A stretch of 64,000 nucleotides of DNA from Bacteroidota bacterium (GCA_039714655.1 JBDLIX010000004.1:21758-85757); one strand, 5' to 3'; counted from the first letter of the stretch, positions 1-64,000 are shown. Numbers and translations: made by a program. The notes: generated by a model from the letters alone, not told the origin.

Positions 1-44
1 AAGATTTAGTGTTGGAAATAATAAGTCGCTAAGATAGAAAAGAT

Positions 45-3000
45 TTAATCTTCCGGTTCAGGCTCACCCGATTTTCTCTTTTTCTTTTTTCGGTTGGTAA
101 GCCCTTCCCGATATCTTGTCAAGAGCTGACCTAAATCATCAAACTCCTCCCTGTAGGAAACGCCTACTCCCTGTTTGTAAGGGGCCGTTTCAAAAAGCAA
201 CTCATCCCTGGCCCTGTTAAATGCGATAACACTTATATTGTTGGTCACTTTGAACTCCACATCGAAATCACCCACAAAGTATGGGTTATTGGAGGCTTCG
301 CTGGGATTCATCTCCTGGCCTCCCACATCCACGTTGCCACTGATAATGACTCGATCGTCAAGCAGCTGGGTGGAGAGAGCCACTTCCAGTTCATCACTGC
401 TGATCTGGTCACTGGGTCTGTAATTGACGCCGATATCAAAATCATCGCTTATCTGGGAGAGCCAGTTACTGAGTTGGTTGGAGAGTAATTCACTGGCTGT
501 CACTCCTGCAATTGAACTGTTCATTGTACCGACATTCTGAGTTCCATATCCGGAAATACTGTAAAAGTTGTTGATCACCAGCAATGATAGAAACTGTTTC
601 ATCAACTCTTCCTCTGTACTGGTACTGTTTTCCAACAGGTCCCGGGTTTCAGGATCGGCAGTTGGCATTTCAATTCCGGTAGAGATGGTGGGGGCCTGGA
701 GCTCTCCTTTCAGAAAAAGATGGCAATCTACCGGAATTCGTTTTTTTAAAGATTCCGGTGCCTCACTGCTACTCCCGGGATAAAGATTGTATGGTGCAGC
801 CCTGGTGGTGTATATGGCATTAAGGTCTATGGCAGCATTGGTGGGAGTACCATTGAAATTGATCCTTCCACCTGGTTCAATCTGGAAGCGTTTATTGATC
901 ACATTTTGCAGCGTAAACAAGTAGTCTCCTTTCAACAGCTCTACATCTCCGAACATTCTGAAACCATCGCCCTGATCGAGCATGATTCGCAGGTTGCCGC
1001 GGCCACTTGTTTCAATAATATCACCTACTTTGGGATCAAAGATCAACTGGACAACCGCATCGGGGGTGATATCCACCTCCAGCTCCATTTCAACTCCCCC
1101 AAATGTTGGAAGTTGTTCTGAAAACTGTTCTTTCACCACATCCGTTTTCTGAATGAACGTGATGAAGTCACTGGTCTGCACCTCACTGGCATTGTATAGC
1201 GGAAGGAAAATGGCTGTATTTCGTTCGGTGGTGGCCTTAACGTTAAGTTTCATTTCATCGGGACTTCCGCGGACCCCAATATTACCTGTGGCATGGATGG
1301 TCCCATAGAATACTTCGTTGTCCTTTGACTGAGTATTCATGCATAACAGGTTGTCTGCCTCGATATTGATGTTGGTATAGAAATCTTTAAAATGGTTGTT
1401 GGAAATGGTACCATTTATGTGGGCCCTGTTCCCCAATTCATCTGATGCCATGAATTTTTCCAGGTAGAAGTTGTTGTTGTAAATCCGGATCTGATCATTG
1501 AAAATGTACCTTGTGTTGAGGAAGGAAAATGTGGCGGCACCCTCCATAAACTCGATTACCCCATTTAATTCGGGTTTTTTCACGTTCCCATCGAGTGTCA
1601 GACTCACATTCACTTTTCCATCCAGATTACTGACTACGTTTTCGGCATATGGATTGAGCGCTTCCAGCTCAAATTCATTCAGATGGATGTCAAAATCGAG
1701 CAAGTTACTGCCCGGGGTAAATGTTCCGTCCATCTCTACCACCCTGGTGTTGCCTGTTTCCGAAAGCAGCTTCATATTAATTGATTTTTGAGCATCATTC
1801 CAGGTGGCATTCAGCGTTGTTGGTCCCAGCAATTGTTGGTTGAAATGGAGGGTGTCCACAGCAAGATCAGAGAAAATGGTTGGATTCCCTTCCATCTGCT
1901 GATAATTGATATTTCCCGTGATATTTCCCATAAGATCAACATTGATCCCGGCCAGACTGGAGAGCTCAGCCAGGTTCAGGTTCTGCAGTTCCAGATCAAA
2001 ATCCTGCTCTTCAACTGAAGAGATGGTTCCGTCCGCCACCAGGTATTTCTCTTCGCTGCTGATTGAGAGACTATCCATATGGATGTATTGCTTTCTGAGA
2101 AGGATATTGGAGCTGCTCACCTTCCACAGGGCATCATTGATATAGAGGTTAGTGGGCAGAATATCAATGCGAAAGTTTCTCTTTTTCAGAGAATCAGCCA
2201 CAATAGTTCCCATCAGTTTAAGGTCACCGGTGTACCTGGGCTCAATCCGGTTGTCCCATGCAGCATCCAGATGTGCCGTGTCATTTGCTGCATAGAGAGA
2301 AAATTTATGTTCAGTCAGGGAGTAACTCTTCCCATAAGTCATGCTGTCGGATTGAAAATGAACCTGGAACTCATCATTCCTAATTTCAGAAAAGAGGTCT
2401 ACATTGCTCCATCCGATTTGTCCAATCTGAAGATTTTGGAAAAATCCGTTGGTGGTACAGATCTGTTCTGATGGTTTATATTGCCCATGTGCATGACTCT
2501 CCTTACCAATTTGCAGCAGAGGAAAAAAGAAGTCAAGCACCGGATTCATTCGTTTAAAATCAACCTGGTAGACAAAATGATTCACCATATCTGTTTGTGG
2601 TTCCTGGTTTGGCATGATATCTAAGAATTGATCCGCCAGGTTCTGGAATGAAGCAGGTAACTTGGAGAGTTTGTATTGTCCTTCAATGCTGCCGTCAAAC
2701 ATTTCGGATCTGATCTGGAGAAGGGAGGTGTCTGCTGTATTTCGGGTGGAGATGGTCATATCATAAAGTTGCAACTGTGCATCTTTCCTTTGAAACAGAC
2801 TGTTCACCAGTCTCACCTCTCCGTTCATTTCGTCCACTGTTTTTCCTGAGATGTTGGTTTCAATCAAAAAGGAGGCAAATGAATTGGGGTCCTCCTTAAC
2901 CAATTTCAGAAAATAGGGTCGGGCTCGTGCAACATCTGCTGTAAAATTATAGAGAGGAACTTCGCCTGAAAAATCCATTCTTCCCAGGAAATCCATTTTT

Positions 3001-4460
3001 ATATTGGGATCGCTGATGCTGATCCCACCATCAAATGTGTTGTTTGTAAATGCACCATCCAGCATGATGTTGCTGTAGGAATATTTGAGGATCTCCAGGG
3101 TATCAATGGTGCCCTTCAGGTCGGCTTCAATCTGACCGCGGTAGAGGTTCCCGTCGGCAAATACATTCATATCAAGCTGTTCCAGGGTCTCCTCCTGGTT
3201 GAGGAATTCCCCAAGCCTGAAATCACGGGTCCTCAATCGTCCGTTAAAATCGACACCCCGGACGGTGTCCGGTTTGAATGACAGATCCATGACCATCCTG
3301 CCCATATCTGTATTGAGCAGACCAGCTGCTACAAAATTATCAAAATAGCCTGTAAACTGACCATTGAAATCAAGGTTACCCAGGTTTTTCCAGGGATAGA
3401 GTGCCTCACCGGTACCCTCCTTTACCTGACCCATCAGTTCATGAACGGCCTTGAAGGAGGTATTTAGTTCCCTGAAGTGAAAATCGAGGAAGGTATTATT
3501 AACCTCGGGCAACCCGATCATGACAAAGTCAAATGCCAGCGTGCTGTTTTGATCAAATGTTACAAAGAGCTCTTCACCCTTCATATGACTTAACTTTCCA
3601 TGGACATTGCCATCAATGGCAATGTGGTCTAATATTCCACTGGTTCCCCTTACAAAATAGGAGAGATCTGCCATTTCCAGCAAAGAACCCTCCGAACGGA
3701 AGGTCAAATCAACCTCGCGGGAGAAGTGCCTGAATTTTTTGTAATTCTCAAAATTAAATCCAATGACGGGGACGTGCAGATCTGATCCTTCGGTGACAAT
3801 TCCAAGGTCGCTGAAAATGAGGTGTGTTTTTCCGGCAGAGAGGTGACTGGTAAACTGCCCGATTTTAAAACCGGATTTTTCAATGCAGGAGAGTGAAGAG
3901 ATTTGCATACGAACCGTATCCAGGGAGCTGATGAGATCATCCACAGTGATGTTCAGATCGTTCACAACCAGGTCTGTAAAATTTACCTCCGGGGTCGCAG
4001 GGGTTCTTATCATTCTTGAAAGTGAAAATCTGCTATCCACTAACTCTATGGAAGCAATATGCAACCTGGTTTTCTTTTCCGGAGGAACGTGGGGCTTCTT
4101 CAATAGGTCGACGATAAACGAAAGGTTGACCACGTTGGTGCTGTCAATGACAAAATTCACATAAGCATTTTCAAGGCTTATTTTCTTAATTTCTATTCCT
4201 TTTCGATCGGATCTTAATTGTTTGATCCTGAGCTTTGTAAGCTCTGAATATAGCAATGTGTCTCCCTGTGGATCCTCAACGTAGAGGTCTCTCACCTGAA
4301 TTCTTTTAAAGAATGAGTAATTGACCGAGGAGAGGGTGATGGATGCCTGTAACTCATCCGATAACCGTTCGGCTACAAATTTACTTACCATGGTCTGTAC
4401 CTGTCTGTTCTGTAAAAAAAGTAATGACAATGCCGGAACGGCCAAAAGCACCAGCACCAC
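45..4460 (-). CDS. tamB: TamB-like translocation and assembly module protein (DUF490-type C-terminus)
   Basis: 1471-aa ORF with one N-terminal hydrophobic anchor (VLVLLAVPALSLLFL). The body is very long and beta-rich, and the tail (GDFDVEFKV...KQGVGVSYREEF) looks TamB/DUF490-like. It is called from a GTG, and the frame stays open upstream with no ATG/GTG/TTG. Confidence 0.7.
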   Translation of the reverse strand: MVLVLLAVPALSLLFLQNRQVQTMVSKFVAERLSDELQASITLSSVNYSFFKRIQVRDLYVEDPQGDTLLYSELTKLRIKQLRSDRKGIEIKKISLENAYVNFVIDSTNVVNLSFIVDLLKKPHVPPEKKTRLHIASIELVDSRFSLSRMIRTPATPEVNFTDLVVNDLNITVDDLISSLDTVRMQISSLSCIEKSGFKIGQFTSHLSAGKTHLIFSDLGIVTEGSDLHVPVIGFNFENYKKFRHFSREVDLTFRSEGSLLEMADLSYFVRGTSGILDHIAIDGNVHGKLSHMKGEELFVTFDQNSTLAFDFVMIGLPEVNNTFLDFHFRELNTSFKAVHELMGQVKEGTGEALYPWKNLGNLDFNGQFTGYFDNFVAAGLLNTDMGRMVMDLSFKPDTVRGVDFNGRLRTRDFRLGEFLNQEETLEQLDMNVFADGNLYRGQIEADLKGTIDTLEILKYSYSNIMLDGAFTNNTFDGGISISDPNIKMDFLGRMDFSGEVPLYNFTADVARARPYFLKLVKEDPNSFASFLIETNISGKTVDEMNGEVRLVNSLFQRKDAQLQLYDMTISTRNTADTSLLQIRSEMFDGSIEGQYKLSKLPASFQNLADQFLDIMPNQEPQTDMVNHFVYQVDFKRMNPVLDFFFPLLQIGKESHAHGQYKPSEQICTTNGFFQNLQIGQIGWSNVDLFSEIRNDEFQVHFQSDSMTYGKSYSLTEHKFSLYAANDTAHLDAAWDNRIEPRYTGDLKLMGTIVADSLKKRNFRIDILPTNLYINDALWKVSSSNILLRKQYIHMDSLSISSEEKYLVADGTISSVEEQDFDLELQNLNLAELSSLAGINVDLMGNITGNINYQQMEGNPTIFSDLAVDTLHFNQQLLGPTTLNATWNDAQKSINMKLLSETGNTRVVEMDGTFTPGSNLLDFDIHLNEFELEALNPYAENVVSNLDGKVNVSLTLDGNVKKPELNGVIEFMEGAATFSFLNTRYIFNDQIRIYNNNFYLEKFMASDELGNRAHINGTISNNHFKDFYTNINIEADNLLCMNTQSKDNEVFYGTIHATGNIGVRGSPDEMKLNVKATTERNTAIFLPLYNASEVQTSDFITFIQKTDVVKEQFSEQLPTFGGVEMELEVDITPDAVVQLIFDPKVGDIIETSGRGNLRIMLDQGDGFRMFGDVELLKGDYLFTLQNVINKRFQIEPGGRINFNGTPTNAAIDLNAIYTTRAAPYNLYPGSSSEAPESLKKRIPVDCHLFLKGELQAPTISTGIEMPTADPETRDLLENSTSTEEELMKQFLSLLVINNFYSISGYGTQNVGTMNSSIAGVTASELLSNQLSNWLSQISDDFDIGVNYRPSDQISSDELEVALSTQLLDDRVIISGNVDVGGQEMNPSEASNNPYFVGDFDVEFKVTNNISVIAFNRARDELLFETAPYKQGVGVSYREEFDDLGQLLTRYREGLTNRKKKKRKSGEPEPED

Positions 4461-4469
4461 GATCAGACC

Positions 4470-4497
4470 TATTTTTGCTATCTTTTTAATACTTTTG
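4470..4497 (+). promoter_or_regulatory. Candidate Bacteroidota -7 promoter boxes for tsaD
   Basis: Two matches to TAnnTTTG: TATTTTTG at 4470-4477 and TACTTTTG at 4490-4497. They lie 45-65 nt upstream of the tsaD ATG at 4542. Confidence 0.35.
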
Positions 4498-4541
4498 TTC
4501 TTTCTAATATCCCGAACGTAACAAAAATAGTAAAAGTTATC

Positions 4542-5561
4542 ATGGGCACAGTAATTCTGGGAATTGAATCATCCTGTGATGATACATCGGCCGCAGTGGT
4601 GCGTGACAGGATGCTGCTTTCCAATGTGATAGCCGGGCAGGAAGTGCACAAAAAGTATGGGGGAGTGGTTCCTGAATTGGCATCCAGGGCCCATCAGCAA
4701 AATATCGTTCCGGTTGTGGATCAAGCCCTTAAGAATGCCGGTATTTTGCGTTCCGAAATTGATGCTGTAGCTTTTACCCGAGGTCCGGGTTTACTTGGAT
4801 CCCTTTTGGTTGGAACATCGTTTACCAAAGGTTTCACTGCCGGATTGGGCATTCCCATGATTGAAGTAAACCACCTTCAGGCCCACATCCTGGTGCATTT
4901 CATCCTATCGGAGCAATCTGAAGAGCTTTCTCCAGACTTTCCATTTCTATGCCTCCTGGTTTCAGGTGGCCATACACAACTGGTGGTGGTTAAGGATCAT
5001 CACCTGATGGAGATCATTGGAAAAACCATTGATGATGCAGCGGGAGAAGCCTTTGATAAGTGTGCCAAACTACTTGGATTGCCCTATCCCGGCGGACCTC
5101 ATATTGACAGGCTGGCATTGGAAGGAGATCCTGAGAGATTTACATTTAATAAGCCACGCCTGAAAGGATTTGACTACTCTTTCAGTGGTTTAAAGACCTC
5201 ATTTCTATATTTTCTGAGAGACCAACTTAAAGAGGAGTCAGATTTCATAGAGATGAACAGGGCGGATCTGGCTGCCTCCCTGCAAAGAACCATTGTTGAG
5301 ATCCTGATGAATAAGCTGCGAAAGGCTGTAGAGAAGACTGGTATTCAGCAAATTGCATTAGCAGGAGGGGTGTCGGCCAACTCAGGTTTACGTACCGCCA
5401 TAAGAGAAGAGGCAGAGAGGCGGGGATGGGAAGTCTATATTCCGCCAATCGGTTACTCCACCGACAATGCTGCCATGATTGCCATCACTGGATATTTCAG
5501 GTACCTGGAAGGAAATTTCTCATCAGAGGATATCGCCCCTTTAGCAAGGATGTATTTCTGA
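4542..5561 (+). CDS. tsaD: tRNA N6-adenosine threonylcarbamoyltransferase TsaD (Kae1/Gcp family)
   Basis: 339 aa. It has the N-terminal ILGIESSCDDTSAAVV, the metal motif VNHLQAHIL, and the later SGGHTQL and GGVSANSGLR motifs typical of TsaD. Confidence 0.93.
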   Translation: MGTVILGIESSCDDTSAAVVRDRMLLSNVIAGQEVHKKYGGVVPELASRAHQQNIVPVVDQALKNAGILRSEIDAVAFTRGPGLLGSLLVGTSFTKGFTAGLGIPMIEVNHLQAHILVHFILSEQSEELSPDFPFLCLLVSGGHTQLVVVKDHHLMEIIGKTIDDAAGEAFDKCAKLLGLPYPGGPHIDRLALEGDPERFTFNKPRLKGFDYSFSGLKTSFLYFLRDQLKEESDFIEMNRADLAASLQRTIVEILMNKLRKAVEKTGIQQIALAGGVSANSGLRTAIREEAERRGWEVYIPPIGYSTDNAAMIAITGYFRYLEGNFSSEDIAPLARMYF

Positions 5562-5653
5562 TCTAGCGCCTGAAAATATGTGTTAAAATGAAATTGATTT
5601 GGGCGATTGTGCCGTAAAAATTTACTATCTTGGAGTGAATTATTAGCAATTGG

Positions 5654-6028
5654 ATGGATAGATTAGAGTTTCAACCCACTCAGAAAACACCATACGTATT
5701 GCTGGATCCTTCCGGGAAAATTAAATTCAAAGGAAGGTCCATTCCGGAGGATGTATCTCTGTTTTATGAAGATATACTCGACTGGATCATTGCATATGCC
5801 TCATCGCCATCCTCCAATACCGAAGTGGATATTGAGATGGAGTACCTGAACAGCGGGACGTCCAAATATATGCTGAGGATATTAAAAAAGCTGAAAGAGG
5901 TTGATAATGATGGCTATGACCTGAAAATCAACTGGGTGTATGAGGAAGGTGATGATGATATCCTGGAGCGGGGTGAGTATTATGCTTCCATCCTGGACCT
6001 CAACATCAATTTCATTGAGATCGAGTAG
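5654..6028 (+). CDS. DUF1987 / SiaC-like partner-switch phosphoprotein
   Basis: 124 aa. FQPTQKTPYV..KGRSIPEDV..ILDWI, EYLNSGTSKYM and INWVYEEGDDD align by eye with P. aeruginosa SiaC (GTQSTP.., GDSYPEN, YLNTSSIK, LRWHYD). Its 3' end overlaps the convergent gene by 17 nt. Confidence 0.75.
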   Translation: MDRLEFQPTQKTPYVLLDPSGKIKFKGRSIPEDVSLFYEDILDWIIAYASSPSSNTEVDIEMEYLNSGTSKYMLRILKKLKEVDNDGYDLKINWVYEEGDDDILERGEYYASILDLNINFIEIE

Positions 6029-7124
6029 TTTTTATCTTCATAATATTCCTGCTTTTCTGCAACACATCTCCCAAATGTTTCCAATAGGCCTTGTGAAAGG
6101 TATATGAATCGGTATTTTTGATGGCTTCCTGGAAGTTGATAGTGCTATTACAGGTACTGGGATGTTCGATGGAGGGATCAAACAGGCCCGGTTTCTCAGG
6201 ATGGAATTGAACTCCGAACACATGCGGGTAACGATCATGTTCGATGGCCTCGATTATCTTTCCGTCCATTGAGGTTGCAGCAATTACCCAACCTTTGCCC
6301 AACTTTTCAAGAGCCTGATGATGTGAACTGAGCACCAGGGGTTCTGACTTACTCTTAAATCCAATTCCTCTGGTCAGCAGTGCTCTCTTTTCCAACTTGA
6401 CGTGATGAAAATGATAGGAGGTAGGAGCTTCGCAACCGCTATTTACCTTATCAGCATAATTCCTGTGCATCTGGTCAGGTGGTAGTAAGAGAATATCCTC
6501 GGCAATCCAGATTCCAAACATTTCCGTGGGGATGTCCTGTACCATCGTTCCGCCGGTCGCCACATTCAGCGTTTGCATTCCCAGGCAGATGCCACTGATC
6601 AGATATCGCTTCTCCTGCTCCATAAAGGGCTCCCATGTGAGGTTCTGGGAGCCGCCCAGCAGGTGAAACAGATAGGATGCCTCGCAATAGTGTCTGAATG
6701 GATCTGTCACCGAAGTCAAAAGGTGAACAGGTTCGTTATAAACGGCCGGGGGGATATCCGGTCCACCCATAAATAGCGCCCCTTTTGAGATGCTGAAAAG
6801 GTGTTTGAACTGGCTGGAGCAGGTGTTCTCTCCAAAAAGATTCCCGGGATTAAGCGACCCTTTGATTCCCCGAATACTTACATGTTGATCCTGATGAAGT
6901 TCAATGTAAGCCCTGGCCTTTTCATAGTCATAGGTCTCCTGCTCATGATAGACTCCCAGGAGATGATAACCATCCATGTTGAAAATGCCTTCGTCAATCA
7001 GATGTTGAACCTCCTCCAGGTTGTATGCAGTGGGATGGAATAACAGAAGTGTATCCTGACCATCCACACTCTGAATGGAGCATAACAGCAACAGGGAGAA
7101 GAGCGTGACGACTTTTAGCTTCAT
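6012..7124 (-). CDS. Secreted class-I glutamine amidotransferase-like / peptidase C26 (gamma-glutamyl hydrolase family)
   Basis: 370 aa with a signal peptide (MKLKVVTLFSLLLLCSIQSVDGQ). The nucleophile elbow is GICLGMQ and the His motif is GVQFHPE. Its ATG overlaps the upstream gene's TGA (ATGA at 7121-7124). Confidence 0.8.
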   Translation of the reverse strand: MKLKVVTLFSLLLLCSIQSVDGQDTLLLFHPTAYNLEEVQHLIDEGIFNMDGYHLLGVYHEQETYDYEKARAYIELHQDQHVSIRGIKGSLNPGNLFGENTCSSQFKHLFSISKGALFMGGPDIPPAVYNEPVHLLTSVTDPFRHYCEASYLFHLLGGSQNLTWEPFMEQEKRYLISGICLGMQTLNVATGGTMVQDIPTEMFGIWIAEDILLLPPDQMHRNYADKVNSGCEAPTSYHFHHVKLEKRALLTRGIGFKSKSEPLVLSSHHQALEKLGKGWVIAATSMDGKIIEAIEHDRYPHVFGVQFHPEKPGLFDPSIEHPSTCNSTINFQEAIKNTDSYTFHKAYWKHLGDVLQKSRNIMKIKTTRSQ

Positions 7125-9448
7125 TTGAGCATGGAGGTGAGTTTTTGTATGAACTGGTTCAGGTTGTCGCGGGACTCATCATCCAGATTTTTAAAACTGA
7201 CATTTCCCTCCTGAACCTCTTGCAGGAAGTTGGAAGCCAGAACGGCCCTCGAGTAATTATTGTCTTTAAGGTAATCAGAGTTTCTTACCGTGATACCCTC
7301 CCGGACTTTTACTACATATTTTTTGAAATCGATGGTGGAGAAGAGATCCTCTGCATCCTGGAAATCATCCAGAAACATCATCTGCTCCTTGGCCAGGTCA
7401 ACTTTGTTATCGAAATGCTCTCTCATCATTGTTTCGTGAACCGACCGTTCTTCAGAATTTCCAAAATTGAGGATGATATATTCCAGGCCCCACCCAATGA
7501 GAATATTGACCATCATGGGGATACTCTCTGCTCCTGAGGCAGGCAGGAAATAACACTCCTTTTCAAATCCGGTAAGCGCAACAATGGTCTTCAGGAAATA
7601 GTAGGTGGCCAGGTCCTTTACAACTACATTATTGAAAGATTTGATAATCTCCTGCTGGTTGAGTCTGGCACCCATGGTAGAATAGATGGGCGATAATGTA
7701 TCGGCTGTGGCTGATTTGAGGGAACGCGCACTGTAGACCAGTGTTTCACTTTTCATATCGTCTTCGACGGCACGCTGTACAGCCAGGATCCTGTAGAGTT
7801 TGTTCACATCGATCAGATGAGGAGAGTGGGTGGTGTAAATGATCTGAATCTGCTCCTTAATATCGTCAAACACTTCCAGCACATCTTCCTGTGCCCTTGC
7901 ATGCAGACTTACTCCTGGTTCATCAATGAGCAGAATTTTATTCCTCTTACTTTTATCAATGGCGGTAGCCTTAAGTTCCAGAAAGAAAGAGAGAAACCAC
8001 CTGACACCCCGGCTTCGTTGCTTGGGATAGAGGCGCTCTTGTTCATCCTTGATCCAGAACTCGATGAATGGTTTGCCACTTTTCTCAGGATTGGTATGGT
8101 CATAGTGAGAAAGTTCAAAATTGATCTTGATCTTGTTTTTCTTGCCCACATTCTGCCTCCAGAAATCCTGGAAATTAAGGGTAAGTTCACCATTCAGATT
8201 CTCAATTTTCTGCTTCAGAATCCGGCTGGATGGCTGCTGGAAAAAGGAGTACTCCAGTCCAGTGATGGTCAGAAAATTGATGGCTGCCTTGTAGCCTTCG
8301 GCACGCTTATTGGCACGGATAATATCTTCCAGATCAATGCGGTTGGGCAGGAGGGAACCGAAATCTTCAAATAATTCAAAATCAGGAATGATCTTAAAGA
8401 TCTCTTCGGCCAGTTCCCTGGAGCTGTAGAATTTATTTCGTGATTCAATCTCCTTCTTTGCCGCTGTCACAGCGCTTTCAATGGTAATTCCGTCAAATAC
8501 GAATTCAAGTGCCAACAGTTGGACATCATACTCTTCCTGCAATTGAGATATCTCCTTTTTTAGCCTTTCAATGTCGGTTCGATAGATCTCTTCCTTGATC
8601 TCTGCAGCCCTTTGTTCCTTTTCAGTCGGATACATCCCGGTCATCTGAAGGATCTGTTTCAGATTCTCCTGGGCAAGGGTAAGTACTTCTTTTTTTTCAG
8701 ATATCTGAACTTTGATCTCCTCATGTTTGTTGCAGGCTTCTCTTTTTTCACCCAGTGCATCCAGGATATCCTTCTTCTCTTCCTGTTTGGTTAATTTCTG
8801 TTCCAGGGTCTGCTTCAGTTTCACTTGCATCTCCTCCTCCTGTCCCAGCTCTTTTCTTATATCCTCTTTATTATTCCGGGCAGAAAGCTTTCGGATATTG
8901 CGCTTTAATTCATTCATGCGGAGCTTAATGGACTCGACCTTCTCCCGGGTCCATTCAACTTCATCCTGAGCCTTGTTCAGAGTTTTTGATGCAGCAGCAA
9001 TATTCTGGTTAAGGTTTTCCAGATTTTCCAGAACTTCTATTTCCCGTTGTTTGATCTGGTCCTCAGATGCATTGAAAACTTCCTGCAACTCATCACCCAT
9101 CACCATGAGAGAGTCCATATCGTTCTCCCACCGTCTGGATAATGAGATTGTTTCAATGGTACGGATCAGCTTTCGGATTTCCGGAGTCAACCTTTTTTTA
9201 TCAATTCTATTTTCAATTTCATCAAATTGGAATGAGAACCGGCAGGTGACGTCGGGAAGTGAGAGGTCACTCCGGAGCATGTCTTCAATGAGGTTTCCAT
9301 CGTGGAATGTCTTGAGTCCTTCAAGGATGGATGTTTTTCCTGATTCATTCTGCCCAATGAGGCTGGTAATATTGTCATGGGCTAATTGGTGCCACCCCGT
9401 ATCCACAACCGATCTGAAATTTTGAATTCTGAAAGCAATTAACTTCAT
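7121..9448 (-). CDS. ABC-type (AAA_15/AAA_21/OLD-like) ATPase with a long coiled-coil insertion and a Toprim-like C-terminal region
   Basis: 775 aa. Walker A is IGQNESGKTS, Walker B/D-loop is LLIDEPGVSLH and the H-loop is YTTHSPHL. About 200 Lys/Glu-rich heptad residues lie between Walker A and B. The C-terminal block is VVVKDLATYYF...FLPASGAESI...EYIILNFGNSEE. Confidence 0.7.
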   Translation of the reverse strand: MKLIAFRIQNFRSVVDTGWHQLAHDNITSLIGQNESGKTSILEGLKTFHDGNLIEDMLRSDLSLPDVTCRFSFQFDEIENRIDKKRLTPEIRKLIRTIETISLSRRWENDMDSLMVMGDELQEVFNASEDQIKQREIEVLENLENLNQNIAAASKTLNKAQDEVEWTREKVESIKLRMNELKRNIRKLSARNNKEDIRKELGQEEEMQVKLKQTLEQKLTKQEEKKDILDALGEKREACNKHEEIKVQISEKKEVLTLAQENLKQILQMTGMYPTEKEQRAAEIKEEIYRTDIERLKKEISQLQEEYDVQLLALEFVFDGITIESAVTAAKKEIESRNKFYSSRELAEEIFKIIPDFELFEDFGSLLPNRIDLEDIIRANKRAEGYKAAINFLTITGLEYSFFQQPSSRILKQKIENLNGELTLNFQDFWRQNVGKKNKIKINFELSHYDHTNPEKSGKPFIEFWIKDEQERLYPKQRSRGVRWFLSFFLELKATAIDKSKRNKILLIDEPGVSLHARAQEDVLEVFDDIKEQIQIIYTTHSPHLIDVNKLYRILAVQRAVEDDMKSETLVYSARSLKSATADTLSPIYSTMGARLNQQEIIKSFNNVVVKDLATYYFLKTIVALTGFEKECYFLPASGAESIPMMVNILIGWGLEYIILNFGNSEERSVHETMMREHFDNKVDLAKEQMMFLDDFQDAEDLFSTIDFKKYVVKVREGITVRNSDYLKDNNYSRAVLASNFLQEVQEGNVSFKNLDDESRDNLNQFIQKLTSMLK

Positions 9449-9458
9449 GTTGCCTGGT

Positions 9459-10265
9459 TTAAACGAATTTAATGCCGAAAATCAAAATATCATCCACCTG
9501 GAACTCATCACCTCTCCATGCAGTAATCACTTTATCAAGTTCGTCGCGTTGTTTCTCCATGGGTTGGTTTGATATTCCAATGAGCAACTCTTTCAATGGG
9601 CCGTATTTGAATTTCTTGTTCTGAGGTCCGCCAAATTGATCCGCATAGCCATCAGAAAATATGTATACGATATCGCCGGGTTTTAGTTGCAAATTATGGC
9701 TTGTGAAGGACTCCTCCTCAATGGCATTGATACCCACAGGCATTTTATCGGCCTTGATTTCGGTGAGGACATTTTTGCGTATATGATAGAGTGGATTGTT
9801 GGCTCCGGAATATTGTAACTCCAGGGTTTTCGGATTGAATACACAAAGTGCCATATCCATGGCATCTTTGTTTTCCAGTTCATGCCCCTTTTGATGGAGT
9901 GCTCTCATAACCCGCTCACGAAGCAGGTTTAGGATCCTGCTTGATTTTACCGGACCCCGGGTGCTGAGGATCTCATTCAGGAATGATACGCCCATGATGC
10001 TCATCAGGGCTCCGGGTACTCCATGTCCGGTACAATCACCCGCTGCTGCTACTATGTATTCCTCTTTCCGTGAGCAGTAATAAAAATCTCCACTTACAAG
10101 TTCCCTTGGTTTATGAAGTACAAAGAAATCATGCAATATGTTCTCCATATACTTCTGGTCCGGTAGCACAGCCCTTTGTATAAAACTGGCGTATTTAAGG
10201 CTGGCCATCAGCTCCCTGCGTTGTATGAGCAGGGTTTCCCTGGAGAGCTTAGATTCTTCTTTCAA
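9459..10265 (-). CDS. Stand-alone PP2C-family Ser/Thr phosphatase (SpoIIE domain)
   Basis: 268 aa with SGDFYY, GDCTGHGVPGALMS, FSDGYADQFGG and DDILIFGI. It is a clear paralogue of the C-terminal domain of the upstream gene. The TTG start overlaps the upstream TGA (TTGA). Confidence 0.85.
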   Translation of the reverse strand: MKEESKLSRETLLIQRRELMASLKYASFIQRAVLPDQKYMENILHDFFVLHKPRELVSGDFYYCSRKEEYIVAAAGDCTGHGVPGALMSIMGVSFLNEILSTRGPVKSSRILNLLRERVMRALHQKGHELENKDAMDMALCVFNPKTLELQYSGANNPLYHIRKNVLTEIKADKMPVGINAIEEESFTSHNLQLKPGDIVYIFSDGYADQFGGPQNKKFKYGPLKELLIGISNQPMEKQRDELDKVITAWRGDEFQVDDILIFGIKFV

Positions 10266-13200
10266 TGTTCACCCATTCTTAGTCCCATGACAAGGATATC
10301 ATCAATCTGACTGATTTCTCCCATCCATCCCAGCAGCACCTTTTCCAATGAAGCACCCTGTTCCTTCATGGGAACTGATTGCAATTCGAGGATTAGCTTT
10401 TTAAAATTTTTTGACATAAATTTCTTTCCCTGTGGTCCGCCAAACTGGTCCAGGAATCCATCCGAGAACAGATAAATACTATATCCTTCATCCTTAAAAG
10501 AGGTAGCAGTAAAGGGGAGTGTTTTTTCCGAGATCCCAATGGGCATCTGGTCTGCCCGAATTTGCAACAGCAGGTTCTTATCATCATGAATAGATCCCCT
10601 GGGCAGCTCAAGCTCCTCTCCCTTATTCAATTTTGTCTTTTCATTCCGTTTCAGTTTCCTTACCAGGTAGAGCGGATTGTAGGCACCTGAAAACTGAAAC
10701 TCATGTGTGTTAATGTCGATGGAAACCATTGCCAGGTCCATTCCATCCTTGGTCGATTCTTCAATGCTTTTTCCCGATTGCTTTAGCGAGGTGATGACGT
10801 GTTCCCGCAAATGCTCCAGTATCTGATCTGTACTGGTGATCTCAGCTTTGATCACAATCTCATCCAGAAAAGTCATTCCCAGCATGCTCATGAATGCTCC
10901 GGGTACACCATGACCGGTGCAATCGGAAGCGACAATGATCAGTTTTTCATTTTTCAATCCCATCCAGTAAAAATCACCACTTACAATATCACGGGGCCGA
11001 AACAGAATGAAATGCTCCATGTTGTGGTCGTCCATGAGACGATCGGGTGGCAGCAGGGCACGCTGGATCCGGCTGGCATATTCAATACTGTCGGTAAGCT
11101 CCTCCTTCTGTTTCCTGATCTCTGCAGTTCTCTCCTCGATGATCCCTTCCAGCCTCAGATTTTCCTGTTTAAGTCTTCGGGTATAAAGTTTGATGATGAT
11201 GTACACCAATAATCCGGAAAGGAGGATGTATGTGATGATGGCTGGAATCGAGGCATACCATGGTCGAAGAATGGTGAAGGTGTAAAAAGCCGGGAGGCTT
11301 TCATCACCATACACATTGATGGCTTTCACATGGATGGTGTAATCACCAAAAGGAAGATTCGTAAAATCTTTATATGCTGCACCATCCCACTCCGACCATT
11401 CTTTATCAAATCCTTCCAGCATATAGCTATATCTTAATTCCTTCTCCTGCTCGAAAAATGGAGCGGCCCATTTGAATTCGATGTTGTTGTATCGGTGCCT
11501 GATCATGGGCCGGGCAGCTTCAGCCTGCGTGAGTTGAATCGTGTATTTCCCCAAGCCATCTTCAATGAAATTGGTTCCATTGAAAAGCAGGGAGTCGCTG
11601 TTGATAGAAACACTTCGTATAAGGGTCCGGAAGGGCAGTGTATCGTTTCTGGTAAATGATTTGTCAAAATGGTATAGTTCATTGGATTTACCGAACCATA
11701 CACCTCCTTCAGGATCACTGAAGATTACATCTGTAGAGAGGTTTTGCAAACGTTGAAATGGTTCTGCCCGGACCACCTCCAGCCTGTTTTCCTTTTTGCG
11801 TGCCACCAGTTCTCCCCATCCAGAATATTCATTCTCAAAAGAGTACCAGTAATATCCCTCCCGGTCTTTGATAAAGGTCATGATAAAATTGCGGCCCGGT
11901 GGAAGCACACTGTTATGAATGGTGTCCCGGTAGATGGTGTCCCTGAAGTAATTGTAACGGTAGAATCCATTTGCGGTTCCCAGTAATATCTCTTCCGAGT
12001 CGGGATCTATAAATACCTGGTTCTTTTCAACAGCCGGCAGTCCATCTTCCTCAGAAAAGAATTTCATAGTGGCATCATTGATGCGTGAGATATCGATGCG
12101 AATTACCCTACTGGTAGTGCTGGTCCACAGGTATCCGTATTTATCAATTCCCATTTTTTGAATTACAGCATTAGGCAAATCTTCCACCCTCATGATCTCT
12201 TTCCACCTTCCTCTGGTATATTGCAAACCGACTATCTGTATTCTGCCCGTGTAAATGATATCGGGGCGTTTGGGATCCTGGACCAGGTGCCGGCCAACGT
12301 ACTCTTCTCGTTCCTGCAATCCTTCGTGTGGATTGATAACCAGGTCCACCAGGGAGGAGACGTTCAACTGTTTGTCCACCACGAAGGTCATGTATTCGGA
12401 GGAGGCCAATAGAAGCTCCACATTTGGAGAGGGTTTGAACAGATGCAAGTGCCAGATCGTTTGATCACGTGTTTCGGGTAGGGAAATAAAATCTGTGGAG
12501 GTGGAAGAGGAGTTTTTATAATAGAGTCCGCTGAATGTGGCAACAAAAAGCTTTTTGTTAAATACGACAATATCACTTATGAACCCTTCAAGTCCGGATG
12601 CTTCAGTGAATTGTCTGAATGGATTATGAGTCTCCAGTTTGCTTACACCCATCCAGTTGGTGATCCAGAGCGGACCTGATCCTTTCAATTGATCATTGGA
12701 GTAGACATAGGTGATGTCCTCATCGATCAATCCCTCCGACTTGGAAAGAATCTCACTGGCCTTTCCATTCCGTTTAAGAATCACCAGTCCATTATATAGA
12801 CTGGACACTACGAAATCATCGTTCAGTGGCCGAATATAGGTGATGACTCCATTCCTGAAATGGTCCTGAAGACCATGATCGAGAAATGAATGATCCACTG
12901 TTCCTCTTTTCATATCAAACAGGTATACCCCCTGCTCGGCAGTCCCGGCAAGCAGCCTGTTATCATCGTATTTCACCAGCCCGGTAATGACCATCTCCTT
13001 GAAAAAATCACCACCTTTGACTGTTTTAAATGCATCATTTTCAAACTTCATCAATCCGTTACCAAAATCTGAAACGTAGAGGGTACCGTCAATAATATAA
13101 GAGAAATAGGTATACTCAGGCGTCTCCAGGATGGAGAGTTGATCCATCTCCCGATTGAAAATGAAAATTTTGGAAAAGGTACAGAAGTAGACTTCTCCAT

Positions 13201-13621
13201 TGTGGTAATAGGTTCTCCACACTGCCGTGAATGGATACTTCTCCTGGTCAATGGTATCAGAAAGGGATCGGTAATGCATATTCCCTATGTGATCAGGGGC
13301 CAGGTAACCAAATTCAGATTCTCCCCCCACATAGACCACTCCGTCATCTCCGGTTTCCAGTGACCTGATAATAGGATCATTGGGAATCGGAATGCTGCGC
13401 CACTCCACACCGTCATATTCAAGTACACCTTTGTCATTGTTCCCAATGTATATGACACCCCTGGCATCTTGTGTAACACACCAATTCTGCTCGCTTCCCC
13501 CTGTAATGTTATGAGGGTAGTTGGTGATCATGGGAACTCCATTATTATTGGGCTGAGCCAGGAGAGTGCCAGATGCCGTTAAACACAAGAGCAATGATAT
13601 GACAGCAGTACGAATACCCAT
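10262..13621 (-). CDS. Periplasmic two-component-regulator-propeller / Y_Y_Y sensor fused through one TM helix to a PP2C (SpoIIE) phosphatase
   Basis: 1119 aa with a signal peptide and repeated propeller blades. The Y_Y_Y region is LRYSYMLEGFDKEWSEW..YTIHVKA and the TM helix is IPAIITYILLSGLLVYIII. A coiled coil is followed by SGDFYW, SDCTGHGVPGAFMS, FSDGFLDQFGG and DDILVMGL. Confidence 0.85.
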   Translation of the reverse strand: MGIRTAVISLLLCLTASGTLLAQPNNNGVPMITNYPHNITGGSEQNWCVTQDARGVIYIGNNDKGVLEYDGVEWRSIPIPNDPIIRSLETGDDGVVYVGGESEFGYLAPDHIGNMHYRSLSDTIDQEKYPFTAVWRTYYHNGEVYFCTFSKIFIFNREMDQLSILETPEYTYFSYIIDGTLYVSDFGNGLMKFENDAFKTVKGGDFFKEMVITGLVKYDDNRLLAGTAEQGVYLFDMKRGTVDHSFLDHGLQDHFRNGVITYIRPLNDDFVVSSLYNGLVILKRNGKASEILSKSEGLIDEDITYVYSNDQLKGSGPLWITNWMGVSKLETHNPFRQFTEASGLEGFISDIVVFNKKLFVATFSGLYYKNSSSTSTDFISLPETRDQTIWHLHLFKPSPNVELLLASSEYMTFVVDKQLNVSSLVDLVINPHEGLQEREEYVGRHLVQDPKRPDIIYTGRIQIVGLQYTRGRWKEIMRVEDLPNAVIQKMGIDKYGYLWTSTTSRVIRIDISRINDATMKFFSEEDGLPAVEKNQVFIDPDSEEILLGTANGFYRYNYFRDTIYRDTIHNSVLPPGRNFIMTFIKDREGYYWYSFENEYSGWGELVARKKENRLEVVRAEPFQRLQNLSTDVIFSDPEGGVWFGKSNELYHFDKSFTRNDTLPFRTLIRSVSINSDSLLFNGTNFIEDGLGKYTIQLTQAEAARPMIRHRYNNIEFKWAAPFFEQEKELRYSYMLEGFDKEWSEWDGAAYKDFTNLPFGDYTIHVKAINVYGDESLPAFYTFTILRPWYASIPAIITYILLSGLLVYIIIKLYTRRLKQENLRLEGIIEERTAEIRKQKEELTDSIEYASRIQRALLPPDRLMDDHNMEHFILFRPRDIVSGDFYWMGLKNEKLIIVASDCTGHGVPGAFMSMLGMTFLDEIVIKAEITSTDQILEHLREHVITSLKQSGKSIEESTKDGMDLAMVSIDINTHEFQFSGAYNPLYLVRKLKRNEKTKLNKGEELELPRGSIHDDKNLLLQIRADQMPIGISEKTLPFTATSFKDEGYSIYLFSDGFLDQFGGPQGKKFMSKNFKKLILELQSVPMKEQGASLEKVLLGWMGEISQIDDILVMGLRMGEH

Positions 13622-13761
13622 GCGTGTGACTTATAGCTTCCTAAAATATTGAAAATATATGGTTATGCCTCTATGAAAAAAATCTTTTTTTCCACCAACT
13701 ATGCAACCTAAAACCGATAATAAGGTTTACTATTTAGCCGGGAATTTGTTTAATTGCAACC

Positions 13762-16700
13762 ATGCGCAGACGGATCAGTATATATTCAATACTCTTTTGC
13801 CTGGTTTTTGGGACAATAGTTACAACTGCTCAGCAGTCAGATATAAAGCTTTCAACAGGAGGAGAGGCATTTGAACATACGCTTGTTTTCGAGGGGAATC
13901 GGTTGATTTTCCGGGGGGAGATCGATCACCTTACATTGACCTCATTTGAGGATGGAGATGATTTCGTCTCTATTCAGATGCCCGGATATGTTTTATCCGG
14001 TGACACCGGTGTCCCCGCACTCCCGGAAAAGAGAATGCTGTTTGAAGCAGAGGAAGGGGAGATAGCCCGGATCCGAATCGACCAGATAGATTCGGTGATT
14101 TTCGATCTGCAACAGCTGGGTATTGATGCAAGTATCTCCCCATCTATGCCTTCGGTCAGAAAAGGCGCACCTGCTGAAAATATTGTTGAGAATGGAGTGG
14201 CCTATGATGCCGATGAATGGGTAGGCGGACCCGTGGTGACAGTTGCGTATGAAGGGAAGATGAGGGGGCTGGCCATGAGCACGCTCCATTTTAATCCCAT
14301 TCGTTACAACCCAGTCAGGAACCTGGTTAAGGTCTATTTCAATGTTACTTGCACCATTGAAACCATGGCTCAGGTGAACCGAAAGCATATTGCTTCACGA
14401 GCGTTTGAAAGGCTCTTCCAACGGGTAATCAGACGCAATGATCAACCGGAGAAAAAAGCACTTTTTGTTGAAGAGCCCATGACCATGGTGATCCTTTCCG
14501 ATACCATGTTCAGGGAGACACTGCAGCCCTTTATTCAGTGGAAATCACGCAAAGGCTTCAAGGTGGTGGAAGCTTACAGGCAGGAGTCCGGGGTGGGAAG
14601 CTCCAGAGAGACCATAAAGTCCTATCTGGAATCACTCTATACCCAACCTTCAGTCGGTATAGCCCCACCCACCTATTTATTGATTGTGGGGGATGTAGAG
14701 CATATTCCATTGTCACAGTCCGGCGGACAAATCACAGATCTCTACTACACCACTTTTGATGGGAAAGATGATTACATACCCGATCTGTTTTACGGAAGGA
14801 TCTCGGTGAGCAATGTGGAACAATTGCAGGCGGTACTGGACAAGGTTCTGGAGTACGAACAGTATCAGTTTCCCGATCCCTCTTTCCTGAATGAGGCAGT
14901 GTTGATCGCCGGGGTGGATGGTACATTTGCCAGCAGGTATGGCAACGGTCAGATCAACTATGCACATGACCATTACATCAACGAAAACAGCGGATTCAAT
15001 GCCCATACATTTCTTTACCCCGGGTCGGATACGAGTGACACCCGGATCCTGGAGCTTATTTCCGGAGGAGTAGGTTTTGTCAATTATACCGGGCATGGAC
15101 TCTATGACAGGTGGATTGATCCAACTTTTCATCAGAATGACATTGATGGTTTGGAGAACCTGGGGAAATACCCGGTGATGATCGGGAACGGTTGTGAAAC
15201 CAATGTATTTAACCTGGGAGAGTGTTTTGCCGAGGCATTGATACGTGCACCAGGAAAAGGAGCTCTGGCCTATATTGGTTGCACCAACGATTCTTATTGG
15301 GATGAAGACTATTTCTGGGCGGTCGGTGTGGGCCCTATTGTGGCCGAGCCCGTTTATGAGGAGTCCTCCCAGGGATATTACGACAAGGTGTTCCATTCTC
15401 ATGGGGAGTCCCGCGAACTCTGGACCCCTTCTTTGGGGGAGATGGTATTTGGAGGGAACATCGCTGTCCAGCAGAGCAACAGTTCACGGAAAAAGTTTTA
15501 TTGGGAGATCTACCAGCTGGCAGGGGACCCATCCATTGTTCCGTGGTTTTCTCAGCCCAATACCAGGGAGGTATGGCACCCTGCAGTGCTGCCAATCGGG
15601 TCAAACCGAATGGATATTAGCTGTGCTCCTTTCGACTATGTGGCTCTGTCGCGAAACGGAGTGCTCCTTGATGCACTTCATGCCTCTGAAGCGGGAACTG
15701 CCACACTCTATATCTCCGATACCATCAGCAGCGGAACCCTGGAGCTTTTGGTTTCTGGCGATGCGTACATTCCCTTTACCGGTGAGGTGGTGTTAGGTAT
15801 TCCTCCGGATCCCTACCTTGATCTGGCACGGTACAACCTGTCCGATGAGTCGGTGGAGAAGGATGGTTTGATCGGTCTTGAAGAACAGTTTTCACTTGAC
15901 ATGCAATGGATCAACCGGGGTGGGGCAGATTTGGAAAATGACACACTGGTACTTTTTACAGATCATAAGGATATTGCCGTCCTGGATTCTATGGTGGTTG
16001 TAGAGAGAGTGGGAGCCGGTGATACGGTAACAATTCAAAGTGTTTTCAGGATCGGGACCGGACCAGGTGTTGCTGACCAGGAATCTTTACGATTTGGATT
16101 GTATTGGAAAGGGGATCAGGAAGGCCGGACGGTTTACCTGAAGGAGAAAGCATACGCACCCCTCCTAATTTCCGAAGGAATTGTCTGGGATGACAGACCC
16201 TCTGGGAACGGGAATGGGATTGCAGAGCCAGGAGAGTGGTTGGTCTGCCAATGGACCATCCGTAATGTCGGTCATTTCAGGACCGGAAAATTGACCGGAA
16301 CAGAGAATCCGGAAGGAATCTCCGTTTTTGAAAGGATTGAATTTGATCCTCTTCCTGTACTGGAACCAGAAGATGGCATTGTGATGACCTTCCGGGCACA
16401 GATGGCAGGTACAGTGAAGGATTTCCAAAAGGCCGGCCCTTTTATGGCAGGTGATCGGTATGTTACTGTACAGGATAGTTTCTTGCTCTTTTCAGGCCGA
16501 CATTATGAAGATTTTAGCAACCAACCGGATCGCTATCCTTTCATCAACAGTTCAGATTCGCCCTGGAAAATCGATAACCAGACCTACACCTCTTCACATT
16601 ATTCCCTCCGCTCGGGGGCAATTCCTGACTATGGTGTGAGTGAGTTAACTGTGGAATTTGAGACAAGTGATGTGGATACCCTCTCCTTTGCGTATCGGGT

Positions 16701-17826
16701 TTCATCGGAAGTGGGATATGATTACCTGCAGTTTTATGTGGATTCTGTATTGTATAGCAGCTGGTCAGGCGAGAAGGGTTGGAACCGTTACTTTACAACC
16801 CTTGAACCGGGTATTCATGAGATAACCTGGTCTTACCTGAAAGACCAGTCCATGAGCCGGGGCGAGGATGCCGCATGGATCGATGATATCGTTTTTCCGG
16901 CATCGGCATTTCGTGGGAGCGATCTTTCATTGATGAGGATCATTCAACCAGTATCCGGTCCCTGGCTTACCAATCAGGAGGAAGTCATATTGCTTGTGAG
17001 GAATGCCGGAATGGATACCATTCACCGGTTTTCAACCGCTGTTTCTCTAGACGATCAGCCCAGAAGCTTCGACACTATTACGACTCCAATTCTGCCTGGT
17101 GAAGCGTTGAAATTTATTGTTTCAGAGTTATTTGACCTTTCCAACCTGGGTAATTACAGGTTACATACACAGATTGTTTCTGATTCGGATGAATACTATG
17201 GTAATAACCAACTGGAGATGGAGGTGATGCGGTATGATTACCCCGACCTGGCATTGTCGGTTTTGCAGATAGATGAAGTTGACGGGGTACATACAGATGT
17301 AGTAATTGCCATTGAGAATGAAGGGAATACCTGGATTGACTCTCTCCGGTTTGAGTCGTGGATTGACGGGGCCATGGTTAAATCAGGTACCGTGTTCATT
17401 GGATTGGAACCCGGACTGGGACTTATTGATACCTTCAGGTTGGTTGATAGTACCAGCAACCTCCTTACCACAGGTTTTTATGACTACCTTATCAGGTCGG
17501 CTGAAACGGACAGCGCCTTGTTCAACAACGAGGTGTCCGGAGTTTTTTACTGGCATGCGTTAGGAATGCAGCCAACGGATCCCTTCGATGGATTGCTGCT
17601 CTATCCAAATCCTGCCATGGAAGGCTTCTACCTGATATTGCCTCAGCCGGCCCATGGAGCAAAGAGCGTTGAACTGGTCAACATCCATGGACGGGTGGAA
17701 GCCATCTTTGAGATTGAAAAGGGTTCAGCAATGCTTTATATACCAGTGTTGTCATTGGCTCCAGGGAGGTACATGCTGAAAATTGATGGCATGAAAGCAT
17801 CTCTGCCTGTGGTTATTACAGATTAG
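13762..17826 (+). CDS. Gingipain-family cysteine peptidase C25 with accessory beta-sandwich domains and a T9SS C-terminal sorting domain
   Basis: 1354 aa with a signal peptide. The C25 core has VNYTGHG (His) and IGNGCETN (Cys). One domain (YDYLQFYVDSVLYSSWSGEKGW..WIDDIVF) resembles choice-of-anchor-J/MAM. The last ~80 aa (LLLYPNPAMEGFYL...YMLKIDG) look like a Por secretion tail. Confidence 0.85.
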   Translation: MRRRISIYSILFCLVFGTIVTTAQQSDIKLSTGGEAFEHTLVFEGNRLIFRGEIDHLTLTSFEDGDDFVSIQMPGYVLSGDTGVPALPEKRMLFEAEEGEIARIRIDQIDSVIFDLQQLGIDASISPSMPSVRKGAPAENIVENGVAYDADEWVGGPVVTVAYEGKMRGLAMSTLHFNPIRYNPVRNLVKVYFNVTCTIETMAQVNRKHIASRAFERLFQRVIRRNDQPEKKALFVEEPMTMVILSDTMFRETLQPFIQWKSRKGFKVVEAYRQESGVGSSRETIKSYLESLYTQPSVGIAPPTYLLIVGDVEHIPLSQSGGQITDLYYTTFDGKDDYIPDLFYGRISVSNVEQLQAVLDKVLEYEQYQFPDPSFLNEAVLIAGVDGTFASRYGNGQINYAHDHYINENSGFNAHTFLYPGSDTSDTRILELISGGVGFVNYTGHGLYDRWIDPTFHQNDIDGLENLGKYPVMIGNGCETNVFNLGECFAEALIRAPGKGALAYIGCTNDSYWDEDYFWAVGVGPIVAEPVYEESSQGYYDKVFHSHGESRELWTPSLGEMVFGGNIAVQQSNSSRKKFYWEIYQLAGDPSIVPWFSQPNTREVWHPAVLPIGSNRMDISCAPFDYVALSRNGVLLDALHASEAGTATLYISDTISSGTLELLVSGDAYIPFTGEVVLGIPPDPYLDLARYNLSDESVEKDGLIGLEEQFSLDMQWINRGGADLENDTLVLFTDHKDIAVLDSMVVVERVGAGDTVTIQSVFRIGTGPGVADQESLRFGLYWKGDQEGRTVYLKEKAYAPLLISEGIVWDDRPSGNGNGIAEPGEWLVCQWTIRNVGHFRTGKLTGTENPEGISVFERIEFDPLPVLEPEDGIVMTFRAQMAGTVKDFQKAGPFMAGDRYVTVQDSFLLFSGRHYEDFSNQPDRYPFINSSDSPWKIDNQTYTSSHYSLRSGAIPDYGVSELTVEFETSDVDTLSFAYRVSSEVGYDYLQFYVDSVLYSSWSGEKGWNRYFTTLEPGIHEITWSYLKDQSMSRGEDAAWIDDIVFPASAFRGSDLSLMRIIQPVSGPWLTNQEEVILLVRNAGMDTIHRFSTAVSLDDQPRSFDTITTPILPGEALKFIVSELFDLSNLGNYRLHTQIVSDSDEYYGNNQLEMEVMRYDYPDLALSVLQIDEVDGVHTDVVIAIENEGNTWIDSLRFESWIDGAMVKSGTVFIGLEPGLGLIDTFRLVDSTSNLLTTGFYDYLIRSAETDSALFNNEVSGVFYWHALGMQPTDPFDGLLLYPNPAMEGFYLILPQPAHGAKSVELVNIHGRVEAIFEIEKGSAMLYIPVLSLAPGRYMLKIDGMKASLPVVITD

Positions 17827-17827
17827 C

Positions 17828-18298
17828 CTACTTCATTAGTTGAACATCGAAGATCCCGCCCTTTACGATGTAACAGGGGGATCCGCACTCCACTCCCGCA
17901 TCGTAAAGATGCATATGATCTGAATCAAATGCAATAATCGTTTGATTTCCTGAACTGTAGGTGGCTTCTACCGTGTATTCACGATCTATTTCCGAATAGA
18001 GAAAAAATTCCTCGGTGGTGGCGGTATCTTGCCAGTCGATCACTCCCTCCTCATAACTTCCCTTGTAAAAGGTTAGGGGAACCGAATCGTTTTCTGCATT
18101 GATGGTCACATAAATGATTAATTTGGCACTGTCAGGAGCATATCCATAGCAATCGTTGCAATTCACTTCAATGATCCAGTCCTCCGGTTCACAGCCCATG
18201 AAATTGCCTGATAACACCAGAAGAAAAGATGTGACCAGCGTAATGGGGATCCACGATCCCCGGGCTTTAATATTCAATCTCTTTATAAACATTGTCAC
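17828..18298 (-). CDS. Small hypothetical lipoprotein
   Basis: 156 aa with a hydrophobic N-terminus ending in LSGNFMGC (lipobox-like). It overlaps the upstream ankyrin gene by 32 nt. I recognised no family. Confidence 0.5.
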   Translation of the reverse strand: MTMFIKRLNIKARGSWIPITLVTSFLLVLSGNFMGCEPEDWIIEVNCNDCYGYAPDSAKLIIYVTINAENDSVPLTFYKGSYEEGVIDWQDTATTEEFFLYSEIDREYTVEATYSSGNQTIIAFDSDHMHLYDAGVECGSPCYIVKGGIFDVQLMK

Positions 18299-19712
18299 TG
18301 CTCTTGTATGAAATCCTGATGAACAGGGTGATATTCATTTTCCACGGACCTTCATGGAGGGTTCCAAAATGATACCTTTCAATACCCGCTTTGAGCCCTG
18401 CTATTTTACCGCTCATATAAACACCTGCTGCCGGTACCAGGCTATACCGGAGGGGTGGTTTTTCCTGAAACCCCCTGTAGTTCGGAAATGAAAGCAGGCC
18501 GTACAATTCACCATAAACCCCATAGTCAATGGCTGAGTTATCCTGAATGAGCCTGAAATACTTACCTGCACCATGGGCCCATGTCCACCTGCTTTCCCTG
18601 TATTGGTAAATCAGGGAACTGCTTTCGGGTACCTGAACTTTTCGATATACCGGACGAAAATCAAATCCTGTGAACGCATAAAAACCAAATTTATGATCCA
18701 CCCAGGATAGCCTGAATTGCATCATATGTTCGTTGTTCCTGTAAGAATTACCCCAGCCCACATCGATTTTGGCAAAGTCGGGTCGAGGCACCGGACCAGC
18801 TCCCCTCTTTTCCAGCAATTCCCGGGTCGCTTTCTGGTTTTGCTGGACTGCAAGGTCATAAAGGTTCCGGCTGGCAGAGATATGGTGATGGATGTTGGCC
18901 CCGCTGTCCACCAGTATCCTGGCTGCTGTATCCTGTTGGTACCGGATGGCATGGGCCAGCGGTGTATAGTTCTTCTTATTGACCTTTTCCAATCCGGCCC
19001 CATACTCAAGGAGTAGCAAGATCATCTCACTGTTTCCCTGCTGGGCTGCGATCATCAGTGGAGTATTGTTTTTCCTGTCAGTTGCATCAACTGCAAGGTT
19101 GTTCTGAAGGAGTACATCTGCAGTTTCCATGTTTCCGAAAAACACTGCTGTCATCAGGGCACTGTTGCCATCCTGGTCCCTGATTGTATCTGAAGCTCCA
19201 TAAAAGAGAAGCAGATCAGCTATTCGAAAATCATTCATGGCACACGCATAGAGCAGGGCACTTCCCATATATTCATCCCTGTGATCGGGGTTGGCACCTT
19301 TTTCAAGCAAGTAGCGGGTGACTTCAAATTGCTGGTTCAGTACCGCAATGAGCAGGGGTGTGGTGTTCTCTATATAGGAGAGTTCAAGGTCGGCTCCGTT
19401 CAGTACCAACAGCTTCACCAGGGTCAGATCACCACTCTCTGCTGCGTACATAAGTGCGGTCATTCCCCCCTCAGCTCTGGCATTGGGATCTGCTCCTCTT
19501 TTGAGCAATAGAAGGAGATTGGCTTGATCGCCTTTTATTACAGATTCTATCAGGTTCCAGTCATCTTCTCCTGCTCTGAAATAGGAGGTGTCAGAAATGG
19601 AAAAGAGATCCCTGTTCTGTGCATTGACCTGGTTGCCGGTTATGCATGCCAGGAGCATACCAACAAGCAACCATGATACCTTTCTGTTGTTTGCGGATTT
19701 ATCCACCGGCAC
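18267..19712 (-). CDS. Exported ankyrin-repeat protein with a C-terminal beta-rich (barrel-like) domain
   Basis: 481 aa with a signal peptide. There are about 7 ankyrin repeats (GADPNA..GMTALMYAA, GNSALMTA, NNTPLMIAAQQGN, YTPLAHA). A ~160-aa aromatic/Gly-rich alternating segment follows. Confidence 0.75.
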   Translation of the reverse strand: MPVDKSANNRKVSWLLVGMLLACITGNQVNAQNRDLFSISDTSYFRAGEDDWNLIESVIKGDQANLLLLLKRGADPNARAEGGMTALMYAAESGDLTLVKLLVLNGADLELSYIENTTPLLIAVLNQQFEVTRYLLEKGANPDHRDEYMGSALLYACAMNDFRIADLLLFYGASDTIRDQDGNSALMTAVFFGNMETADVLLQNNLAVDATDRKNNTPLMIAAQQGNSEMILLLLEYGAGLEKVNKKNYTPLAHAIRYQQDTAARILVDSGANIHHHISASRNLYDLAVQQNQKATRELLEKRGAGPVPRPDFAKIDVGWGNSYRNNEHMMQFRLSWVDHKFGFYAFTGFDFRPVYRKVQVPESSSLIYQYRESRWTWAHGAGKYFRLIQDNSAIDYGVYGELYGLLSFPNYRGFQEKPPLRYSLVPAAGVYMSGKIAGLKAGIERYHFGTLHEGPWKMNITLFIRISYKSSDNVYKEIEY

Positions 19713-20067
19713 GTTTTACTTTAAATCCTTTTTCTTCCAGAAGTGACAGGATCCGATCTCTGAAATCACCCTGGATCAGGATCTCCCCATTCTTCGCAGA
19801 ACCTCCTACACCACATTTGCTCTTCAACTCTTTTGCCAGGGATTTCAGATCCTCCTCGGTTCCTTCGAATCCTTCAATCAGTGTCACACTCTTGCCTTTT
19901 CGATTCTTTCGGTCGAGCCTTACATAGAGTCTCTGCTGATTTGGAGGAAGTGTCTCCTGATCATCCTGCTGCTCCGATTCAAATTGAAACTCCGGATTGG
20001 TGGAGTAAACCATACCCAGCCGTTTTTTCCAGTCGTTCTCCATGGGACAATTAATTACCCAGTTCAA
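19699..20067 (-). CDS. yciH: SUI1/eIF1-family translation initiation factor homologue (YciH-like)
   Basis: MVYSTNPEF...RKNRKGKSVTLIEGFEG..LKSLAKELKSKCGVGGS matches the SUI1 fold signature. The true start may be the ATG at 20043 (MENDWKK), which would remove the 17-nt overlap with the ABC gene. Confidence 0.8.
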   Translation of the reverse strand: MNWVINCPMENDWKKRLGMVYSTNPEFQFESEQQDDQETLPPNQQRLYVRLDRKNRKGKSVTLIEGFEGTEEDLKSLAKELKSKCGVGGSAKNGEILIQGDFRDRILSLLEEKGFKVKRAGG

Positions 20068-22237
20068 GCTGATTCCGGACCAATTCGAAATAGTGTCCTT
20101 TTTTAGCGATCAGGGTATTGTGCTTGCCCTCTTCAACGATCCGGCCCCGGTCAAGTACAATAATCTGATCCGCATTTTTCACTGTGCTCAGGCGGTGGGC
20201 TACAATGACCACCGTTTTGCCTTTAAATACCAGCTGGAGGTTTTCCATAATTCTTCGTTCATTGTTGGCATCCAGGGCACTTGTTCCTTCATCGAGGAAC
20301 AGAAAACTGGGATTTTTATAGATGGCTCTGGCGATTAAAATTCGCTGCTCTTCACCTCCGCTGAGTGTCAGCCCCTCCTGTCCGATCTTGGTATTATAAC
20401 CCAGGGGAAGCTGATCAATAAAGTCATCGATGCAAGCCATCCGGGCAGCATACATCAGCTGATCCGGCTTAATTTCTGATTCACCCAGCGCAATATTTTT
20501 TGCAATGGTGTCGGAGAATATGAACCCATCCTGCATGACTACGCCACACTGACCTCTCCAGAGGTCGGGCGACATCATCTGAATGCTCATATCACCAACC
20601 CTGATCTCTCCTTTTGCAGGAGGATAAAATCCCAATAGCAATTTGACCAGGGTGGTCTTTCCGCTTCCACTTACACCCACCACTGCCGTCACTGTATCTT
20701 TTTTAAGGGTCATGTTGATCTCTTCCAGCACATTTCTGGTAATAGCTCCAGGGTAGCTGAACTCAAGGTCACTCACACTTATCCGGTCTATTACCGGTAG
20801 AATAGTAACGCCGGTTTCGCGCTGGTACTCATCCTCCGAATCGTAGATCTCACCCAATCGTTCAAGGCTGATCTTGGCATCCTGAGCTCTGTGAAAGAAA
20901 GTGATCATCTGCTCAATGGGACCATTTAATTGTCCCAGGATATAGCTTACTGCCAGTAGTACGCCCAGGGTCAATTCCCCGTTTAGGACCGCAATGGCAG
21001 CTGTTACATTGATCAGGATGTTTTTTGTTTCGTTGATGAAAATCCCGCCAGCTTCCTGGTATTGATTAAGAGAGAGGCTTTTCATGTTAACTCTGAAAAG
21101 CGCAGCCTGAATATCTTTCCACTCCCACTGGTTGATGCGTTCAGCATTATTCAATTTGATCTCCCTGATCCCGTGAATGATCTGGATCAGCTTGCTCTGA
21201 TTTTCGGCCATTTTTGAGAAATACTTATGGTCCAATGACCTCCTTCGCTTCATAAATACGTAGATCCAAATGAAATAGAGCAGTGCCCCTCCCAGGAAAA
21301 TAATAAGGATCTTGATGCTGTATATGGCCAATATGATTGCAAAAACCACCAGGTTCACCATTGAAAACAGGATGGTAAGGGAGGAAGTAGTAAGAAAGGA
21401 TTCAATTCTCCTGTGGTCACCAATCCGTTGCAGGATATCTCCTGTCAGTTTGGTGTCGAAAAAACCTACAGGCAGCTTCATCAGCTTGATGAGGAAATCA
21501 GATATCAATGAAATATTAATCCTGGTACTCAGGTGAAGCAAGATCCACCTGCGGATGAAATCGATACCCATTTGTGACAGGATCAGTACAAATTGGAACA
21601 AAAGGATCAGGTAAATGAAGGGCAGATCCTGGTTGGTTATCCCGAAATCAACCATAGACTGGAAGAGAAAGGGGAGCAGAAACTGGATGATACTTCCCAG
21701 GATCACTCCCAGTATAAGGTGATACACATACCTTCTATAAGGAGCCAGGTATCGAAACAGGTAACTGAAACCTGTTTTCTTTAGTGGTTCATCCTCCTGG
21801 TTTAAAAAATCCGGAGTGGGTTGAACGAGCAGTGCGGAACCTTTGGCTTCCCCCTCTTTGCGCGTACTGAACCAACCTTTGAGAAACTCCTCTTTGGAAT
21901 AAACTGTAAGTCCAAATCCAGGATCGGCCACATATACACGGTCTCTTCGGATTTTGTAAACCACTACAAAATGGTTCTGTTTCCAGTGGACAATGACCGG
22001 AAAGGGAGCTTCGCTACGCAAACGTTCCCATGTAAGTGATACTCCCATGGTCTGCATACCAATTGCTTCGGCTGCCCGTGCAATACCTAACATGGAGACA
22101 CCCTCTCTGGTTAGATGAGACTTCTCTCTAAGGGTTTGCAGGGTAAAGTGTTTTCCGTAATGGCGGGCCACCATTCTAAGGCAGGTGGGACCGCAATCCA
22201 TGGCATCAAGTTGTTTGTAAAAAGGGAAAGAAGGCAT
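20051..22237 (-). CDS. Peptidase-C39-domain ABC exporter (bacteriocin/double-glycine peptide type)
   Basis: 728 aa. The C39 motif is QLDAMDCGPTCLRMVARHYG and a 6-TM core follows. Walker A is GVSGSGKTT, the signature is LSGGEEQR and Walker B is FLFLDEGTSALD. Confidence 0.9.
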   Translation of the reverse strand: MPSFPFYKQLDAMDCGPTCLRMVARHYGKHFTLQTLREKSHLTREGVSMLGIARAAEAIGMQTMGVSLTWERLRSEAPFPVIVHWKQNHFVVVYKIRRDRVYVADPGFGLTVYSKEEFLKGWFSTRKEGEAKGSALLVQPTPDFLNQEDEPLKKTGFSYLFRYLAPYRRYVYHLILGVILGSIIQFLLPFLFQSMVDFGITNQDLPFIYLILLFQFVLILSQMGIDFIRRWILLHLSTRINISLISDFLIKLMKLPVGFFDTKLTGDILQRIGDHRRIESFLTTSSLTILFSMVNLVVFAIILAIYSIKILIIFLGGALLYFIWIYVFMKRRRSLDHKYFSKMAENQSKLIQIIHGIREIKLNNAERINQWEWKDIQAALFRVNMKSLSLNQYQEAGGIFINETKNILINVTAAIAVLNGELTLGVLLAVSYILGQLNGPIEQMITFFHRAQDAKISLERLGEIYDSEDEYQRETGVTILPVIDRISVSDLEFSYPGAITRNVLEEINMTLKKDTVTAVVGVSGSGKTTLVKLLLGFYPPAKGEIRVGDMSIQMMSPDLWRGQCGVVMQDGFIFSDTIAKNIALGESEIKPDQLMYAARMACIDDFIDQLPLGYNTKIGQEGLTLSGGEEQRILIARAIYKNPSFLFLDEGTSALDANNERRIMENLQLVFKGKTVVIVAHRLSTVKNADQIIVLDRGRIVEEGKHNTLIAKKGHYFELVRNQLELGN

Positions 22238-22269
22238 AGACCAGATCGCTTATGCCCCTAAATTAAGAA

Positions 22270-23013
22270 TTATTTTAACAACATCTTTTGCAACCGCCTG
22301 GCATCATTCTGGTAGGGTCCGGGTTGCCCTGTAAGCATCTGGAGTTGTGTTGAAGCCTCTTCCATTCGACCTGATTTCACCAAAGCAAGGCTTGTATACC
22401 AGTTTAGTGATTGACCCAATCGTTGATCTGCATGAATGGAAAGAGGCAGCACCCTCTCAAGGACAGCTTCCTGCAGATCAAGTTCCATGGCAGCCAGAAG
22501 GTAGAAAAGTAACGCCAACTGATTCTCCGGCTCTTTCTCCAGGAGTTCTGACATTTTATCCATGGACTCCATATAATGGCCATCGTGGTAAAGAAGTATC
22601 CCAGATTCTGAGCCACCCCTTGTTCCCTGATTGAAAGCGAGAATTACCGGATCTTTGTCAGGTTCAAAAAAGCGTGATAGAATTTTGTCGCCTCTCTGGT
22701 TGATCAAAAAAACAGTGAGCAGAATCGCCAGGGATCCGGCCAATGGCAGCAGGAAGTACCATGGGGGCCTGTGACCAAATAACTTATGCTGAATCTTCGG
22801 AGCCGGTTTTTCCATGATTTCCACGAGTTTGGCCCTGAAAGATTCTTCATCTCGCTGCTGAAGCTGGTCTCTGATCAGTCGGTAGGCGACAGAAACTTCC
22901 TCAAACTCCTCTTTTAGCAAAGGATTGGATGCCAGATCCTTCTCGAAGGATCCGACCTCTTCCTGGTTCATGTCGCCTGACAGATATTTTATGATAAGAT
23001 CAACGTGTTTCAT
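22270..23013 (-). CDS. Putative single-pass anti-sigma factor with a periplasmic helical (TPR-like) domain
   Basis: 247 aa. The N-terminus (IKYLSGDMNQEEVGSFEKDLASNPLLKEEFE) is typical of Bacteroidota anti-sigma partners. The TM helix is WYFLLPLAGSLAILLTVFLI. It overlaps the sigma gene by 14 nt. Confidence 0.55.
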   Translation of the reverse strand: MKHVDLIIKYLSGDMNQEEVGSFEKDLASNPLLKEEFEEVSVAYRLIRDQLQQRDEESFRAKLVEIMEKPAPKIQHKLFGHRPPWYFLLPLAGSLAILLTVFLINQRGDKILSRFFEPDKDPVILAFNQGTRGGSESGILLYHDGHYMESMDKMSELLEKEPENQLALLFYLLAAMELDLQEAVLERVLPLSIHADQRLGQSLNWYTSLALVKSGRMEEASTQLQMLTGQPGPYQNDARRLQKMLLK

Positions 23014-23581
23014 TTTTTAAACGTTTAAAAAGGGGGTCATTCACAATCCTTTTAATAAGGCTTTTTTTACACCTGTACTTTCTGTCTGCTGCATGGTGAA
23101 GATCCTTGTAATTCATGGTAGAGCGGATATCCTCAACGGTGAAGTTATTGAAATACATGGAGAGAATTTTCTGGCAGTCTTTACTCAGTTCATTGAAATG
23201 TTTATCGAACAATTGGGTGAGATGATTCTGAAGCAGGGGATCGTCTGCGGGACCCGGATCATTGACGACCATTGGATGCTGCCTTAGTTTCTCAGCATGA
23301 AGCTGGTATTTTTTTCGCTCCTGCATCCAGATGTTTTTACAAATGGCATAGAGGTAGGTCCCGAATTTACAGGTCAGATTGAGTTCACTGGATTTAATCC
23401 TGTTATATACCACGATCATGGCCTCCTGGAACACATCTTTGGCCTGGTCCCTGTTCCCTTGGTTATGAATGATATATCCTTCAATCATGGGAAAGTAGGT
23501 TTGGTACACATGTTCCAGGATGCTGGAATTGTGATTCCTGATCCCGGTAATCAATGCTTTTTCAGTAAGAATCTTCATCAC
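23000..23581 (-). CDS. ECF-type RNA polymerase sigma-70 family factor
   Basis: 193 aa. The region-2-like segment is DVFQEAMIVVYNRI..YLYAICKNIWMQ and the region-4-like HTH is LSKDCQKILSMYFNNFTVEDIRSTM. Confidence 0.75.
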   Translation of the reverse strand: MMKILTEKALITGIRNHNSSILEHVYQTYFPMIEGYIIHNQGNRDQAKDVFQEAMIVVYNRIKSSELNLTCKFGTYLYAICKNIWMQERKKYQLHAEKLRQHPMVVNDPGPADDPLLQNHLTQLFDKHFNELSKDCQKILSMYFNNFTVEDIRSTMNYKDLHHAADRKYRCKKSLIKRIVNDPLFKRLKNETR

Positions 23582-23593
23582 TCAGAAAGGCAT

Positions 23594-23626
23594 TAAAAAG
23601 GGCAGGTGAATTTATTTCACCCGCCC
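23594..23626 (-). terminator. Intrinsic-terminator-like hairpin, 13 nt upstream of the ECF sigma start codon
   Basis: The minus-strand RNA is GGGCGGGUGAA-AUAAA-UUCACCUGCCC followed by UUUUUAAU. That gives an 11-bp stem with one G-U pair. On the plus strand the same position would be an A-C mismatch, which favours the minus orientation. Confidence 0.6.
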
Positions 23627-23689
23627 TGATAGCAATAGTGTCAGTTAGTAAGTAGAAAAGAACTTCACCTTTTCCAAATGGTGTAGTTA

Positions 23690-23697
23690 CAAAAATA
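23690..23697 (-). promoter_or_regulatory. Candidate -7 promoter box (TATTTTTG) for the sigma operon
   Basis: The minus strand reads TATTTTTG, matching TAnnTTTG. It lies about 110 nt upstream of the sigma ATG and upstream of the hairpin. I saw no clear -33 TTTG. Confidence 0.3.
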
Positions 23698-23728
23698 TGT
23701 GATTTGAAACGGTACATATACCCATAAT

Positions 23729-23744
23729 TATGTTATATAACATA
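23729..23744. promoter_or_regulatory. Perfect 16-nt palindrome TATGTTATATAACATA (possible operator)
   Basis: Read directly from the sequence. It lies in the 217-nt spacer between the dehydratase stop and the sigma start. Confidence 0.35.
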
Positions 23745-23798
23745 TTATTAGGTTAATGTGTTAAGGGGTACCAATATCAGCGTCCGGTCTTATTTTTT

Positions 23799-24740
23799 TT
23801 AAAATGGCAGATTTGTAACATCTACATTTCCGCCTGACAGGATTACACCGACCTTTCTGTTTTTAAACTCTGAACTGTTCCTGAACATCGCTGCAACAGC
23901 CACCGCACTTGAAGGTTCTATGACGATCTTCATTCGTTCCCAGATAAATTTCATAGCCTCAATGATCTCTGATTCCTCCACCCGGATAATTTTGCTTACA
24001 AACTTTTGGATGATGGGAAAATTGAGGTCTCCAAGCTGGGTTTTCAATCCATCAGCAATGGTTTTCGGATTAATGCTGGGTTGGATTTTGCCTGTTTTGA
24101 GGGAGAGATAAGCATCATCGGCCCCAAAGGGCTCCGCCCCAATGGTTTCTATATAATAGCTTAGGTGATTGGTGGCAAGGGCTGTTCCTGCAAGTAATCC
24201 ACCACCACCCACGGGAGCAATGATCACATCCAGGTGTTCCACTTTTTTAGCCATTTCCCACACAGCTGTTGAATTCCCGAGGATTACATTGGTATCATTG
24301 GAAGAGTGCACAAAAGTTGCTCCTGTTTTTTTCTGATGGATGAGCATGGTCGATTCCCGGCTCTTTAGCGTTGGTAAACACTCGATGATCTGGGCCCCAT
24401 ATCCGGCTACTGCCTCCTTCTTCACGTTTGGTGCACTGCCGGGCATCACGATATAGCATTTGGTATCCAGTGATCTGGCTGCCAAAGCAAGCGCAGCAGC
24501 GAAATTGCCTGAAGAGTGGGTGATGACACCCCTGGCCCGTTCTTCATCCGAGAGCTGGAGAATTGCATTGATGGCCCCCCGGAACTTAAAAGCACCCATC
24601 CGTTGAAAATTCTCACATTTAAAGAATACGGTAGCATTCATTTTCCGGTCTATGGTAGTGGAGGTAAGTACCGGAGTATTGTGTACATAGGGTTCGATCC
24701 TTTTTACTACCGATTGAACATCCTTTAAAGTTGGTATCAT
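23799..24740 (-). CDS. PLP-dependent threonine/serine dehydratase (serine racemase-like fold type II)
   Basis: The PLP-lysine motif is FKCENFQRMGAFKFRGA and the glycine loop is APVGGGGLLAG. I chose the ATG at 24740 (MIPTLKDV). The longer ORF to 24866 adds a non-homologous hydrophobic stretch and collides with the upstream gene. Confidence 0.85.
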   Translation of the reverse strand: MIPTLKDVQSVVKRIEPYVHNTPVLTSTTIDRKMNATVFFKCENFQRMGAFKFRGAINAILQLSDEERARGVITHSSGNFAAALALAARSLDTKCYIVMPGSAPNVKKEAVAGYGAQIIECLPTLKSRESTMLIHQKKTGATFVHSSNDTNVILGNSTAVWEMAKKVEHLDVIIAPVGGGGLLAGTALATNHLSYYIETIGAEPFGADDAYLSLKTGKIQPSINPKTIADGLKTQLGDLNFPIIQKFVSKIIRVEESEIIEAMKFIWERMKIVIEPSSAVAVAAMFRNSSEFKNRKVGVILSGGNVDVTNLPF

Positions 24741-24810
24741 AACAAATGGATTTATGGTGAATGGTTCACAACTTCTATAAAAATAATGTTCTTTCGGCAA
24801 AAAGAAAAGG

Positions 24811-25281
24811 CTAAAGGCTAAAGCGGTAACGAATAGAAACACCAAAATCAAGTAAATCAATGTCAAAAAAGCGGTATATGTTCATCATCGGTTTCCAATC
24901 CACGCCGAAATTAATGGGCAGATCCCTGACGTTGTATTCAATTCCGGCAATAACTGATAATCCAGTGGATAACTCTCCGTCCCAGTTGCCTCCGAAAGCT
25001 CCTCCGCCAAAATAGGCCAGCCAGCGCCTGTTCTGCAACGGTTCAAGATGATATTCATACAACAGTGACAGGTTGAAACCGTGCTGGTTATACAGCACAT
25101 CACCTTCTATGGCTGCCATCTGGTGCCTGAAAAATCCTTTATAAGTTATTCCGCTGGAGTAACCGGCCCGTATCCCCAGAGAGTGTTCATAGGGTTGAGC
25201 TGCCAGTTCTGAGGAAACTATGATTATCAGCATGAAAAGGGTGGTTCGTATCATCATAATCAAATTAAATAGCTCATTCAA
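24811..25281 (-). CDS. Small outer-membrane beta-barrel-like protein
   Basis: 156 aa. The likely start is at MMIRTT, and the signal peptide ends in AAQ. It shows an alternating aromatic/Gly pattern (GIRAGYSSGITYKGF..., GVSIRYRFSL). The family is not identified. Confidence 0.5.
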   Translation of the reverse strand: MNELFNLIMMIRTTLFMLIIIVSSELAAQPYEHSLGIRAGYSSGITYKGFFRHQMAAIEGDVLYNQHGFNLSLLYEYHLEPLQNRRWLAYFGGGAFGGNWDGELSTGLSVIAGIEYNVRDLPINFGVDWKPMMNIYRFFDIDLLDFGVSIRYRFSL

Positions 25282-26200
25282 TCCTGGATCCCTTTACTTC
25301 AAAAACTGTCTCTGTGTATGAGGGGATTTTCAGACCTGAAGGAAGGTATGAACTTTTGAGTATGGTTGTTTCAATCAATAAACGCTGACGGGAAACACAT
25401 CGCTTCAGCCACCCTGTTTTCCGGTCCATCTGAAAATCGTAGGTCTGGCTTCCGGAAACAGCCGATTTAACTACTCCCATACTGGTTCTTTCCTGGAACT
25501 CTTTCATGGCGTTCAGCATCCCCAATCCCTGAATGACCAACACCTCATCGGTGCTCTTTGTCAGGTTATATCTGTTCACCATCAGCACAGGCTTTGTATT
25601 GAAGTAATAGGTCACATTGCTGGTCCAGTTGGTCATAGGTTGTACCACAGGATAGACCGATACAAAAAGGCTGAGCAAGCTCTTAAATGAATTGGGTCCA
25701 TATACTTCCTCAAGCGTTTTCAAAATGACCTGATGTTCATTGGTATCTCTTGCAGGGTAGGTGGCAAGAGATTCAAACAGAGGTTCGAGGCCTTCTATGG
25801 ATTTCATTTCGCCTCTGCCGTCCATTACCATGTGAAAAGCGCCATTAGACAACGAATCAATCATATTTGAAAGCATCAGGTTCTTCCCGGTACTTGAATT
25901 GATGTCAATATTCATACCCGGAGCAAGCATGGAAAGCAGTAGATCTACATAATGGACGGTCATGTGGAACTGTTGCTGGTCATCTGTCGAGTCCACAATA
26001 AACTCCATTTTCGTACGGCTGTAAAGCGTGATTTCGTCACTGTTCATGGCTTCGGAACGGGTGTTTTGCTGAAGATCAATATCCAGTAAATATCTTTCTC
26101 CTGCTTGAAGGCGATAGGAGAGCCTTGGTTCCTGAGCAGCTGCCTGCAATATGAACAGCAGCGACAAGCCAAACAGAATATGTGGATACAATCTTTTCAT
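25274..26200 (-). CDS. Secreted hypothetical protein
   Basis: I chose the ATG at 26200, which gives the signal peptide MKRLYPHILFGLSLLFILQAAAQ. The upstream 35 codons of the ORF are Arg/Lys-rich and unlikely to be coding. No family recognised. Confidence 0.5.
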   Translation of the reverse strand: MKRLYPHILFGLSLLFILQAAAQEPRLSYRLQAGERYLLDIDLQQNTRSEAMNSDEITLYSRTKMEFIVDSTDDQQQFHMTVHYVDLLLSMLAPGMNIDINSSTGKNLMLSNMIDSLSNGAFHMVMDGRGEMKSIEGLEPLFESLATYPARDTNEHQVILKTLEEVYGPNSFKSLLSLFVSVYPVVQPMTNWTSNVTYYFNTKPVLMVNRYNLTKSTDEVLVIQGLGMLNAMKEFQERTSMGVVKSAVSGSQTYDFQMDRKTGWLKRCVSRQRLLIETTILKSSYLPSGLKIPSYTETVFEVKGSRIE

Positions 26201-26464
26201 GGAGTGGATAAAAATAACAATTAAAAATCTTCTATGCCGGATCTTATGTTTTTTCCTCCTTTCTCTGTTATTATATTGCTTCGATGAGCCTGTCAAACTA
26301 CTCAAAAGTATCTCTGTAGAATAGGTGTTCGTACATTTTCAATTGCTCACCAGATTGTAATATTTTACTTGTGTTCGCGATCTTCGATTCAACTTGATGC
26401 TCGCTCCTGTTTATCTTTGCTGGCACCAAAATACCGGTGTTTAATCAAAAATGCTTTTTTATTA

Positions 26465-26472
26465 TATATTTG
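26465..26472 (+). promoter_or_regulatory. Candidate -7 promoter box TATATTTG
   Basis: Matches TAnnTTTG and lies 66 nt upstream of the sigma ATG at 26539. Confidence 0.3.
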
Positions 26473-26538
26473 TTGATAACAGTGCTCTTCTCGATACGCA
26501 CAACGTTATGCGAAAGGTTATAAACGGTTAGCCCGGTA

Positions 26539-27117
26539 ATGATCAAGGAAGATAAAAAAGTCATTAAGGAATTCAAAGAGGGTAATGTAGATGCATTTGA
26601 ATCTTTGTATTACAGGTACAACAAGAAGTTGTACAGATTTGCTTTGGGATTAACTAAGGACCATGATATTGCAACTGAAATTGTACAGGAGGTTTTTGTC
26701 AATCTATGGGAGAAGAGGCACCAGGTAACTACATCTTTCAATTTTGAGAACTACATCTTCACCATTACCTATAATTCCATCCGGGGGTATTTCAGAAAGA
26801 AATCAATTGAAAACAAAGTCAAAGACTACTTTGTTCAGAATGCACCCGAAGCCCTTTCAGATACTGATGGATCGCTTATTTACAGTGAGTTACTTGAGAT
26901 GGCGAACAGGTATATCGAAAAGATGCCGGCCCAAAGAAAAAGGGTATATAAGCTCAACAAGCAAGAAGGACTAAAAATAAAGGAAATTGCTTGCTCACTA
27001 AATATATCTACACGCACCGCTGAGACGCACCTCTCGAAGGCGTTGCAGTTCCTTAAAGAGGAATTGAACGGCATATCTTTGCAAATGCTCATTTTCTATT
27101 ACCTGTTTATCTGCTGA
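26539..27117 (+). CDS. ECF sigma factor (FecI-like, PUL-associated)
   Basis: 192 aa with FESLYYRYNKKLYRFALGL..D..A.EIVQEVFVNLWE (region 2) and QRKRVYKLNKQEGLKIKEIACSLNISTRTAETHLSKAL (region 4). Confidence 0.85.
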   Translation: MIKEDKKVIKEFKEGNVDAFESLYYRYNKKLYRFALGLTKDHDIATEIVQEVFVNLWEKRHQVTTSFNFENYIFTITYNSIRGYFRKKSIENKVKDYFVQNAPEALSDTDGSLIYSELLEMANRYIEKMPAQRKRVYKLNKQEGLKIKEIACSLNISTRTAETHLSKALQFLKEELNGISLQMLIFYYLFIC

Positions 27118-27421
27118 ACCCGTGACCCGGGCACCGGAAAACCGTTCCTTTTGAACTAATATTCTCCATCAGCAATCACCTGGTTTTCTGCGCCATAAAG
27201 CTCCCCGCTCTGATCTGGCAAAAAAAATCGCTTTCCGACTACGTATTTTAGTCACTTCATTCATACATATAGCAACGAGGATAAGTCTATCATTTTAGGT
27301 TTAATGTAGATTAGTTTAGATTTAGTTTTAGGGCAGATCAGACTAGAGGTAGGCTGCAACGGGGCATACCTTTAGTTTGATTTGTTGTTGAAAGGATTGC
27401 AATGTATCTCATAATAAGCAT

Positions 27422-28663
27422 ATGGCCAAAGATCATCATTCGGAAAAAAGCAAGGAGTTACCATATAAACTGCTGAAGAAGTACTTTGAGGATACCGTTT
27501 CCATCCCGGAGAAACAGGAAGTGGAGTACTGGTTGAACACTCCGGAAAAAAATCTCAGGTATGAACGCTACCTGAGGTTCCTGTGGGATGAGATGAACGG
27601 GGAATCAGAAGACCCGGTTGTTGGTATAAACCAGGAAGCGACACTTCATAAGATCCACTACAAGATTAACCACCTGAATAAAAAAAAGAAAGGAAGATCA
27701 TCGGTAAAAAGAACCCGAAAGACAATACCCATCGGTACGGTTCTAAAATATACCGCCAGAATCGCAGCCGTCATGCTGCTGCCTCTGCTGGCATATCTGG
27801 GATGGGAGGTTTACAACCAGAAATTGTGGGTGAAGAATCAGACCGAGATCGTCTATAATGAAATTGTATGCCCGATGGGTGCCCGGAGCCAGTTTGAATT
27901 ACCTGACGGAACCACCGGCAGCCTCAACAACGGAAGCAGACTGAAATACCCAGTGAAGTTTACCGGGAACAGCCGGGAGGTAGAATTGACCGGAGAGGCA
28001 TACTTTGATGTTTCCCATCACAGGAACAGGCCGTTTATTATCAGCACGGACGGATTAGATGTCAGAGTATTAGGTACACGGATAAACATCTATTCCTACC
28101 CCGAAGAGTGCTATCAGGAGTTTACCCTGGAATCGGGATCGGCCGAGTTATTCACCACTGAGAATGACCGGAAAATCACCGTGGCAAAACTAAAACCCGG
28201 GCAGCATGTGTTATACCGGCCAAAAAACAAAAATAACGGCACACAGCCCGGAAAGGAATCCCTTTCAGTCCGCAAGATAAACAGACAGGAAGAACTGGAT
28301 CGGTTCATGGCAAAAATGAAATCCGGTCAGGAAGCTCTGTACCAATTTGAAGGCGGAGACATGGCAGTTGGACTTGCGAAAACGGAAACCTACACATCCT
28401 GGAAGGACGGAAAACTGGTCCTGCGAAGGGACCCCATGCCCATGTTATTAACGCGGATCGAACGCTGGTACAATGTTAAGTTCAATGTACTGGATGAACG
28501 TATCAACGATTACACCTACTGGGTTACTTTCGAAGAAGAGAGCCTGGACAGGGTCCTGAAACTTCTGGCCCTTACCGGTCCCATCAGATTCGAAAAGAGA
28601 CCGAGAGTACAGGCAGCGGATGGTTCTTATCAGATCCAGGAAATTGATATTCTATTGGATTAA
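27422..28663 (+). CDS. FecR-family transmembrane anti-sigma factor
   Basis: 413 aa. The TM helix is IAAVMLLPLLAYLGW and the FecR domain is ELPDGTTGSLNNGSRLKYP..GEAYFDV. The C-terminal DUF4974-like segment is ESLDRVLKLLALTGPIRF. Confidence 0.85.
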   Translation: MAKDHHSEKSKELPYKLLKKYFEDTVSIPEKQEVEYWLNTPEKNLRYERYLRFLWDEMNGESEDPVVGINQEATLHKIHYKINHLNKKKKGRSSVKRTRKTIPIGTVLKYTARIAAVMLLPLLAYLGWEVYNQKLWVKNQTEIVYNEIVCPMGARSQFELPDGTTGSLNNGSRLKYPVKFTGNSREVELTGEAYFDVSHHRNRPFIISTDGLDVRVLGTRINIYSYPEECYQEFTLESGSAELFTTENDRKITVAKLKPGQHVLYRPKNKNNGTQPGKESLSVRKINRQEELDRFMAKMKSGQEALYQFEGGDMAVGLAKTETYTSWKDGKLVLRRDPMPMLLTRIERWYNVKFNVLDERINDYTYWVTFEEESLDRVLKLLALTGPIRFEKRPRVQAADGSYQIQEIDILLD

Positions 28664-28726
28664 ATATTACCAACCCTAATCAAACTAAAACAAACTGCTT
28701 ATGAAATGAAACACGAACTAAAAAAA

Positions 28727-28754
28727 TCAGGAAAGTGCAGCAACACTTTCCTGA
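28727..28754 (+). other. Perfect 11-bp stem / 6-nt loop hairpin between fecR and susC, with no U-tract
   Basis: TCAGGAAAGTG-cagcaa-CACTTTCCTGA, read directly from the sequence. It is followed by agtaatctagc. Confidence 0.6.
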
Positions 28755-28831
28755 AGTAATCTAGCATCAAAACTCTCAAAATGCATGAAATCTGAGTTTA
28801 ATTACTAATTAATGCTAAACTGAACTAAATT

Positions 28832-31800
28832 ATGAAAAAATACAAGGCCTTATGTAAAACAGTAAGAAATTCTTGCCGTTTACTTAAACTGCTTAGAATT
28901 ATGAAACTAACCACAAGTCTTATTTTTATCGCTTCTCTCCAGATATTTGCCAATGAATCCTATTCGCAAGGAGTGAGACTTTCATTTGACCTGGAAGAGA
29001 CTACAGTCGAACAGGTGCTCAGCGAGATCGAGGATCTGAGTGAGTTCTACTTCCTGTTCAACGATAAATTGGTTGACGTTGACCGGAAAGTTAACTTACA
29101 TCTGTCAAATCAGCGGATCGAAGAGGTATTGACCCAGGTTTTTGACAATACAGATGTAGGGTTTTTGGTTATGGACAGGCAAATTGTATTGTCGCCTAAT
29201 GAGTATCTCACACAGTCGGCAAGCGCCTTTCAGCCGGTGACCGTTACCGGAACAGTAACCGATGAAAACGGGCAACCCCTGCCGGGAGTTAACGTTTATA
29301 TTAAAGGGACAACTCAGGGAACAATAACCGATGCAAACGGCAATTACAGCCTGGATGTTCAGGATGGAGATGCACTGTTGGTATTTAGCTCGGTTGGGTT
29401 GACCATGCAGGAAGTTCCGGTGGGTAATAGAACCGTCATTGATATCACTCTGAATCCTGACATTACAGCCCTTGAGGAAATTGTAGTCACAGCATTGGGG
29501 ATAAAAAGAGAAGAAAAATCACTTGGTTACTCTGTAACATCAGTGCAGGGTGAAGATATCGTGCAGGCACAAACAACGAGTCCGATTAGTGCGCTGCAAG
29601 GGAAATCAGCTGGTGTTCAGATCAATACCACAGCAGGTGGCACATCCGCCAGTCCACGAATTACCATACGTGGAAATTCTACATTGGGTGCAAACACGCA
29701 ACCTATATTTGTGGTAGACGGTATCATTGTGGACAATGATGTAAGTGGTGCCTACGGAAATCAACTTAAAAACCTTAATCCGGATGACTTTGAAAGCATT
29801 TCAGTGCTTAAAGGCGCTGCGGCTACCGCTTTGTATGGCACGCGTGCGCTTCATGGTGTTGTGCTGATCACTACAAAAAGCGGGACCAAAAGACAAGGAT
29901 TAGGCGTGAGTTTTAATCAAAGTCTTGGTGTTCGTCAGGTATATGACAGTCCGGCTTTCCAGAATGAATATGGATACGGGCCAACCGCCGGTATGTTTTC
30001 AAATCATGTAACAAATGGGCGACCCGACGGGGACAAGCATGATAATCAGCAATTTGCATTTTATGAAACGGTTAATGGACAATTATATGGCTCACTTCAA
30101 CATAACAACAGTGAGGAGACTGCAGCCAGCTGGGGACCAAGATTCGACGGACAGGATTATATTGATTATGATGGCAGTATGGCTAAATGGGAGGCTCAGC
30201 CCGATAATTACAGGAAGATGTTCGAAACCGGATTAGTAAACAGCACCAACCTTGCTATAGAAGGTGGTGGGGAGAGCAATACTTTCAGGCTTTCATATAC
30301 AAACTTCATAGATAAAGGTGTCCAGCCAATGAATGACTTCTCCAAGAATTCAATTAGTATAAAAGGTACGCAGGAAGTGTTAAAAGATATAATTACTGTG
30401 GGTGCAGGAATGCATTATACCAAAGCAAAAGTTGGCAATCCTCCTTCAAACACGTTGGAACATGGATGGTTTCATGATGGATTTCCGCGAAGCTATGATG
30501 TGGACAAGTGGAGGGACAACTATAAAGATGTGGATGGTGGAGTTCCTTATCCGACAAACAGCAGCACTTACATGTATTCAAGAAAAAGCATGGCATGGTT
30601 TAACATTTATGAAAAGTGGTATGATAGAGATGAAAGTTCATTGCTTGCCAATGTATTCATGGATGTCAATATAGCCAAAGGCCTTACGGGTAGCATCAAA
30701 GCAAATTTTAATGAATTTACCACTAAGGATGAGATTAAGGTTGACGCCACATCCATTGATAGACTAAGTAATGCCAGTTACCATCTGGGTCATGGAGGGA
30801 GGTTTCAGTCAAGCCTTCTGGCCAATCTCTTTTATGAAAAAGAGTTGAACGAAAACTTGCGTTTTGATCTACTGGTAGGGGCTGAAACCTGGAGTTCCGA
30901 TGTTTCAAGCTCGGGTTATAGCACCTATCGGGGTTTCAAGATCAGGGATTGGTATAATATCAAAAATTCCTTTGGAAGTCCGGTCCCAACTGGTGGAATT
31001 GGAAACAGTAAAACCATTAACTCGGTCTACTCCTATCTCAATCTTGACTACAAATCTACGCTCTACCTGTCCCTCACCGGCAGAAATGACTGGTCAACTG
31101 CTTTGGTCTATCCAACCGGCACGGGTGACTATTCATACTTCTACCCTTCGGCGAGTTTGTCCTGGGTAGTAAGTAACTCATTATCCCTGCCAGAATCCAT
31201 TTTTGCAAAAGTGCGCGCATCCTATGCAATGGTTGGAAATGATACTGACCCGTATTTATTGTCGTCTGGTTTCGTAACGCAAAATTTCTCGCAAGAACCA
31301 AACATGGGATTGTATAAATTTGAAAGCACAACAGCCATCTCTCCCAACATCAGACCGGAAACGAAAAAGTCGTTCGAAGCAGGTTTTGATCTGAGGTTAA
31401 AGAATGGTCGTGCAGGTATCGATGTTGCTTATTATAAGGACAACACCCATGACCAGATCATCCCCCTGAATGTGCCGACTGAAAGCGGGATTACCCGACA
31501 GCTGATCAATGCCGGTAATCTTCAGAACCAGGGTGTAGAGGTGATGATCGATGTTACACCTGTAGAGTCAGGAGACTTTTCATGGGATGTGGGCTTTGCA
31601 TTTACGCATAACAGAGATAAGATTATTGAACTATACCCAGGAGTAACTGAGGTCATACTTGCAGGAAATCCAAATGATGCCGGTACAGGAACTGCAACTT
31701 TTGCCTTTGTAGGAGGTGATTATGGTGACCTTACAACGCGTCAGGGTTTAAATCCTTATGAAGGAGAAAATAGTGCCAACCATGGTCTCCCGGTTCTGTC

Positions 31801-32557
31801 ACAGAGAAACAACTGGTCTGTTGCTTATATGAACGGCAGACAGAATTTGGATTCACTGGTAAGAATGGGCAATATGCAACCTGATTGGTATGGCTCTGTT
31901 AACACGAATCTGCGTTATAAAGGGTTCAACCTGTACGCTTTGTTTGATATGTCGTTTGGAGGAGATATTTTTTCATATCAATACAGATATGGCTTGCATC
32001 AGGGTGTTCTCGAATCTACCCTGGAAAACCGCGATGCTGAGCACGGTGGCATAGTTTGGACGAGTCAGGGTATGGGTAATAACTATTATGGCAAAGAGTA
32101 CCAGGATGGTTATATCCCTGAGGGAGTTTTTCCGGATGGTACAGTGATCACCTTTAGGGACGCAGACGGAAATGTCACAACACAAAATGATGTTGGAGGG
32201 ATGTCATACCAGGACGCCTACGATCAGGGCCTTGTTGAACCTACACACTGGTCCGGGTATATGTACCGGTGGACCTCGGCAAGTACTGGTGGTCCGACCA
32301 TGGCTGTTTTTGAAAGCAATTGGGTGGTGTTAAGGGAACTCTCTTTGAGCTATGTTCTTCCTGGCAGTCTCTTTGATAATAACTTTATCAGCTCCGCTAA
32401 AATATCCCTCACTGGAAGAGACTTGGGTTTCCTACACAATTCGGCACCAGATAACATTAATCCGGCTATCTCTAACAACAGGGCCGGTGAAGCAAGGCAA
32501 ATTGGATTTGCCCCGTATATAAGGTCAATAATTCTGGCAGCAAGGTTTACATTCTAA
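28832..32557 (+). CDS. SusC/RagA-family TonB-dependent outer-membrane transporter with N-terminal STN signalling domain
   Basis: 1241 aa. The STN domain is FDLEETTVEQVLSEIEDLSEFYFLFND. The carboxypeptidase-regulatory-like domain is VTGTVTDENGQPLPGVNVYIKGTTQGTITDANGNY and the plug is EIVVTALGIKREEKSLGYSV. It ends in AARFTF. Confidence 0.92.
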   Translation: MKKYKALCKTVRNSCRLLKLLRIMKLTTSLIFIASLQIFANESYSQGVRLSFDLEETTVEQVLSEIEDLSEFYFLFNDKLVDVDRKVNLHLSNQRIEEVLTQVFDNTDVGFLVMDRQIVLSPNEYLTQSASAFQPVTVTGTVTDENGQPLPGVNVYIKGTTQGTITDANGNYSLDVQDGDALLVFSSVGLTMQEVPVGNRTVIDITLNPDITALEEIVVTALGIKREEKSLGYSVTSVQGEDIVQAQTTSPISALQGKSAGVQINTTAGGTSASPRITIRGNSTLGANTQPIFVVDGIIVDNDVSGAYGNQLKNLNPDDFESISVLKGAAATALYGTRALHGVVLITTKSGTKRQGLGVSFNQSLGVRQVYDSPAFQNEYGYGPTAGMFSNHVTNGRPDGDKHDNQQFAFYETVNGQLYGSLQHNNSEETAASWGPRFDGQDYIDYDGSMAKWEAQPDNYRKMFETGLVNSTNLAIEGGGESNTFRLSYTNFIDKGVQPMNDFSKNSISIKGTQEVLKDIITVGAGMHYTKAKVGNPPSNTLEHGWFHDGFPRSYDVDKWRDNYKDVDGGVPYPTNSSTYMYSRKSMAWFNIYEKWYDRDESSLLANVFMDVNIAKGLTGSIKANFNEFTTKDEIKVDATSIDRLSNASYHLGHGGRFQSSLLANLFYEKELNENLRFDLLVGAETWSSDVSSSGYSTYRGFKIRDWYNIKNSFGSPVPTGGIGNSKTINSVYSYLNLDYKSTLYLSLTGRNDWSTALVYPTGTGDYSYFYPSASLSWVVSNSLSLPESIFAKVRASYAMVGNDTDPYLLSSGFVTQNFSQEPNMGLYKFESTTAISPNIRPETKKSFEAGFDLRLKNGRAGIDVAYYKDNTHDQIIPLNVPTESGITRQLINAGNLQNQGVEVMIDVTPVESGDFSWDVGFAFTHNRDKIIELYPGVTEVILAGNPNDAGTGTATFAFVGGDYGDLTTRQGLNPYEGENSANHGLPVLSQRNNWSVAYMNGRQNLDSLVRMGNMQPDWYGSVNTNLRYKGFNLYALFDMSFGGDIFSYQYRYGLHQGVLESTLENRDAEHGGIVWTSQGMGNNYYGKEYQDGYIPEGVFPDGTVITFRDADGNVTTQNDVGGMSYQDAYDQGLVEPTHWSGYMYRWTSASTGGPTMAVFESNWVVLRELSLSYVLPGSLFDNNFISSAKISLTGRDLGFLHNSAPDNINPAISNNRAGEARQIGFAPYIRSIILAARFTF

Positions 32558-32566
32558 CTGATTAAA

Positions 32567-34339
32567 ATGAATATTATGAAAAAGATAATAATATTATTAC
32601 TAGGAATAGGCTTATTTATCAGTTGCGAACGGGATTTTCTGGAGACCAACCTGGATCCCAATGTAATTGATGAGCCACCCGTCGAAGCACTATTCACTTA
32701 CGTGGAGAAAACACTGGGTGATTACAGAGCCTCTGAATGGTACTGGGATAATCACCAGTTTATGGAATGGACCCAGTATGTATCGGGCGATGACGGCAAT
32801 GCCAATGACATCAATACCCTGGAGCCCAGAGGAGGGAAATATGGTATCTATTATACTGCGATATTGCCACACCTGCTGGAGATAAGAAGACAGGTCGAAA
32901 TGAAGACCGAAAGTGAACAGGATTTTTACTTAAAGCTGAATGCACTTACCTATATTGTACAGGTTTATCACGGTGTAAGGGTTACTGATATATTCGGTTC
33001 CATTCCATACCAGGAAGCTGCTCAGGGCAGGCATGAGGGTCTGTTAAATCCCGTTTATGACGATCAGAGCACCCTGTTTGATCTGTGGATTTCGGAATTG
33101 AATGATGCCATTTCAATGCTTGATCAAAACCAGGAAGCATCAGTTGATCTTGGTAAAACTGATTTTATTTATGGTGGCGATTGGGAGAAATGGATCAAGT
33201 GCGCCAATGCCATTAAACTGAGAATTGCACTCAGGCTGGAATCACAGGATTTGGACAAGGCAAAATCCATAATCAGCAGCGTGGTTACAGATGGAAGGCT
33301 TTTTGAAGGAATGGATGATGAATTCACCTATTTTATCTCTGAAAACTGGCAAGGTCCCTATGGGGGCATTGGAATTATGGACTGGAAAGGCAGGTTGTGG
33401 GCTTCCAAACCCATGGTAGATTTTATGAAACAGACCGTAGATCCACGGTTACGAATCTATTATGAGCCAAATGGATACCACCAGGCTACCCTTGACTCCA
33501 TTGCAAATGATCCCGATAACGAGATCCCGCCCGTGATCGACATCGCAAATGACAATGCGGTGTTATACACCACTGCAGCCGGAGAAGATGTGCTCGGGTA
33601 CAGGTTTATCGGTGCACCTGTGGATAGGAACGACCCGAATGTGAATGATTATGCCTACATAGAAAATCCCACATCTATTGGAATAGATGCGACACAGATT
33701 TCAAAGTACAACCAGAGATTATTTACGAATGTGCTTAAGGATTACGGCGATGGGAGAGGTACTGGAGCTTATGTGGATGTGTTTATATCTTATGCGGAAG
33801 TCTGCTTCATGATGTCTGAGTTTATTCTCAAAGGATATACTTCAGGTGATGCACAGGAGTGGTACACCAAGGGTGTGAGGGCATCTATTGAAACTTATAA
33901 CATGATTGCAGTGGAAGGCCAGCTTGATATGAAAATATCTCAACAATCATATCCATATTTGCCAGTTAGTGAGGCTGAGATTGAAGCCTATTTATTGACA
34001 CCGGAAGTGGCATTTGACGGGGCAAACGATCTTGAAAAGGTCTATATTCAACAACATGTTAACTTCTACAGAGTGCCGGATGAGGGGTGGATGCTTGCCC
34101 TTAGAACAGGATATCCAAAATTCGGATCCTCAATTTTGGCCAGAGGCTATGTGGATAGTCCTGATCTGAAATTCCCACGCAGGATGCCCACACCGGATCC
34201 CGGAGATTTGAACAGAGAAAACTGGAGAGCTGCCAATCAGGCGCAGGGGCTTACAGATCTTTCTGAAACACCAGCGATTCTCAATGCTGAGCGACTCTGG
34301 TGGGATTTAAACAACCCTGCCATTGGCGAGGGAGATTAA
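32567..34339 (+). CDS. SusD/RagB-family nutrient-binding lipoprotein
   Basis: 590 aa, starting 10 nt after the susC stop. The lipobox is LGIGLFISC and the body is TPR-like and helical (e.g. KWIKCANAIKLRIALRL). Confidence 0.85.
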   Translation: MNIMKKIIILLLGIGLFISCERDFLETNLDPNVIDEPPVEALFTYVEKTLGDYRASEWYWDNHQFMEWTQYVSGDDGNANDINTLEPRGGKYGIYYTAILPHLLEIRRQVEMKTESEQDFYLKLNALTYIVQVYHGVRVTDIFGSIPYQEAAQGRHEGLLNPVYDDQSTLFDLWISELNDAISMLDQNQEASVDLGKTDFIYGGDWEKWIKCANAIKLRIALRLESQDLDKAKSIISSVVTDGRLFEGMDDEFTYFISENWQGPYGGIGIMDWKGRLWASKPMVDFMKQTVDPRLRIYYEPNGYHQATLDSIANDPDNEIPPVIDIANDNAVLYTTAAGEDVLGYRFIGAPVDRNDPNVNDYAYIENPTSIGIDATQISKYNQRLFTNVLKDYGDGRGTGAYVDVFISYAEVCFMMSEFILKGYTSGDAQEWYTKGVRASIETYNMIAVEGQLDMKISQQSYPYLPVSEAEIEAYLLTPEVAFDGANDLEKVYIQQHVNFYRVPDEGWMLALRTGYPKFGSSILARGYVDSPDLKFPRRMPTPDPGDLNRENWRAANQAQGLTDLSETPAILNAERLWWDLNNPAIGEGD

Positions 34340-34359
34340 GATGATTGAATTAAATTTTA

Positions 34360-34387
34360 AGAGGCTGTCTCAAAAGGGGCAGCCTCT
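34360..34387 (+). terminator. Hairpin terminator after susD
   Basis: AGAGGCTGTCTC-AAAA-GGGGCAGCCTCT forms a 12-bp stem that includes G-U pairs. It is followed by GTATTTATT. A second hairpin, GGGAAGC..GCTTCCC, lies at 34400-34426. Confidence 0.6.
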
Positions 34388-34444
34388 GTATTTATTAAAG
34401 GGAAGCTATATCGTAACGTGCTTCCCTTAGAATTAGTCAAAAAG

Positions 34445-34452
34445 TACTTTTG
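34445..34452 (+). promoter_or_regulatory. Candidate -7 promoter box TACTTTTG for the dipeptidase gene
   Basis: Matches TAnnTTTG and lies 29 nt upstream of the ATG at 34482. Confidence 0.35.
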
Positions 34453-34481
34453 AGACTGCTTCTTTTTATTAACAACAAGAA

Positions 34482-35978
34482 ATGAGTTTATTCAAGCGTA
34501 TACCGTTTTTCTGCTTCTTCCTCTCCCTTGCGATCATTAGCTATTCCCAGGATAGGCTTAATCAGAAACTCGACTGCTATTCAATCATAGTAGGTAAAAA
34601 CGCCAGCACAGATGGCTCAGTAATCATCGCGCACAATGAAGATACCGGTGGAGACAGGGTCGTTAATTATTTCAAAGTCCCCAACATTCATCATCAACCT
34701 AACGAAAAAATAACTTTTATGAATGGCGGGAGTCTGGAGCAATCAGGTACATCAAACGCATATCTCTGGATCAATCTTCCCGGCTCTAAAGTTTGTGACA
34801 GCTATGTCAACGAGTACGGAGTCGCAATTTGTTCCGATGGATGCCCGTCGCGGGAAAAGAATCCGGATTTGGCAGATGGGGGGATTTTGTTCTGGCTGAG
34901 AAGGATTATGGCTGAGAGGGCGAAATCGGCCCGGGAAGGGGTAAAAATAGCTGGAAAATTAATAGACAAGTACGGATATGCAGACTCCGGTCGAACCTAT
35001 TTGATAGCGGATGCCAATGAAGGATGGATGGTAGCTGTAGTCAATGGAAAGCACTGGATTGCTGTCCGAATACCTGATGATGAAGTTGCAGTAATACCAA
35101 ATTATTATACCATAGGAAAAATCAATCTGTCAGATACGGTTAATTTTGCAGGCTCTCCGGATATTGTTGAATACGCTATGGAACAAGGATGGTACAAACC
35201 GGATACCGATGGTGAGTTTCATTTTGCCAAAGCATATTCAGATCCAGGCTCATTAAACCATCCAGGTAATATTTCAAGGATGTGGGGTGGTGTAAACCTG
35301 GCCTCCGGTCGCAATTATGCAATGGATGAAAATCTACCCTTTTCTTTTAAACCTGAAAATAAGCTTGGCCACAAAGAGGTGATGAACATATTGCGCGACC
35401 ACTATGTAGGTACTAAACTTGATCTTTCAGAAAATTACACTTTAGGTAGCCCTTACGAATGCAACAAAACAACCATTTGCTCGCAAACGACCCAATACAG
35501 TTTTGTGGCTCAGCTGAGAAACTGGATGCCAAAGAGTATCAGTGCACGTATCTGGATCGCTACTTTCAGGCCTGATGCTCAGGCATACCTCCCATGGTAT
35601 GTTTGCATCGATGATACGCCGGAATTTCACAAACATACTACATATGATTCAGCCATAGAGAATCAATTTAACCCTTCCAATAGTGCTTATGACCAAACGC
35701 TAAAACATATCTATTGGATGAATAAAAGAGTTGCTGAAAATGTGAACAGGGATTATAAAAATATGCTGCCTTTAGTAAGAGAAACATGGGATGCCAACGA
35801 AGAGCATACATTGAGTAAAATAGTAGATCTTGAAAATAAAGCGCTAAAGATTTATGAGAAAAATCCCAAAAGGGCGGAGAAGTTGCTTTCTGATTTCTCA
35901 AAAAAAGCAGCCAGAAAGGCTTATGGCAAAACAGAAGTCCTGATAAAAATAACCGCTGAAAAGGATCATGATGATTGA
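34482..35978 (+). CDS. Secreted peptidase C69-family dipeptidase
   Basis: 498 aa with a signal peptide. The Ntn-type motif is DCYSIIVGKNASTDGSVIIAHNEDTGG. Confidence 0.8.
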   Translation: MSLFKRIPFFCFFLSLAIISYSQDRLNQKLDCYSIIVGKNASTDGSVIIAHNEDTGGDRVVNYFKVPNIHHQPNEKITFMNGGSLEQSGTSNAYLWINLPGSKVCDSYVNEYGVAICSDGCPSREKNPDLADGGILFWLRRIMAERAKSAREGVKIAGKLIDKYGYADSGRTYLIADANEGWMVAVVNGKHWIAVRIPDDEVAVIPNYYTIGKINLSDTVNFAGSPDIVEYAMEQGWYKPDTDGEFHFAKAYSDPGSLNHPGNISRMWGGVNLASGRNYAMDENLPFSFKPENKLGHKEVMNILRDHYVGTKLDLSENYTLGSPYECNKTTICSQTTQYSFVAQLRNWMPKSISARIWIATFRPDAQAYLPWYVCIDDTPEFHKHTTYDSAIENQFNPSNSAYDQTLKHIYWMNKRVAENVNRDYKNMLPLVRETWDANEEHTLSKIVDLENKALKIYEKNPKRAEKLLSDFSKKAARKAYGKTEVLIKITAEKDHDD

Positions 35979-36014
35979 TTAGATTCTTAAATTGAAATTA
36001 AAGAGTGAAATCAT

Positions 36015-36045
36015 TTTGTTATTCAAATAACAATACATACTTTTG
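36015..36045 (+). promoter_or_regulatory. Candidate Bacteroidota promoter (-33 TTTG, -7 TACTTTTG) upstream of hydG
   Basis: TTTG lies at 36015-36018 and TACTTTTG at 36038-36045, with a 19-nt spacer. This implies a 5' leader of about 130 nt before the ATG at 36180. Confidence 0.4.
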
Positions 36046-36179
36046 TGCCATCTGAGAGGCTGGTGATTCTGGCTTCAAGGAGCCAATTTTTCATCTGATC
36101 CGGAGGAAGGTCTGAGGGTAAAGAGCTAAAGCTTAACAACTTTTCATAGTACTTCCAAAGGTTCGTAAATCGAAAATGA

Positions 36180-37604
36180 ATGATCTACGATCCGCAGACA
36201 TATGCCATTGAAGACAAATCCATGCTACCTTTTATCTCAGAAAAAGAGATTGAGGAGATCCTTACTAATGCAAATCCAACCAGAGAGGGTGTACGTAAAA
36301 TCATTTCCAAATCTCTGAATAAAAAACGATTAACCCTACAGGAGACTGCGCTGCTGGTGAATGTCACCGATCCTGAACTGGTGGAGGAGATCAAAGCAGG
36401 TGCCCGTAAACTGAAGGAGCAGGTTTATGGAAAACGGATTGTGCTGTTTGCACCTCTCTATGTGGGTAATTTGTGCATCAACAACTGTGAGTATTGTGGA
36501 TTCAGTACGGTTAATAAAGATCAGAAAAGGACCACGCTAACTCATTCGGAACTTATCAAAGAGGTGGAGATGTTGGAGGAGATGGGACAAAAACGTCTGA
36601 TTCTGGTGTATGGTGAGCATCCAAAATATGATGCGGATTTTATGGCGGAAACGGTTCGTACAGTGTACAAAGTAAAAAAGGGGAATGGCGAGATCCGACG
36701 GGTAAATATAAATGCTGCCCCCCTTGATATCAATGGTTTTCGAACTGTAAAGGAGGCAGGGATAGGGACTTACCAGGTGTTCCAGGAGACTTATCACCGT
36801 GGGGCCTACGCCAGGTACCATACAGGAGGGCCAAAGAAAGAGTACAGTTGGAGACTCTCTGCTCTGGACCGGGCCCAGGAGGCCGGGATCGATGATGTGG
36901 GGATCGGGGCACTGTTCGGACTGTATGACTGGAGGTTTGAAGTGCTGGGTTTAATCCGCCATGTGAACCATCTTGAGGCAGTCTACAAGGTGGGTCCGCA
37001 CACCATTTCATTTCCCCGCCTTAAAAGAGCTTCCAATACCAATATTGATCCACAATGGGAGGTAAGCGATGATGACTTTACCAGAATGGTAGCCATTTTG
37101 AGACTGGCGGTCCCTTATACTGGCCTGATTCTCACAGCACGGGAATCTGCTGAGATCCGTGATGAGATCATTGAGTTTGGTGTCTCGCAAATTGATGGTG
37201 GTACTAAAATTGAGATGAAGGGCTATACAGAAAAAGAGAAAGATCAGGACCTGGATGCGGAACAGTTTGAGATTAACGATGACCGCTCTCTCTCAGAAGT
37301 GATGGATGATCTCATAGAGAATGAGTACTTGCCCTCTTTCTGTACCGCCTGTTACCGTACCGGTAGAACGGGAGAACATTTCATGGAATTTTCAGTCCCC
37401 GGATTTATCAAGCGTTATTGCACACCCAATGCCATGCTGACCCTGGCGGAATACCTGGAGGATTATGGTCAGAATGGAATCAAAGAGAAAGGGTACCGGC
37501 TCATCCGAAAGAACCTGCTGGAGCTTAACGATGACAAATTTAAAACGAAACTGGAAGAGCGGTTGGAACGTGTGAAACATGGGGAAAGGGACCTCTATTT
37601 CTAA
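36180..37604 (+). CDS. hydG: Radical-SAM tyrosine lyase HydG ([FeFe]-hydrogenase H-cluster maturase type)
   Basis: 474 aa. The radical-SAM motif is CINNCEYCGF (CX3CX2C). The C-terminal motif is C-TA-C followed by exactly 22 residues (YRTGRTGEHFMEFSVPGFIKRY) and then C. That CX2CX22C motif distinguishes HydG from ThiH. Confidence 0.8.
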   Translation: MIYDPQTYAIEDKSMLPFISEKEIEEILTNANPTREGVRKIISKSLNKKRLTLQETALLVNVTDPELVEEIKAGARKLKEQVYGKRIVLFAPLYVGNLCINNCEYCGFSTVNKDQKRTTLTHSELIKEVEMLEEMGQKRLILVYGEHPKYDADFMAETVRTVYKVKKGNGEIRRVNINAAPLDINGFRTVKEAGIGTYQVFQETYHRGAYARYHTGGPKKEYSWRLSALDRAQEAGIDDVGIGALFGLYDWRFEVLGLIRHVNHLEAVYKVGPHTISFPRLKRASNTNIDPQWEVSDDDFTRMVAILRLAVPYTGLILTARESAEIRDEIIEFGVSQIDGGTKIEMKGYTEKEKDQDLDAEQFEINDDRSLSEVMDDLIENEYLPSFCTACYRTGRTGEHFMEFSVPGFIKRYCTPNAMLTLAEYLEDYGQNGIKEKGYRLIRKNLLELNDDKFKTKLEERLERVKHGERDLYF

Positions 37605-37675
37605 CACGAAAGGGTTTACTCAGGTTTTATGATGTTGCCATTAATATCTTATATTTACTACCCTAAAAGTGAAAT

Positions 37676-39904
37676 ATGGCAGCATCTTCCAGGAAGTCTT
37701 TTGGCACAGCCCCTGTTTTCTTCACAGCCATAGCTACCATTCTTGGAGCTATCCTGTTCCTTAGATTTGGTTTTGCGGTGGGTACCCTGGGATTCTGGGG
37801 AGTGATCGGTGTCATCCTGGTGGGGCATATGGTGACCATTCCCACAGCACTGGCCATCTCTGAAATTGCAACCAATAAAAGGGTGGAAGGAGGAGGTGAG
37901 TATTTTATTATCTCCCGCTCCTTCGGCATGAACATTGGTGCCACCATTGGATTTGCCCTTTTCATCTCCCAGGCCATTAGTGTGGCTTTTTACATCATTG
38001 CCTTTACAGAAGCATTTGAGTTCTTCTTTAACTGGATCGCAATCCGGTTTGATTTCTCCATACCAAGGCAGATCATCAGCATTCCCGCCATGATCGGGCT
38101 TTCCATCCTGATCTTGAAAAAAGGAGCCTCGGTAGGGATGAAGACCCTTTATTTCGTGGTGGCAATTTTACTTATCTCCCTGCTGCTCTTTTTCCTTGGC
38201 AGCACTGAATACAGTTCCACTCATACATTTTCCCTCACGGCTGTTGAAAAGGGGGATATGAGTCAGTTTTTCATAGTGTTTGCTATCATATTCCCAGCCT
38301 TTACCGGAATGACCGCCGGTGTGGGATTATCAGGAGATCTTAAAAAACCGGGGAAGTCGATCCCGCTGGGGACCATTCTTGCCACACTGACCGGGATGAT
38401 CGTCTATTTTTTTATTGTATACAAACTGACTGCGTCTGTCAACCTGGAAACGCTGAGGGATCCATCAAACCAGCTTGCCATGGCTGACATTGCCCTGGCC
38501 GGGGGATTCATTATACCACTGGGACTTGCAGCTTCAACCTTCTCCTCTGCCATAGGTTCAATTATTGTAGCACCCCGCACCCTGCAGGCCCTGGCCGGAG
38601 ATGCATCTTTCCCATCGAAACGGTTCAATCGCTTCATTCATAAGGGAAGGGGAGAGACCAATGAACCTTACAATGCTACGCTGATTACCGTGATTATAGC
38701 CATGGTATTTGTGATCATTGGTGATGTCAATAAAGTTGCAGGGATTATCAGCATGTTCTTTATGGTCACCTATGGTTCTCTTTGTCTGATCTCTTTTTTA
38801 CACCATTTTGGATCTGCCCCATCATACCGCCCATCCTTTCGCTCCCGGTGGTATATTTCACTGGTGGGTTTTGTGGCTTCCGTTTGGGTGATGTTTAAGA
38901 TTGATACCTGGTTTGCCCTGGCAGCCATTGTGATCATGGTTTTGCTATACCTCTACATTAACAATTATCACAAAAGCAGGAAGGGACTTGTTTCCATATT
39001 CACCAACGCCCTGTTTCAGTTGAACAGGAGTCTGCAGGTTTATTTGCAACAAACCCGCAAATCAAGAGGGAATAAAGAGTGGAGGCCAAGTGCCATTTGC
39101 ATTTCCAAGGACTCATTCAGCAGCGATATGGCTTTTCAACTACTTAATTGGATCAGCTACAGGTATGGATTCGGCACCTATATTCATTTCATAAAGGACT
39201 ACTTTTCCAAAGCGAGTAATCAGAGATCAGTCCAGGAGTTGGAGAGACTGATCCTGGAATATAAGGGGAAGGGCAGTCACGTGTTTGTAGATACCATGAT
39301 CTCGCCTTCCTATACTTCTGCTGTGGCACAGGCCATTCAACTCCCCGGGATATCAGGGATGGAAAACAACATGGTGATCATGGAGTTCGACCTGGAGAGG
39401 TCCGACAATCTGAAGGAGATCGTGGAGAATTACTCCCTTGTGAATGCTGGGAACTTTGACGTTTGTATTTTGGGGAGTTCTAAACGTACAATTAACTTTA
39501 AAAATGGGATCCATGTGTGGATCAGGAGCAGTGATTATGAGAATTCGCACCTGATGATCCTTTTAAGTTTCATTATACAGGGGCATCCGGTGTGGAAGAA
39601 AAGTGAAATCAAAGTATTCGATGTTTGTAAAGAGGAGAAAGAAGAGGCTACCCGTAAAAACCTGGAGGAGTTAGTTCGGACCGGCCGTCTTCCTATCACC
39701 TCAAAGAATATAGAGATTATCAAAGAGATACCGGAAAAAAACAGTCTGGCACTCATCAATGAGCATTCAGCTCATGCGGGACTGACTATTGTTGGGTTCC
39801 ACAGCGAAATGTTGAAGCATGAAGGTTCAAAGATATTCCAGGGGTATGACCAGGTTGGCAACATTCTCTTTGTAAATTCACACAGTCAGAAAGAGATTGA
39901 TTAA
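37676..39904 (+). CDS. APC-superfamily permease resembling prokaryotic SLC12 cation-chloride cotransporters
   Basis: 742 aa. A core of about 12 TM helices (GTAPVFFTAIATILGAILFLRFG...) is followed by a soluble C-terminal domain of about 280 aa. Confidence 0.65.
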   Translation: MAASSRKSFGTAPVFFTAIATILGAILFLRFGFAVGTLGFWGVIGVILVGHMVTIPTALAISEIATNKRVEGGGEYFIISRSFGMNIGATIGFALFISQAISVAFYIIAFTEAFEFFFNWIAIRFDFSIPRQIISIPAMIGLSILILKKGASVGMKTLYFVVAILLISLLLFFLGSTEYSSTHTFSLTAVEKGDMSQFFIVFAIIFPAFTGMTAGVGLSGDLKKPGKSIPLGTILATLTGMIVYFFIVYKLTASVNLETLRDPSNQLAMADIALAGGFIIPLGLAASTFSSAIGSIIVAPRTLQALAGDASFPSKRFNRFIHKGRGETNEPYNATLITVIIAMVFVIIGDVNKVAGIISMFFMVTYGSLCLISFLHHFGSAPSYRPSFRSRWYISLVGFVASVWVMFKIDTWFALAAIVIMVLLYLYINNYHKSRKGLVSIFTNALFQLNRSLQVYLQQTRKSRGNKEWRPSAICISKDSFSSDMAFQLLNWISYRYGFGTYIHFIKDYFSKASNQRSVQELERLILEYKGKGSHVFVDTMISPSYTSAVAQAIQLPGISGMENNMVIMEFDLERSDNLKEIVENYSLVNAGNFDVCILGSSKRTINFKNGIHVWIRSSDYENSHLMILLSFIIQGHPVWKKSEIKVFDVCKEEKEEATRKNLEELVRTGRLPITSKNIEIIKEIPEKNSLALINEHSAHAGLTIVGFHSEMLKHEGSKIFQGYDQVGNILFVNSHSQKEID

Positions 39905-39967
39905 ATGAAAACAGATTCATAGATTATCTAAATTGATTCGCGAATATTCATATAATTATCATATATC

Positions 39968-40507
39968 ATGAAAAGATCCATTTTACTGATTGTATCAATC
40001 ATGGTAATATCAACCAGTTTGCATGCACAAAGGATGAATACTATTAAGACCGACCTGTTCAGTCCGGTCATTAGAACATATGCCATTAAATATGAAAGGG
40101 CTTTTACCAAAGATGTGAGTTTTCAGCTTGGGCTTTTCTATACCGGATTCCATCCGAGGGATAGTGAGACCACATTGAGTGGTTATGGAATAACTCCCGA
40201 GTTCAGGTTTTATCTTTCCGATACTCCGGCTCCACATGGTACCTACCTGGCTCCAAACATCAGATATATGAGTCTCACTGTAACGGATCCCATTGCCAAT
40301 GAGGAAGGAACGCTTACCAATCTTAATTTTGCAATTAACCTGGGGAAGCAGGTGTTGTTTAAAGACATCGTTTTGATAGATGCGTGGGTTGGGCCCTCTT
40401 ATAATTTCAGATCCCTGGATGACCCATCCGGGAATATTGAGGTGGGCCGTGCAGAAGTAAATGGCTTTGGATTAAGGTTGGGAATTGCTATTGGGCTTGC
40501 ATTTTGA
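39968..40507 (+). CDS. Small outer-membrane beta-barrel protein (DUF3575-like)
   Basis: 179 aa with a signal peptide ending in HAQ. It has IKTDLFSPVI..., alternating beta-strand patterning and a C-terminal GIAIGLAF. Confidence 0.5.
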   Translation: MKRSILLIVSIMVISTSLHAQRMNTIKTDLFSPVIRTYAIKYERAFTKDVSFQLGLFYTGFHPRDSETTLSGYGITPEFRFYLSDTPAPHGTYLAPNIRYMSLTVTDPIANEEGTLTNLNFAINLGKQVLFKDIVLIDAWVGPSYNFRSLDDPSGNIEVGRAEVNGFGLRLGIAIGLAF

Positions 40508-40530
40508 GTAATTTTAAAAAAAAATATTTC

Positions 40531-41292
40531 ATGAAGAGACTAGCTGTTATTTTTGTGCTTTCACTGATGGCACTCCAGGTCTGTAATAGGGTTCCCGATA
40601 AGAAGATCAGTGTACTGATCTATACTAAAAACGGAGAAGGTTATATCCATGAGAATATCGCATCAAGTGTTGCCGCGCTGGAAAAGATCTGCATTGTGGA
40701 AGGGATTTTAACCGAAGTTTCGGATCAGCCAGGGATTTTCACCTCTGAAAATCTTAAAAGGTATGATGCCATCATTTTCTCCAATACCAATAATGAAGGT
40801 TTTGATACAGATGAACAGAAGAAGGCATTTCAGGAATATATCAGGAACGGGGGAGGGTTCGTCGCCATTCATTCTGCCAATGCCTCAGAACGTGAGTGGC
40901 CCTGGTACTGGGCCCTGGTTGGCGGGAAGTTTGTCCGTCACGCTCCACACCAGGAGTTTGACGTGGTGGTCACTGATCCACAGCATCCTTCAACGGCGCA
41001 CCTGCCAACCAGATGGACTATTGCAGATGAGTGTTACTACTCCTTCCAGCTGAATCCCGATATCCATGTGCTACTCTCCGCCGATTTGTCAACCGTTGAA
41101 GATGAGGGCAAAAGTGATTATCCTGGTGAGACCTTCGGGCAGCTGTTTCCTCTTTGCTGGTGTCACCAGTTCGATGGCGGACGTCAATGGTACACTGCTC
41201 TGGGACATGATCCTGAATTCTATGCAGATCCCCTGTTTACAGAGCACCTGCGTGGGGGATTATTATGGGTGCTGGATAAAGAAGTTCGCTAA
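40531..41292 (+). CDS. ThuA-domain (trehalose-utilisation-like, GATase1-fold) protein
   Basis: ISVLIYTKNGEGYIHENI, YDAIIFSNTNNEGFDTDEQKKAFQEYIRNGGGFVAIHSA and WCHQFDGGRQWYTALGH. I chose the ATG at 40531 (MKRLAVIF, signal-like). Confidence 0.75.
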   Translation: MKRLAVIFVLSLMALQVCNRVPDKKISVLIYTKNGEGYIHENIASSVAALEKICIVEGILTEVSDQPGIFTSENLKRYDAIIFSNTNNEGFDTDEQKKAFQEYIRNGGGFVAIHSANASEREWPWYWALVGGKFVRHAPHQEFDVVVTDPQHPSTAHLPTRWTIADECYYSFQLNPDIHVLLSADLSTVEDEGKSDYPGETFGQLFPLCWCHQFDGGRQWYTALGHDPEFYADPLFTEHLRGGLLWVLDKEVR

Positions 41293-41312
41293 ACCATTTA
41301 TTATTTTTTTCC

Positions 41313-42767
41313 ATGATGAATTATATCCGTATCCTGCCTCTGGTATCCATCCTGTTTTTTTCATGTAATCAACTCCAACCCCCTGCGCCACTGGGACCTT
41401 TGCCAGTAGAGCGACAACTGCAATGGCATGAATTGGAGTTTTATGCTTTTGTTCATTTCAATATGAATACGTTCACCGATATGGAGTGGGGGACCGGGGG
41501 TGAATCTCCTGAACTTTTTAATCCTACCGAACTGGATTGCAGACAGTGGGCCAGGGTTTGTAAAGAGGCCGGGATGAAGGGTATTATCCTTACAGCAAAG
41601 CACCACGATGGTTTTTGTCTCTGGCCTTCAGCTTTTACGGAGCATTCTGTTAAAAATTCCCCATGGAAAGAGGGAAAGGGAGATGTGGTTCAGGAACTGG
41701 CCGATGCATGCAAAGAGTTTGGACTGAAACTGGGCTTGTATCTTTCTCCCTGGGATAGGAATCATGCAGATTATGGGACCGATGCATACATATCCTATTT
41801 CAGGAATCAGCTTACTGAGCTTATGAGCAATTACGGAGACCTGTTTGAGGTGTGGTTTGATGGCGCCAATGGGGGGACTGGTTACTACGGAGGTGCCAAT
41901 GAAGAGCGAAGGGTGGATCGAAAAACATATTATGACTGGCCCAATACCAGGAAAATTGTGAGAGATCTGCAACCTTCTGCAGTGATGTTCAGTGATGCCG
42001 GGCCAGGTGTCCGGTGGGTTGGCAATGAGGCCGGCTGGGCCGGTGAAACCAACTGGAGCCTGCTCAGAAAGGATGAATTCTATCCCGGATCTCCCAATTA
42101 CAAGGAGCTCACAAGCGGACATGAGGACGGTACACACTGGGTGCCGGCTGAAGTGGATGTCTCCATCAGACCCGGATGGTATTATCATCCATCTGAGGAT
42201 CAAAAGGTGAAATCGGTGGAAAAACTGGTGGATATCTATTACCATTCCATCGGAAGGAATGCCTCTTTTCTATTGAACTTTCCGGTGGACAGGCGTGGAT
42301 TGATCCATGAGAAGGATGTGGAGCAGCTGATGAAAATGGCAGATGTGATCCAGAGAGAGATGGAGAGAGATCTTGCCAGGGATGCAAGGGCTAAGGCCAC
42401 CCACGTGAGGGGAAATGCCAATAAGTTCGATGCCCGGAAAGCCATTGACGGAGATTCTCAAACCTACTGGGCCACCGATGACAGCCAAACCAGCGCCTCC
42501 CTGATAATTGATTTCGGAGATGAAACCACCTTCAACCGATTTCTGATCCAGGAGTATATTCCTTTGGGACAACGGGTAAAGAAATTCTCCATTGAGGCCT
42601 GGATAAATGATGCCTGGGAGGAGATTGACACCCAGACCACCATTGGTTACAAACGGATTCTGAGGTTTGACAATGTCACTGCTGACAAGCTCCGCCTGAA
42701 TATCCTTGAATCCAAATCATGCCCAACTATTTCGAACATAGAAATCTACCATGCTCCAGAACTTTAA
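41313..42767 (+). CDS. GH29 alpha-L-fucosidase with a C-terminal F5/8 type C (discoidin) domain
   Basis: 484 aa with YAFVHFNMNTF, ILTAKHHDGFCLWPS, EVWFDGANGG and the C-terminal AIDGDSQTYWATDD...LRLNILES. Confidence 0.85.
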   Translation: MMNYIRILPLVSILFFSCNQLQPPAPLGPLPVERQLQWHELEFYAFVHFNMNTFTDMEWGTGGESPELFNPTELDCRQWARVCKEAGMKGIILTAKHHDGFCLWPSAFTEHSVKNSPWKEGKGDVVQELADACKEFGLKLGLYLSPWDRNHADYGTDAYISYFRNQLTELMSNYGDLFEVWFDGANGGTGYYGGANEERRVDRKTYYDWPNTRKIVRDLQPSAVMFSDAGPGVRWVGNEAGWAGETNWSLLRKDEFYPGSPNYKELTSGHEDGTHWVPAEVDVSIRPGWYYHPSEDQKVKSVEKLVDIYYHSIGRNASFLLNFPVDRRGLIHEKDVEQLMKMADVIQREMERDLARDARAKATHVRGNANKFDARKAIDGDSQTYWATDDSQTSASLIIDFGDETTFNRFLIQEYIPLGQRVKKFSIEAWINDAWEEIDTQTTIGYKRILRFDNVTADKLRLNILESKSCPTISNIEIYHAPEL

Positions 42768-45186
42768 AACCTTTATACTCTTATCCCTCTTTTTTTCCCA
42801 CTCCCTGTCCGGTCAGAATCCATTCTCCGCAGGGAAACAGGAAACCCAGGCAAAACCGGATTCTGTTGTTGTTCAGGTTCAACCCATTCCTGTCGCTGAT
42901 ATTATCTCTGCTTCAACGGAGGCTTTTACTCTGATTACTGAATCTGGAAAAAATCGTTTAACGGAAGATGAGATTAAGAGTTATAGTACGCAAAATGATA
43001 CTTTATATTCTGTCATTGATCTTTTCTTGAACGACAGCTCGTTTCAGTCATTTGAAGGTTTTGGTATAAGAGAGCTTGAGAAAACTCAGCTTAAAGCCAA
43101 TATTTATGCGAATCAGCTGACAGATTTACAAGATGATTTATCTAAACGGTCAAAGGGTTCTGAGAATGTGGTTGATGATTTGATACATGAACGGAAGAGA
43201 TGGCAGTTGACACTTGAACATTCCATGGAGGATGAGATTCCTGATGTGCTTCTGGACAGGATGAAGAGGATTATCAGTGGTATTGATTCTGCAGGCACGA
43301 TCCTGCAAGAGGATATTGAACTGTTACTTGTGCAGTTGGACAAACTTACAGGTAAGAGAATTGCACTGGATTCATTTCAGGAAAGAATTAAGAATGAAAA
43401 GCTTCGATTGGGAGAAAATTTGTTTAGCAGGGATATGGATGGGTTTTTTAAGGAGCTTTCTAATCTTAACGATTCAACCCTTATTCAAAGGCATATCATT
43501 CATGTAGTGAATAGTGTAAAATCTGATCTTCAGGTTCTCAAATCACAATTCAGGACTCCTCTGATATTTATCATTTTTATTTTTAGTTTACTGCTTACCT
43601 TTTCATACTGGTACAAGAGGAATTATTCACAGATGATTTCTGAAAAGGAGTTCGACCTTTCAGAGATTCATCTGAAGTTAATTGATGCACCCTTCCTGGT
43701 GGTACTTTTCTTAACAACTTTTATGATCAGATTTCTGTTTCCTGATCTGCCATATACATTCAAGGCATTCAACTCTATCATCTTTATCATACCCGTATTG
43801 ATGATTGCCATGCGTTTGTTTGAAAGCCTGGTAAGATCCTGGTTGCGATGGCTGATCCTGATATACCTGTTCATGGTTCTGTATGAGCTCATATCTTATC
43901 CTGATATCATACTGAGAATAATCTTGTTAGCGCTCTCAAGTATCAGTTTTGGATTATTCTTATGGCTGGTTCTGAAAAAGCATGGAGCCGGTGGATTAAA
44001 AAATAATTTTATTTATCATTTGTTACGTACCATACTGGCAAGTTTTACAATCCTTCTTTTTGTAGCTATTGCAGGGAATTTGATGGGAGCAGTCAGAATG
44101 GCAGAATTCTTCACATTGGCCCCGACACAGATTTTCATTTTAGCGATAGCCATTCATATTAGTACCAAGGTCCTTGATACCATAATGTTTCTGTTGCTGG
44201 CAAGTAAGAGTTTGCAGAAAGTAAATGTATTTAAGGAGGAATTCAGGACAATACATCGCAAGAGTGTTCGATGGATAAACCTGTTCCTCTGGATCTTTTT
44301 TGCAATCACCGCTTTAAAAATACTCCGGATTAAGGAATCTGTTTTTGAGTGGGGCCATAAAGTACTCACTGAAGGGTGGGAGATTGGTGAAGTAGTAATT
44401 ACCCCGGGCAGCATCTTTACATTCATTTTTGTAATATGGCTCTCAATCTTTATTTCGAAAGCGGTAAGGGATATCCTGGAGAAGGATGTTTTTGTGCGGG
44501 TATCAGTCTCCAAAGGCGTACCCAATACCATCATCATGCTGGTGAGGATCGGTTTGATCACAGGTGGTTTTTTTCTGGCCGCTGCTGCTGCCGGAATGGA
44601 GCTGACCAACCTCTCCATTATCCTTGGAGCTTTTTCGGTGGGTATCGGTTTTGGGTTACAAAATATTTTCAATAACATGGTATCCGGACTTATTCTGGCT
44701 TTTGAGAGACCGATAACGGTGGGTGATACCATTCAGGTGGGTGAATTGATGGGAATTGTTTTGTCGATTGGCTTCAGGGCGAGTAGAATAAAGAGCTTTG
44801 ATGGTGCCGAAGTTATTCTTCCCAATGGCAACCTCATTTCAAACCAATTGATAAACTGGACCCTTTCGGATTCCTCCAGACGTATGGATATCAGGTTAGG
44901 CGTTGCTTATGGAACGGATCCCGATTTTGTGATTGATATCATGCAAAAAGCCGCCGGAGCACATGAAATGGTGAGCAACAGACCCTTTCCCAAGGCATAT
45001 TTTCTTGGTTTTGGTGATAGTTCGCTTGATTTCAGGTTGCTTGCATGGACTGATATAGATCACAGGCTGTCGGTTGAGAGTGAGTTGTACCTGACTGTCA
45101 ATAAAGAGTTGACTGAAGCCGGAATCGAGATCCCATTTCCACAGACCGATCTTCATATCAGATCTGACTACAGGGAGAAGGAGTAA
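42751..45186 (+). CDS. Mechanosensitive ion channel, MscS/MscK family (long N-terminal periplasmic coiled-coil plus multi-TM)
   Basis: 811 aa. The MscS core is FGLQNIFNNMVSGLILAFERPITVGDTIQVGELMGIVLSIGFRASRIKSFDGAEVILPNGNLISNQLINWT. Confidence 0.88.
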   Translation: MLQNFKTFILLSLFFSHSLSGQNPFSAGKQETQAKPDSVVVQVQPIPVADIISASTEAFTLITESGKNRLTEDEIKSYSTQNDTLYSVIDLFLNDSSFQSFEGFGIRELEKTQLKANIYANQLTDLQDDLSKRSKGSENVVDDLIHERKRWQLTLEHSMEDEIPDVLLDRMKRIISGIDSAGTILQEDIELLLVQLDKLTGKRIALDSFQERIKNEKLRLGENLFSRDMDGFFKELSNLNDSTLIQRHIIHVVNSVKSDLQVLKSQFRTPLIFIIFIFSLLLTFSYWYKRNYSQMISEKEFDLSEIHLKLIDAPFLVVLFLTTFMIRFLFPDLPYTFKAFNSIIFIIPVLMIAMRLFESLVRSWLRWLILIYLFMVLYELISYPDIILRIILLALSSISFGLFLWLVLKKHGAGGLKNNFIYHLLRTILASFTILLFVAIAGNLMGAVRMAEFFTLAPTQIFILAIAIHISTKVLDTIMFLLLASKSLQKVNVFKEEFRTIHRKSVRWINLFLWIFFAITALKILRIKESVFEWGHKVLTEGWEIGEVVITPGSIFTFIFVIWLSIFISKAVRDILEKDVFVRVSVSKGVPNTIIMLVRIGLITGGFFLAAAAAGMELTNLSIILGAFSVGIGFGLQNIFNNMVSGLILAFERPITVGDTIQVGELMGIVLSIGFRASRIKSFDGAEVILPNGNLISNQLINWTLSDSSRRMDIRLGVAYGTDPDFVIDIMQKAAGAHEMVSNRPFPKAYFLGFGDSSLDFRLLAWTDIDHRLSVESELYLTVNKELTEAGIEIPFPQTDLHIRSDYREKE

Positions 45187-45213
45187 TATTTTGAATTTGT
45201 TATTTTTGTTATA

Positions 45214-46290
45214 ATGAAATTGCCTTTTGTCATAGCAGCCTCTGTTGGTATTCTGTTGATCTTTACGGATGGGGTCTCTGCACAGAAGATCTTCAGCGAG
45301 GAGTCCCGTATAAAATATGACACCAATTATATCCAGGTTTATAAGGATGAGCTGACTACCAGGATGTTTTTATCCAGGAAACAGACCGGGTATTCGTTGT
45401 CAGATAAGTATTTCACGCCAAGGCTGGCCTACAACACCAATCCAAACCTGTTAATGGGGGTTGGCTATACTTATAGCTTCCTTACCTTGAATCTGGCTGT
45501 GAAATTGCCTTTCCTAAATGGGGACGATGATATTTATGGGGAGTCCAAATACATTGATCTTCAGAGTCATACAATTTTCAGAAGCTATATTTTGGATTTT
45601 TATCTCCAGTGGCACAAAGGATTCTATGTTTCAAATCCTGATGAACTATTTAATGGTTGGGAACCGGGTCAGCCGTATCCCACAAGGGGCGACTTGCGCA
45701 CCAATATAGTTGGGGTGAATATTCAATATCTGTTTAATTCGGACAGGTATTCATACAAAGCATCGTTTGTTCAGAATGAATTTCAGAAGAGGAGTGCAGG
45801 CTCCCCCATTGTTGGAATTGAAAGCTACTGGATGCTCGGAATGGGAGACTCGCTCCTTATACCGGGTTCAATCACTCATCTCAATATTCTGGAGAATTAT
45901 GTGCCTTTTAACCAGGTGGATATGTTCAATGTGGGAGTAAATGGGGGATATGCATATACATTTGTGATGAAGCAGCGTATCTACCTTTCGGCCTCTTTTA
46001 TTGTGGGCATTGCAGGAGGGAAAAGCTGGTTCAATTACACGCCCACATCTGAAACACAATTTACAGGAATCTCCCTGGGCCTGAATAATACAAGCAGGAT
46101 TTCAGTGGGGTATAACAGAAATGATTTCTATATCGGAATGAGTTACAGAAGGTTCTCGATGAGTAATCTGGCTGATCTGAACAATGGCTGGATCGCATAT
46201 TCTACTGGAAATCTCAGGTTGAATGTTGTGAAGAGATTCAAGCTAAAAAGATCTATTAAAATATTGCGTCCGGATCTCTGGATATTATAA
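45214..46290 (+). CDS. DUF4421-like outer-membrane protein
   Basis: 358 aa with a signal peptide ending in SAQ and an aromatic-rich beta pattern. The family assignment is from memory of DUF4421 N-termini (YI..Y.D.LT.R.F). Its 3' end overlaps the convergent GH gene by 35 nt. Confidence 0.45.
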   Translation: MKLPFVIAASVGILLIFTDGVSAQKIFSEESRIKYDTNYIQVYKDELTTRMFLSRKQTGYSLSDKYFTPRLAYNTNPNLLMGVGYTYSFLTLNLAVKLPFLNGDDDIYGESKYIDLQSHTIFRSYILDFYLQWHKGFYVSNPDELFNGWEPGQPYPTRGDLRTNIVGVNIQYLFNSDRYSYKASFVQNEFQKRSAGSPIVGIESYWMLGMGDSLLIPGSITHLNILENYVPFNQVDMFNVGVNGGYAYTFVMKQRIYLSASFIVGIAGGKSWFNYTPTSETQFTGISLGLNNTSRISVGYNRNDFYIGMSYRRFSMSNLADLNNGWIAYSTGNLRLNVVKRFKLKRSIKILRPDLWIL

Positions 46291-48490
46291 CAGAGATGGT
46301 GCCATTTGAAGGTATGGTGACTTCAACCTCAACTTCATAGTTGCGATTTAACCTATATTCAGCCGGGGGACCTTCATTCAAGGATATCTTCGCATTTTCT
46401 TCCAAACCTGCGTAATAGAGTGGCAGGGTGATTTTCCTGGTAATAGCTTCATTGGTAGGGTTGTAGATCATGGCATATCCATTGATCTCCTGCTGAGGAT
46501 CCACATGCAGGATGCCATCCCAGTCGCGTCCGTCAGGCCTGCGCAGGTGGATGATGTCTGCATTCAGGATCTCCCGGTATTTTTTGTAGTGTGAGATTTT
46601 ATGGATGACCAGCTCCTTTGTTGCATCTGTATCGTAAAGACGCGGCCCTCTGTAACAGGCCTGTACCCCGGATCCATAATTCTGGGTCATATGTGCATCA
46701 TATTCCCGTAAATGCTCAGCCAATGGCTCTAATGTGGCTTCGGTTCCACCACCATGATACTGGGTAAGTGGTACAAAGGTCCATGCCATGCTGGGTGTCC
46801 TGAGCCAGGTACCATCGTAAATGTTCTGCCGTCCCAGCATAATTTGCTGATCCCGCGGCAGGGACCAGTTGACTTCACGATAGCCAATTCCAATTTTGTT
46901 GGAACCTGCCAGATGGTATATGTCGGGAATGTTGGTGTAAATGCCTCTGGATCGCAGGTATTTATAAAAATCTGTGGTTTGCCGCCACTGTTTCCACTGG
47001 GAGTCGCCATACCCTTCGTGACCGGGATGTTTTGTGGAAGCGCAAAAGTCACCCGGATAGGGGCCATCGTGTTCCAGTACATCAAATCCGGTATTTTCCA
47101 GGAACTGCTCCAGCTTCCTGAAGTAGGCGATTCCCCATTCACTTCCCCCGCAGGGTGCGTTCCCGAACTTGGCTCCTCCTGGCTTTCCAGTAGCGATATC
47201 GATCACATCTGTTTCATCATTGATGCGGCGACTGGAAAATAGAGAATATCCACCGAGCTGAATACCTTTTGTATGCGCATAATCGGCCAGTTCCTTGAAA
47301 TTCCTGATATTTTTACCGGAGAGCTCTTCCATATTCAGGCCACTACCAAAACTGAGGATCACCATTTCATAACCGGTCTCTTCACACTGGTCAATGGCTG
47401 CCTTCACCTTGTTTGGATTTGTGGTGGTCAGGTGCATGAAAATGGGATTCTCAGTCACCCATGGAGCCAGTGTACGGTACATTTTGCGTATGCTCAATCC
47501 ATTTCGCTCCCGGTCGGTACCATCAAGAGCCAACAGATAGGTTCGGAAGCTTTCAAATCTTTCACCTTTCACCAGGGTGTAATCGGGACCGTGTGTTGGC
47601 TGACTTTTGAGAATGGCTGGTGTTTTCATTTCCCAGTTTACCTGGGAAGTGTACTCCGGATCGCTTTCCCAGCTGATGGCGTTGGGTGATTCGATATATG
47701 TGAATCCTCCAAAAGCATAATCATTTTCCAGATAGAGGTTGGGCAGGTCCCATCTTGCGGGCTGGTCAACAAAATTGTTCTTCTCGGGATGCGCAATGAT
47801 CTCACTGGTAAAGTGATTGATTCTAATATCATGATTTCCCTGATTATCAATTGAAATCATCTTACCTATCAATGGCAGGTTGTTATATATCTCATAATGT
47901 ACCTGGACCCTGATTCCCTCCAGGTTTGGATCTTCATGTGCGTAATAAAATACAACCTCTTTGCCCTTTCGCTCCCACTGTGTTGAAGGATTCCAACGAA
48001 CCTGTTTCCATTGAACTTCGGGAGTCAATTCCCTGATCTCAAAATCCTGAAGCAGGAAAGAATTCTCAGTTGCATGCATATCCTCCAGCCATTCATGCAG
48101 AAAGTAACCATGCTCTTTCTGACCCGATAATCCTCCCACGGGGTAGGAGATACCATCGATGGTCACCATGGCTTCAGGCTTCACCGAACGGATATACTCC
48201 TCGCGGGTGACCAGGTTTTTAAGACTGATGGTGGCTGCATTGGGTGAAACTCTGATCCTCCTTGAAATCAGTCCGTTGGAAAGAACCAGCTCCTTATCAC
48301 CTGTCCGGTATATGGCCGCTTCTATTTCGGGATGCGTGATTAGCCAATCTGCATGTGCTGACTGCTGTGGATCTTCCACCTGTACCATTAGTTTTGATTG
48401 GATGGTTGATTGTAACTGTTCAACCTGATAGGGTTGTGACCACATCGGCATGACAATAAACAGGGTAATGAGCAAGGTCAGTATTTTCAT
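46256..48490 (-). CDS. Secreted putative glycoside hydrolase (TIM-barrel, alpha-galactosidase/GH36-like organisation; family uncertain)
   Basis: 744 aa with a signal peptide. An N-terminal beta-sandwich region is followed by a central barrel-like region (EMVILSFGSGLNMEE, IQLGGYSLFS, VLEHDGPYPGD). The family is not resolved by eye. Confidence 0.4.
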   Translation of the reverse strand: MKILTLLITLFIVMPMWSQPYQVEQLQSTIQSKLMVQVEDPQQSAHADWLITHPEIEAAIYRTGDKELVLSNGLISRRIRVSPNAATISLKNLVTREEYIRSVKPEAMVTIDGISYPVGGLSGQKEHGYFLHEWLEDMHATENSFLLQDFEIRELTPEVQWKQVRWNPSTQWERKGKEVVFYYAHEDPNLEGIRVQVHYEIYNNLPLIGKMISIDNQGNHDIRINHFTSEIIAHPEKNNFVDQPARWDLPNLYLENDYAFGGFTYIESPNAISWESDPEYTSQVNWEMKTPAILKSQPTHGPDYTLVKGERFESFRTYLLALDGTDRERNGLSIRKMYRTLAPWVTENPIFMHLTTTNPNKVKAAIDQCEETGYEMVILSFGSGLNMEELSGKNIRNFKELADYAHTKGIQLGGYSLFSSRRINDETDVIDIATGKPGGAKFGNAPCGGSEWGIAYFRKLEQFLENTGFDVLEHDGPYPGDFCASTKHPGHEGYGDSQWKQWRQTTDFYKYLRSRGIYTNIPDIYHLAGSNKIGIGYREVNWSLPRDQQIMLGRQNIYDGTWLRTPSMAWTFVPLTQYHGGGTEATLEPLAEHLREYDAHMTQNYGSGVQACYRGPRLYDTDATKELVIHKISHYKKYREILNADIIHLRRPDGRDWDGILHVDPQQEINGYAMIYNPTNEAITRKITLPLYYAGLEENAKISLNEGPPAEYRLNRNYEVEVEVTIPSNGTISVIISRDPDAIF

Positions 48491-48686
48491 ATATCAAATC
48501 CTCCTTCAGCGTTGTTTCTTTTAACTTGAAATATATTTCCAATAAAGTTAAGATTTACTCCCTAATATTTAAGCTAACTAAAGCCTCCTGGTTTTTAATG
48601 TATTAAATGTCAGGCTGTTAGACTTTGCGTTATTATTTTGAAAACAGTCCTGCTGATTCAAGAACTTGTTTATCTTAGCAAGGACT

Positions 48687-49847
48687 ATGAACAGGATCCG
48701 GGTAGCATTGCTGGTTGATAAAGCCGAATCTTATGATCGGGAACTGATCAGGGGGATTCTTAGGTATTCCAATCTGTCCACGCCATGGGAATTCTTTTTT
48801 CTGGGTCCAGATTATACGGTAGTCAGGGAAAAAGAAAAGATAGTGCTCAAGACGGTAAAGTGGAGTCCGGACTGCATAGTAATGAACGATCGGTTCTCAA
48901 TTCAGGATTTTGAAGAACTAACCGTTCCCATTCTGGTAACCCCTTCAATTCGCAGGATTAATGGTGCAATTAATATCCTTGCCGATGATAGTGAGCTGGG
49001 CAGTATGGCTGCAAAGTACTTTATCGATAAAGGATTCAGTAATCTGGCTTTTTACGGGAGCGACAGAATCTTCTGGTCATACGACCGGAAAGTGGCATAT
49101 AGGAGAACCGTTCTGACAGCAGGACTAAAATTCTATTCAGTCGAATCCTCCCTGTATGATGACTGGCAGTACAATCCTCAGCAACTTGTTCCCTGGTTGA
49201 AAGACTTGCCAAAACCTGTAGCGGTTTTTGCTTGCTCAGATGAGTTTGGCACGCACCTTATTGAGGCTGTACAGATGGCCCGGCTCAAAGTTCCTGATGA
49301 AGTTTCAATCCTTGGAGTGGATAATGATGAATTTGTTTGCGGGTTATATGGTATTCCCATGTCCAGCATCGACCAAAATCCTGAAGCTGTCGGATTCAGA
49401 ATTGCACAACATATCAGGTCATTCATTGTGGACGGCAAAACATTACCGTCTGAGATAGTAGGATCAGATTTCAGGATCATTACGAGGCTTTCCACAGATG
49501 TTTTTGCTATAGATGATCCCCAGTTAAAAACCGCCCTTTCTTTCATCCGTCAGCATTCGGAGACCAGGAGAATTACCGTTGATGATGTGGTGAAAGAGAC
49601 GCATTTATCACGACGGTTGTTGGAAATCCGGTTCCGGAAGGTCCTTAATCGTTCGATACTTGAGGAAGTCAAGCGTGTCCGCATCGGAATAATATGCATG
49701 AGGTTAACAGAAACAGATGATCCGGTCGGTGAAATTGCCAGCCAGATGGATTTCAGTTCACAAGCCGGGTTTTCAAATTTCTTCAAAAAGGAAATGAATA
49801 TCAGTCCGGTTGAATACAGAAAACAGTTCAGGAAGTCGGGGAGATAA
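48687..49847 (+). CDS. XylR-like regulator: periplasmic-binding-protein (LacI-type) sensor domain fused to an AraC-family HTH
   Basis: MNRIRVALLVDKAESYDRELIRGILRYSN is the XylR-type N-terminus. The C-terminal AraC HTH is SQAGFSNFFKKEMNISPVEYRKQF. I prefer the ATG at 48687 over the TTG at 48666. Confidence 0.8.
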   Translation: MNRIRVALLVDKAESYDRELIRGILRYSNLSTPWEFFFLGPDYTVVREKEKIVLKTVKWSPDCIVMNDRFSIQDFEELTVPILVTPSIRRINGAINILADDSELGSMAAKYFIDKGFSNLAFYGSDRIFWSYDRKVAYRRTVLTAGLKFYSVESSLYDDWQYNPQQLVPWLKDLPKPVAVFACSDEFGTHLIEAVQMARLKVPDEVSILGVDNDEFVCGLYGIPMSSIDQNPEAVGFRIAQHIRSFIVDGKTLPSEIVGSDFRIITRLSTDVFAIDDPQLKTALSFIRQHSETRRITVDDVVKETHLSRRLLEIRFRKVLNRSILEEVKRVRIGIICMRLTETDDPVGEIASQMDFSSQAGFSNFFKKEMNISPVEYRKQFRKSGR

Positions 49848-49974
49848 AAGGGATCAGTCACGTATATCATATCGGCAGGTATTCGCAATTGATATAATAA
49901 TTTACGTGATTGGGTAACAGCCTTGGTTTACCGGGAAGTATTTTTATTATTTTAACCTCTTCATATCATACATA

Positions 49975-51489
49975 ATGAGGATCGAAATCTTAACCATACT
50001 GCTGGCCTTTGGTCTATTAGCATGTTCGGATGAAATAAAGCAGGATACAGGACCGGCCAGGGGTCCGGGAAGGCAAAGCGACCTGGAATGCCTGGGAAAG
50101 TTACGTCCACGGCAATCGGAAGAGATCAGCGGTTCAATGTGGGGTATTTCGTGTCACTGGATTGTGGATCCGCATGAACTGACCGCCGGCCAGCAGGTCG
50201 ATCAGCTGGCCCAGCTGGGTGCCAAGTGGGGATTCCTGTGTCCTGACTGGAACCGAATTGAGTCCGAAGAAGGTAAATATGATTTCAATACTCCGGATCA
50301 CCCGCTGGATGAGGCGGTGAATGCCATGATAAAAAGGAAAATTACACCTATCATCCAGATCTACGGCGGCAATCAGATGTATATGCCAGTGGCTCCGGAT
50401 CCCAATAACAGGCAGATGGCCGATGCCTCTTTACTGCTGGATGATCCTGTTGTACGACAGGCATGGCATAGGTATATAGAGGCTATGGCTGAACGGTACA
50501 AAGAGTCTGTAAAGTTCTGGGAAATATGGAACGAGCCCAATAGTGATTATTTCTGGCAAAGGGATGGAGCCTATTTCAGGACACCGGTCAGTGATTACGG
50601 CCGGATTGTAAAGGAAGTGGCGGCTATAATCCGGAGTGTGCAGCCCGATGCAGTGATTATTGCAGGGTCCACTGCTACTGTACATTTGGAATATCTTGAG
50701 GATTTCCTTTCCAGTGAAGGTACAGACTTTTTCGACTATTGGTCAGTCCATCCCTACGGGGAGTTGCCGGAAGCCAGAGACGATGAGATACGTCGTGCAC
50801 AGAAGATCCTTGAAGTCCATGGCAAATCTGCCGTAATGTGGCAAAGCGAATGCGGCTTTCCGTCAGACAAAGATACAGGCGGCTGGGGATGGGGTGGTCC
50901 GTGGGATGAGACAAAGCATGCTAAATGGGTACTACGGCGTCTGTTGTCAGATGCAGCAGCAGGTATGCAGGCCTCGGTCTATTTTGTACTCAACGACTAT
51001 CCTGCATTACTGGAATTAGGACCCGATAAAGGCAAGATGGGGATTAACCGCAAGGGATTGCATTATTTCGGTTCATGGGAGCCAAAACCTGCCGCCTTCG
51101 CATTTCAGAATCTGGCCGGACTTGTGGACAACAGGATGGTGCAAGAACCATATGATGTCAGTATGGAAATTGTCTCACCTGGAAGTACTTTAAGCCTGGA
51201 TAATATCCGGACATATACGCTAAAAGACAGACTTTCAGGTTCTCCCGTCGTGGTCTACTGGCTGGCTGTACCCATGGTGACAGATTTCACTGCTCAGACT
51301 GTACGGATCACGCTGCCTGAGGAGACAATTGATCAACCTGTGCTTGTGGACCTCCTTGATGGCCGTGTTTATGAAGTTCCGGTCAACCATGAAGGAAGTG
51401 CCTTATTCGAGGAACTTCCCCTGGCTGATTCACCCCTTATCCTTTGTAATCGCCGGTTGGTAGAATTGATCCCGGAATCTGCAAAGTAA
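49975..51489 (+). CDS. Clan GH-A (beta/alpha)8 glycoside hydrolase (GH5/GH39-like) lipoprotein
   Basis: 504 aa with the lipobox LLACS. The acid/base motif is FWEIWNEPN and the candidate nucleophile is WQSECGF. Confidence 0.55.
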   Translation: MRIEILTILLAFGLLACSDEIKQDTGPARGPGRQSDLECLGKLRPRQSEEISGSMWGISCHWIVDPHELTAGQQVDQLAQLGAKWGFLCPDWNRIESEEGKYDFNTPDHPLDEAVNAMIKRKITPIIQIYGGNQMYMPVAPDPNNRQMADASLLLDDPVVRQAWHRYIEAMAERYKESVKFWEIWNEPNSDYFWQRDGAYFRTPVSDYGRIVKEVAAIIRSVQPDAVIIAGSTATVHLEYLEDFLSSEGTDFFDYWSVHPYGELPEARDDEIRRAQKILEVHGKSAVMWQSECGFPSDKDTGGWGWGGPWDETKHAKWVLRRLLSDAAAGMQASVYFVLNDYPALLELGPDKGKMGINRKGLHYFGSWEPKPAAFAFQNLAGLVDNRMVQEPYDVSMEIVSPGSTLSLDNIRTYTLKDRLSGSPVVVYWLAVPMVTDFTAQTVRITLPEETIDQPVLVDLLDGRVYEVPVNHEGSALFEELPLADSPLILCNRRLVELIPESAK

Positions 51490-51509
51490 ACGCATACAAC
51501 TGCAAATAA

Positions 51510-52715
51510 ATGAAGAGAAGGCATTTTTTACAGCTGGTTGGTACAGGCTCGGCAGCTGCCGGGGTATTTCCCCTTATCTCCCTGACAGATATAGCTAAAC
51601 TGCATGATTCCATTGAGCCGTTTCGCTTGAAAACCCTGTCTTATATTGAATCGGTATGTATGAAAGATGGTCCGTACGGACAGTACAGGTATTCAGCAAA
51701 TGTAACGAAACCAACGCTCTACAGCTCTTCCTATGCTGCCATGACCCGTCATCTGTACCGCGACCTGGATTCTCTGACTGAACATCAACGTCAGGAGTGG
51801 ATCAACTACCTGCAGTCACATCAGCGAGACGACGGCATGTTTCACGATCCGGTTGTAGATAACGGACAATATATTGCCGACGAACATCTTTCATGGCACG
51901 TAACCACTGCCCTTCATTGCCTGGGAGCGGATGCCCTGAAACCGTTGAGGTGGATCAACAAATACAAAGACAAACGGATTTTGAAGAAATGGCTTGATGA
52001 CCTGGAGTGGGGATTCAGGGTCGATTATACTTCAAACACGGTTCAAAACCTTTGTGTTGCGCTGCAATACGCGAGGGATTTTCACGAGGACGAAGATGCT
52101 GCCGGACCGGTTAACCAGATACTGGATTACCTGGCAAATCGTTTGGACGCAAAGACAGGGCTGTGGGGCGGCAGTGCATATGACCTGAACAAAGAAACCG
52201 ACCTTTCACATGCCATCCAGGCAGCATACCATTTCTGGCTGCTTTGGATCTACGACGGGAAGATGATACCTTTCCCGAAACTTGCAACAGACCATTTGCT
52301 TAGGACGCAAAATAAAAATGGCGGATATGGATGCGGTGTTCATAATTACAAAAATCCTTACAGGAGCAGTGCCTGCGAGGACATCGACTCAATAGATCCG
52401 ATGGTGAGATTGATGCTTTCTACCGGCTATCGCCGCGATGACATCACCAGGTCACTTGAGCGGGCCTTGCCCTGGGTGCTCTCCAAACAGACAGAAAATG
52501 GCAGCTATGTGTTTCTTCCCGGGGAGGAATTTGAATATGGTCATCCCGAGTTGTATGCCGCAAAGGGTGCAGGAGGCATGTTTGCCACCTGGTTCTGTAC
52601 CCTCACACTTGCTTACCTGGCCAAAGGGCTTCCAGGCAGTGTAGTGGGGCGGTATGACTGGCAGTTTGTCAAGAGCCCCGGATCGCATTTCTGGTGTGAT
52701 GTGAAACTAAGCTGA
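51510..52715 (+). CDS. TAT-exported alpha/alpha-toroid protein (prenyltransferase/squalene-cyclase-repeat-like)
   Basis: 401 aa. The twin-arginine signal is MKRRHFLQLVGTGSAAAG. It carries a repeated Q/K-x-x-DG-x-F/Y/W motif (KDGPYGQY, QRDDGMFHD, KTGLWGG, QNKNGGYG, QTENGSYVF). Confidence 0.5.
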   Translation: MKRRHFLQLVGTGSAAAGVFPLISLTDIAKLHDSIEPFRLKTLSYIESVCMKDGPYGQYRYSANVTKPTLYSSSYAAMTRHLYRDLDSLTEHQRQEWINYLQSHQRDDGMFHDPVVDNGQYIADEHLSWHVTTALHCLGADALKPLRWINKYKDKRILKKWLDDLEWGFRVDYTSNTVQNLCVALQYARDFHEDEDAAGPVNQILDYLANRLDAKTGLWGGSAYDLNKETDLSHAIQAAYHFWLLWIYDGKMIPFPKLATDHLLRTQNKNGGYGCGVHNYKNPYRSSACEDIDSIDPMVRLMLSTGYRRDDITRSLERALPWVLSKQTENGSYVFLPGEEFEYGHPELYAAKGAGGMFATWFCTLTLAYLAKGLPGSVVGRYDWQFVKSPGSHFWCDVKLS

Positions 52716-52842
52716 CAGTCTCTTTCGCAATTGCTAAACTAATCTTCATGAAATGAAAACAGTGTCTGTGGGCCATGCATTATTTTTATTTCAATTGCCA
52801 GTAAAACTTAAGGTGTTAATATAAAGACTAAAGATTGAAGAT

Positions 52843-54678
52843 ATGCCGTTATACGAAGATCGAACCAATTCGGAAAACCGAATCAATGTAAAAGAGCAAA
52901 CAAGGAATTCCATTGTTTGCGGGAACAGTCTGGTATCTGAGAAGATCCTGGAGATCATTCAGAAGCTTAATAAAGAAAAAGGGCGTACCGTCAGGGTTGC
53001 TGTGGATGGCTGGTATGGTGTGGATTGGACCGGTATACTCTCTTTGATAAACAATCCGGGAAACGGACTGGATATTCTGGTTGAGAACCTCTCCGGGATT
53101 TTCAAATCGAATGAAGAGATAAACCAGTATAAAAAAGAGTTCCTGACCGATGACCCTGGTTTCGGATGGTCCAATACAGAAGGAAGGATCATGGATATTA
53201 TCGATCCGTCAAGGCTGGATGAATTGAAAAGCAGGCTGGAGTCAGCGAATCAGACTGATGCAATCATTGTTATCGGATACGGTTCCACGATACAGGAACT
53301 GAACGATTCATTTGATATCCGGTTCTATGCAGATATGACCCAGCAACAGATGCTGTGGCAGATGTGGGACGGAAAACTGGTCCCTTTTGGCCGGGATAGA
53401 CCAAAGTCTGATTATTACTGGAAGGAGTACTATTACTGCGATTTCTACCTGCTTCATAACCATAAGCATTTCGCATTCAGCACCATGCAATATTACCTGG
53501 ATGTTACCGACAGTAAGGAAATCAAGCTGCTTCCCAAACCTGCATTTGATGATATTCTCAGTACCATGGTGAAATACCCCGTAAAACAGGTGAAAATATT
53601 CCAGCCTGGACCCTGGGGGGCATACCGCTACAAAGACCTGTTTGACGTCGATGGACTGGAGTGTAATGCCTGGAACGAGCTTGTCGGGCCGGAACTGAAT
53701 ATTCTGATTGATATTGGAGGGGACTGCCTGATTAACATGCCTGTCGCGAACCTCCTGGAGCATGGCAAAGAGTTCGTTGGTCCCTACATTGACAAACATT
53801 TTCCCGGAATGATTCCTTTTGATGTATGGCTTGACGACGGTTATTTTCCGGAACCAGTATCACAGGAACGTAGCAGTATGCCGATTCACAGCCATCCGAG
53901 TATGGATTATGTGAAACACCACTTTAATGAACCATTGGGCCGTTACGAAACCTACTATATCGCTGAAGCCTATGAAGGTGCAAATACGATGATGGGATTT
54001 AAAAAAGATGCCGATCTTGAGGAATGGGAAGCGAAATGCCGGGAGTCATGGGCAAAAAAGGAACCAATTCCGGATTGGAAGGAATACATAAAAATCTGGC
54101 CAACAAATGTGGGTGATCTGTTCCTTATTCCACCCGGAACTACCCACGGACACGGCGGAAATCAAATGGTCCTGGAAATGGATACGGTTTGCAGTCCGTG
54201 TGGCACAGAGTACTCATTTTTTACATACGATTTCATGCGACCGTCTTGGGACGATATGTCCAAAACCATGACTGCAAAACCGATGAATTTACACCTCGAG
54301 CATGGTTTTGACAATGACAAATGGCGGAATGAGGATTATGTTGATGAAAAGTTACGTGTCAGGCAACCCGAGGTGATTAAATGGACCAAAGAATACGCCA
54401 TTGACCGTTATCAAATGATAAAAGAAATGCCATTTGAGATCGAACGGCTTCATTTTACCGAATCTGGCGAGTACGATACACAGGGTTTATACATGCACAT
54501 TCCGACATTAACAGTCGGGAAACGGGTAAAAATACGATCGAAGTTCAACCCTGAATGGGAGGCTGAAATCAATCAGTGGCAGGCATGTATGATCCCCGCA
54601 GGATTTGGCAAATATGAATGTATAAATATGGGAGAAGGTGCTTGTACCCTTGTATTTATAAGGTGGAAAAAAGGATGA
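52843..54678 (+). CDS. Cupin-type sugar isomerase-like protein (type I phosphomannose-isomerase-like C-terminal half)
   Basis: 611 aa. LFLIPPGTTHGHGGNQMVLEMDTVCS..TYDFMRP resembles the PMI type I core. The N-terminal ~250 aa is unassigned. Confidence 0.4.
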   Translation: MPLYEDRTNSENRINVKEQTRNSIVCGNSLVSEKILEIIQKLNKEKGRTVRVAVDGWYGVDWTGILSLINNPGNGLDILVENLSGIFKSNEEINQYKKEFLTDDPGFGWSNTEGRIMDIIDPSRLDELKSRLESANQTDAIIVIGYGSTIQELNDSFDIRFYADMTQQQMLWQMWDGKLVPFGRDRPKSDYYWKEYYYCDFYLLHNHKHFAFSTMQYYLDVTDSKEIKLLPKPAFDDILSTMVKYPVKQVKIFQPGPWGAYRYKDLFDVDGLECNAWNELVGPELNILIDIGGDCLINMPVANLLEHGKEFVGPYIDKHFPGMIPFDVWLDDGYFPEPVSQERSSMPIHSHPSMDYVKHHFNEPLGRYETYYIAEAYEGANTMMGFKKDADLEEWEAKCRESWAKKEPIPDWKEYIKIWPTNVGDLFLIPPGTTHGHGGNQMVLEMDTVCSPCGTEYSFFTYDFMRPSWDDMSKTMTAKPMNLHLEHGFDNDKWRNEDYVDEKLRVRQPEVIKWTKEYAIDRYQMIKEMPFEIERLHFTESGEYDTQGLYMHIPTLTVGKRVKIRSKFNPEWEAEINQWQACMIPAGFGKYECINMGEGACTLVFIRWKKG

Positions 54679-54926
54679 GAGATATTGAACGCATATTTCC
54701 TGACGATGTGTTGACCAAACATGAACGTGTCGAACTGCTCCTTGATCATCAGCCTTTGGACAGGGTGCCGATAAGTATTAATAAATCATGGATAAATCGA
54801 TCATAAAAATGAAAACCACCAGAAAGCTTTTACAAATTGCAAAACAAGCTATTTGTTTTCGATCATGTTGAGGCATCCTTGGAAGAGAACCAAATAAAGA
54901 TCACCAATGCCCTGAAATTGAGATGA
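54675..54926 (+). pseudogene. Remnant of a uroporphyrinogen-decarboxylase (URO-D)-family gene (N-terminal ~40 codons plus a possible C-terminal fragment)
   Basis: The ATG at 54675 overlaps the upstream stop (ATGA). MRDIERIFPDDVLTKHERVELLLDHQPLDRVPI matches the typical URO-D-family N-terminus (..ERV...L.....DRVP). It stops at 54806. A second short frame, 54813-54926, ends in ...FVFDHVEASLEENQIKITNALKLR*. Confidence 0.4.
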
Positions 54927-54968
54927 AAGCTGGAACAAGTAAATTATATCGATTTAATACAGTTGATT

Positions 54969-57362
54969 ATGAATAAAAAAATTGAAGAAATCCATCTGAT
55001 CAATTTAAGTCATACTGATTTTGGATATACCGACCTGCCTTCAAGTGCATGGGATTACCTTGTAAAAAATATCAGCCTGGCCATGGATTATTGCGAAGAA
55101 ACAAAAAACTACCCTTTTGAAGCTCAGTTTAAATGGACCGTTGAGTCAATCTGGGTATTGGAGCAGTTTCTTAACCAAGCATCGACTGATGATATTCTCC
55201 GGTTTGATCAGCTGGTTTCCGATGGTTTAATTGAGGTTACTGCAATGCCTGGTAACATGTCTTGTCTTGTAGGAGCATACGAGTGGGAAAATGAACTTGA
55301 CAGGCTCTCCTTCATTTATGAGAAATATAAACCCTGTGTTGCCATTCAGAACGATGTAAACGGGATACCACTAGGTATGATTGGTTCATTGCAAAAGCGA
55401 AACGTGAAATACATGGTGACGGGGTCAAATCCTTATAGTGGTGATATACCAGTACCGGCATCATCGGTTTTTTGGTGGAAAAACAATGAAAACCAACGAA
55501 TTCTATTTTATCTGGGGGAAGGTTATGCAGAGGCATACGATTACTTCCATGAGAAAGAATGGAGGCGTGGACCGGTTCCTAATCGGTATGACTTGTGGTT
55601 TAACCCACCCACAGGAAATGAAATTTTTAGTTCGGATAAGAAAGATGTACTGGCATCATTCGACATATTAAAAAGTAAATTAGAAAAATTAATCCGGCAA
55701 GGGTATCTATACTCAGTCATGCAAATGTCATTTTCAAATCAATGGTTTATCGATAATGATCTTCCATGCCGCCAGTTGAGTGAATTTATCAAAGCATGGA
55801 ACGAATTAGAGCTTCAGCCAAAACTTGTCTTCTCAACTCCTGCCCACTTTTTTGAAAAAGTAAGCGGAGAAATTTCCCCCCAACTTAAAACCATTCATGG
55901 TGAATGGTGCGACTGGTGGGCTGATGGAATCGCAGCTTCACCTTCCGAAGTTGCAATTTTACAGGCGGCGAAACGGCGGAATGTGGATATTGGAAATGCC
56001 ATAAAGCTAATGGATGCTTCTACACCTTCACTTACTAAACAAATTACCGAACTTAACCACGACCTGACCTTTGCATCAGAACACACTTGGGGAGCTTACG
56101 ACAGTGTTGCCCGTCCCTACGGAGAACGTACCAAAGGCAACCATGGACAAAAATTTGATTATTTCTATAGGGCCGATGAAAATTCGAAACGGATAAAAGC
56201 GGAAATTATCAGGAACTCCGAAAGTTATAAACCTTTTTCGCGTACCCGAACCATCGAGGTTTTAAACCCCGGACTTAAAACCAGGAGTGGATGGGCTGAA
56301 ATATCAGCACAGGGTTTGCGCTTCAAAGCTAACGGCGCTATGGATATAAATACAGGTCAGTTTTACCCTTTTGAAGAAACACTAGCATCAGAGTGGGGTA
56401 CTCTCGAAGGGTCGTCGTTGACTCCTCAGGATATACCGAATGATGTTTGGCCATTCCGCCCAGCACAATACCGTTTTCATATCGAAAACCTTCATCCAGG
56501 GCAAAAACGAAAATTTGAATTGGTGCAGATTGATAAACCATCAGTAAGGCGGGTTCACCAAAGTCAATTTTTTGATTTGGTGACAGAACCAAAAACAGGG
56601 GCAATAAAAAACGTGATTTATAAGCCACTCAATAAATCCTTGTTCGATGAAAATTCCGGATATTTGCCCGGTCAATTAGTTTTAGAGCGTCCACACGGTG
56701 ATTACAGCCGGAATGCAATTGCAGAAAGGAAGCTGGAACAGGAGAATTTAAAAGAAACAGTACCAGAAGTTGTTGAAAAGCTGAACTTGGATAGCAAATA
56801 TGCCATTCGTTTCAAAACAGTACAGAAGGAAAGATTTGCAAAGCGTATAGAACAACAGTGGGACTTTTTCGACCACATCCCCCGAATTGAAATAACAACA
56901 ACCATTTGGATGAAGGAAAACCTTGATCCAATTGCTGGGTATTTTGCCTTTCCCTTTGACATTAAATCGCCAAAAGCTTTTTATCATTCTTTAGGCGCTT
57001 TGGTGCAGGTTGGTACCGATCAAATGCCAAATACCTGTGGAGAATACAATACTATTCAAAATGGTGTGTCGTACCAGGGAGTCGATATCAGCCTGGCCAT
57101 CAGCACCCCTGATTCGCCTTTGGGTATTTTCGATTCAATTGTGAGAGGTAAAAAAAGAACAACTTTTATACCTCAGACAGGCCATTTCTATAATATTGCT
57201 TTTCAAAACTATTGGATAACTAACTTCTCTGTGCTTTATCCTACTAAACTGGTGATCAGGCATATTATTGAATGTGATGCACCTGGGACAAACGTTTTAC
57301 CCACTGCAAACAATGAATTCTGGACCTATCCGGCTAATGAAAAATTAAATCAGTCTAATTAA
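54969..57362 (+). CDS. GH38-like (alpha-mannosidase-type N-terminal domain) glycoside hydrolase
   Basis: 797 aa from the ATG at 54969. IHLINLSHTDFGYTD resembles the metal-binding HxD start of GH38/GH57-fold enzymes. No signal peptide is evident. The gene looks AT-richer than the genes to its left. Confidence 0.45.
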   Translation: MNKKIEEIHLINLSHTDFGYTDLPSSAWDYLVKNISLAMDYCEETKNYPFEAQFKWTVESIWVLEQFLNQASTDDILRFDQLVSDGLIEVTAMPGNMSCLVGAYEWENELDRLSFIYEKYKPCVAIQNDVNGIPLGMIGSLQKRNVKYMVTGSNPYSGDIPVPASSVFWWKNNENQRILFYLGEGYAEAYDYFHEKEWRRGPVPNRYDLWFNPPTGNEIFSSDKKDVLASFDILKSKLEKLIRQGYLYSVMQMSFSNQWFIDNDLPCRQLSEFIKAWNELELQPKLVFSTPAHFFEKVSGEISPQLKTIHGEWCDWWADGIAASPSEVAILQAAKRRNVDIGNAIKLMDASTPSLTKQITELNHDLTFASEHTWGAYDSVARPYGERTKGNHGQKFDYFYRADENSKRIKAEIIRNSESYKPFSRTRTIEVLNPGLKTRSGWAEISAQGLRFKANGAMDINTGQFYPFEETLASEWGTLEGSSLTPQDIPNDVWPFRPAQYRFHIENLHPGQKRKFELVQIDKPSVRRVHQSQFFDLVTEPKTGAIKNVIYKPLNKSLFDENSGYLPGQLVLERPHGDYSRNAIAERKLEQENLKETVPEVVEKLNLDSKYAIRFKTVQKERFAKRIEQQWDFFDHIPRIEITTTIWMKENLDPIAGYFAFPFDIKSPKAFYHSLGALVQVGTDQMPNTCGEYNTIQNGVSYQGVDISLAISTPDSPLGIFDSIVRGKKRTTFIPQTGHFYNIAFQNYWITNFSVLYPTKLVIRHIIECDAPGTNVLPTANNEFWTYPANEKLNQSN

Positions 57363-57469
57363 ATCATGAAAACAAAACCAGTTTTTAATTCATCAGGAAA
57401 TGTTTTTTTTCATAGTTTAGACCAGAAGTTGCACCTGCTTCTTGAATTTTCAGTCTTTGAACTGTGATT

Positions 57470-58039
57470 ATGAACGACCCTGACAAAAGACTTCTGTTAC
57501 GGATAAAGGACGGTGACAGGAAAGCATTTGACCGGCTTTTTGAAGAGCATTTCGAAGAGCTGTGCAAATACGCATTTTCATTGGTCAGGGAGAAGAGTGC
57601 TGCAGAGGAAATTGTTACTGAGGTTTTTTACCGCATATGGTGCAAACGAAATAAGATCCAAATAAAAGTATCTGCAAAGAGATACCTGTTGAAATCTGTC
57701 TATAACGTCTCGCTGAATTATTTGAAACATATCGGTGTTGTAAAGAAATACAGGGACCTTAACATTGTTATGCTCAAGGAACAGGAAGTTTTCTCCGACA
57801 ATTACAACAGCTCTCCGCTGGTTATGCTGGAATATGGTGAACTTGAAGCATTGGTCAATGATATTATTGATAATCTACCTGATCAGTGTGGGAAAGTATT
57901 TACGATGAACCGTTTCGAGGGAATGAAATACCGCGAAATCGCTGATGCACTTGGTATTTCACTTTCAACGGTTAAGTATCATATGTCAACGGCCCTGGAT
58001 AGATTGCATGACAAACTGAACGGATATCTGGATCGCTAA
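57470..58039 (+). CDS. ECF sigma factor (PUL-associated)
   Basis: KDGDRKAFDRLFEEHFEELCKYAFSL..AEEIVTEVFYRIW is region 2. CGKVFTMNRFEGMKYREIADALGISLSTVKYHMSTAL is region 4. The ATG at 57470 is preferred. Confidence 0.85.
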   Translation: MNDPDKRLLLRIKDGDRKAFDRLFEEHFEELCKYAFSLVREKSAAEEIVTEVFYRIWCKRNKIQIKVSAKRYLLKSVYNVSLNYLKHIGVVKKYRDLNIVMLKEQEVFSDNYNSSPLVMLEYGELEALVNDIIDNLPDQCGKVFTMNRFEGMKYREIADALGISLSTVKYHMSTALDRLHDKLNGYLDR

Positions 58040-58043
58040 GCAA

Positions 58044-59198
58044 ATGAGTAACCAGGAGAACATAGAGAATGGTTTAGGTCACATTGATTCCGGGATAAAG
58101 GAGCAGGTGCAGCTGTTTGTCACAGGGGAGTTGAATGAGGATTCGCAAAAGGAGGTATTAAACTGGATCAGTTCCAGTTCCCGGAACCGCCGGTATTATA
58201 ACGGGCTTCGAGCAGCATTGAGGGCAGCTGAATATTACAGCTCTGATAAGAAGTATGACATTGAACGGGTTCGATCCAGGCTGAATAACAGGATTGAACT
58301 TGCCGGTAAAGAGAAAAAGAGGGATTTCAGGCTCCTTTTCCGGGTTGCTGCCTCCCTGCTGTTACTGGTAAGCACATATGTTGTTTTTCAAAGAATCAGG
58401 GAGTATAAATCAACAGAAACAACCTCCGTTATCTATAATACCATTGAATCCCCTTTCGGATCGCGTACCCGTATTTGCCTTCCCGACAGCACTTATGTTG
58501 TACTCAATGCCGGAAGCACTTTAAGATATCCGGCTGACTTTCTTGGCAGGAAGGGCCGGGAGGTGTTATTGAGCGGGGAAGGTTTTTTCGAGGTAAGGAA
58601 GCAGAAACAGAATGAGTTTGTTGTAAAGGTAGGAGATATCGGGATCACAGCGCTGGGGACCTCTTTTAATGTGAAGGCGTACCCTGAAGAGGCAGTGATT
58701 GAGGCGACCCTGGTAGAAGGATTACTGAGGATCAACCGGGGTGACAGCAAGGAAGGAGTCATCATCCTCAGGCCCAATGAAAAGATCTCCCTGGTAAAGG
58801 GGGAGGGCGGGATTCTCAGGGAGGATGCCGGTCAGGCTTCCGTGGGAAAGGTGAAATCTTTACAGATACAAAAGATACCTATTCGTGAGGTTCAAGTTAA
58901 AAGAAGGATCGATCCCATAACAGAAATATCCTGGAAGGAGAAGGAGTGGGTAATCCGGGGGGAAACCATGGAGGAGCTTTCGGTGATGCTGGAGAGAAGG
59001 TATAATATAGATATCGTATTGGGTGACGAAGAGGTAGGGAGTTTTAGTTTTTCAGGTACCCTGAAGGATGAGACCCTGCAGCAGGTGTTGTATGCCATCC
59101 GTGCCACAGCTCCGGTTGACTATCAGATCGAAGGAAGCAGGGTTGTGCTCACACAAAACAGTAGCTCAAGAAAGCAATACGACCTGATCAGGTATTAA
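58044..59198 (+). CDS. FecR-family anti-sigma factor, copy 1
   Basis: 384 aa, starting 4 nt after the sigma stop. The TM helix is VAASLLLLVSTYVVF and the FecR domain is CLPDSTYVVLNAGSTLRYP..GEGFFEV. A DUF4974-like C-terminus follows. Confidence 0.88.
   Translation: MSNQENIENGLGHIDSGIKEQVQLFVTGELNEDSQKEVLNWISSSSRNRRYYNGLRAALRAAEYYSSDKKYDIERVRSRLNNRIELAGKEKKRDFRLLFRVAASLLLLVSTYVVFQRIREYKSTETTSVIYNTIESPFGSRTRICLPDSTYVVLNAGSTLRYPADFLGRKGREVLLSGEGFFEVRKQKQNEFVVKVGDIGITALGTSFNVKAYPEEAVIEATLVEGLLRINRGDSKEGVIILRPNEKISLVKGEGGILREDAGQASVGKVKSLQIQKIPIREVQVKRRIDPITEISWKEKEWVIRGETMEELSVMLERRYNIDIVLGDEEVGSFSFSGTLKDETLQQVLYAIRATAPVDYQIEGSRVVLTQNSSSRKQYDLIRY
58094..59160 (+). repeat. Direct repeat copy A (1067 bp, period 1390 bp)
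   Basis: Matches 59484-60550. I saw 4 mismatches (58112, 58130, 58134, 58135), all in the first 42 bp. The rest looks identical, based on the lines I compared, the identical translations, and the identical antisense ORFs offset by 1390. Confidence 0.9.
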
Positions 59199-59231
59199 AT
59201 TTCCGTAAAAGGGATTCTGGTACAAAAGTAA

Positions 59232-59261
59232 GAGGCTGCCTCAAAAGAGACAGCCCCTTTT
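59232..59261 (+). terminator. Hairpin terminator after fecR copy 1
   Basis: GAGGCTGCCTC-AAAA-GAGACAGCCCC pairs at 9 of 11 positions and is followed by TTTT. It has the same GAGGCTGYCTC-AAAA design as the terminator at 34360. Confidence 0.55.
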
Positions 59262-59287
59262 GTATGCCTTGCACAGCCGGTTTCTTT

Positions 59288-59324
59288 TTGCGGAATCTGC
59301 CGACCATCCGTCGCACACTAACAC
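59288..59324 (+). repeat. 37-nt conserved leader motif, copy A (orphaned)
   Basis: TTGCGGAATCTGCCGACCATCCGTCGCACACTAACAC matches 60877-60913 at 33 of 37 positions. Here it is not followed by a susC gene. Confidence 0.7.
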
Positions 59325-59454
59325 GATCCAAAATTACAAATTAATGATGATATCAATGGCCTTATTCACAAATGGTAAAAATTAAATCGTAATCCGGCCT
59401 GTACAAAAATAAACCTGAGTTGTCTATTAAATTAGAAAGCAGGAAGTAGTAATA

Positions 59455-60588
59455 ATGAAAAGTACAGATTTCATAGATCAGGAGATAAAGGAGCAGGTGC
59501 AACTGTTTGTCACAGGGGAATTGGCTGAGGATTCGCAAAAGGAGGTATTAAACTGGATCAGTTCCAGTTCCCGGAACCGCCGGTATTATAACGGGCTTCG
59601 AGCAGCATTGAGGGCAGCTGAATATTACAGCTCTGATAAGAAGTATGACATTGAACGGGTTCGATCCAGGCTGAATAACAGGATTGAACTTGCCGGTAAA
59701 GAGAAAAAGAGGGATTTCAGGCTCCTTTTCCGGGTTGCTGCCTCCCTGCTGTTACTGGTAAGCACATATGTTGTTTTTCAAAGAATCAGGGAGTATAAAT
59801 CAACAGAAACAACCTCCGTTATCTATAATACCATTGAATCCCCTTTCGGATCGCGTACCCGTATTTGCCTTCCCGACAGCACTTATGTTGTACTCAATGC
59901 CGGAAGCACTTTAAGATATCCGGCTGACTTTCTTGGCAGGAAGGGCCGGGAGGTGTTATTGAGCGGGGAAGGTTTTTTCGAGGTAAGGAAGCAGAAACAG
60001 AATGAGTTTGTTGTAAAGGTAGGAGATATCGGGATCACAGCGCTGGGGACCTCTTTTAATGTGAAGGCGTACCCTGAAGAGGCAGTGATTGAGGCGACCC
60101 TGGTAGAAGGATTACTGAGGATCAACCGGGGTGACAGCAAGGAAGGAGTCATCATCCTCAGGCCCAATGAAAAGATCTCCCTGGTAAAGGGGGAGGGCGG
60201 GATTCTCAGGGAGGATGCCGGTCAGGCTTCCGTGGGAAAGGTGAAATCTTTACAGATACAAAAGATACCTATTCGTGAGGTTCAAGTTAAAAGAAGGATC
60301 GATCCCATAACAGAAATATCCTGGAAGGAGAAGGAGTGGGTAATCCGGGGGGAAACCATGGAGGAGCTTTCGGTGATGCTGGAGAGAAGGTATAATATAG
60401 ATATCGTATTGGGTGACGAAGAGGTAGGGAGTTTTAGTTTTTCAGGTACCCTGAAGGATGAGACCCTGCAGCAGGTGTTGTATGCCATCCGTGCCACAGC
60501 TCCGGTTGACTATCAGATCGAAGGAAGCAGGGTTGTGCTCACACAAAACAAGGCACAGAGAAGGTTATACCAAAAGACGCTTAAATAG
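59455..60588 (+). CDS. FecR-family anti-sigma factor, copy 2
   Basis: 377 aa. It is identical to copy 1 from ..EDSQKEVLNW to ..VVLTQN. The first ~25 aa and the last 12 aa differ (KAQRRLYQKTLK versus SSSRKQYDLIRY). Confidence 0.85.
   Translation: MKSTDFIDQEIKEQVQLFVTGELAEDSQKEVLNWISSSSRNRRYYNGLRAALRAAEYYSSDKKYDIERVRSRLNNRIELAGKEKKRDFRLLFRVAASLLLLVSTYVVFQRIREYKSTETTSVIYNTIESPFGSRTRICLPDSTYVVLNAGSTLRYPADFLGRKGREVLLSGEGFFEVRKQKQNEFVVKVGDIGITALGTSFNVKAYPEEAVIEATLVEGLLRINRGDSKEGVIILRPNEKISLVKGEGGILREDAGQASVGKVKSLQIQKIPIREVQVKRRIDPITEISWKEKEWVIRGETMEELSVMLERRYNIDIVLGDEEVGSFSFSGTLKDETLQQVLYAIRATAPVDYQIEGSRVVLTQNKAQRRLYQKTLK
59484..60550 (+). repeat. Direct repeat copy B (1067 bp)
   Basis: See copy A at 58094-59160. 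Confidence 0.9.
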
Positions 60589-60591
60589 TTT

Positions 60592-60635
60592 AGTTTAATA
60601 GTTGGTTGAGTTTTAATAGTTGGTTTAGTTTTAGG
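60592..60635 (+). repeat. Imperfect 17-18-nt tandem repeat (AGTTT(T)AATAGTTGGTT(G/T)), about 2.5 units
   Basis: Read directly from the sequence, starting 4 nt after the fecR-2 stop. It ends in the 12-mer TTTAGTTTTAGG, which also occurs at 27321-27332. Confidence 0.7.
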
Positions 60636-60642
60636 TTAGAAG

Positions 60643-60677
60643 GGTTATGAGGGCCCGAAAAACGGGTCCTCTTAACC
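60643..60677 (+). other. 15-bp-arm hairpin (2 mismatches) with an AAAAA loop and no U-tract
   Basis: GGTTATGAGGGCCCG-aaaaa-CGGGTCCTCTTAACC. It sits between fecR-2 and susC-2, the same position as the hairpin at 28727. Confidence 0.55.
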
Positions 60678-60876
60678 TACCTTAAACAAATAAAACGCAC
60701 AAATTGAACAACAAATAGTAATACTAACTCAATGCTTAATTACTAATCTTAAAACTATCTACCATGAAAAAAATGAACTCACCATGAAGAGATTTCCATT
60801 GCAACCTATTCATTCATAAGTATTTATGAATCAATAAGGGTAAAGAGATCTATTGAAAACAAAGGTCAGTATCTTC

Positions 60877-60913
60877 TTGCGGAATCTGCTGACCATTCGT
60901 CAAACACTAACAC
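60877..60913 (+). promoter_or_regulatory. 37-nt conserved leader motif, copy B, ending 8 nt before the susC-2 ATG
   Basis: TTGCGGAATCTGCTGACCATTCGTCAAACACTAACAC. Its conservation with 59288-59324 suggests a functional promoter or leader element. Confidence 0.4.
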
Positions 60914-60921
60914 AAATAAAC

Positions 60922-63900
60922 ATGAAGAAAAATGAATTGTCCGTTTTCTTCCACCAACGGAAGAGAACCCTAAAAATTCTGCTGACTATGAAACTTGTTT
61001 TAATACTGACCAGCATTTTCGCATTAACCATTCAGGCTTCGGTTTTCTCTCAGGCTCGAAAGATCTCCATTGAAGCAAATGGAGAAACCATCAGACAGGT
61101 TATGCAGGAGATTGAAACAAAAAGTGATTACAGGTTTTTCTACAATGATCAGCTGGCCAACCTTGAGGAGAGGGTTGATTTTGTTGCTGATAATATAACT
61201 GAGTTTGAGGCTATTGAACGTCTGTTTGAAGGACAGGATCTGACTTTCCAGCTGATGGAGAATAATCTTGTCCTGATCATGCCGACTTCGCTTGCCCGGC
61301 AGACCAATGTCACCGGAGTTGTGACCGACGAAAGCGGAATGATACTGATTGGAGTCACCGTCGTTGAAAAAGGAACAACTAATGGTGTTATTACTGATCT
61401 TAATGGTCGCTATAGGATTACTGTTGCTCCCGATGCTGTATTAGTATTTTCATCAATTGGCATGGAAACAATGGAAGAAACTGTGAATGGCCGTACTGCG
61501 ATTGATATAACTATGACAGCAAGCTTTTTTGCTTTAGATGAGGTGGTCGTAACATCCCTTGGTATCAAAAAAGAGAAAAGGAAGGTCGGCTATTCTGTAC
61601 AGAGTGTAACTACTGAGGAGTTGTCAGTAGCACGTGAAGCGAATGTTGTCAATTCCCTTGCCGGTAAAGTTGCGGGTCTTGATCTGACCAGAACCGGTGG
61701 AGGCGTGGGCTCTGCTGCAAGGGTGGTGCTTCGTGGTAACCGCTCAATAGCCGGAAATAACCAACCACTTTATATCGTTGATGGTGTACCCATATCCGGT
61801 TCAACCAACGGTGGGAATGGTAGTGAGTCCGGAAGTGCCTGGCAGCCAGTTGACGGGATCAGTAACATTAATCCTGATGATATAGAATCTGTAACCGTAC
61901 TGAAAGGTGCCAATGCAACGGCTTTGTACGGATCGAGAGCACAAAACGGTGCCATCGTTATTACAACTAAAAAAGGCAGGGCAACGGGTCTTGGAATAGA
62001 GTTTTCTACAAACATCTCCATGGAAACCCCTATGATTTTGACAAAATTCCAGAATGAATATGGACAAGGTATTGAAGGCACATATGTAGAAACGGGTGAA
62101 CAGTCGTGGGGGCCAAAGATGACTGGACAAATGGTAGATCACTGGTCACCGGACCCAAATTGGGAGGGACCGGCTCAGCACGCATTTTCACCTCAACCCA
62201 ACAATGTAAAAGATTTCTTTTCAACGGGTATAAATCTGGCAAATACAATTGCTGTCAATACAGGGAATGAACAAACCCAGGCGTACATCTCATATACCAA
62301 TACACAGTCACAAGGTATTCTGGAAAATAACAAACTAAGGAGAAACAATTTCAATGTTCGCCTGACGTCAGATCTTTCGAAGAAGCTCACTGTTGATGCA
62401 AAATTGAGTTACATCAATCAGGAGATCGATAACTCAGTGATGAATGGTGATAATTCTTATAATCCAGTACGTGCGTTGTATCGTCAAGCGAGAAATATTT
62501 CACTCGAAGATGCCCAAAATTATGAGTATTTAGATGCTGAGGGTAATCTGCTTCAGCACTATTGGTATCCATATAGTATTGAAGGTCAAAACGTACATTG
62601 GATAGTAAATAATACAAGTCGCTTTGATCAGCGTGATCGTATTTTAGCGTTGGCTTCCTTAAGATACGAAATTACAGAGGGTTTGAGCCTTATGATCCGT
62701 AGTTCTTTAGATAAAATCAATGATGGGTATAATGTCAAAGCTTTTAATGACACATACATCGAAGGAGAAGGGGGTAATTATCGTGTAGGGTATGATAATG
62801 TTATGGAAATGAACAATGATTTTATTCTGAATTACAACCATCAATGGAATGATACCTGGTCTGTGGATCTTTCTTTAGGTGGCAACATGCGCAATAACAG
62901 TTGGGATGGCCTTAGAAGCGAAATAGGTGGAAGGTATGGGAATTTCATTACAGCAAACCTGTTTTCACTTCAAAACGCTACTACTAAAATGACTTGGGAC
63001 AAGGGTGGTACGAAGAAAATGAATTCGTTATATGCTTTTGCCAATATAGGTTTTAAGGATTACCTCTATTTGGATTTGACTTACAGAAATGACTGGTCAT
63101 CGACCCTGCCTCCTGAGGCATGGTCATATAGTTACCCCTCAGCCGGTCTTACATGGATAATTTCAGATATGGCAAATTCATTGCCAGACTGGTTAACATT
63201 TGCCAAAGCCCGTGCCTCTTATGCAATTGTGGGTAACGATACCGGATGGGCCCAGTTAAATCAGGTGTATGGAGTTCAAGGAGGTGGTGATGCTGGCTTT
63301 GCCTATAGATCGGGCGCTTTGCCACCACACGGACTGAAACCTGAAAAAACCAATTCACTGGAAATGGGTGGAGATGTGAGGCTTTTTAAAAACCGTGTAG
63401 GTTTAGATTTTACATGGTACAAAACCAATACATTTGAGCAATTGATCAGAATACCTCTTCCCGTTACTTCCGGTTGGTCCAGTACATTGGTTAATGCCGG
63501 TAATATTGAGAATAGGGGTGTGGAGATAATACTCAATGCCACACCTGTAATTGCAGGCGATTTCAGATGGGACCTTTCCATCAACTTTGCCCACAACGAA
63601 AATACAGTCATTGAGATAACTGATGAGATTCAGGAATATCGTCTCAGTGGTGGCTGGATGAATGATATTTTTGTGGTTGAAGGTGAACCTTATGGCGAAA
63701 TTTATACACAAGGTTTCCAGAGGGATGACAATGATAATGTATTGATCCAGGAGGCAAATGGACTGCCTTATATTACGGCAGGAAAGACGCTGCCGATGGG
63801 TAATTACAACCCTGACTGGATGGGTGGTTTTTCAAATCAGTTGCGCTTTAAGAATATCAATCTGGGTATCTTAATGGATATGAGAATGGGTGGATCGATG

Positions 63901-64000
63901 ACCTCATTTACCAATGCCATGCTCTCTGGTGACGGTTTGACAGAAAGAACCCTCGAGGGACGGGATGGAATGGTCCTTGAAGGTGTTATCCCGACTTATG
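60922..64000 (+). CDS. SusC/RagA-family TonB-dependent transporter with STN domain (3' end truncated by the window edge)
   Basis: Not in the ORF track because it has no stop codon in the window. Hand translation gives MKKNELSVFFHQRKRTLKILLTMKLVLILTSIFALTIQA..ISIEANGETIRQVMQEIETKSDYRFFYND (STN). It continues with VTGVVTDESGMILIGVTVVEKGTTNGVITDLNGRY and EVVVTSLGIKKEKRKVGYSV. Confidence 0.88.
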   Translation, partial: MKKNELSVFFHQRKRTLKILLTMKLVLILTSIFALTIQASVFSQARKISIEANGETIRQVMQEIETKSDYRFFYNDQLANLEERVDFVADNITEFEAIERLFEGQDLTFQLMENNLVLIMPTSLARQTNVTGVVTDESGMILIGVTVVEKGTTNGVITDLNGRYRITVAPDAVLVFSSIGMETMEETVNGRTAIDITMTASFFALDEVVVTSLGIKKEKRKVGYSVQSVTTEELSVAREANVVNSLAGKVAGLDLTRTGGGVGSAARVVLRGNRSIAGNNQPLYIVDGVPISGSTNGGNGSESGSAWQPVDGISNINPDDIESVTVLKGANATALYGSRAQNGAIVITTKKGRATGLGIEFSTNISMETPMILTKFQNEYGQGIEGTYVETGEQSWGPKMTGQMVDHWSPDPNWEGPAQHAFSPQPNNVKDFFSTGINLANTIAVNTGNEQTQAYISYTNTQSQGILENNKLRRNNFNVRLTSDLSKKLTVDAKLSYINQEIDNSVMNGDNSYNPVRALYRQARNISLEDAQNYEYLDAEGNLLQHYWYPYSIEGQNVHWIVNNTSRFDQRDRILALASLRYEITEGLSLMIRSSLDKINDGYNVKAFNDTYIEGEGGNYRVGYDNVMEMNNDFILNYNHQWNDTWSVDLSLGGNMRNNSWDGLRSEIGGRYGNFITANLFSLQNATTKMTWDKGGTKKMNSLYAFANIGFKDYLYLDLTYRNDWSSTLPPEAWSYSYPSAGLTWIISDMANSLPDWLTFAKARASYAIVGNDTGWAQLNQVYGVQGGGDAGFAYRSGALPPHGLKPEKTNSLEMGGDVRLFKNRVGLDFTWYKTNTFEQLIRIPLPVTSGWSSTLVNAGNIENRGVEIILNATPVIAGDFRWDLSINFAHNENTVIEITDEIQEYRLSGGWMNDIFVVEGEPYGEIYTQGFQRDDNDNVLIQEANGLPYITAGKTLPMGNYNPDWMGGFSNQLRFKNINLGILMDMRMGGSMTSFTNAMLSGDGLTERTLEGRDGMVLEGVIPTY

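What the first reader, a model, noticed from the sequence alone, without database searches (positions are those of the whole stretch)
6012..13621. Tightly coupled four-gene operon: glycan-type periplasmic sensor-PP2C, PP2C, coiled-coil ABC/OLD-like ATPase, secreted C26 amidohydrolase
Seen in sequence: all four genes are on the minus strand. Their junctions are a TTGA start/stop overlap (10262-10265), a 10-nt gap (9449-9458) and an ATGA overlap (7121-7124). That leaves no room for internal promoters or terminators. Established knowledge: Reg_prop plus Y_Y_Y modules are the periplasmic ligand sensors of Bacteroidota hybrid two-component systems. SpoIIE/PP2C outputs belong to partner-switching cascades. 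Walker-A / coiled-coil / Walker-B ATPases with OLD- or Toprim-like tails are typical of DNA-surveillance and anti-phage proteins such as Gabija GajA, PARIS AriA and Septu PtuA. Inference: I know of no described system in which an envelope sensor phosphatase and a second phosphatase are translationally coupled to such an ATPase and an exported amidohydrolase. It could be a phospho-regulated defence or stress module, or a new envelope-signalling output. This is my top candidate for the undescribed system in the window.
Basis: partly seen in the sequence, partly recalled or inferred. Interest (0 to 1): 0.75.

Follow-up and report, generated by a model that had tools for sequence, protein, structure and literature searches.

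The report
Phosphatase paired with nuclease-dead OLD-type ATPase
The four-gene cluster is real, but its conserved core is an undescribed gene pair, a minimal SiaA-type protein phosphatase plus an OLD-family ATPase that gained a long coiled-coil arm and lost its nuclease site, which behaves like a core signalling module and not like a phage-defence system.

Summary
In detail: four minus-strand genes, with the stated junctions and domains.

The four genes are not one evolutionary unit. Across 149 related loci, only the small PP2C and the ATPase travel together.
- 77 of 79 distinct long-form ATPases (~240-aa coiled-coil insert) have a PP2C gene directly upstream, in at least 7 genomic contexts.
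- 0 of 21 short-form relatives do.

The ATPase is an OLD-family ABC-ATPase/Toprim protein. Its ATPase motifs are intact. All three Toprim metal-A ligands are replaced (E377/D431/D433 of Thermus OLD become K/F/N), as in most PP2C-linked relatives.

In the window's clade, the pair diverges about as slowly as TsaD and tracks it. It sits among housekeeping genes and is absent from viral, phage and plasmid collections.

The sensor-PP2C and the C26 hydrolase are dispensable clade-specific additions. A very conserved SiaC-family phosphoprotein lies convergent to the operon. No kinase or GGDEF output was found in the window.

Best reading, largely inferred: the ATPase is a trans-acting regulatory subunit of the PP2C, possibly feeding a SiaC-type partner switch. 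The held literature does not describe this pairing.

The parts
10262..13621 (-). Sensor phosphatase (1119 aa). Layout: signal peptide, periplasmic Reg_prop beta-propeller region, Y_Y_Y domain (aa 726-784), one TM helix (about aa 790-812), helical linker, SiaA-type PP2C domain (about aa 870-1119) with intact metal-binding motifs. It is a clade-specific, dispensable member of the locus.
   Evidence: Pfam Y_Y_Y 2e-13, SpoIIE 3e-13, Reg_prop 6e-7. NCBIfam SiaA model 2e-48, below its full-length cutoff. Motifs SGDFY, DCTGHG, FSDG and IDD are read from the translation. Absent in L007, L008 and L024; mean 59.5% identity across relatives. Retained next to SiaC in L135/L136, where the PP2C-ATPase pair is missing.
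9459..10265 (-). Minimal cytoplasmic SiaA-type PP2C phosphatase (268 aa, TTG start). It is a catalytic domain plus a short N-terminal helix, with no sensor domain. It is one half of the conserved two-gene core.
   Evidence: Pfam SpoIIE 9e-22. NCBIfam SiaA 1e-47 over model positions 404-657. Its only PDB relative at E<=1e-3 is the P. aeruginosa SiaA PP2C domain, 6k4e, 3.6e-30. Catalytic motifs are >=95% conserved in 67 partner PP2Cs. A PP2C lies directly upstream of 77 of 79 long-form ATPases.
7121..9448 (-). OLD-family ABC ATPase (775 aa): a split ABC head, an inserted coiled-coil arm, a degenerate Toprim-like domain and a helical tail. It is the other half of the conserved core.
   Evidence: AAA_15 and AAA_21. 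Partial PADLOC hits to AriA, Old, PtuA and GajA models. Best PDB sequence hit is the Thermus scotoductus class 1 OLD, 6p74, 7e-6. AF2 model pLDDT 86.8. Top Foldseek hits are GajA, SMC heads and Ts OLD. Walker A K38, signature S479, Walker B D509-E510 and H-loop H541 are present in all full-length aligned relatives.
8429..9097 (-). Coiled-coil arm of the ATPase (aa 118-340), an antiparallel helical hairpin inserted in the ABC head. Its length is fixed at about 237-242 aa in the PP2C-linked relatives, but its sequence is poorly conserved.
   Evidence: AF2 helices 119-187, 191-231, 233-269, 276-318 and 323-337. Insert lengths. Identity is 62% in the close clade and 17% in distant clades, against 94% and 72% for the adjacent lid/C-head. 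Presence of the insert coincides with the PP2C partner.
7364..7639 (-). Degenerate Toprim-like domain of the ATPase (aa 604-695). The fold is kept, but the three metal-A ligands of OLD nucleases are replaced: K611, F662 and N664.
   Evidence: Alignment to 6p74 places K611, F662 and N664 opposite E377, D431 and D433. Those residues are the metal-A ligands needed for cleavage (PMC7049728). The beta-alpha repeat at 607-693 is seen in the model. Family survey: short forms keep E..DxD; 66 of 77 PP2C-linked long forms have lost at least one ligand.
6012..7124 (-). Exported class-I glutamine-amidotransferase-like hydrolase (Peptidase C26, 370 aa) with a signal peptide and an intact Cys/His-Pro-Glu catalytic site. 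It is an accessory gene and not part of the conserved core.
   Evidence: Peptidase_C26 1.7e-26 and GATase 1e-15. GICLGMQ and QFHPE are conserved in 47 orthologues. Absent in L005, L016, L022, L094 and L131-L134; mean 63.8% identity.
5654..6028 (+). SiaC-family (DUF1987) regulatory phosphoprotein (124 aa). It is convergent with the operon and overlaps the C26 3' end by 17 nt. It is co-directional with tsaD, 92 nt downstream of it. It is the candidate substrate of the two PP2Cs.
   Evidence: Pfam SiaC 4e-32. NCBIfam SiaC 1e-16, below cutoff. P. aeruginosa SiaC 6kko 5e-11. 'YLNSGTSK' aligns with PaSiaC 'YLNTSSIK'. The N66/S67 positions equivalent to N67/T68 are invariant in 115 orthologues. It is the most conserved gene of the region, at 87.5% mean identity.
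13622..13761 (.). 140-nt divergent intergenic region between the sensor-PP2C gene and the C25 (gingipain-like) peptidase gene. It is the presumed promoter region of the operon.
   Evidence: Sequence read. It is the only sizeable non-coding gap upstream of the four genes. It has no exact TAnnTTTG motif, only near matches such as TATATTTT. The promoter assignment is an inference.

Best explanation
The locus is modular, and its core is a two-gene signalling module.

Core module:
- One gene encodes a minimal SiaA-type PP2C Ser/Thr phosphatase: a catalytic domain with no sensor domain of its own.
- The other encodes an OLD-family ABC ATPase. It has acquired a ~240-residue antiparallel coiled-coil arm. 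In this clade it has lost the Toprim metal-A site, so it very probably no longer cuts DNA by the canonical OLD mechanism.

Proposed mechanism (inferred):
- The two proteins form a complex.
- The ATPase acts as the trans-acting sensor or regulatory subunit of the phosphatase. The coiled-coil arm docks the PP2C, and the ATP-driven head cycle gates it.

Proposed wider circuit in the window's clade (more weakly inferred):
- A second input is fused upstream in the same operon. This is a membrane phosphatase whose periplasmic Reg_prop/Y_Y_Y domain senses an envelope or glycan cue.
- Both phosphatases act on the adjacent, extremely conserved SiaC-family phosphoprotein, at invariant Ser67, the equivalent of PaSiaC Thr68.
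- Unphosphorylated SiaC then binds and switches a target that is not encoded in this window.
- This would resemble RsbU and RsbP converging on RsbV in Bacillus.
- The exported C26 hydrolase is an accessory passenger.

Shown here: gene order, domain identities, intact catalytic motifs, loss of the Toprim ligands, the strict PP2C/long-arm association, vertical housekeeping-like inheritance, and modular presence or absence.

Inferred: the physical complex, the direction of regulation, SiaC as substrate, and the identity of the signal.
For: 1. Strict pairing. 77 of 79 distinct long-insert ATPases with upstream sequence have a PP2C 1-260 nt upstream on the same strand. 0 of 21 short-insert relatives do. 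The pair recurs in at least 7 unrelated contexts in which no other gene is shared.
2. The PP2C has no regulatory domain, and its catalytic motifs are >=95% conserved. Its only PDB relative is the SiaA phosphatase domain.
3. ATPase motifs are present in all full-length aligned relatives, while the Toprim ligands E377/D431/D433 are K/F/N here. They are lost in many different ways in 66 of 77 PP2C-linked proteins, which implies selection on a non-nuclease function.
4. The coiled coil keeps its length but not its sequence, as expected of a structural arm.
5. Housekeeping-like evolution. Mean identity is 78% for the PP2C, 75% for the ATPase and 79% for TsaD. ATPase identity tracks TsaD identity (rho 0.73). 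Neighbours are metabolic or envelope genes. No long form occurs in viral contigs, phages or plasmids.
6. SiaC link. Two SiaA-type PP2C genes lie within 8 kb of a SiaC-family gene. Its phospho-acceptor motif is invariant in 115 orthologues and it is the most conserved gene of the region. The adjacency persists down to 67% SiaC identity and 38% TamB identity. SiaC stays with either phosphatase alone (L135/L136 and L007/L008).
7. Precedents. PaSiaC binds a coiled-coil stalk and is switched by Thr68 phosphorylation (PMC8457831). Cran1 is a vertically inherited OLD-family ATPase with a non-defence role (PMC12796447).
Against: - No direct evidence of a PP2C-ATPase complex. A multimer prediction could not be run.
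- Outside the window's clade, no SiaC-family gene lies within about 10 kb of the pair. The SiaC link therefore rests on essentially one evolutionary lineage in which the whole block (TamB-TsaD-SiaC-operon) is syntenic.
- SiaC is co-directional with tsaD and may simply belong to that transcription unit.
- No SiaB-type kinase, other protein kinase, GGDEF or STAS gene is present in the 64-kb window. The partner switch is therefore incomplete locally.
- 11 PP2C-linked long forms keep an intact metal-A triplet. The ancestral pair may have been a nuclease system, and the metal-B site was not assessed.
- The opposite regulatory direction, with the PP2C dephosphorylating the ATPase, explains the pairing equally well.
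Confidence: 0.5

Rival explanations
1. The ATPase is the output and the PP2C is its regulator. The coiled-coil OLD-like ATPase would carry out a DNA-, chromosome- or other macromolecule-related job, in an SMC/Rad50-like or Cran1-like manner. It would be switched by Ser/Thr phosphorylation, which the co-encoded PP2C removes. SiaC and the sensor-PP2C would be unrelated neighbours, or a separate Sia-type pathway.
For: The strict pairing and the housekeeping-like conservation fit this equally well. The fold resembles SMC, Rad50 and GajA heads with an arm. Cran1 shows that an OLD-family ATPase can have a cell-cycle or chromatin role. The pair exists without any nearby SiaC in all distant clades. 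L135/L136 keep SiaC and the sensor-PP2C without the pair, so SiaC does not need the ATPase.
Against: No kinase is encoded with the pair in any of the >=7 contexts. The Toprim site, which would act on DNA, is lost in most members. No DNA-binding partner such as a kleisin, Mre11 or helicase is adjacent. The PP2C is specifically SiaA-like, and that type acts on small SiaC-type switch proteins.
Confidence: 0.25
2. It is an anti-phage defence system of the OLD/PARIS/Gabija/Septu kind. The ABC ATPase would sense infection, and the PP2C (and perhaps the C26 hydrolase) would act as effector or regulator.
For: The ATPase belongs to the OLD family and gives partial PADLOC hits to AriA, Old, PtuA and GajA. 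Short-form relatives with an intact Toprim occur on viral contigs and plasmids and in variable contexts. 11 PP2C-linked long forms still have an intact metal-A triplet, so a defence origin is plausible.
Against: In the window protein all three metal-A ligands are replaced. No PADLOC model hits the PP2C, the sensor or C26. There is no AriB, GajB or PtuB-type partner. The genes are inherited vertically at the rate of TsaD in a fixed chromosomal position. Neighbours are housekeeping genes in all contexts seen. Long forms are absent from viral contigs, phage records and plasmids.
Confidence: 0.12
3. It is a chance operon of functionally unrelated genes that share a promoter in one lineage.
For: The sensor-PP2C and C26 come and go. 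The tight junctions are not conserved. Within the close clade the whole neighbourhood is collinear, so synteny there carries little information.
Against: The PP2C-ATPase adjacency survives in at least 7 different contexts and down to 42-46% ATPase identity. It correlates perfectly with a structural feature of the ATPase. That is not compatible with chance for the core pair.
Confidence: 0.05

Closest known systems
Class 1 OLD family nucleases (P2 Old, Thermus scotoductus OLD, PDB 6p74)
   Same: An N-terminal ABC-type ATPase with the same motif set, followed by a C-terminal Toprim-fold domain. This is the best PDB sequence match (7e-6) and a top structural match. Short-form homologues of the window protein are solitary genes with intact E..DxD, like class 1 OLD.
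   Different: There is a ~240-aa coiled-coil arm inserted in the head. The metal-A ligands E377/D431/D433 are replaced by K/F/N. There is an obligate PP2C partner gene. Inheritance is vertical and housekeeping-like, and the gene is not found on mobile elements.
ABC-ATPase scaffold/sensor defence systems: PARIS (AriA/AriB), Septu (PtuA/PtuB), Gabija (GajA/GajB)
   Same: An ABC ATPase of the AAA_15/AAA_21 type, with helical insertions, is encoded next to a single partner enzyme. PADLOC models of AriA, PtuA and GajA hit the head motifs. GajA and PtuA are among the top fold matches. The proposed logic, an ATPase that holds or gates a partner enzyme, resembles AriA-AriB; this is my own knowledge plus PMC11464382, which was listed but not read.
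   Different: The partner is a PP2C phosphatase and not a Toprim nuclease, HNH nuclease or helicase. There is no AriB, PtuB or GajB gene nearby. The ATPase's own nuclease site is dead. The genomic behaviour is not that of a defence island.
SiaABCD partner-switching system of Pseudomonas aeruginosa
   Same: Both PP2C domains are SiaA-type (6k4e 3.6e-30; the NCBIfam SiaA model is the best hit). One of them is membrane-anchored with an extracytoplasmic sensor, like SiaA. A SiaC/DUF1987 protein with a conserved Asn-Ser/Thr acceptor motif is adjacent.
   Different: No SiaB kinase and no SiaD diguanylate cyclase are present in 64 kb. There are two phosphatases and not one. The sensor domain is Reg_prop/Y_Y_Y. 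SiaC is convergent and not in the operon. An OLD-family ATPase is interposed.
Cran1 (clade U11 OLD-family ATPase of Sulfolobales)
   Same: An OLD-family ATPase that is conserved, vertically inherited and apparently not involved in antiviral defence (PMC12796447). It is a precedent for the domestication of this family.
   Different: Cran1 is archaeal, retains potent nickase activity and has no PP2C partner or long coiled-coil insert reported in the abstract and the one results section read.
Bacteroidota hybrid two-component systems (HTCS) with Reg_prop/Y_Y_Y periplasmic sensors
   Same: The periplasmic sensor module of the 1119-aa protein has the same domain types and topology: signal peptide, propellers, Y_Y_Y and one TM.
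   Different: The cytoplasmic output is a PP2C phosphatase. It is not a histidine kinase, receiver and AraC DNA-binding module, and no such domains were detected.
RsbU/RsbP-RsbV branch of the Bacillus subtilis sigma-B partner switch
   Same: This is a conceptual analogue only (own knowledge). Two PP2C phosphatases with different inputs converge on one small phospho-switch protein, and one of them depends on a separately encoded co-regulator (RsbT or RsbQ).
   Different: The switch protein here is DUF1987 and not STAS. The co-regulator is an ABC/OLD ATPase. No anti-sigma kinase or sigma factor is associated. The convergence is inferred and not shown.

Membership tests
OLD family nucleases | N-terminal ABC-type ATPase domain with Walker A, Walker B and H-loop | tested here: met
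   AAA_15 7e-22 and AAA_21 1e-16. K38, D509-E510 and H541 are present in all full-length aligned relatives.
OLD family nucleases | C-terminal Toprim-fold domain | tested here: met
   phmmer alignment of aa 505-690 to Ts OLD 6p74. A beta-alpha repeat at 607-693 appears in the AF2 model. 6p74 and GajA are among the top Foldseek hits. The Pfam Toprim_Old model itself gave no hit.
OLD family nucleases | Toprim metal-A ligands (Ts OLD E377, D431, D433) required for DNA cleavage | tested here: not met
   The aligned residues are K611, F662 and N664. The same KFN triplet occurs in 44 distinct relatives. The metal-B ligands were not reliably alignable.
OLD family nucleases | Metal-dependent nuclease activity | not testable with these tools
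   This needs purified protein.
PARIS (AriA/AriB) | AriA-type ABC ATPase | tested here: inconclusive
   PADLOC AriA model PDLC02979 scores 6e-22 over aa 1-546. Generic AAA_15-type models, Old, PtuA and GajA also hit. PDB AriA (8ux9) scores only 0.008, confined to the Walker B region.
PARIS (AriA/AriB) | Adjacent AriB Toprim-nuclease partner gene | tested here: not met
   The flanking genes are a PP2C and a C26 hydrolase. There is no such partner in any related locus.
Gabija / Septu | Adjacent GajB helicase or PtuB HNH nuclease partner | tested here: not met
   No helicase or HNH gene is next to the ATPase in the window or in the relatives.
SiaABCD partner switch | SiaA-type PP2C phosphatase | tested here: met
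   Met at domain level. 6k4e is the only PDB hit, at 3.6e-30. The NCBIfam SiaA model scores 1e-47 (small PP2C) and 2e-48 (sensor), both below the full-length equivalog cutoff of 700 bits. Neither protein is therefore an equivalog of SiaA itself.
SiaABCD partner switch | SiaC/DUF1987 phosphoprotein with a Ser/Thr acceptor at the T68 position | tested here: met
   Pfam SiaC 4e-32, above cutoff. 6kko 5e-11, with N66-S67 aligned to N67-T68. Invariant in 115 orthologues. The NCBIfam SiaC equivalog score of 60.9 is below its cutoff of 150.
SiaABCD partner switch | SiaB-type kinase encoded with the system | tested here: not met
   No kinase-type domain was found in any ORF of >=110 aa in the 64-kb window, nor among the called genes of L131-L136. 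The rest of the genome could not be searched.
SiaABCD partner switch | SiaD diguanylate cyclase (GGDEF) output | tested here: not met
   No GGDEF domain is present in the window.
Hybrid two-component systems (HTCS) | Periplasmic Reg_prop/Y_Y_Y sensor | tested here: met
   Reg_prop 6e-7 and Y_Y_Y 2e-13.
Hybrid two-component systems (HTCS) | Cytoplasmic histidine kinase, receiver and AraC-type HTH | tested here: not met
   Only SpoIIE/PP2C is detected C-terminal to the TM segment.
Peptidase C26 / class I glutamine amidotransferase-like hydrolases | Nucleophile-elbow Cys and His-(Pro)-Glu catalytic residues | tested here: met
   Peptidase_C26 1.7e-26, above cutoff. GICLGMQ and QFHPE are conserved in 47 orthologues. 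The substrate is unknown.

The most novel reading that the evidence does not exclude
A domesticated OLD-family defence ATPase has become the ATP-driven sensor subunit of a PP2C phosphatase. Its nuclease site is dead and its coiled-coil arm was gained together with the partner. In this Bacteroidales lineage the phosphatase would integrate a cytoplasmic signal with a periplasmic glycan or envelope signal, by converging with a sensor-PP2C on a SiaC-type phospho-switch. [quoted passage not shown] It would also be a new input branch for DUF1987 partner switching.
Probability: 0.25. Interest if true: 0.8.

Novelty: new variant of a known kind. Interest (0 to 1): 0.6.

Why it matters
- **OLD-family biology.** OLD-family and related ABC ATPases (Old, GajA, AriA, PtuA) are currently studied almost only as anti-phage nucleases or nuclease scaffolds. 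A large, vertically inherited clade would be different. It is always encoded with a PP2C phosphatase, gained a fixed-length coiled-coil arm, and repeatedly lost the nuclease metal site while keeping every ATPase motif. It would be a clear bacterial case of a defence-type ATPase re-used for cellular signalling, paralleling archaeal Cran1.
- **A testable question.** It would show directly how such ATPases transmit a signal to a partner enzyme without killing the cell.
- **Bacteroidota signalling.** It would add a Ser/Thr-phosphatase branch (periplasmic Reg_prop/Y_Y_Y sensor to PP2C, then SiaC) to a phylum whose glycan sensing is usually explained by HTCS and ECF-sigma systems.
- **Annotation.** 'ATP-dependent endonuclease of the OLD family' is probably a wrong functional label for these genes.

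Tried and rejected
- **PADLOC on all five proteins.** Only generic head-motif hits for the ATPase and nothing for the others. No known defence system could be assigned.
- **Search for the missing partner-switch components.** Pfam scans of essentially all window ORFs of >=110 aa found no kinase, STAS, GGDEF or anti-sigma kinase.
- **Search for a third conserved gene.** Clustering neighbours of the pair in distant clades, followed by Pfam on the recurrent ones, gave only lineage-specific housekeeping genes. A TPR-SpoIIE protein convergent to the pair in L109/L116 is noted but not interpreted.
- **The 241-aa ORF that replaces the pair in L135/L136.** It is not a remnant of the ATPase, the PP2C or C26.
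- **Rfam.** No riboswitch or other RNA family.
- **Promoter and terminator scans.** Uninformative: no Bacteroidota -7 motif inside the operon, but none upstream of it either.
- **Literature.** No paper in the held library describes a PP2C with an OLD/ABC ATPase pairing. One defence preprint mentions PP2C only in a figure legend about unrelated candidate systems.
- **Complex prediction.** A fused-chain or multimer AlphaFold prediction of the PP2C with the ATPase was considered.
- **Zinc hook.** An SMC/Rad50-like zinc hook at the tip of the arm was looked for by eye. There is no CxxC motif.

Full report
**1. Observation**

The junctions are a TTGA overlap, a 10-nt gap ('TAA accaggcaac ATG') and an ATGA overlap.

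Pfam confirms the domains:
- Sensor protein: Reg_prop, Y_Y_Y and SpoIIE.
- Small PP2C: SpoIIE.
- ATPase: AAA_15 and AAA_21.
- Hydrolase: Peptidase_C26.

No Bacteroidota -7 motif (TAnnTTTG) lies between 6121 and 14921 on either strand. Generic promoter-like and terminator-like sites are at or below the shuffle expectation. Rfam finds nothing. So one transcription unit is plausible but unproven.

The finding's coordinates and title do not include the convergent gene at 5654-6028(+). It is a SiaC/DUF1987-family phosphoprotein (Pfam 4e-32) that overlaps the 3' end of the C26 gene by 17 nt.

**2. What the proteins are**

*The two phosphatases.*
- Both PP2C domains are SiaA-type. The NCBIfam SiaA model is their best hit, at 1e-47 and 2e-48. 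This is below the full-length cutoff, so they are not SiaA equivalogs.
- The only PDB relative of the small PP2C at E<=1e-3 is the P. aeruginosa SiaA phosphatase domain, 6k4e, at 3.6e-30.
- The catalytic motifs (SGDFY, DCTGHGVPGA, FSDG..DQFGG, Q.DD) are >=95% conserved in 67 partner PP2Cs.

*The SiaC-like protein.*
- It matches PaSiaC (6kko, 5e-11).
- Its 'YLNSGTSK' aligns with PaSiaC 'YLNTSSIK'. The Asn and the Ser at the T68 position are invariant in 115 orthologues.
- In P. aeruginosa, SiaC binds the coiled-coil stalk of SiaD through N67/T68/S69, and phosphorylation of T68 blocks binding (PMC8457831).

*The ATPase.*
- It belongs to the OLD family. The best PDB sequence hit is the class 1 OLD of Thermus scotoductus (6p74, aa 505-690).
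- A confident AF2 model (pLDDT 86.8) shows four parts:
  - a split ABC head;
  - an antiparallel helical arm (aa 119-337);
  - a Toprim-like beta/alpha domain (607-693);
  - a helical tail.
- Its best fold matches are GajA, SMC/cohesin heads, Ts OLD, Rad50 and PtuA.
- The ATPase motifs are intact.
- The three metal-A ligands that Ts OLD needs for cleavage are E377, D431 and D433 (PMC7049728). They align with K611, F662 and N664.

*The C26 protein.* It has a signal peptide and conserved Cys/His-Pro-Glu catalytic residues.

**3. What is conserved**

A genome scan found 47 loci, all from uncultured Bacteroidales/Bacteroidia MAGs.

*Window's clade (ATPase 72-89% identical).*
- The whole neighbourhood is collinear: ankyrin protein, a small ORF, a variable C25 peptidase, sensor-PP2C, PP2C, ATPase, C26, then SiaC, TsaD and TamB.
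- The sensor-PP2C is missing in L007, L008 and L024.
- C26 is missing in L005, L016 and L022.

*Ten more distant loci (ATPase 42-46% identical).* Only the small PP2C and the ATPase remain adjacent, in several unrelated contexts.

*Exhaustive profile search.* It found 4132 relatives, 442 of them below 1e-30. They fall into two groups:
- short forms of about 570-660 aa with an insert of 20-120 aa;
- long forms of about 770-790 aa with an insert of 237-242 aa.

*Metagenome scan seeded with short forms.* Together with further look-ups, it gave 139 distinct ATPases in context.
- Of 79 long forms with at least 300 nt upstream, 77 have a PP2C gene directly upstream on the same strand.
- The two exceptions are L114 and L139. 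The L139 insert is not homologous, and that gene sits in a defence-like context with a CHAT-TPR gene.
- Of 21 short forms with at least 900 nt upstream, none has a PP2C. The Fisher test gives p of about 1e-19, but the loci are not phylogenetically independent.
- Short forms have no recurrent neighbour and keep E..DxD (17 of 21 are E-D-D).
- Among the 77 PP2C-linked long forms, only 11 keep the triplet. The rest have lost it in many different ways, such as KFN, EFN, EGH, EMN, ENT, QFN, DMN, SFN and PIQ.

*Coiled coil.* It keeps its length but not its sequence: 62% identity in the close clade and 17% in distant clades. The lid and C-terminal head are 94% and 72% identical.

**4. Defence or housekeeping?**

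- Over 40 loci, mean identity to the window is 87.5% for SiaC, 79.1% for TsaD, 78.4% for the PP2C, 75.1% for the ATPase, 63.8% for C26, 59.5% for the sensor-PP2C and 59.0% for TamB.
- ATPase identity tracks TsaD identity (rho 0.73). This is vertical co-divergence at the rate of an essential tRNA-modification gene.
- Neighbours in the other contexts are G6PD, DUF302, an exonuclease, OmpA/TPR proteins, adenylosuccinate lyase, permeases and a racemase.
- Viral contigs, phage records and plasmids contain only short or partial relatives with an intact Toprim and no PP2C.
- PADLOC hits only the generic head motifs of the ATPase and none of the other proteins.
- Cran1 of Sulfolobales is a published precedent for a vertically inherited, non-defence OLD-family ATPase (PMC12796447).

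**5. Modularity around SiaC**

- SiaC orthologues at 67-71% identity (L131-L134) still sit between TsaD and an ATPase/PP2C/sensor-PP2C operon. That ATPase is KFGN-type and 61% identical to the window's. These loci have no C26 gene.
- In L135/L136 the PP2C-ATPase pair is absent. An unrelated 241-aa exported ORF replaces it, while the sensor-PP2C and SiaC remain.
- In L007/L008 the sensor is absent, while the pair and SiaC remain.
- SiaC is therefore kept with either phosphatase. It cannot depend on the ATPase as its only target.
- Outside this lineage, no SiaC gene lies near the pair.
- No kinase, STAS, GGDEF or anti-sigma kinase domain is encoded anywhere in the 64-kb window.

**6. Interpretation**

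*Firm result.* The conserved unit is a two-gene module: a minimal SiaA-type PP2C plus a long-armed OLD-family ATPase. In this clade the module is a core chromosomal function that does not use the canonical Toprim nuclease chemistry.

*Most likely mechanism (inference).* The PP2C has no regulatory domain of its own, and the coiled-coil arm appears only where the PP2C partner appears. The ATPase would therefore be the trans-acting regulatory or sensor subunit of the phosphatase.

*Further inference, less secure.* In the window's lineage this cytoplasmic phosphatase and the periplasmic-sensor phosphatase would both act on phospho-SiaC. This is analogous to RsbU and RsbP acting on RsbV.

*Main rival.* The reverse direction: the PP2C controls a phospho-regulated ATPase that is itself the output.

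*Other readings.* A defence role is unlikely for this clade, but it is plausible as the evolutionary origin. The C26 hydrolase is best treated as an accessory passenger.

**7. Novelty**

No PP2C with OLD/ABC-ATPase pairing was found in PADLOC or in the held literature. I classify this as a new variant of a known kind: a PP2C-associated, coiled-coil-bearing and mostly nuclease-dead clade of the OLD family.

Noticed in passing
window 5654-6028 (+) and 6012-7124 (-): The SiaC-family gene and the C26 hydrolase gene converge and overlap by 17 nt at their 3' ends, so there is no room for a terminator between them. siaC lies 92 nt downstream of tsaD on the same strand and may be co-transcribed with it. 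TsaD-SiaC adjacency is kept in every related locus that extends that far.
   Followed up: partly
L135:10377-11102 (-) and L136:10377-11051 (-): In one lineage the PP2C-ATPase pair is replaced by a 224-241-aa exported protein. It has no Pfam family and no similarity to any gene of the window locus. The sensor-PP2C and SiaC stay in place.
   Followed up: partly
L109:4810-7158 (-), L116:8141-10513 (-): In another sub-clade of the pair (Toprim triplet E-G-H), a 780-790-aa TPR-repeat SpoIIE/PP2C protein lies convergent just downstream of the ATPase. This is a second, independent case of a sensor-type PP2C next to the pair.
   Followed up: partly
L139:968-2484 and 9196-14368 (context of P0143): An 804-aa relative has an intact Toprim triplet and a non-homologous 250-aa insert, and it has no PP2C partner. 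It sits near another AAA_15/AAA_21 gene with a 170-aa partner and a 1771-aa TPR-CHAT protein. This looks like a defence island, in contrast to the contexts of the PP2C-linked clade.
   Followed up: no
window 13762-17826 (+): The large gene divergent from the operon (1354 aa) corresponds to a Peptidase_C25 (gingipain-like) protein, which carries a T9SS Por_Secre_tail in the orthologous loci L133/L134. It is present in only some close relatives (variable).
   Followed up: partly
window 17828-18298 (-), 18267-19712 (-): A 156-aa ORF with no Pfam match, and a 481-aa ankyrin-repeat protein. Their gene order is conserved upstream of the locus in the close clade. Ankyrin-repeat proteins are uncommon in bacteria.
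   Followed up: no
window 26539-34339 (+) and 57464-60588 (+): An ECF sigma factor, a FecR anti-sigma protein, a SusC-like TonB receptor (with an STN domain) and a SusD-like protein form a trans-envelope signalling set. A second ECF sigma is followed by two tandem FecR-like genes. Both are ordinary for Bacteroidota, but they show that the window carries other envelope-sensing systems.
   Followed up: no
window 46256-48490 (-), 52843-54678 (+), 22270-23013 (-), 24811-25281 (-): Four ORFs of 744, 611, 247 and 156 aa have no Pfam family at the thresholds used.
   Followed up: no
window 20051-22237 (-): A Peptidase_C39 ABC transporter (bacteriocin or peptide-export type) lies next to a SUI1-family gene (19699-20067).
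   Followed up: no
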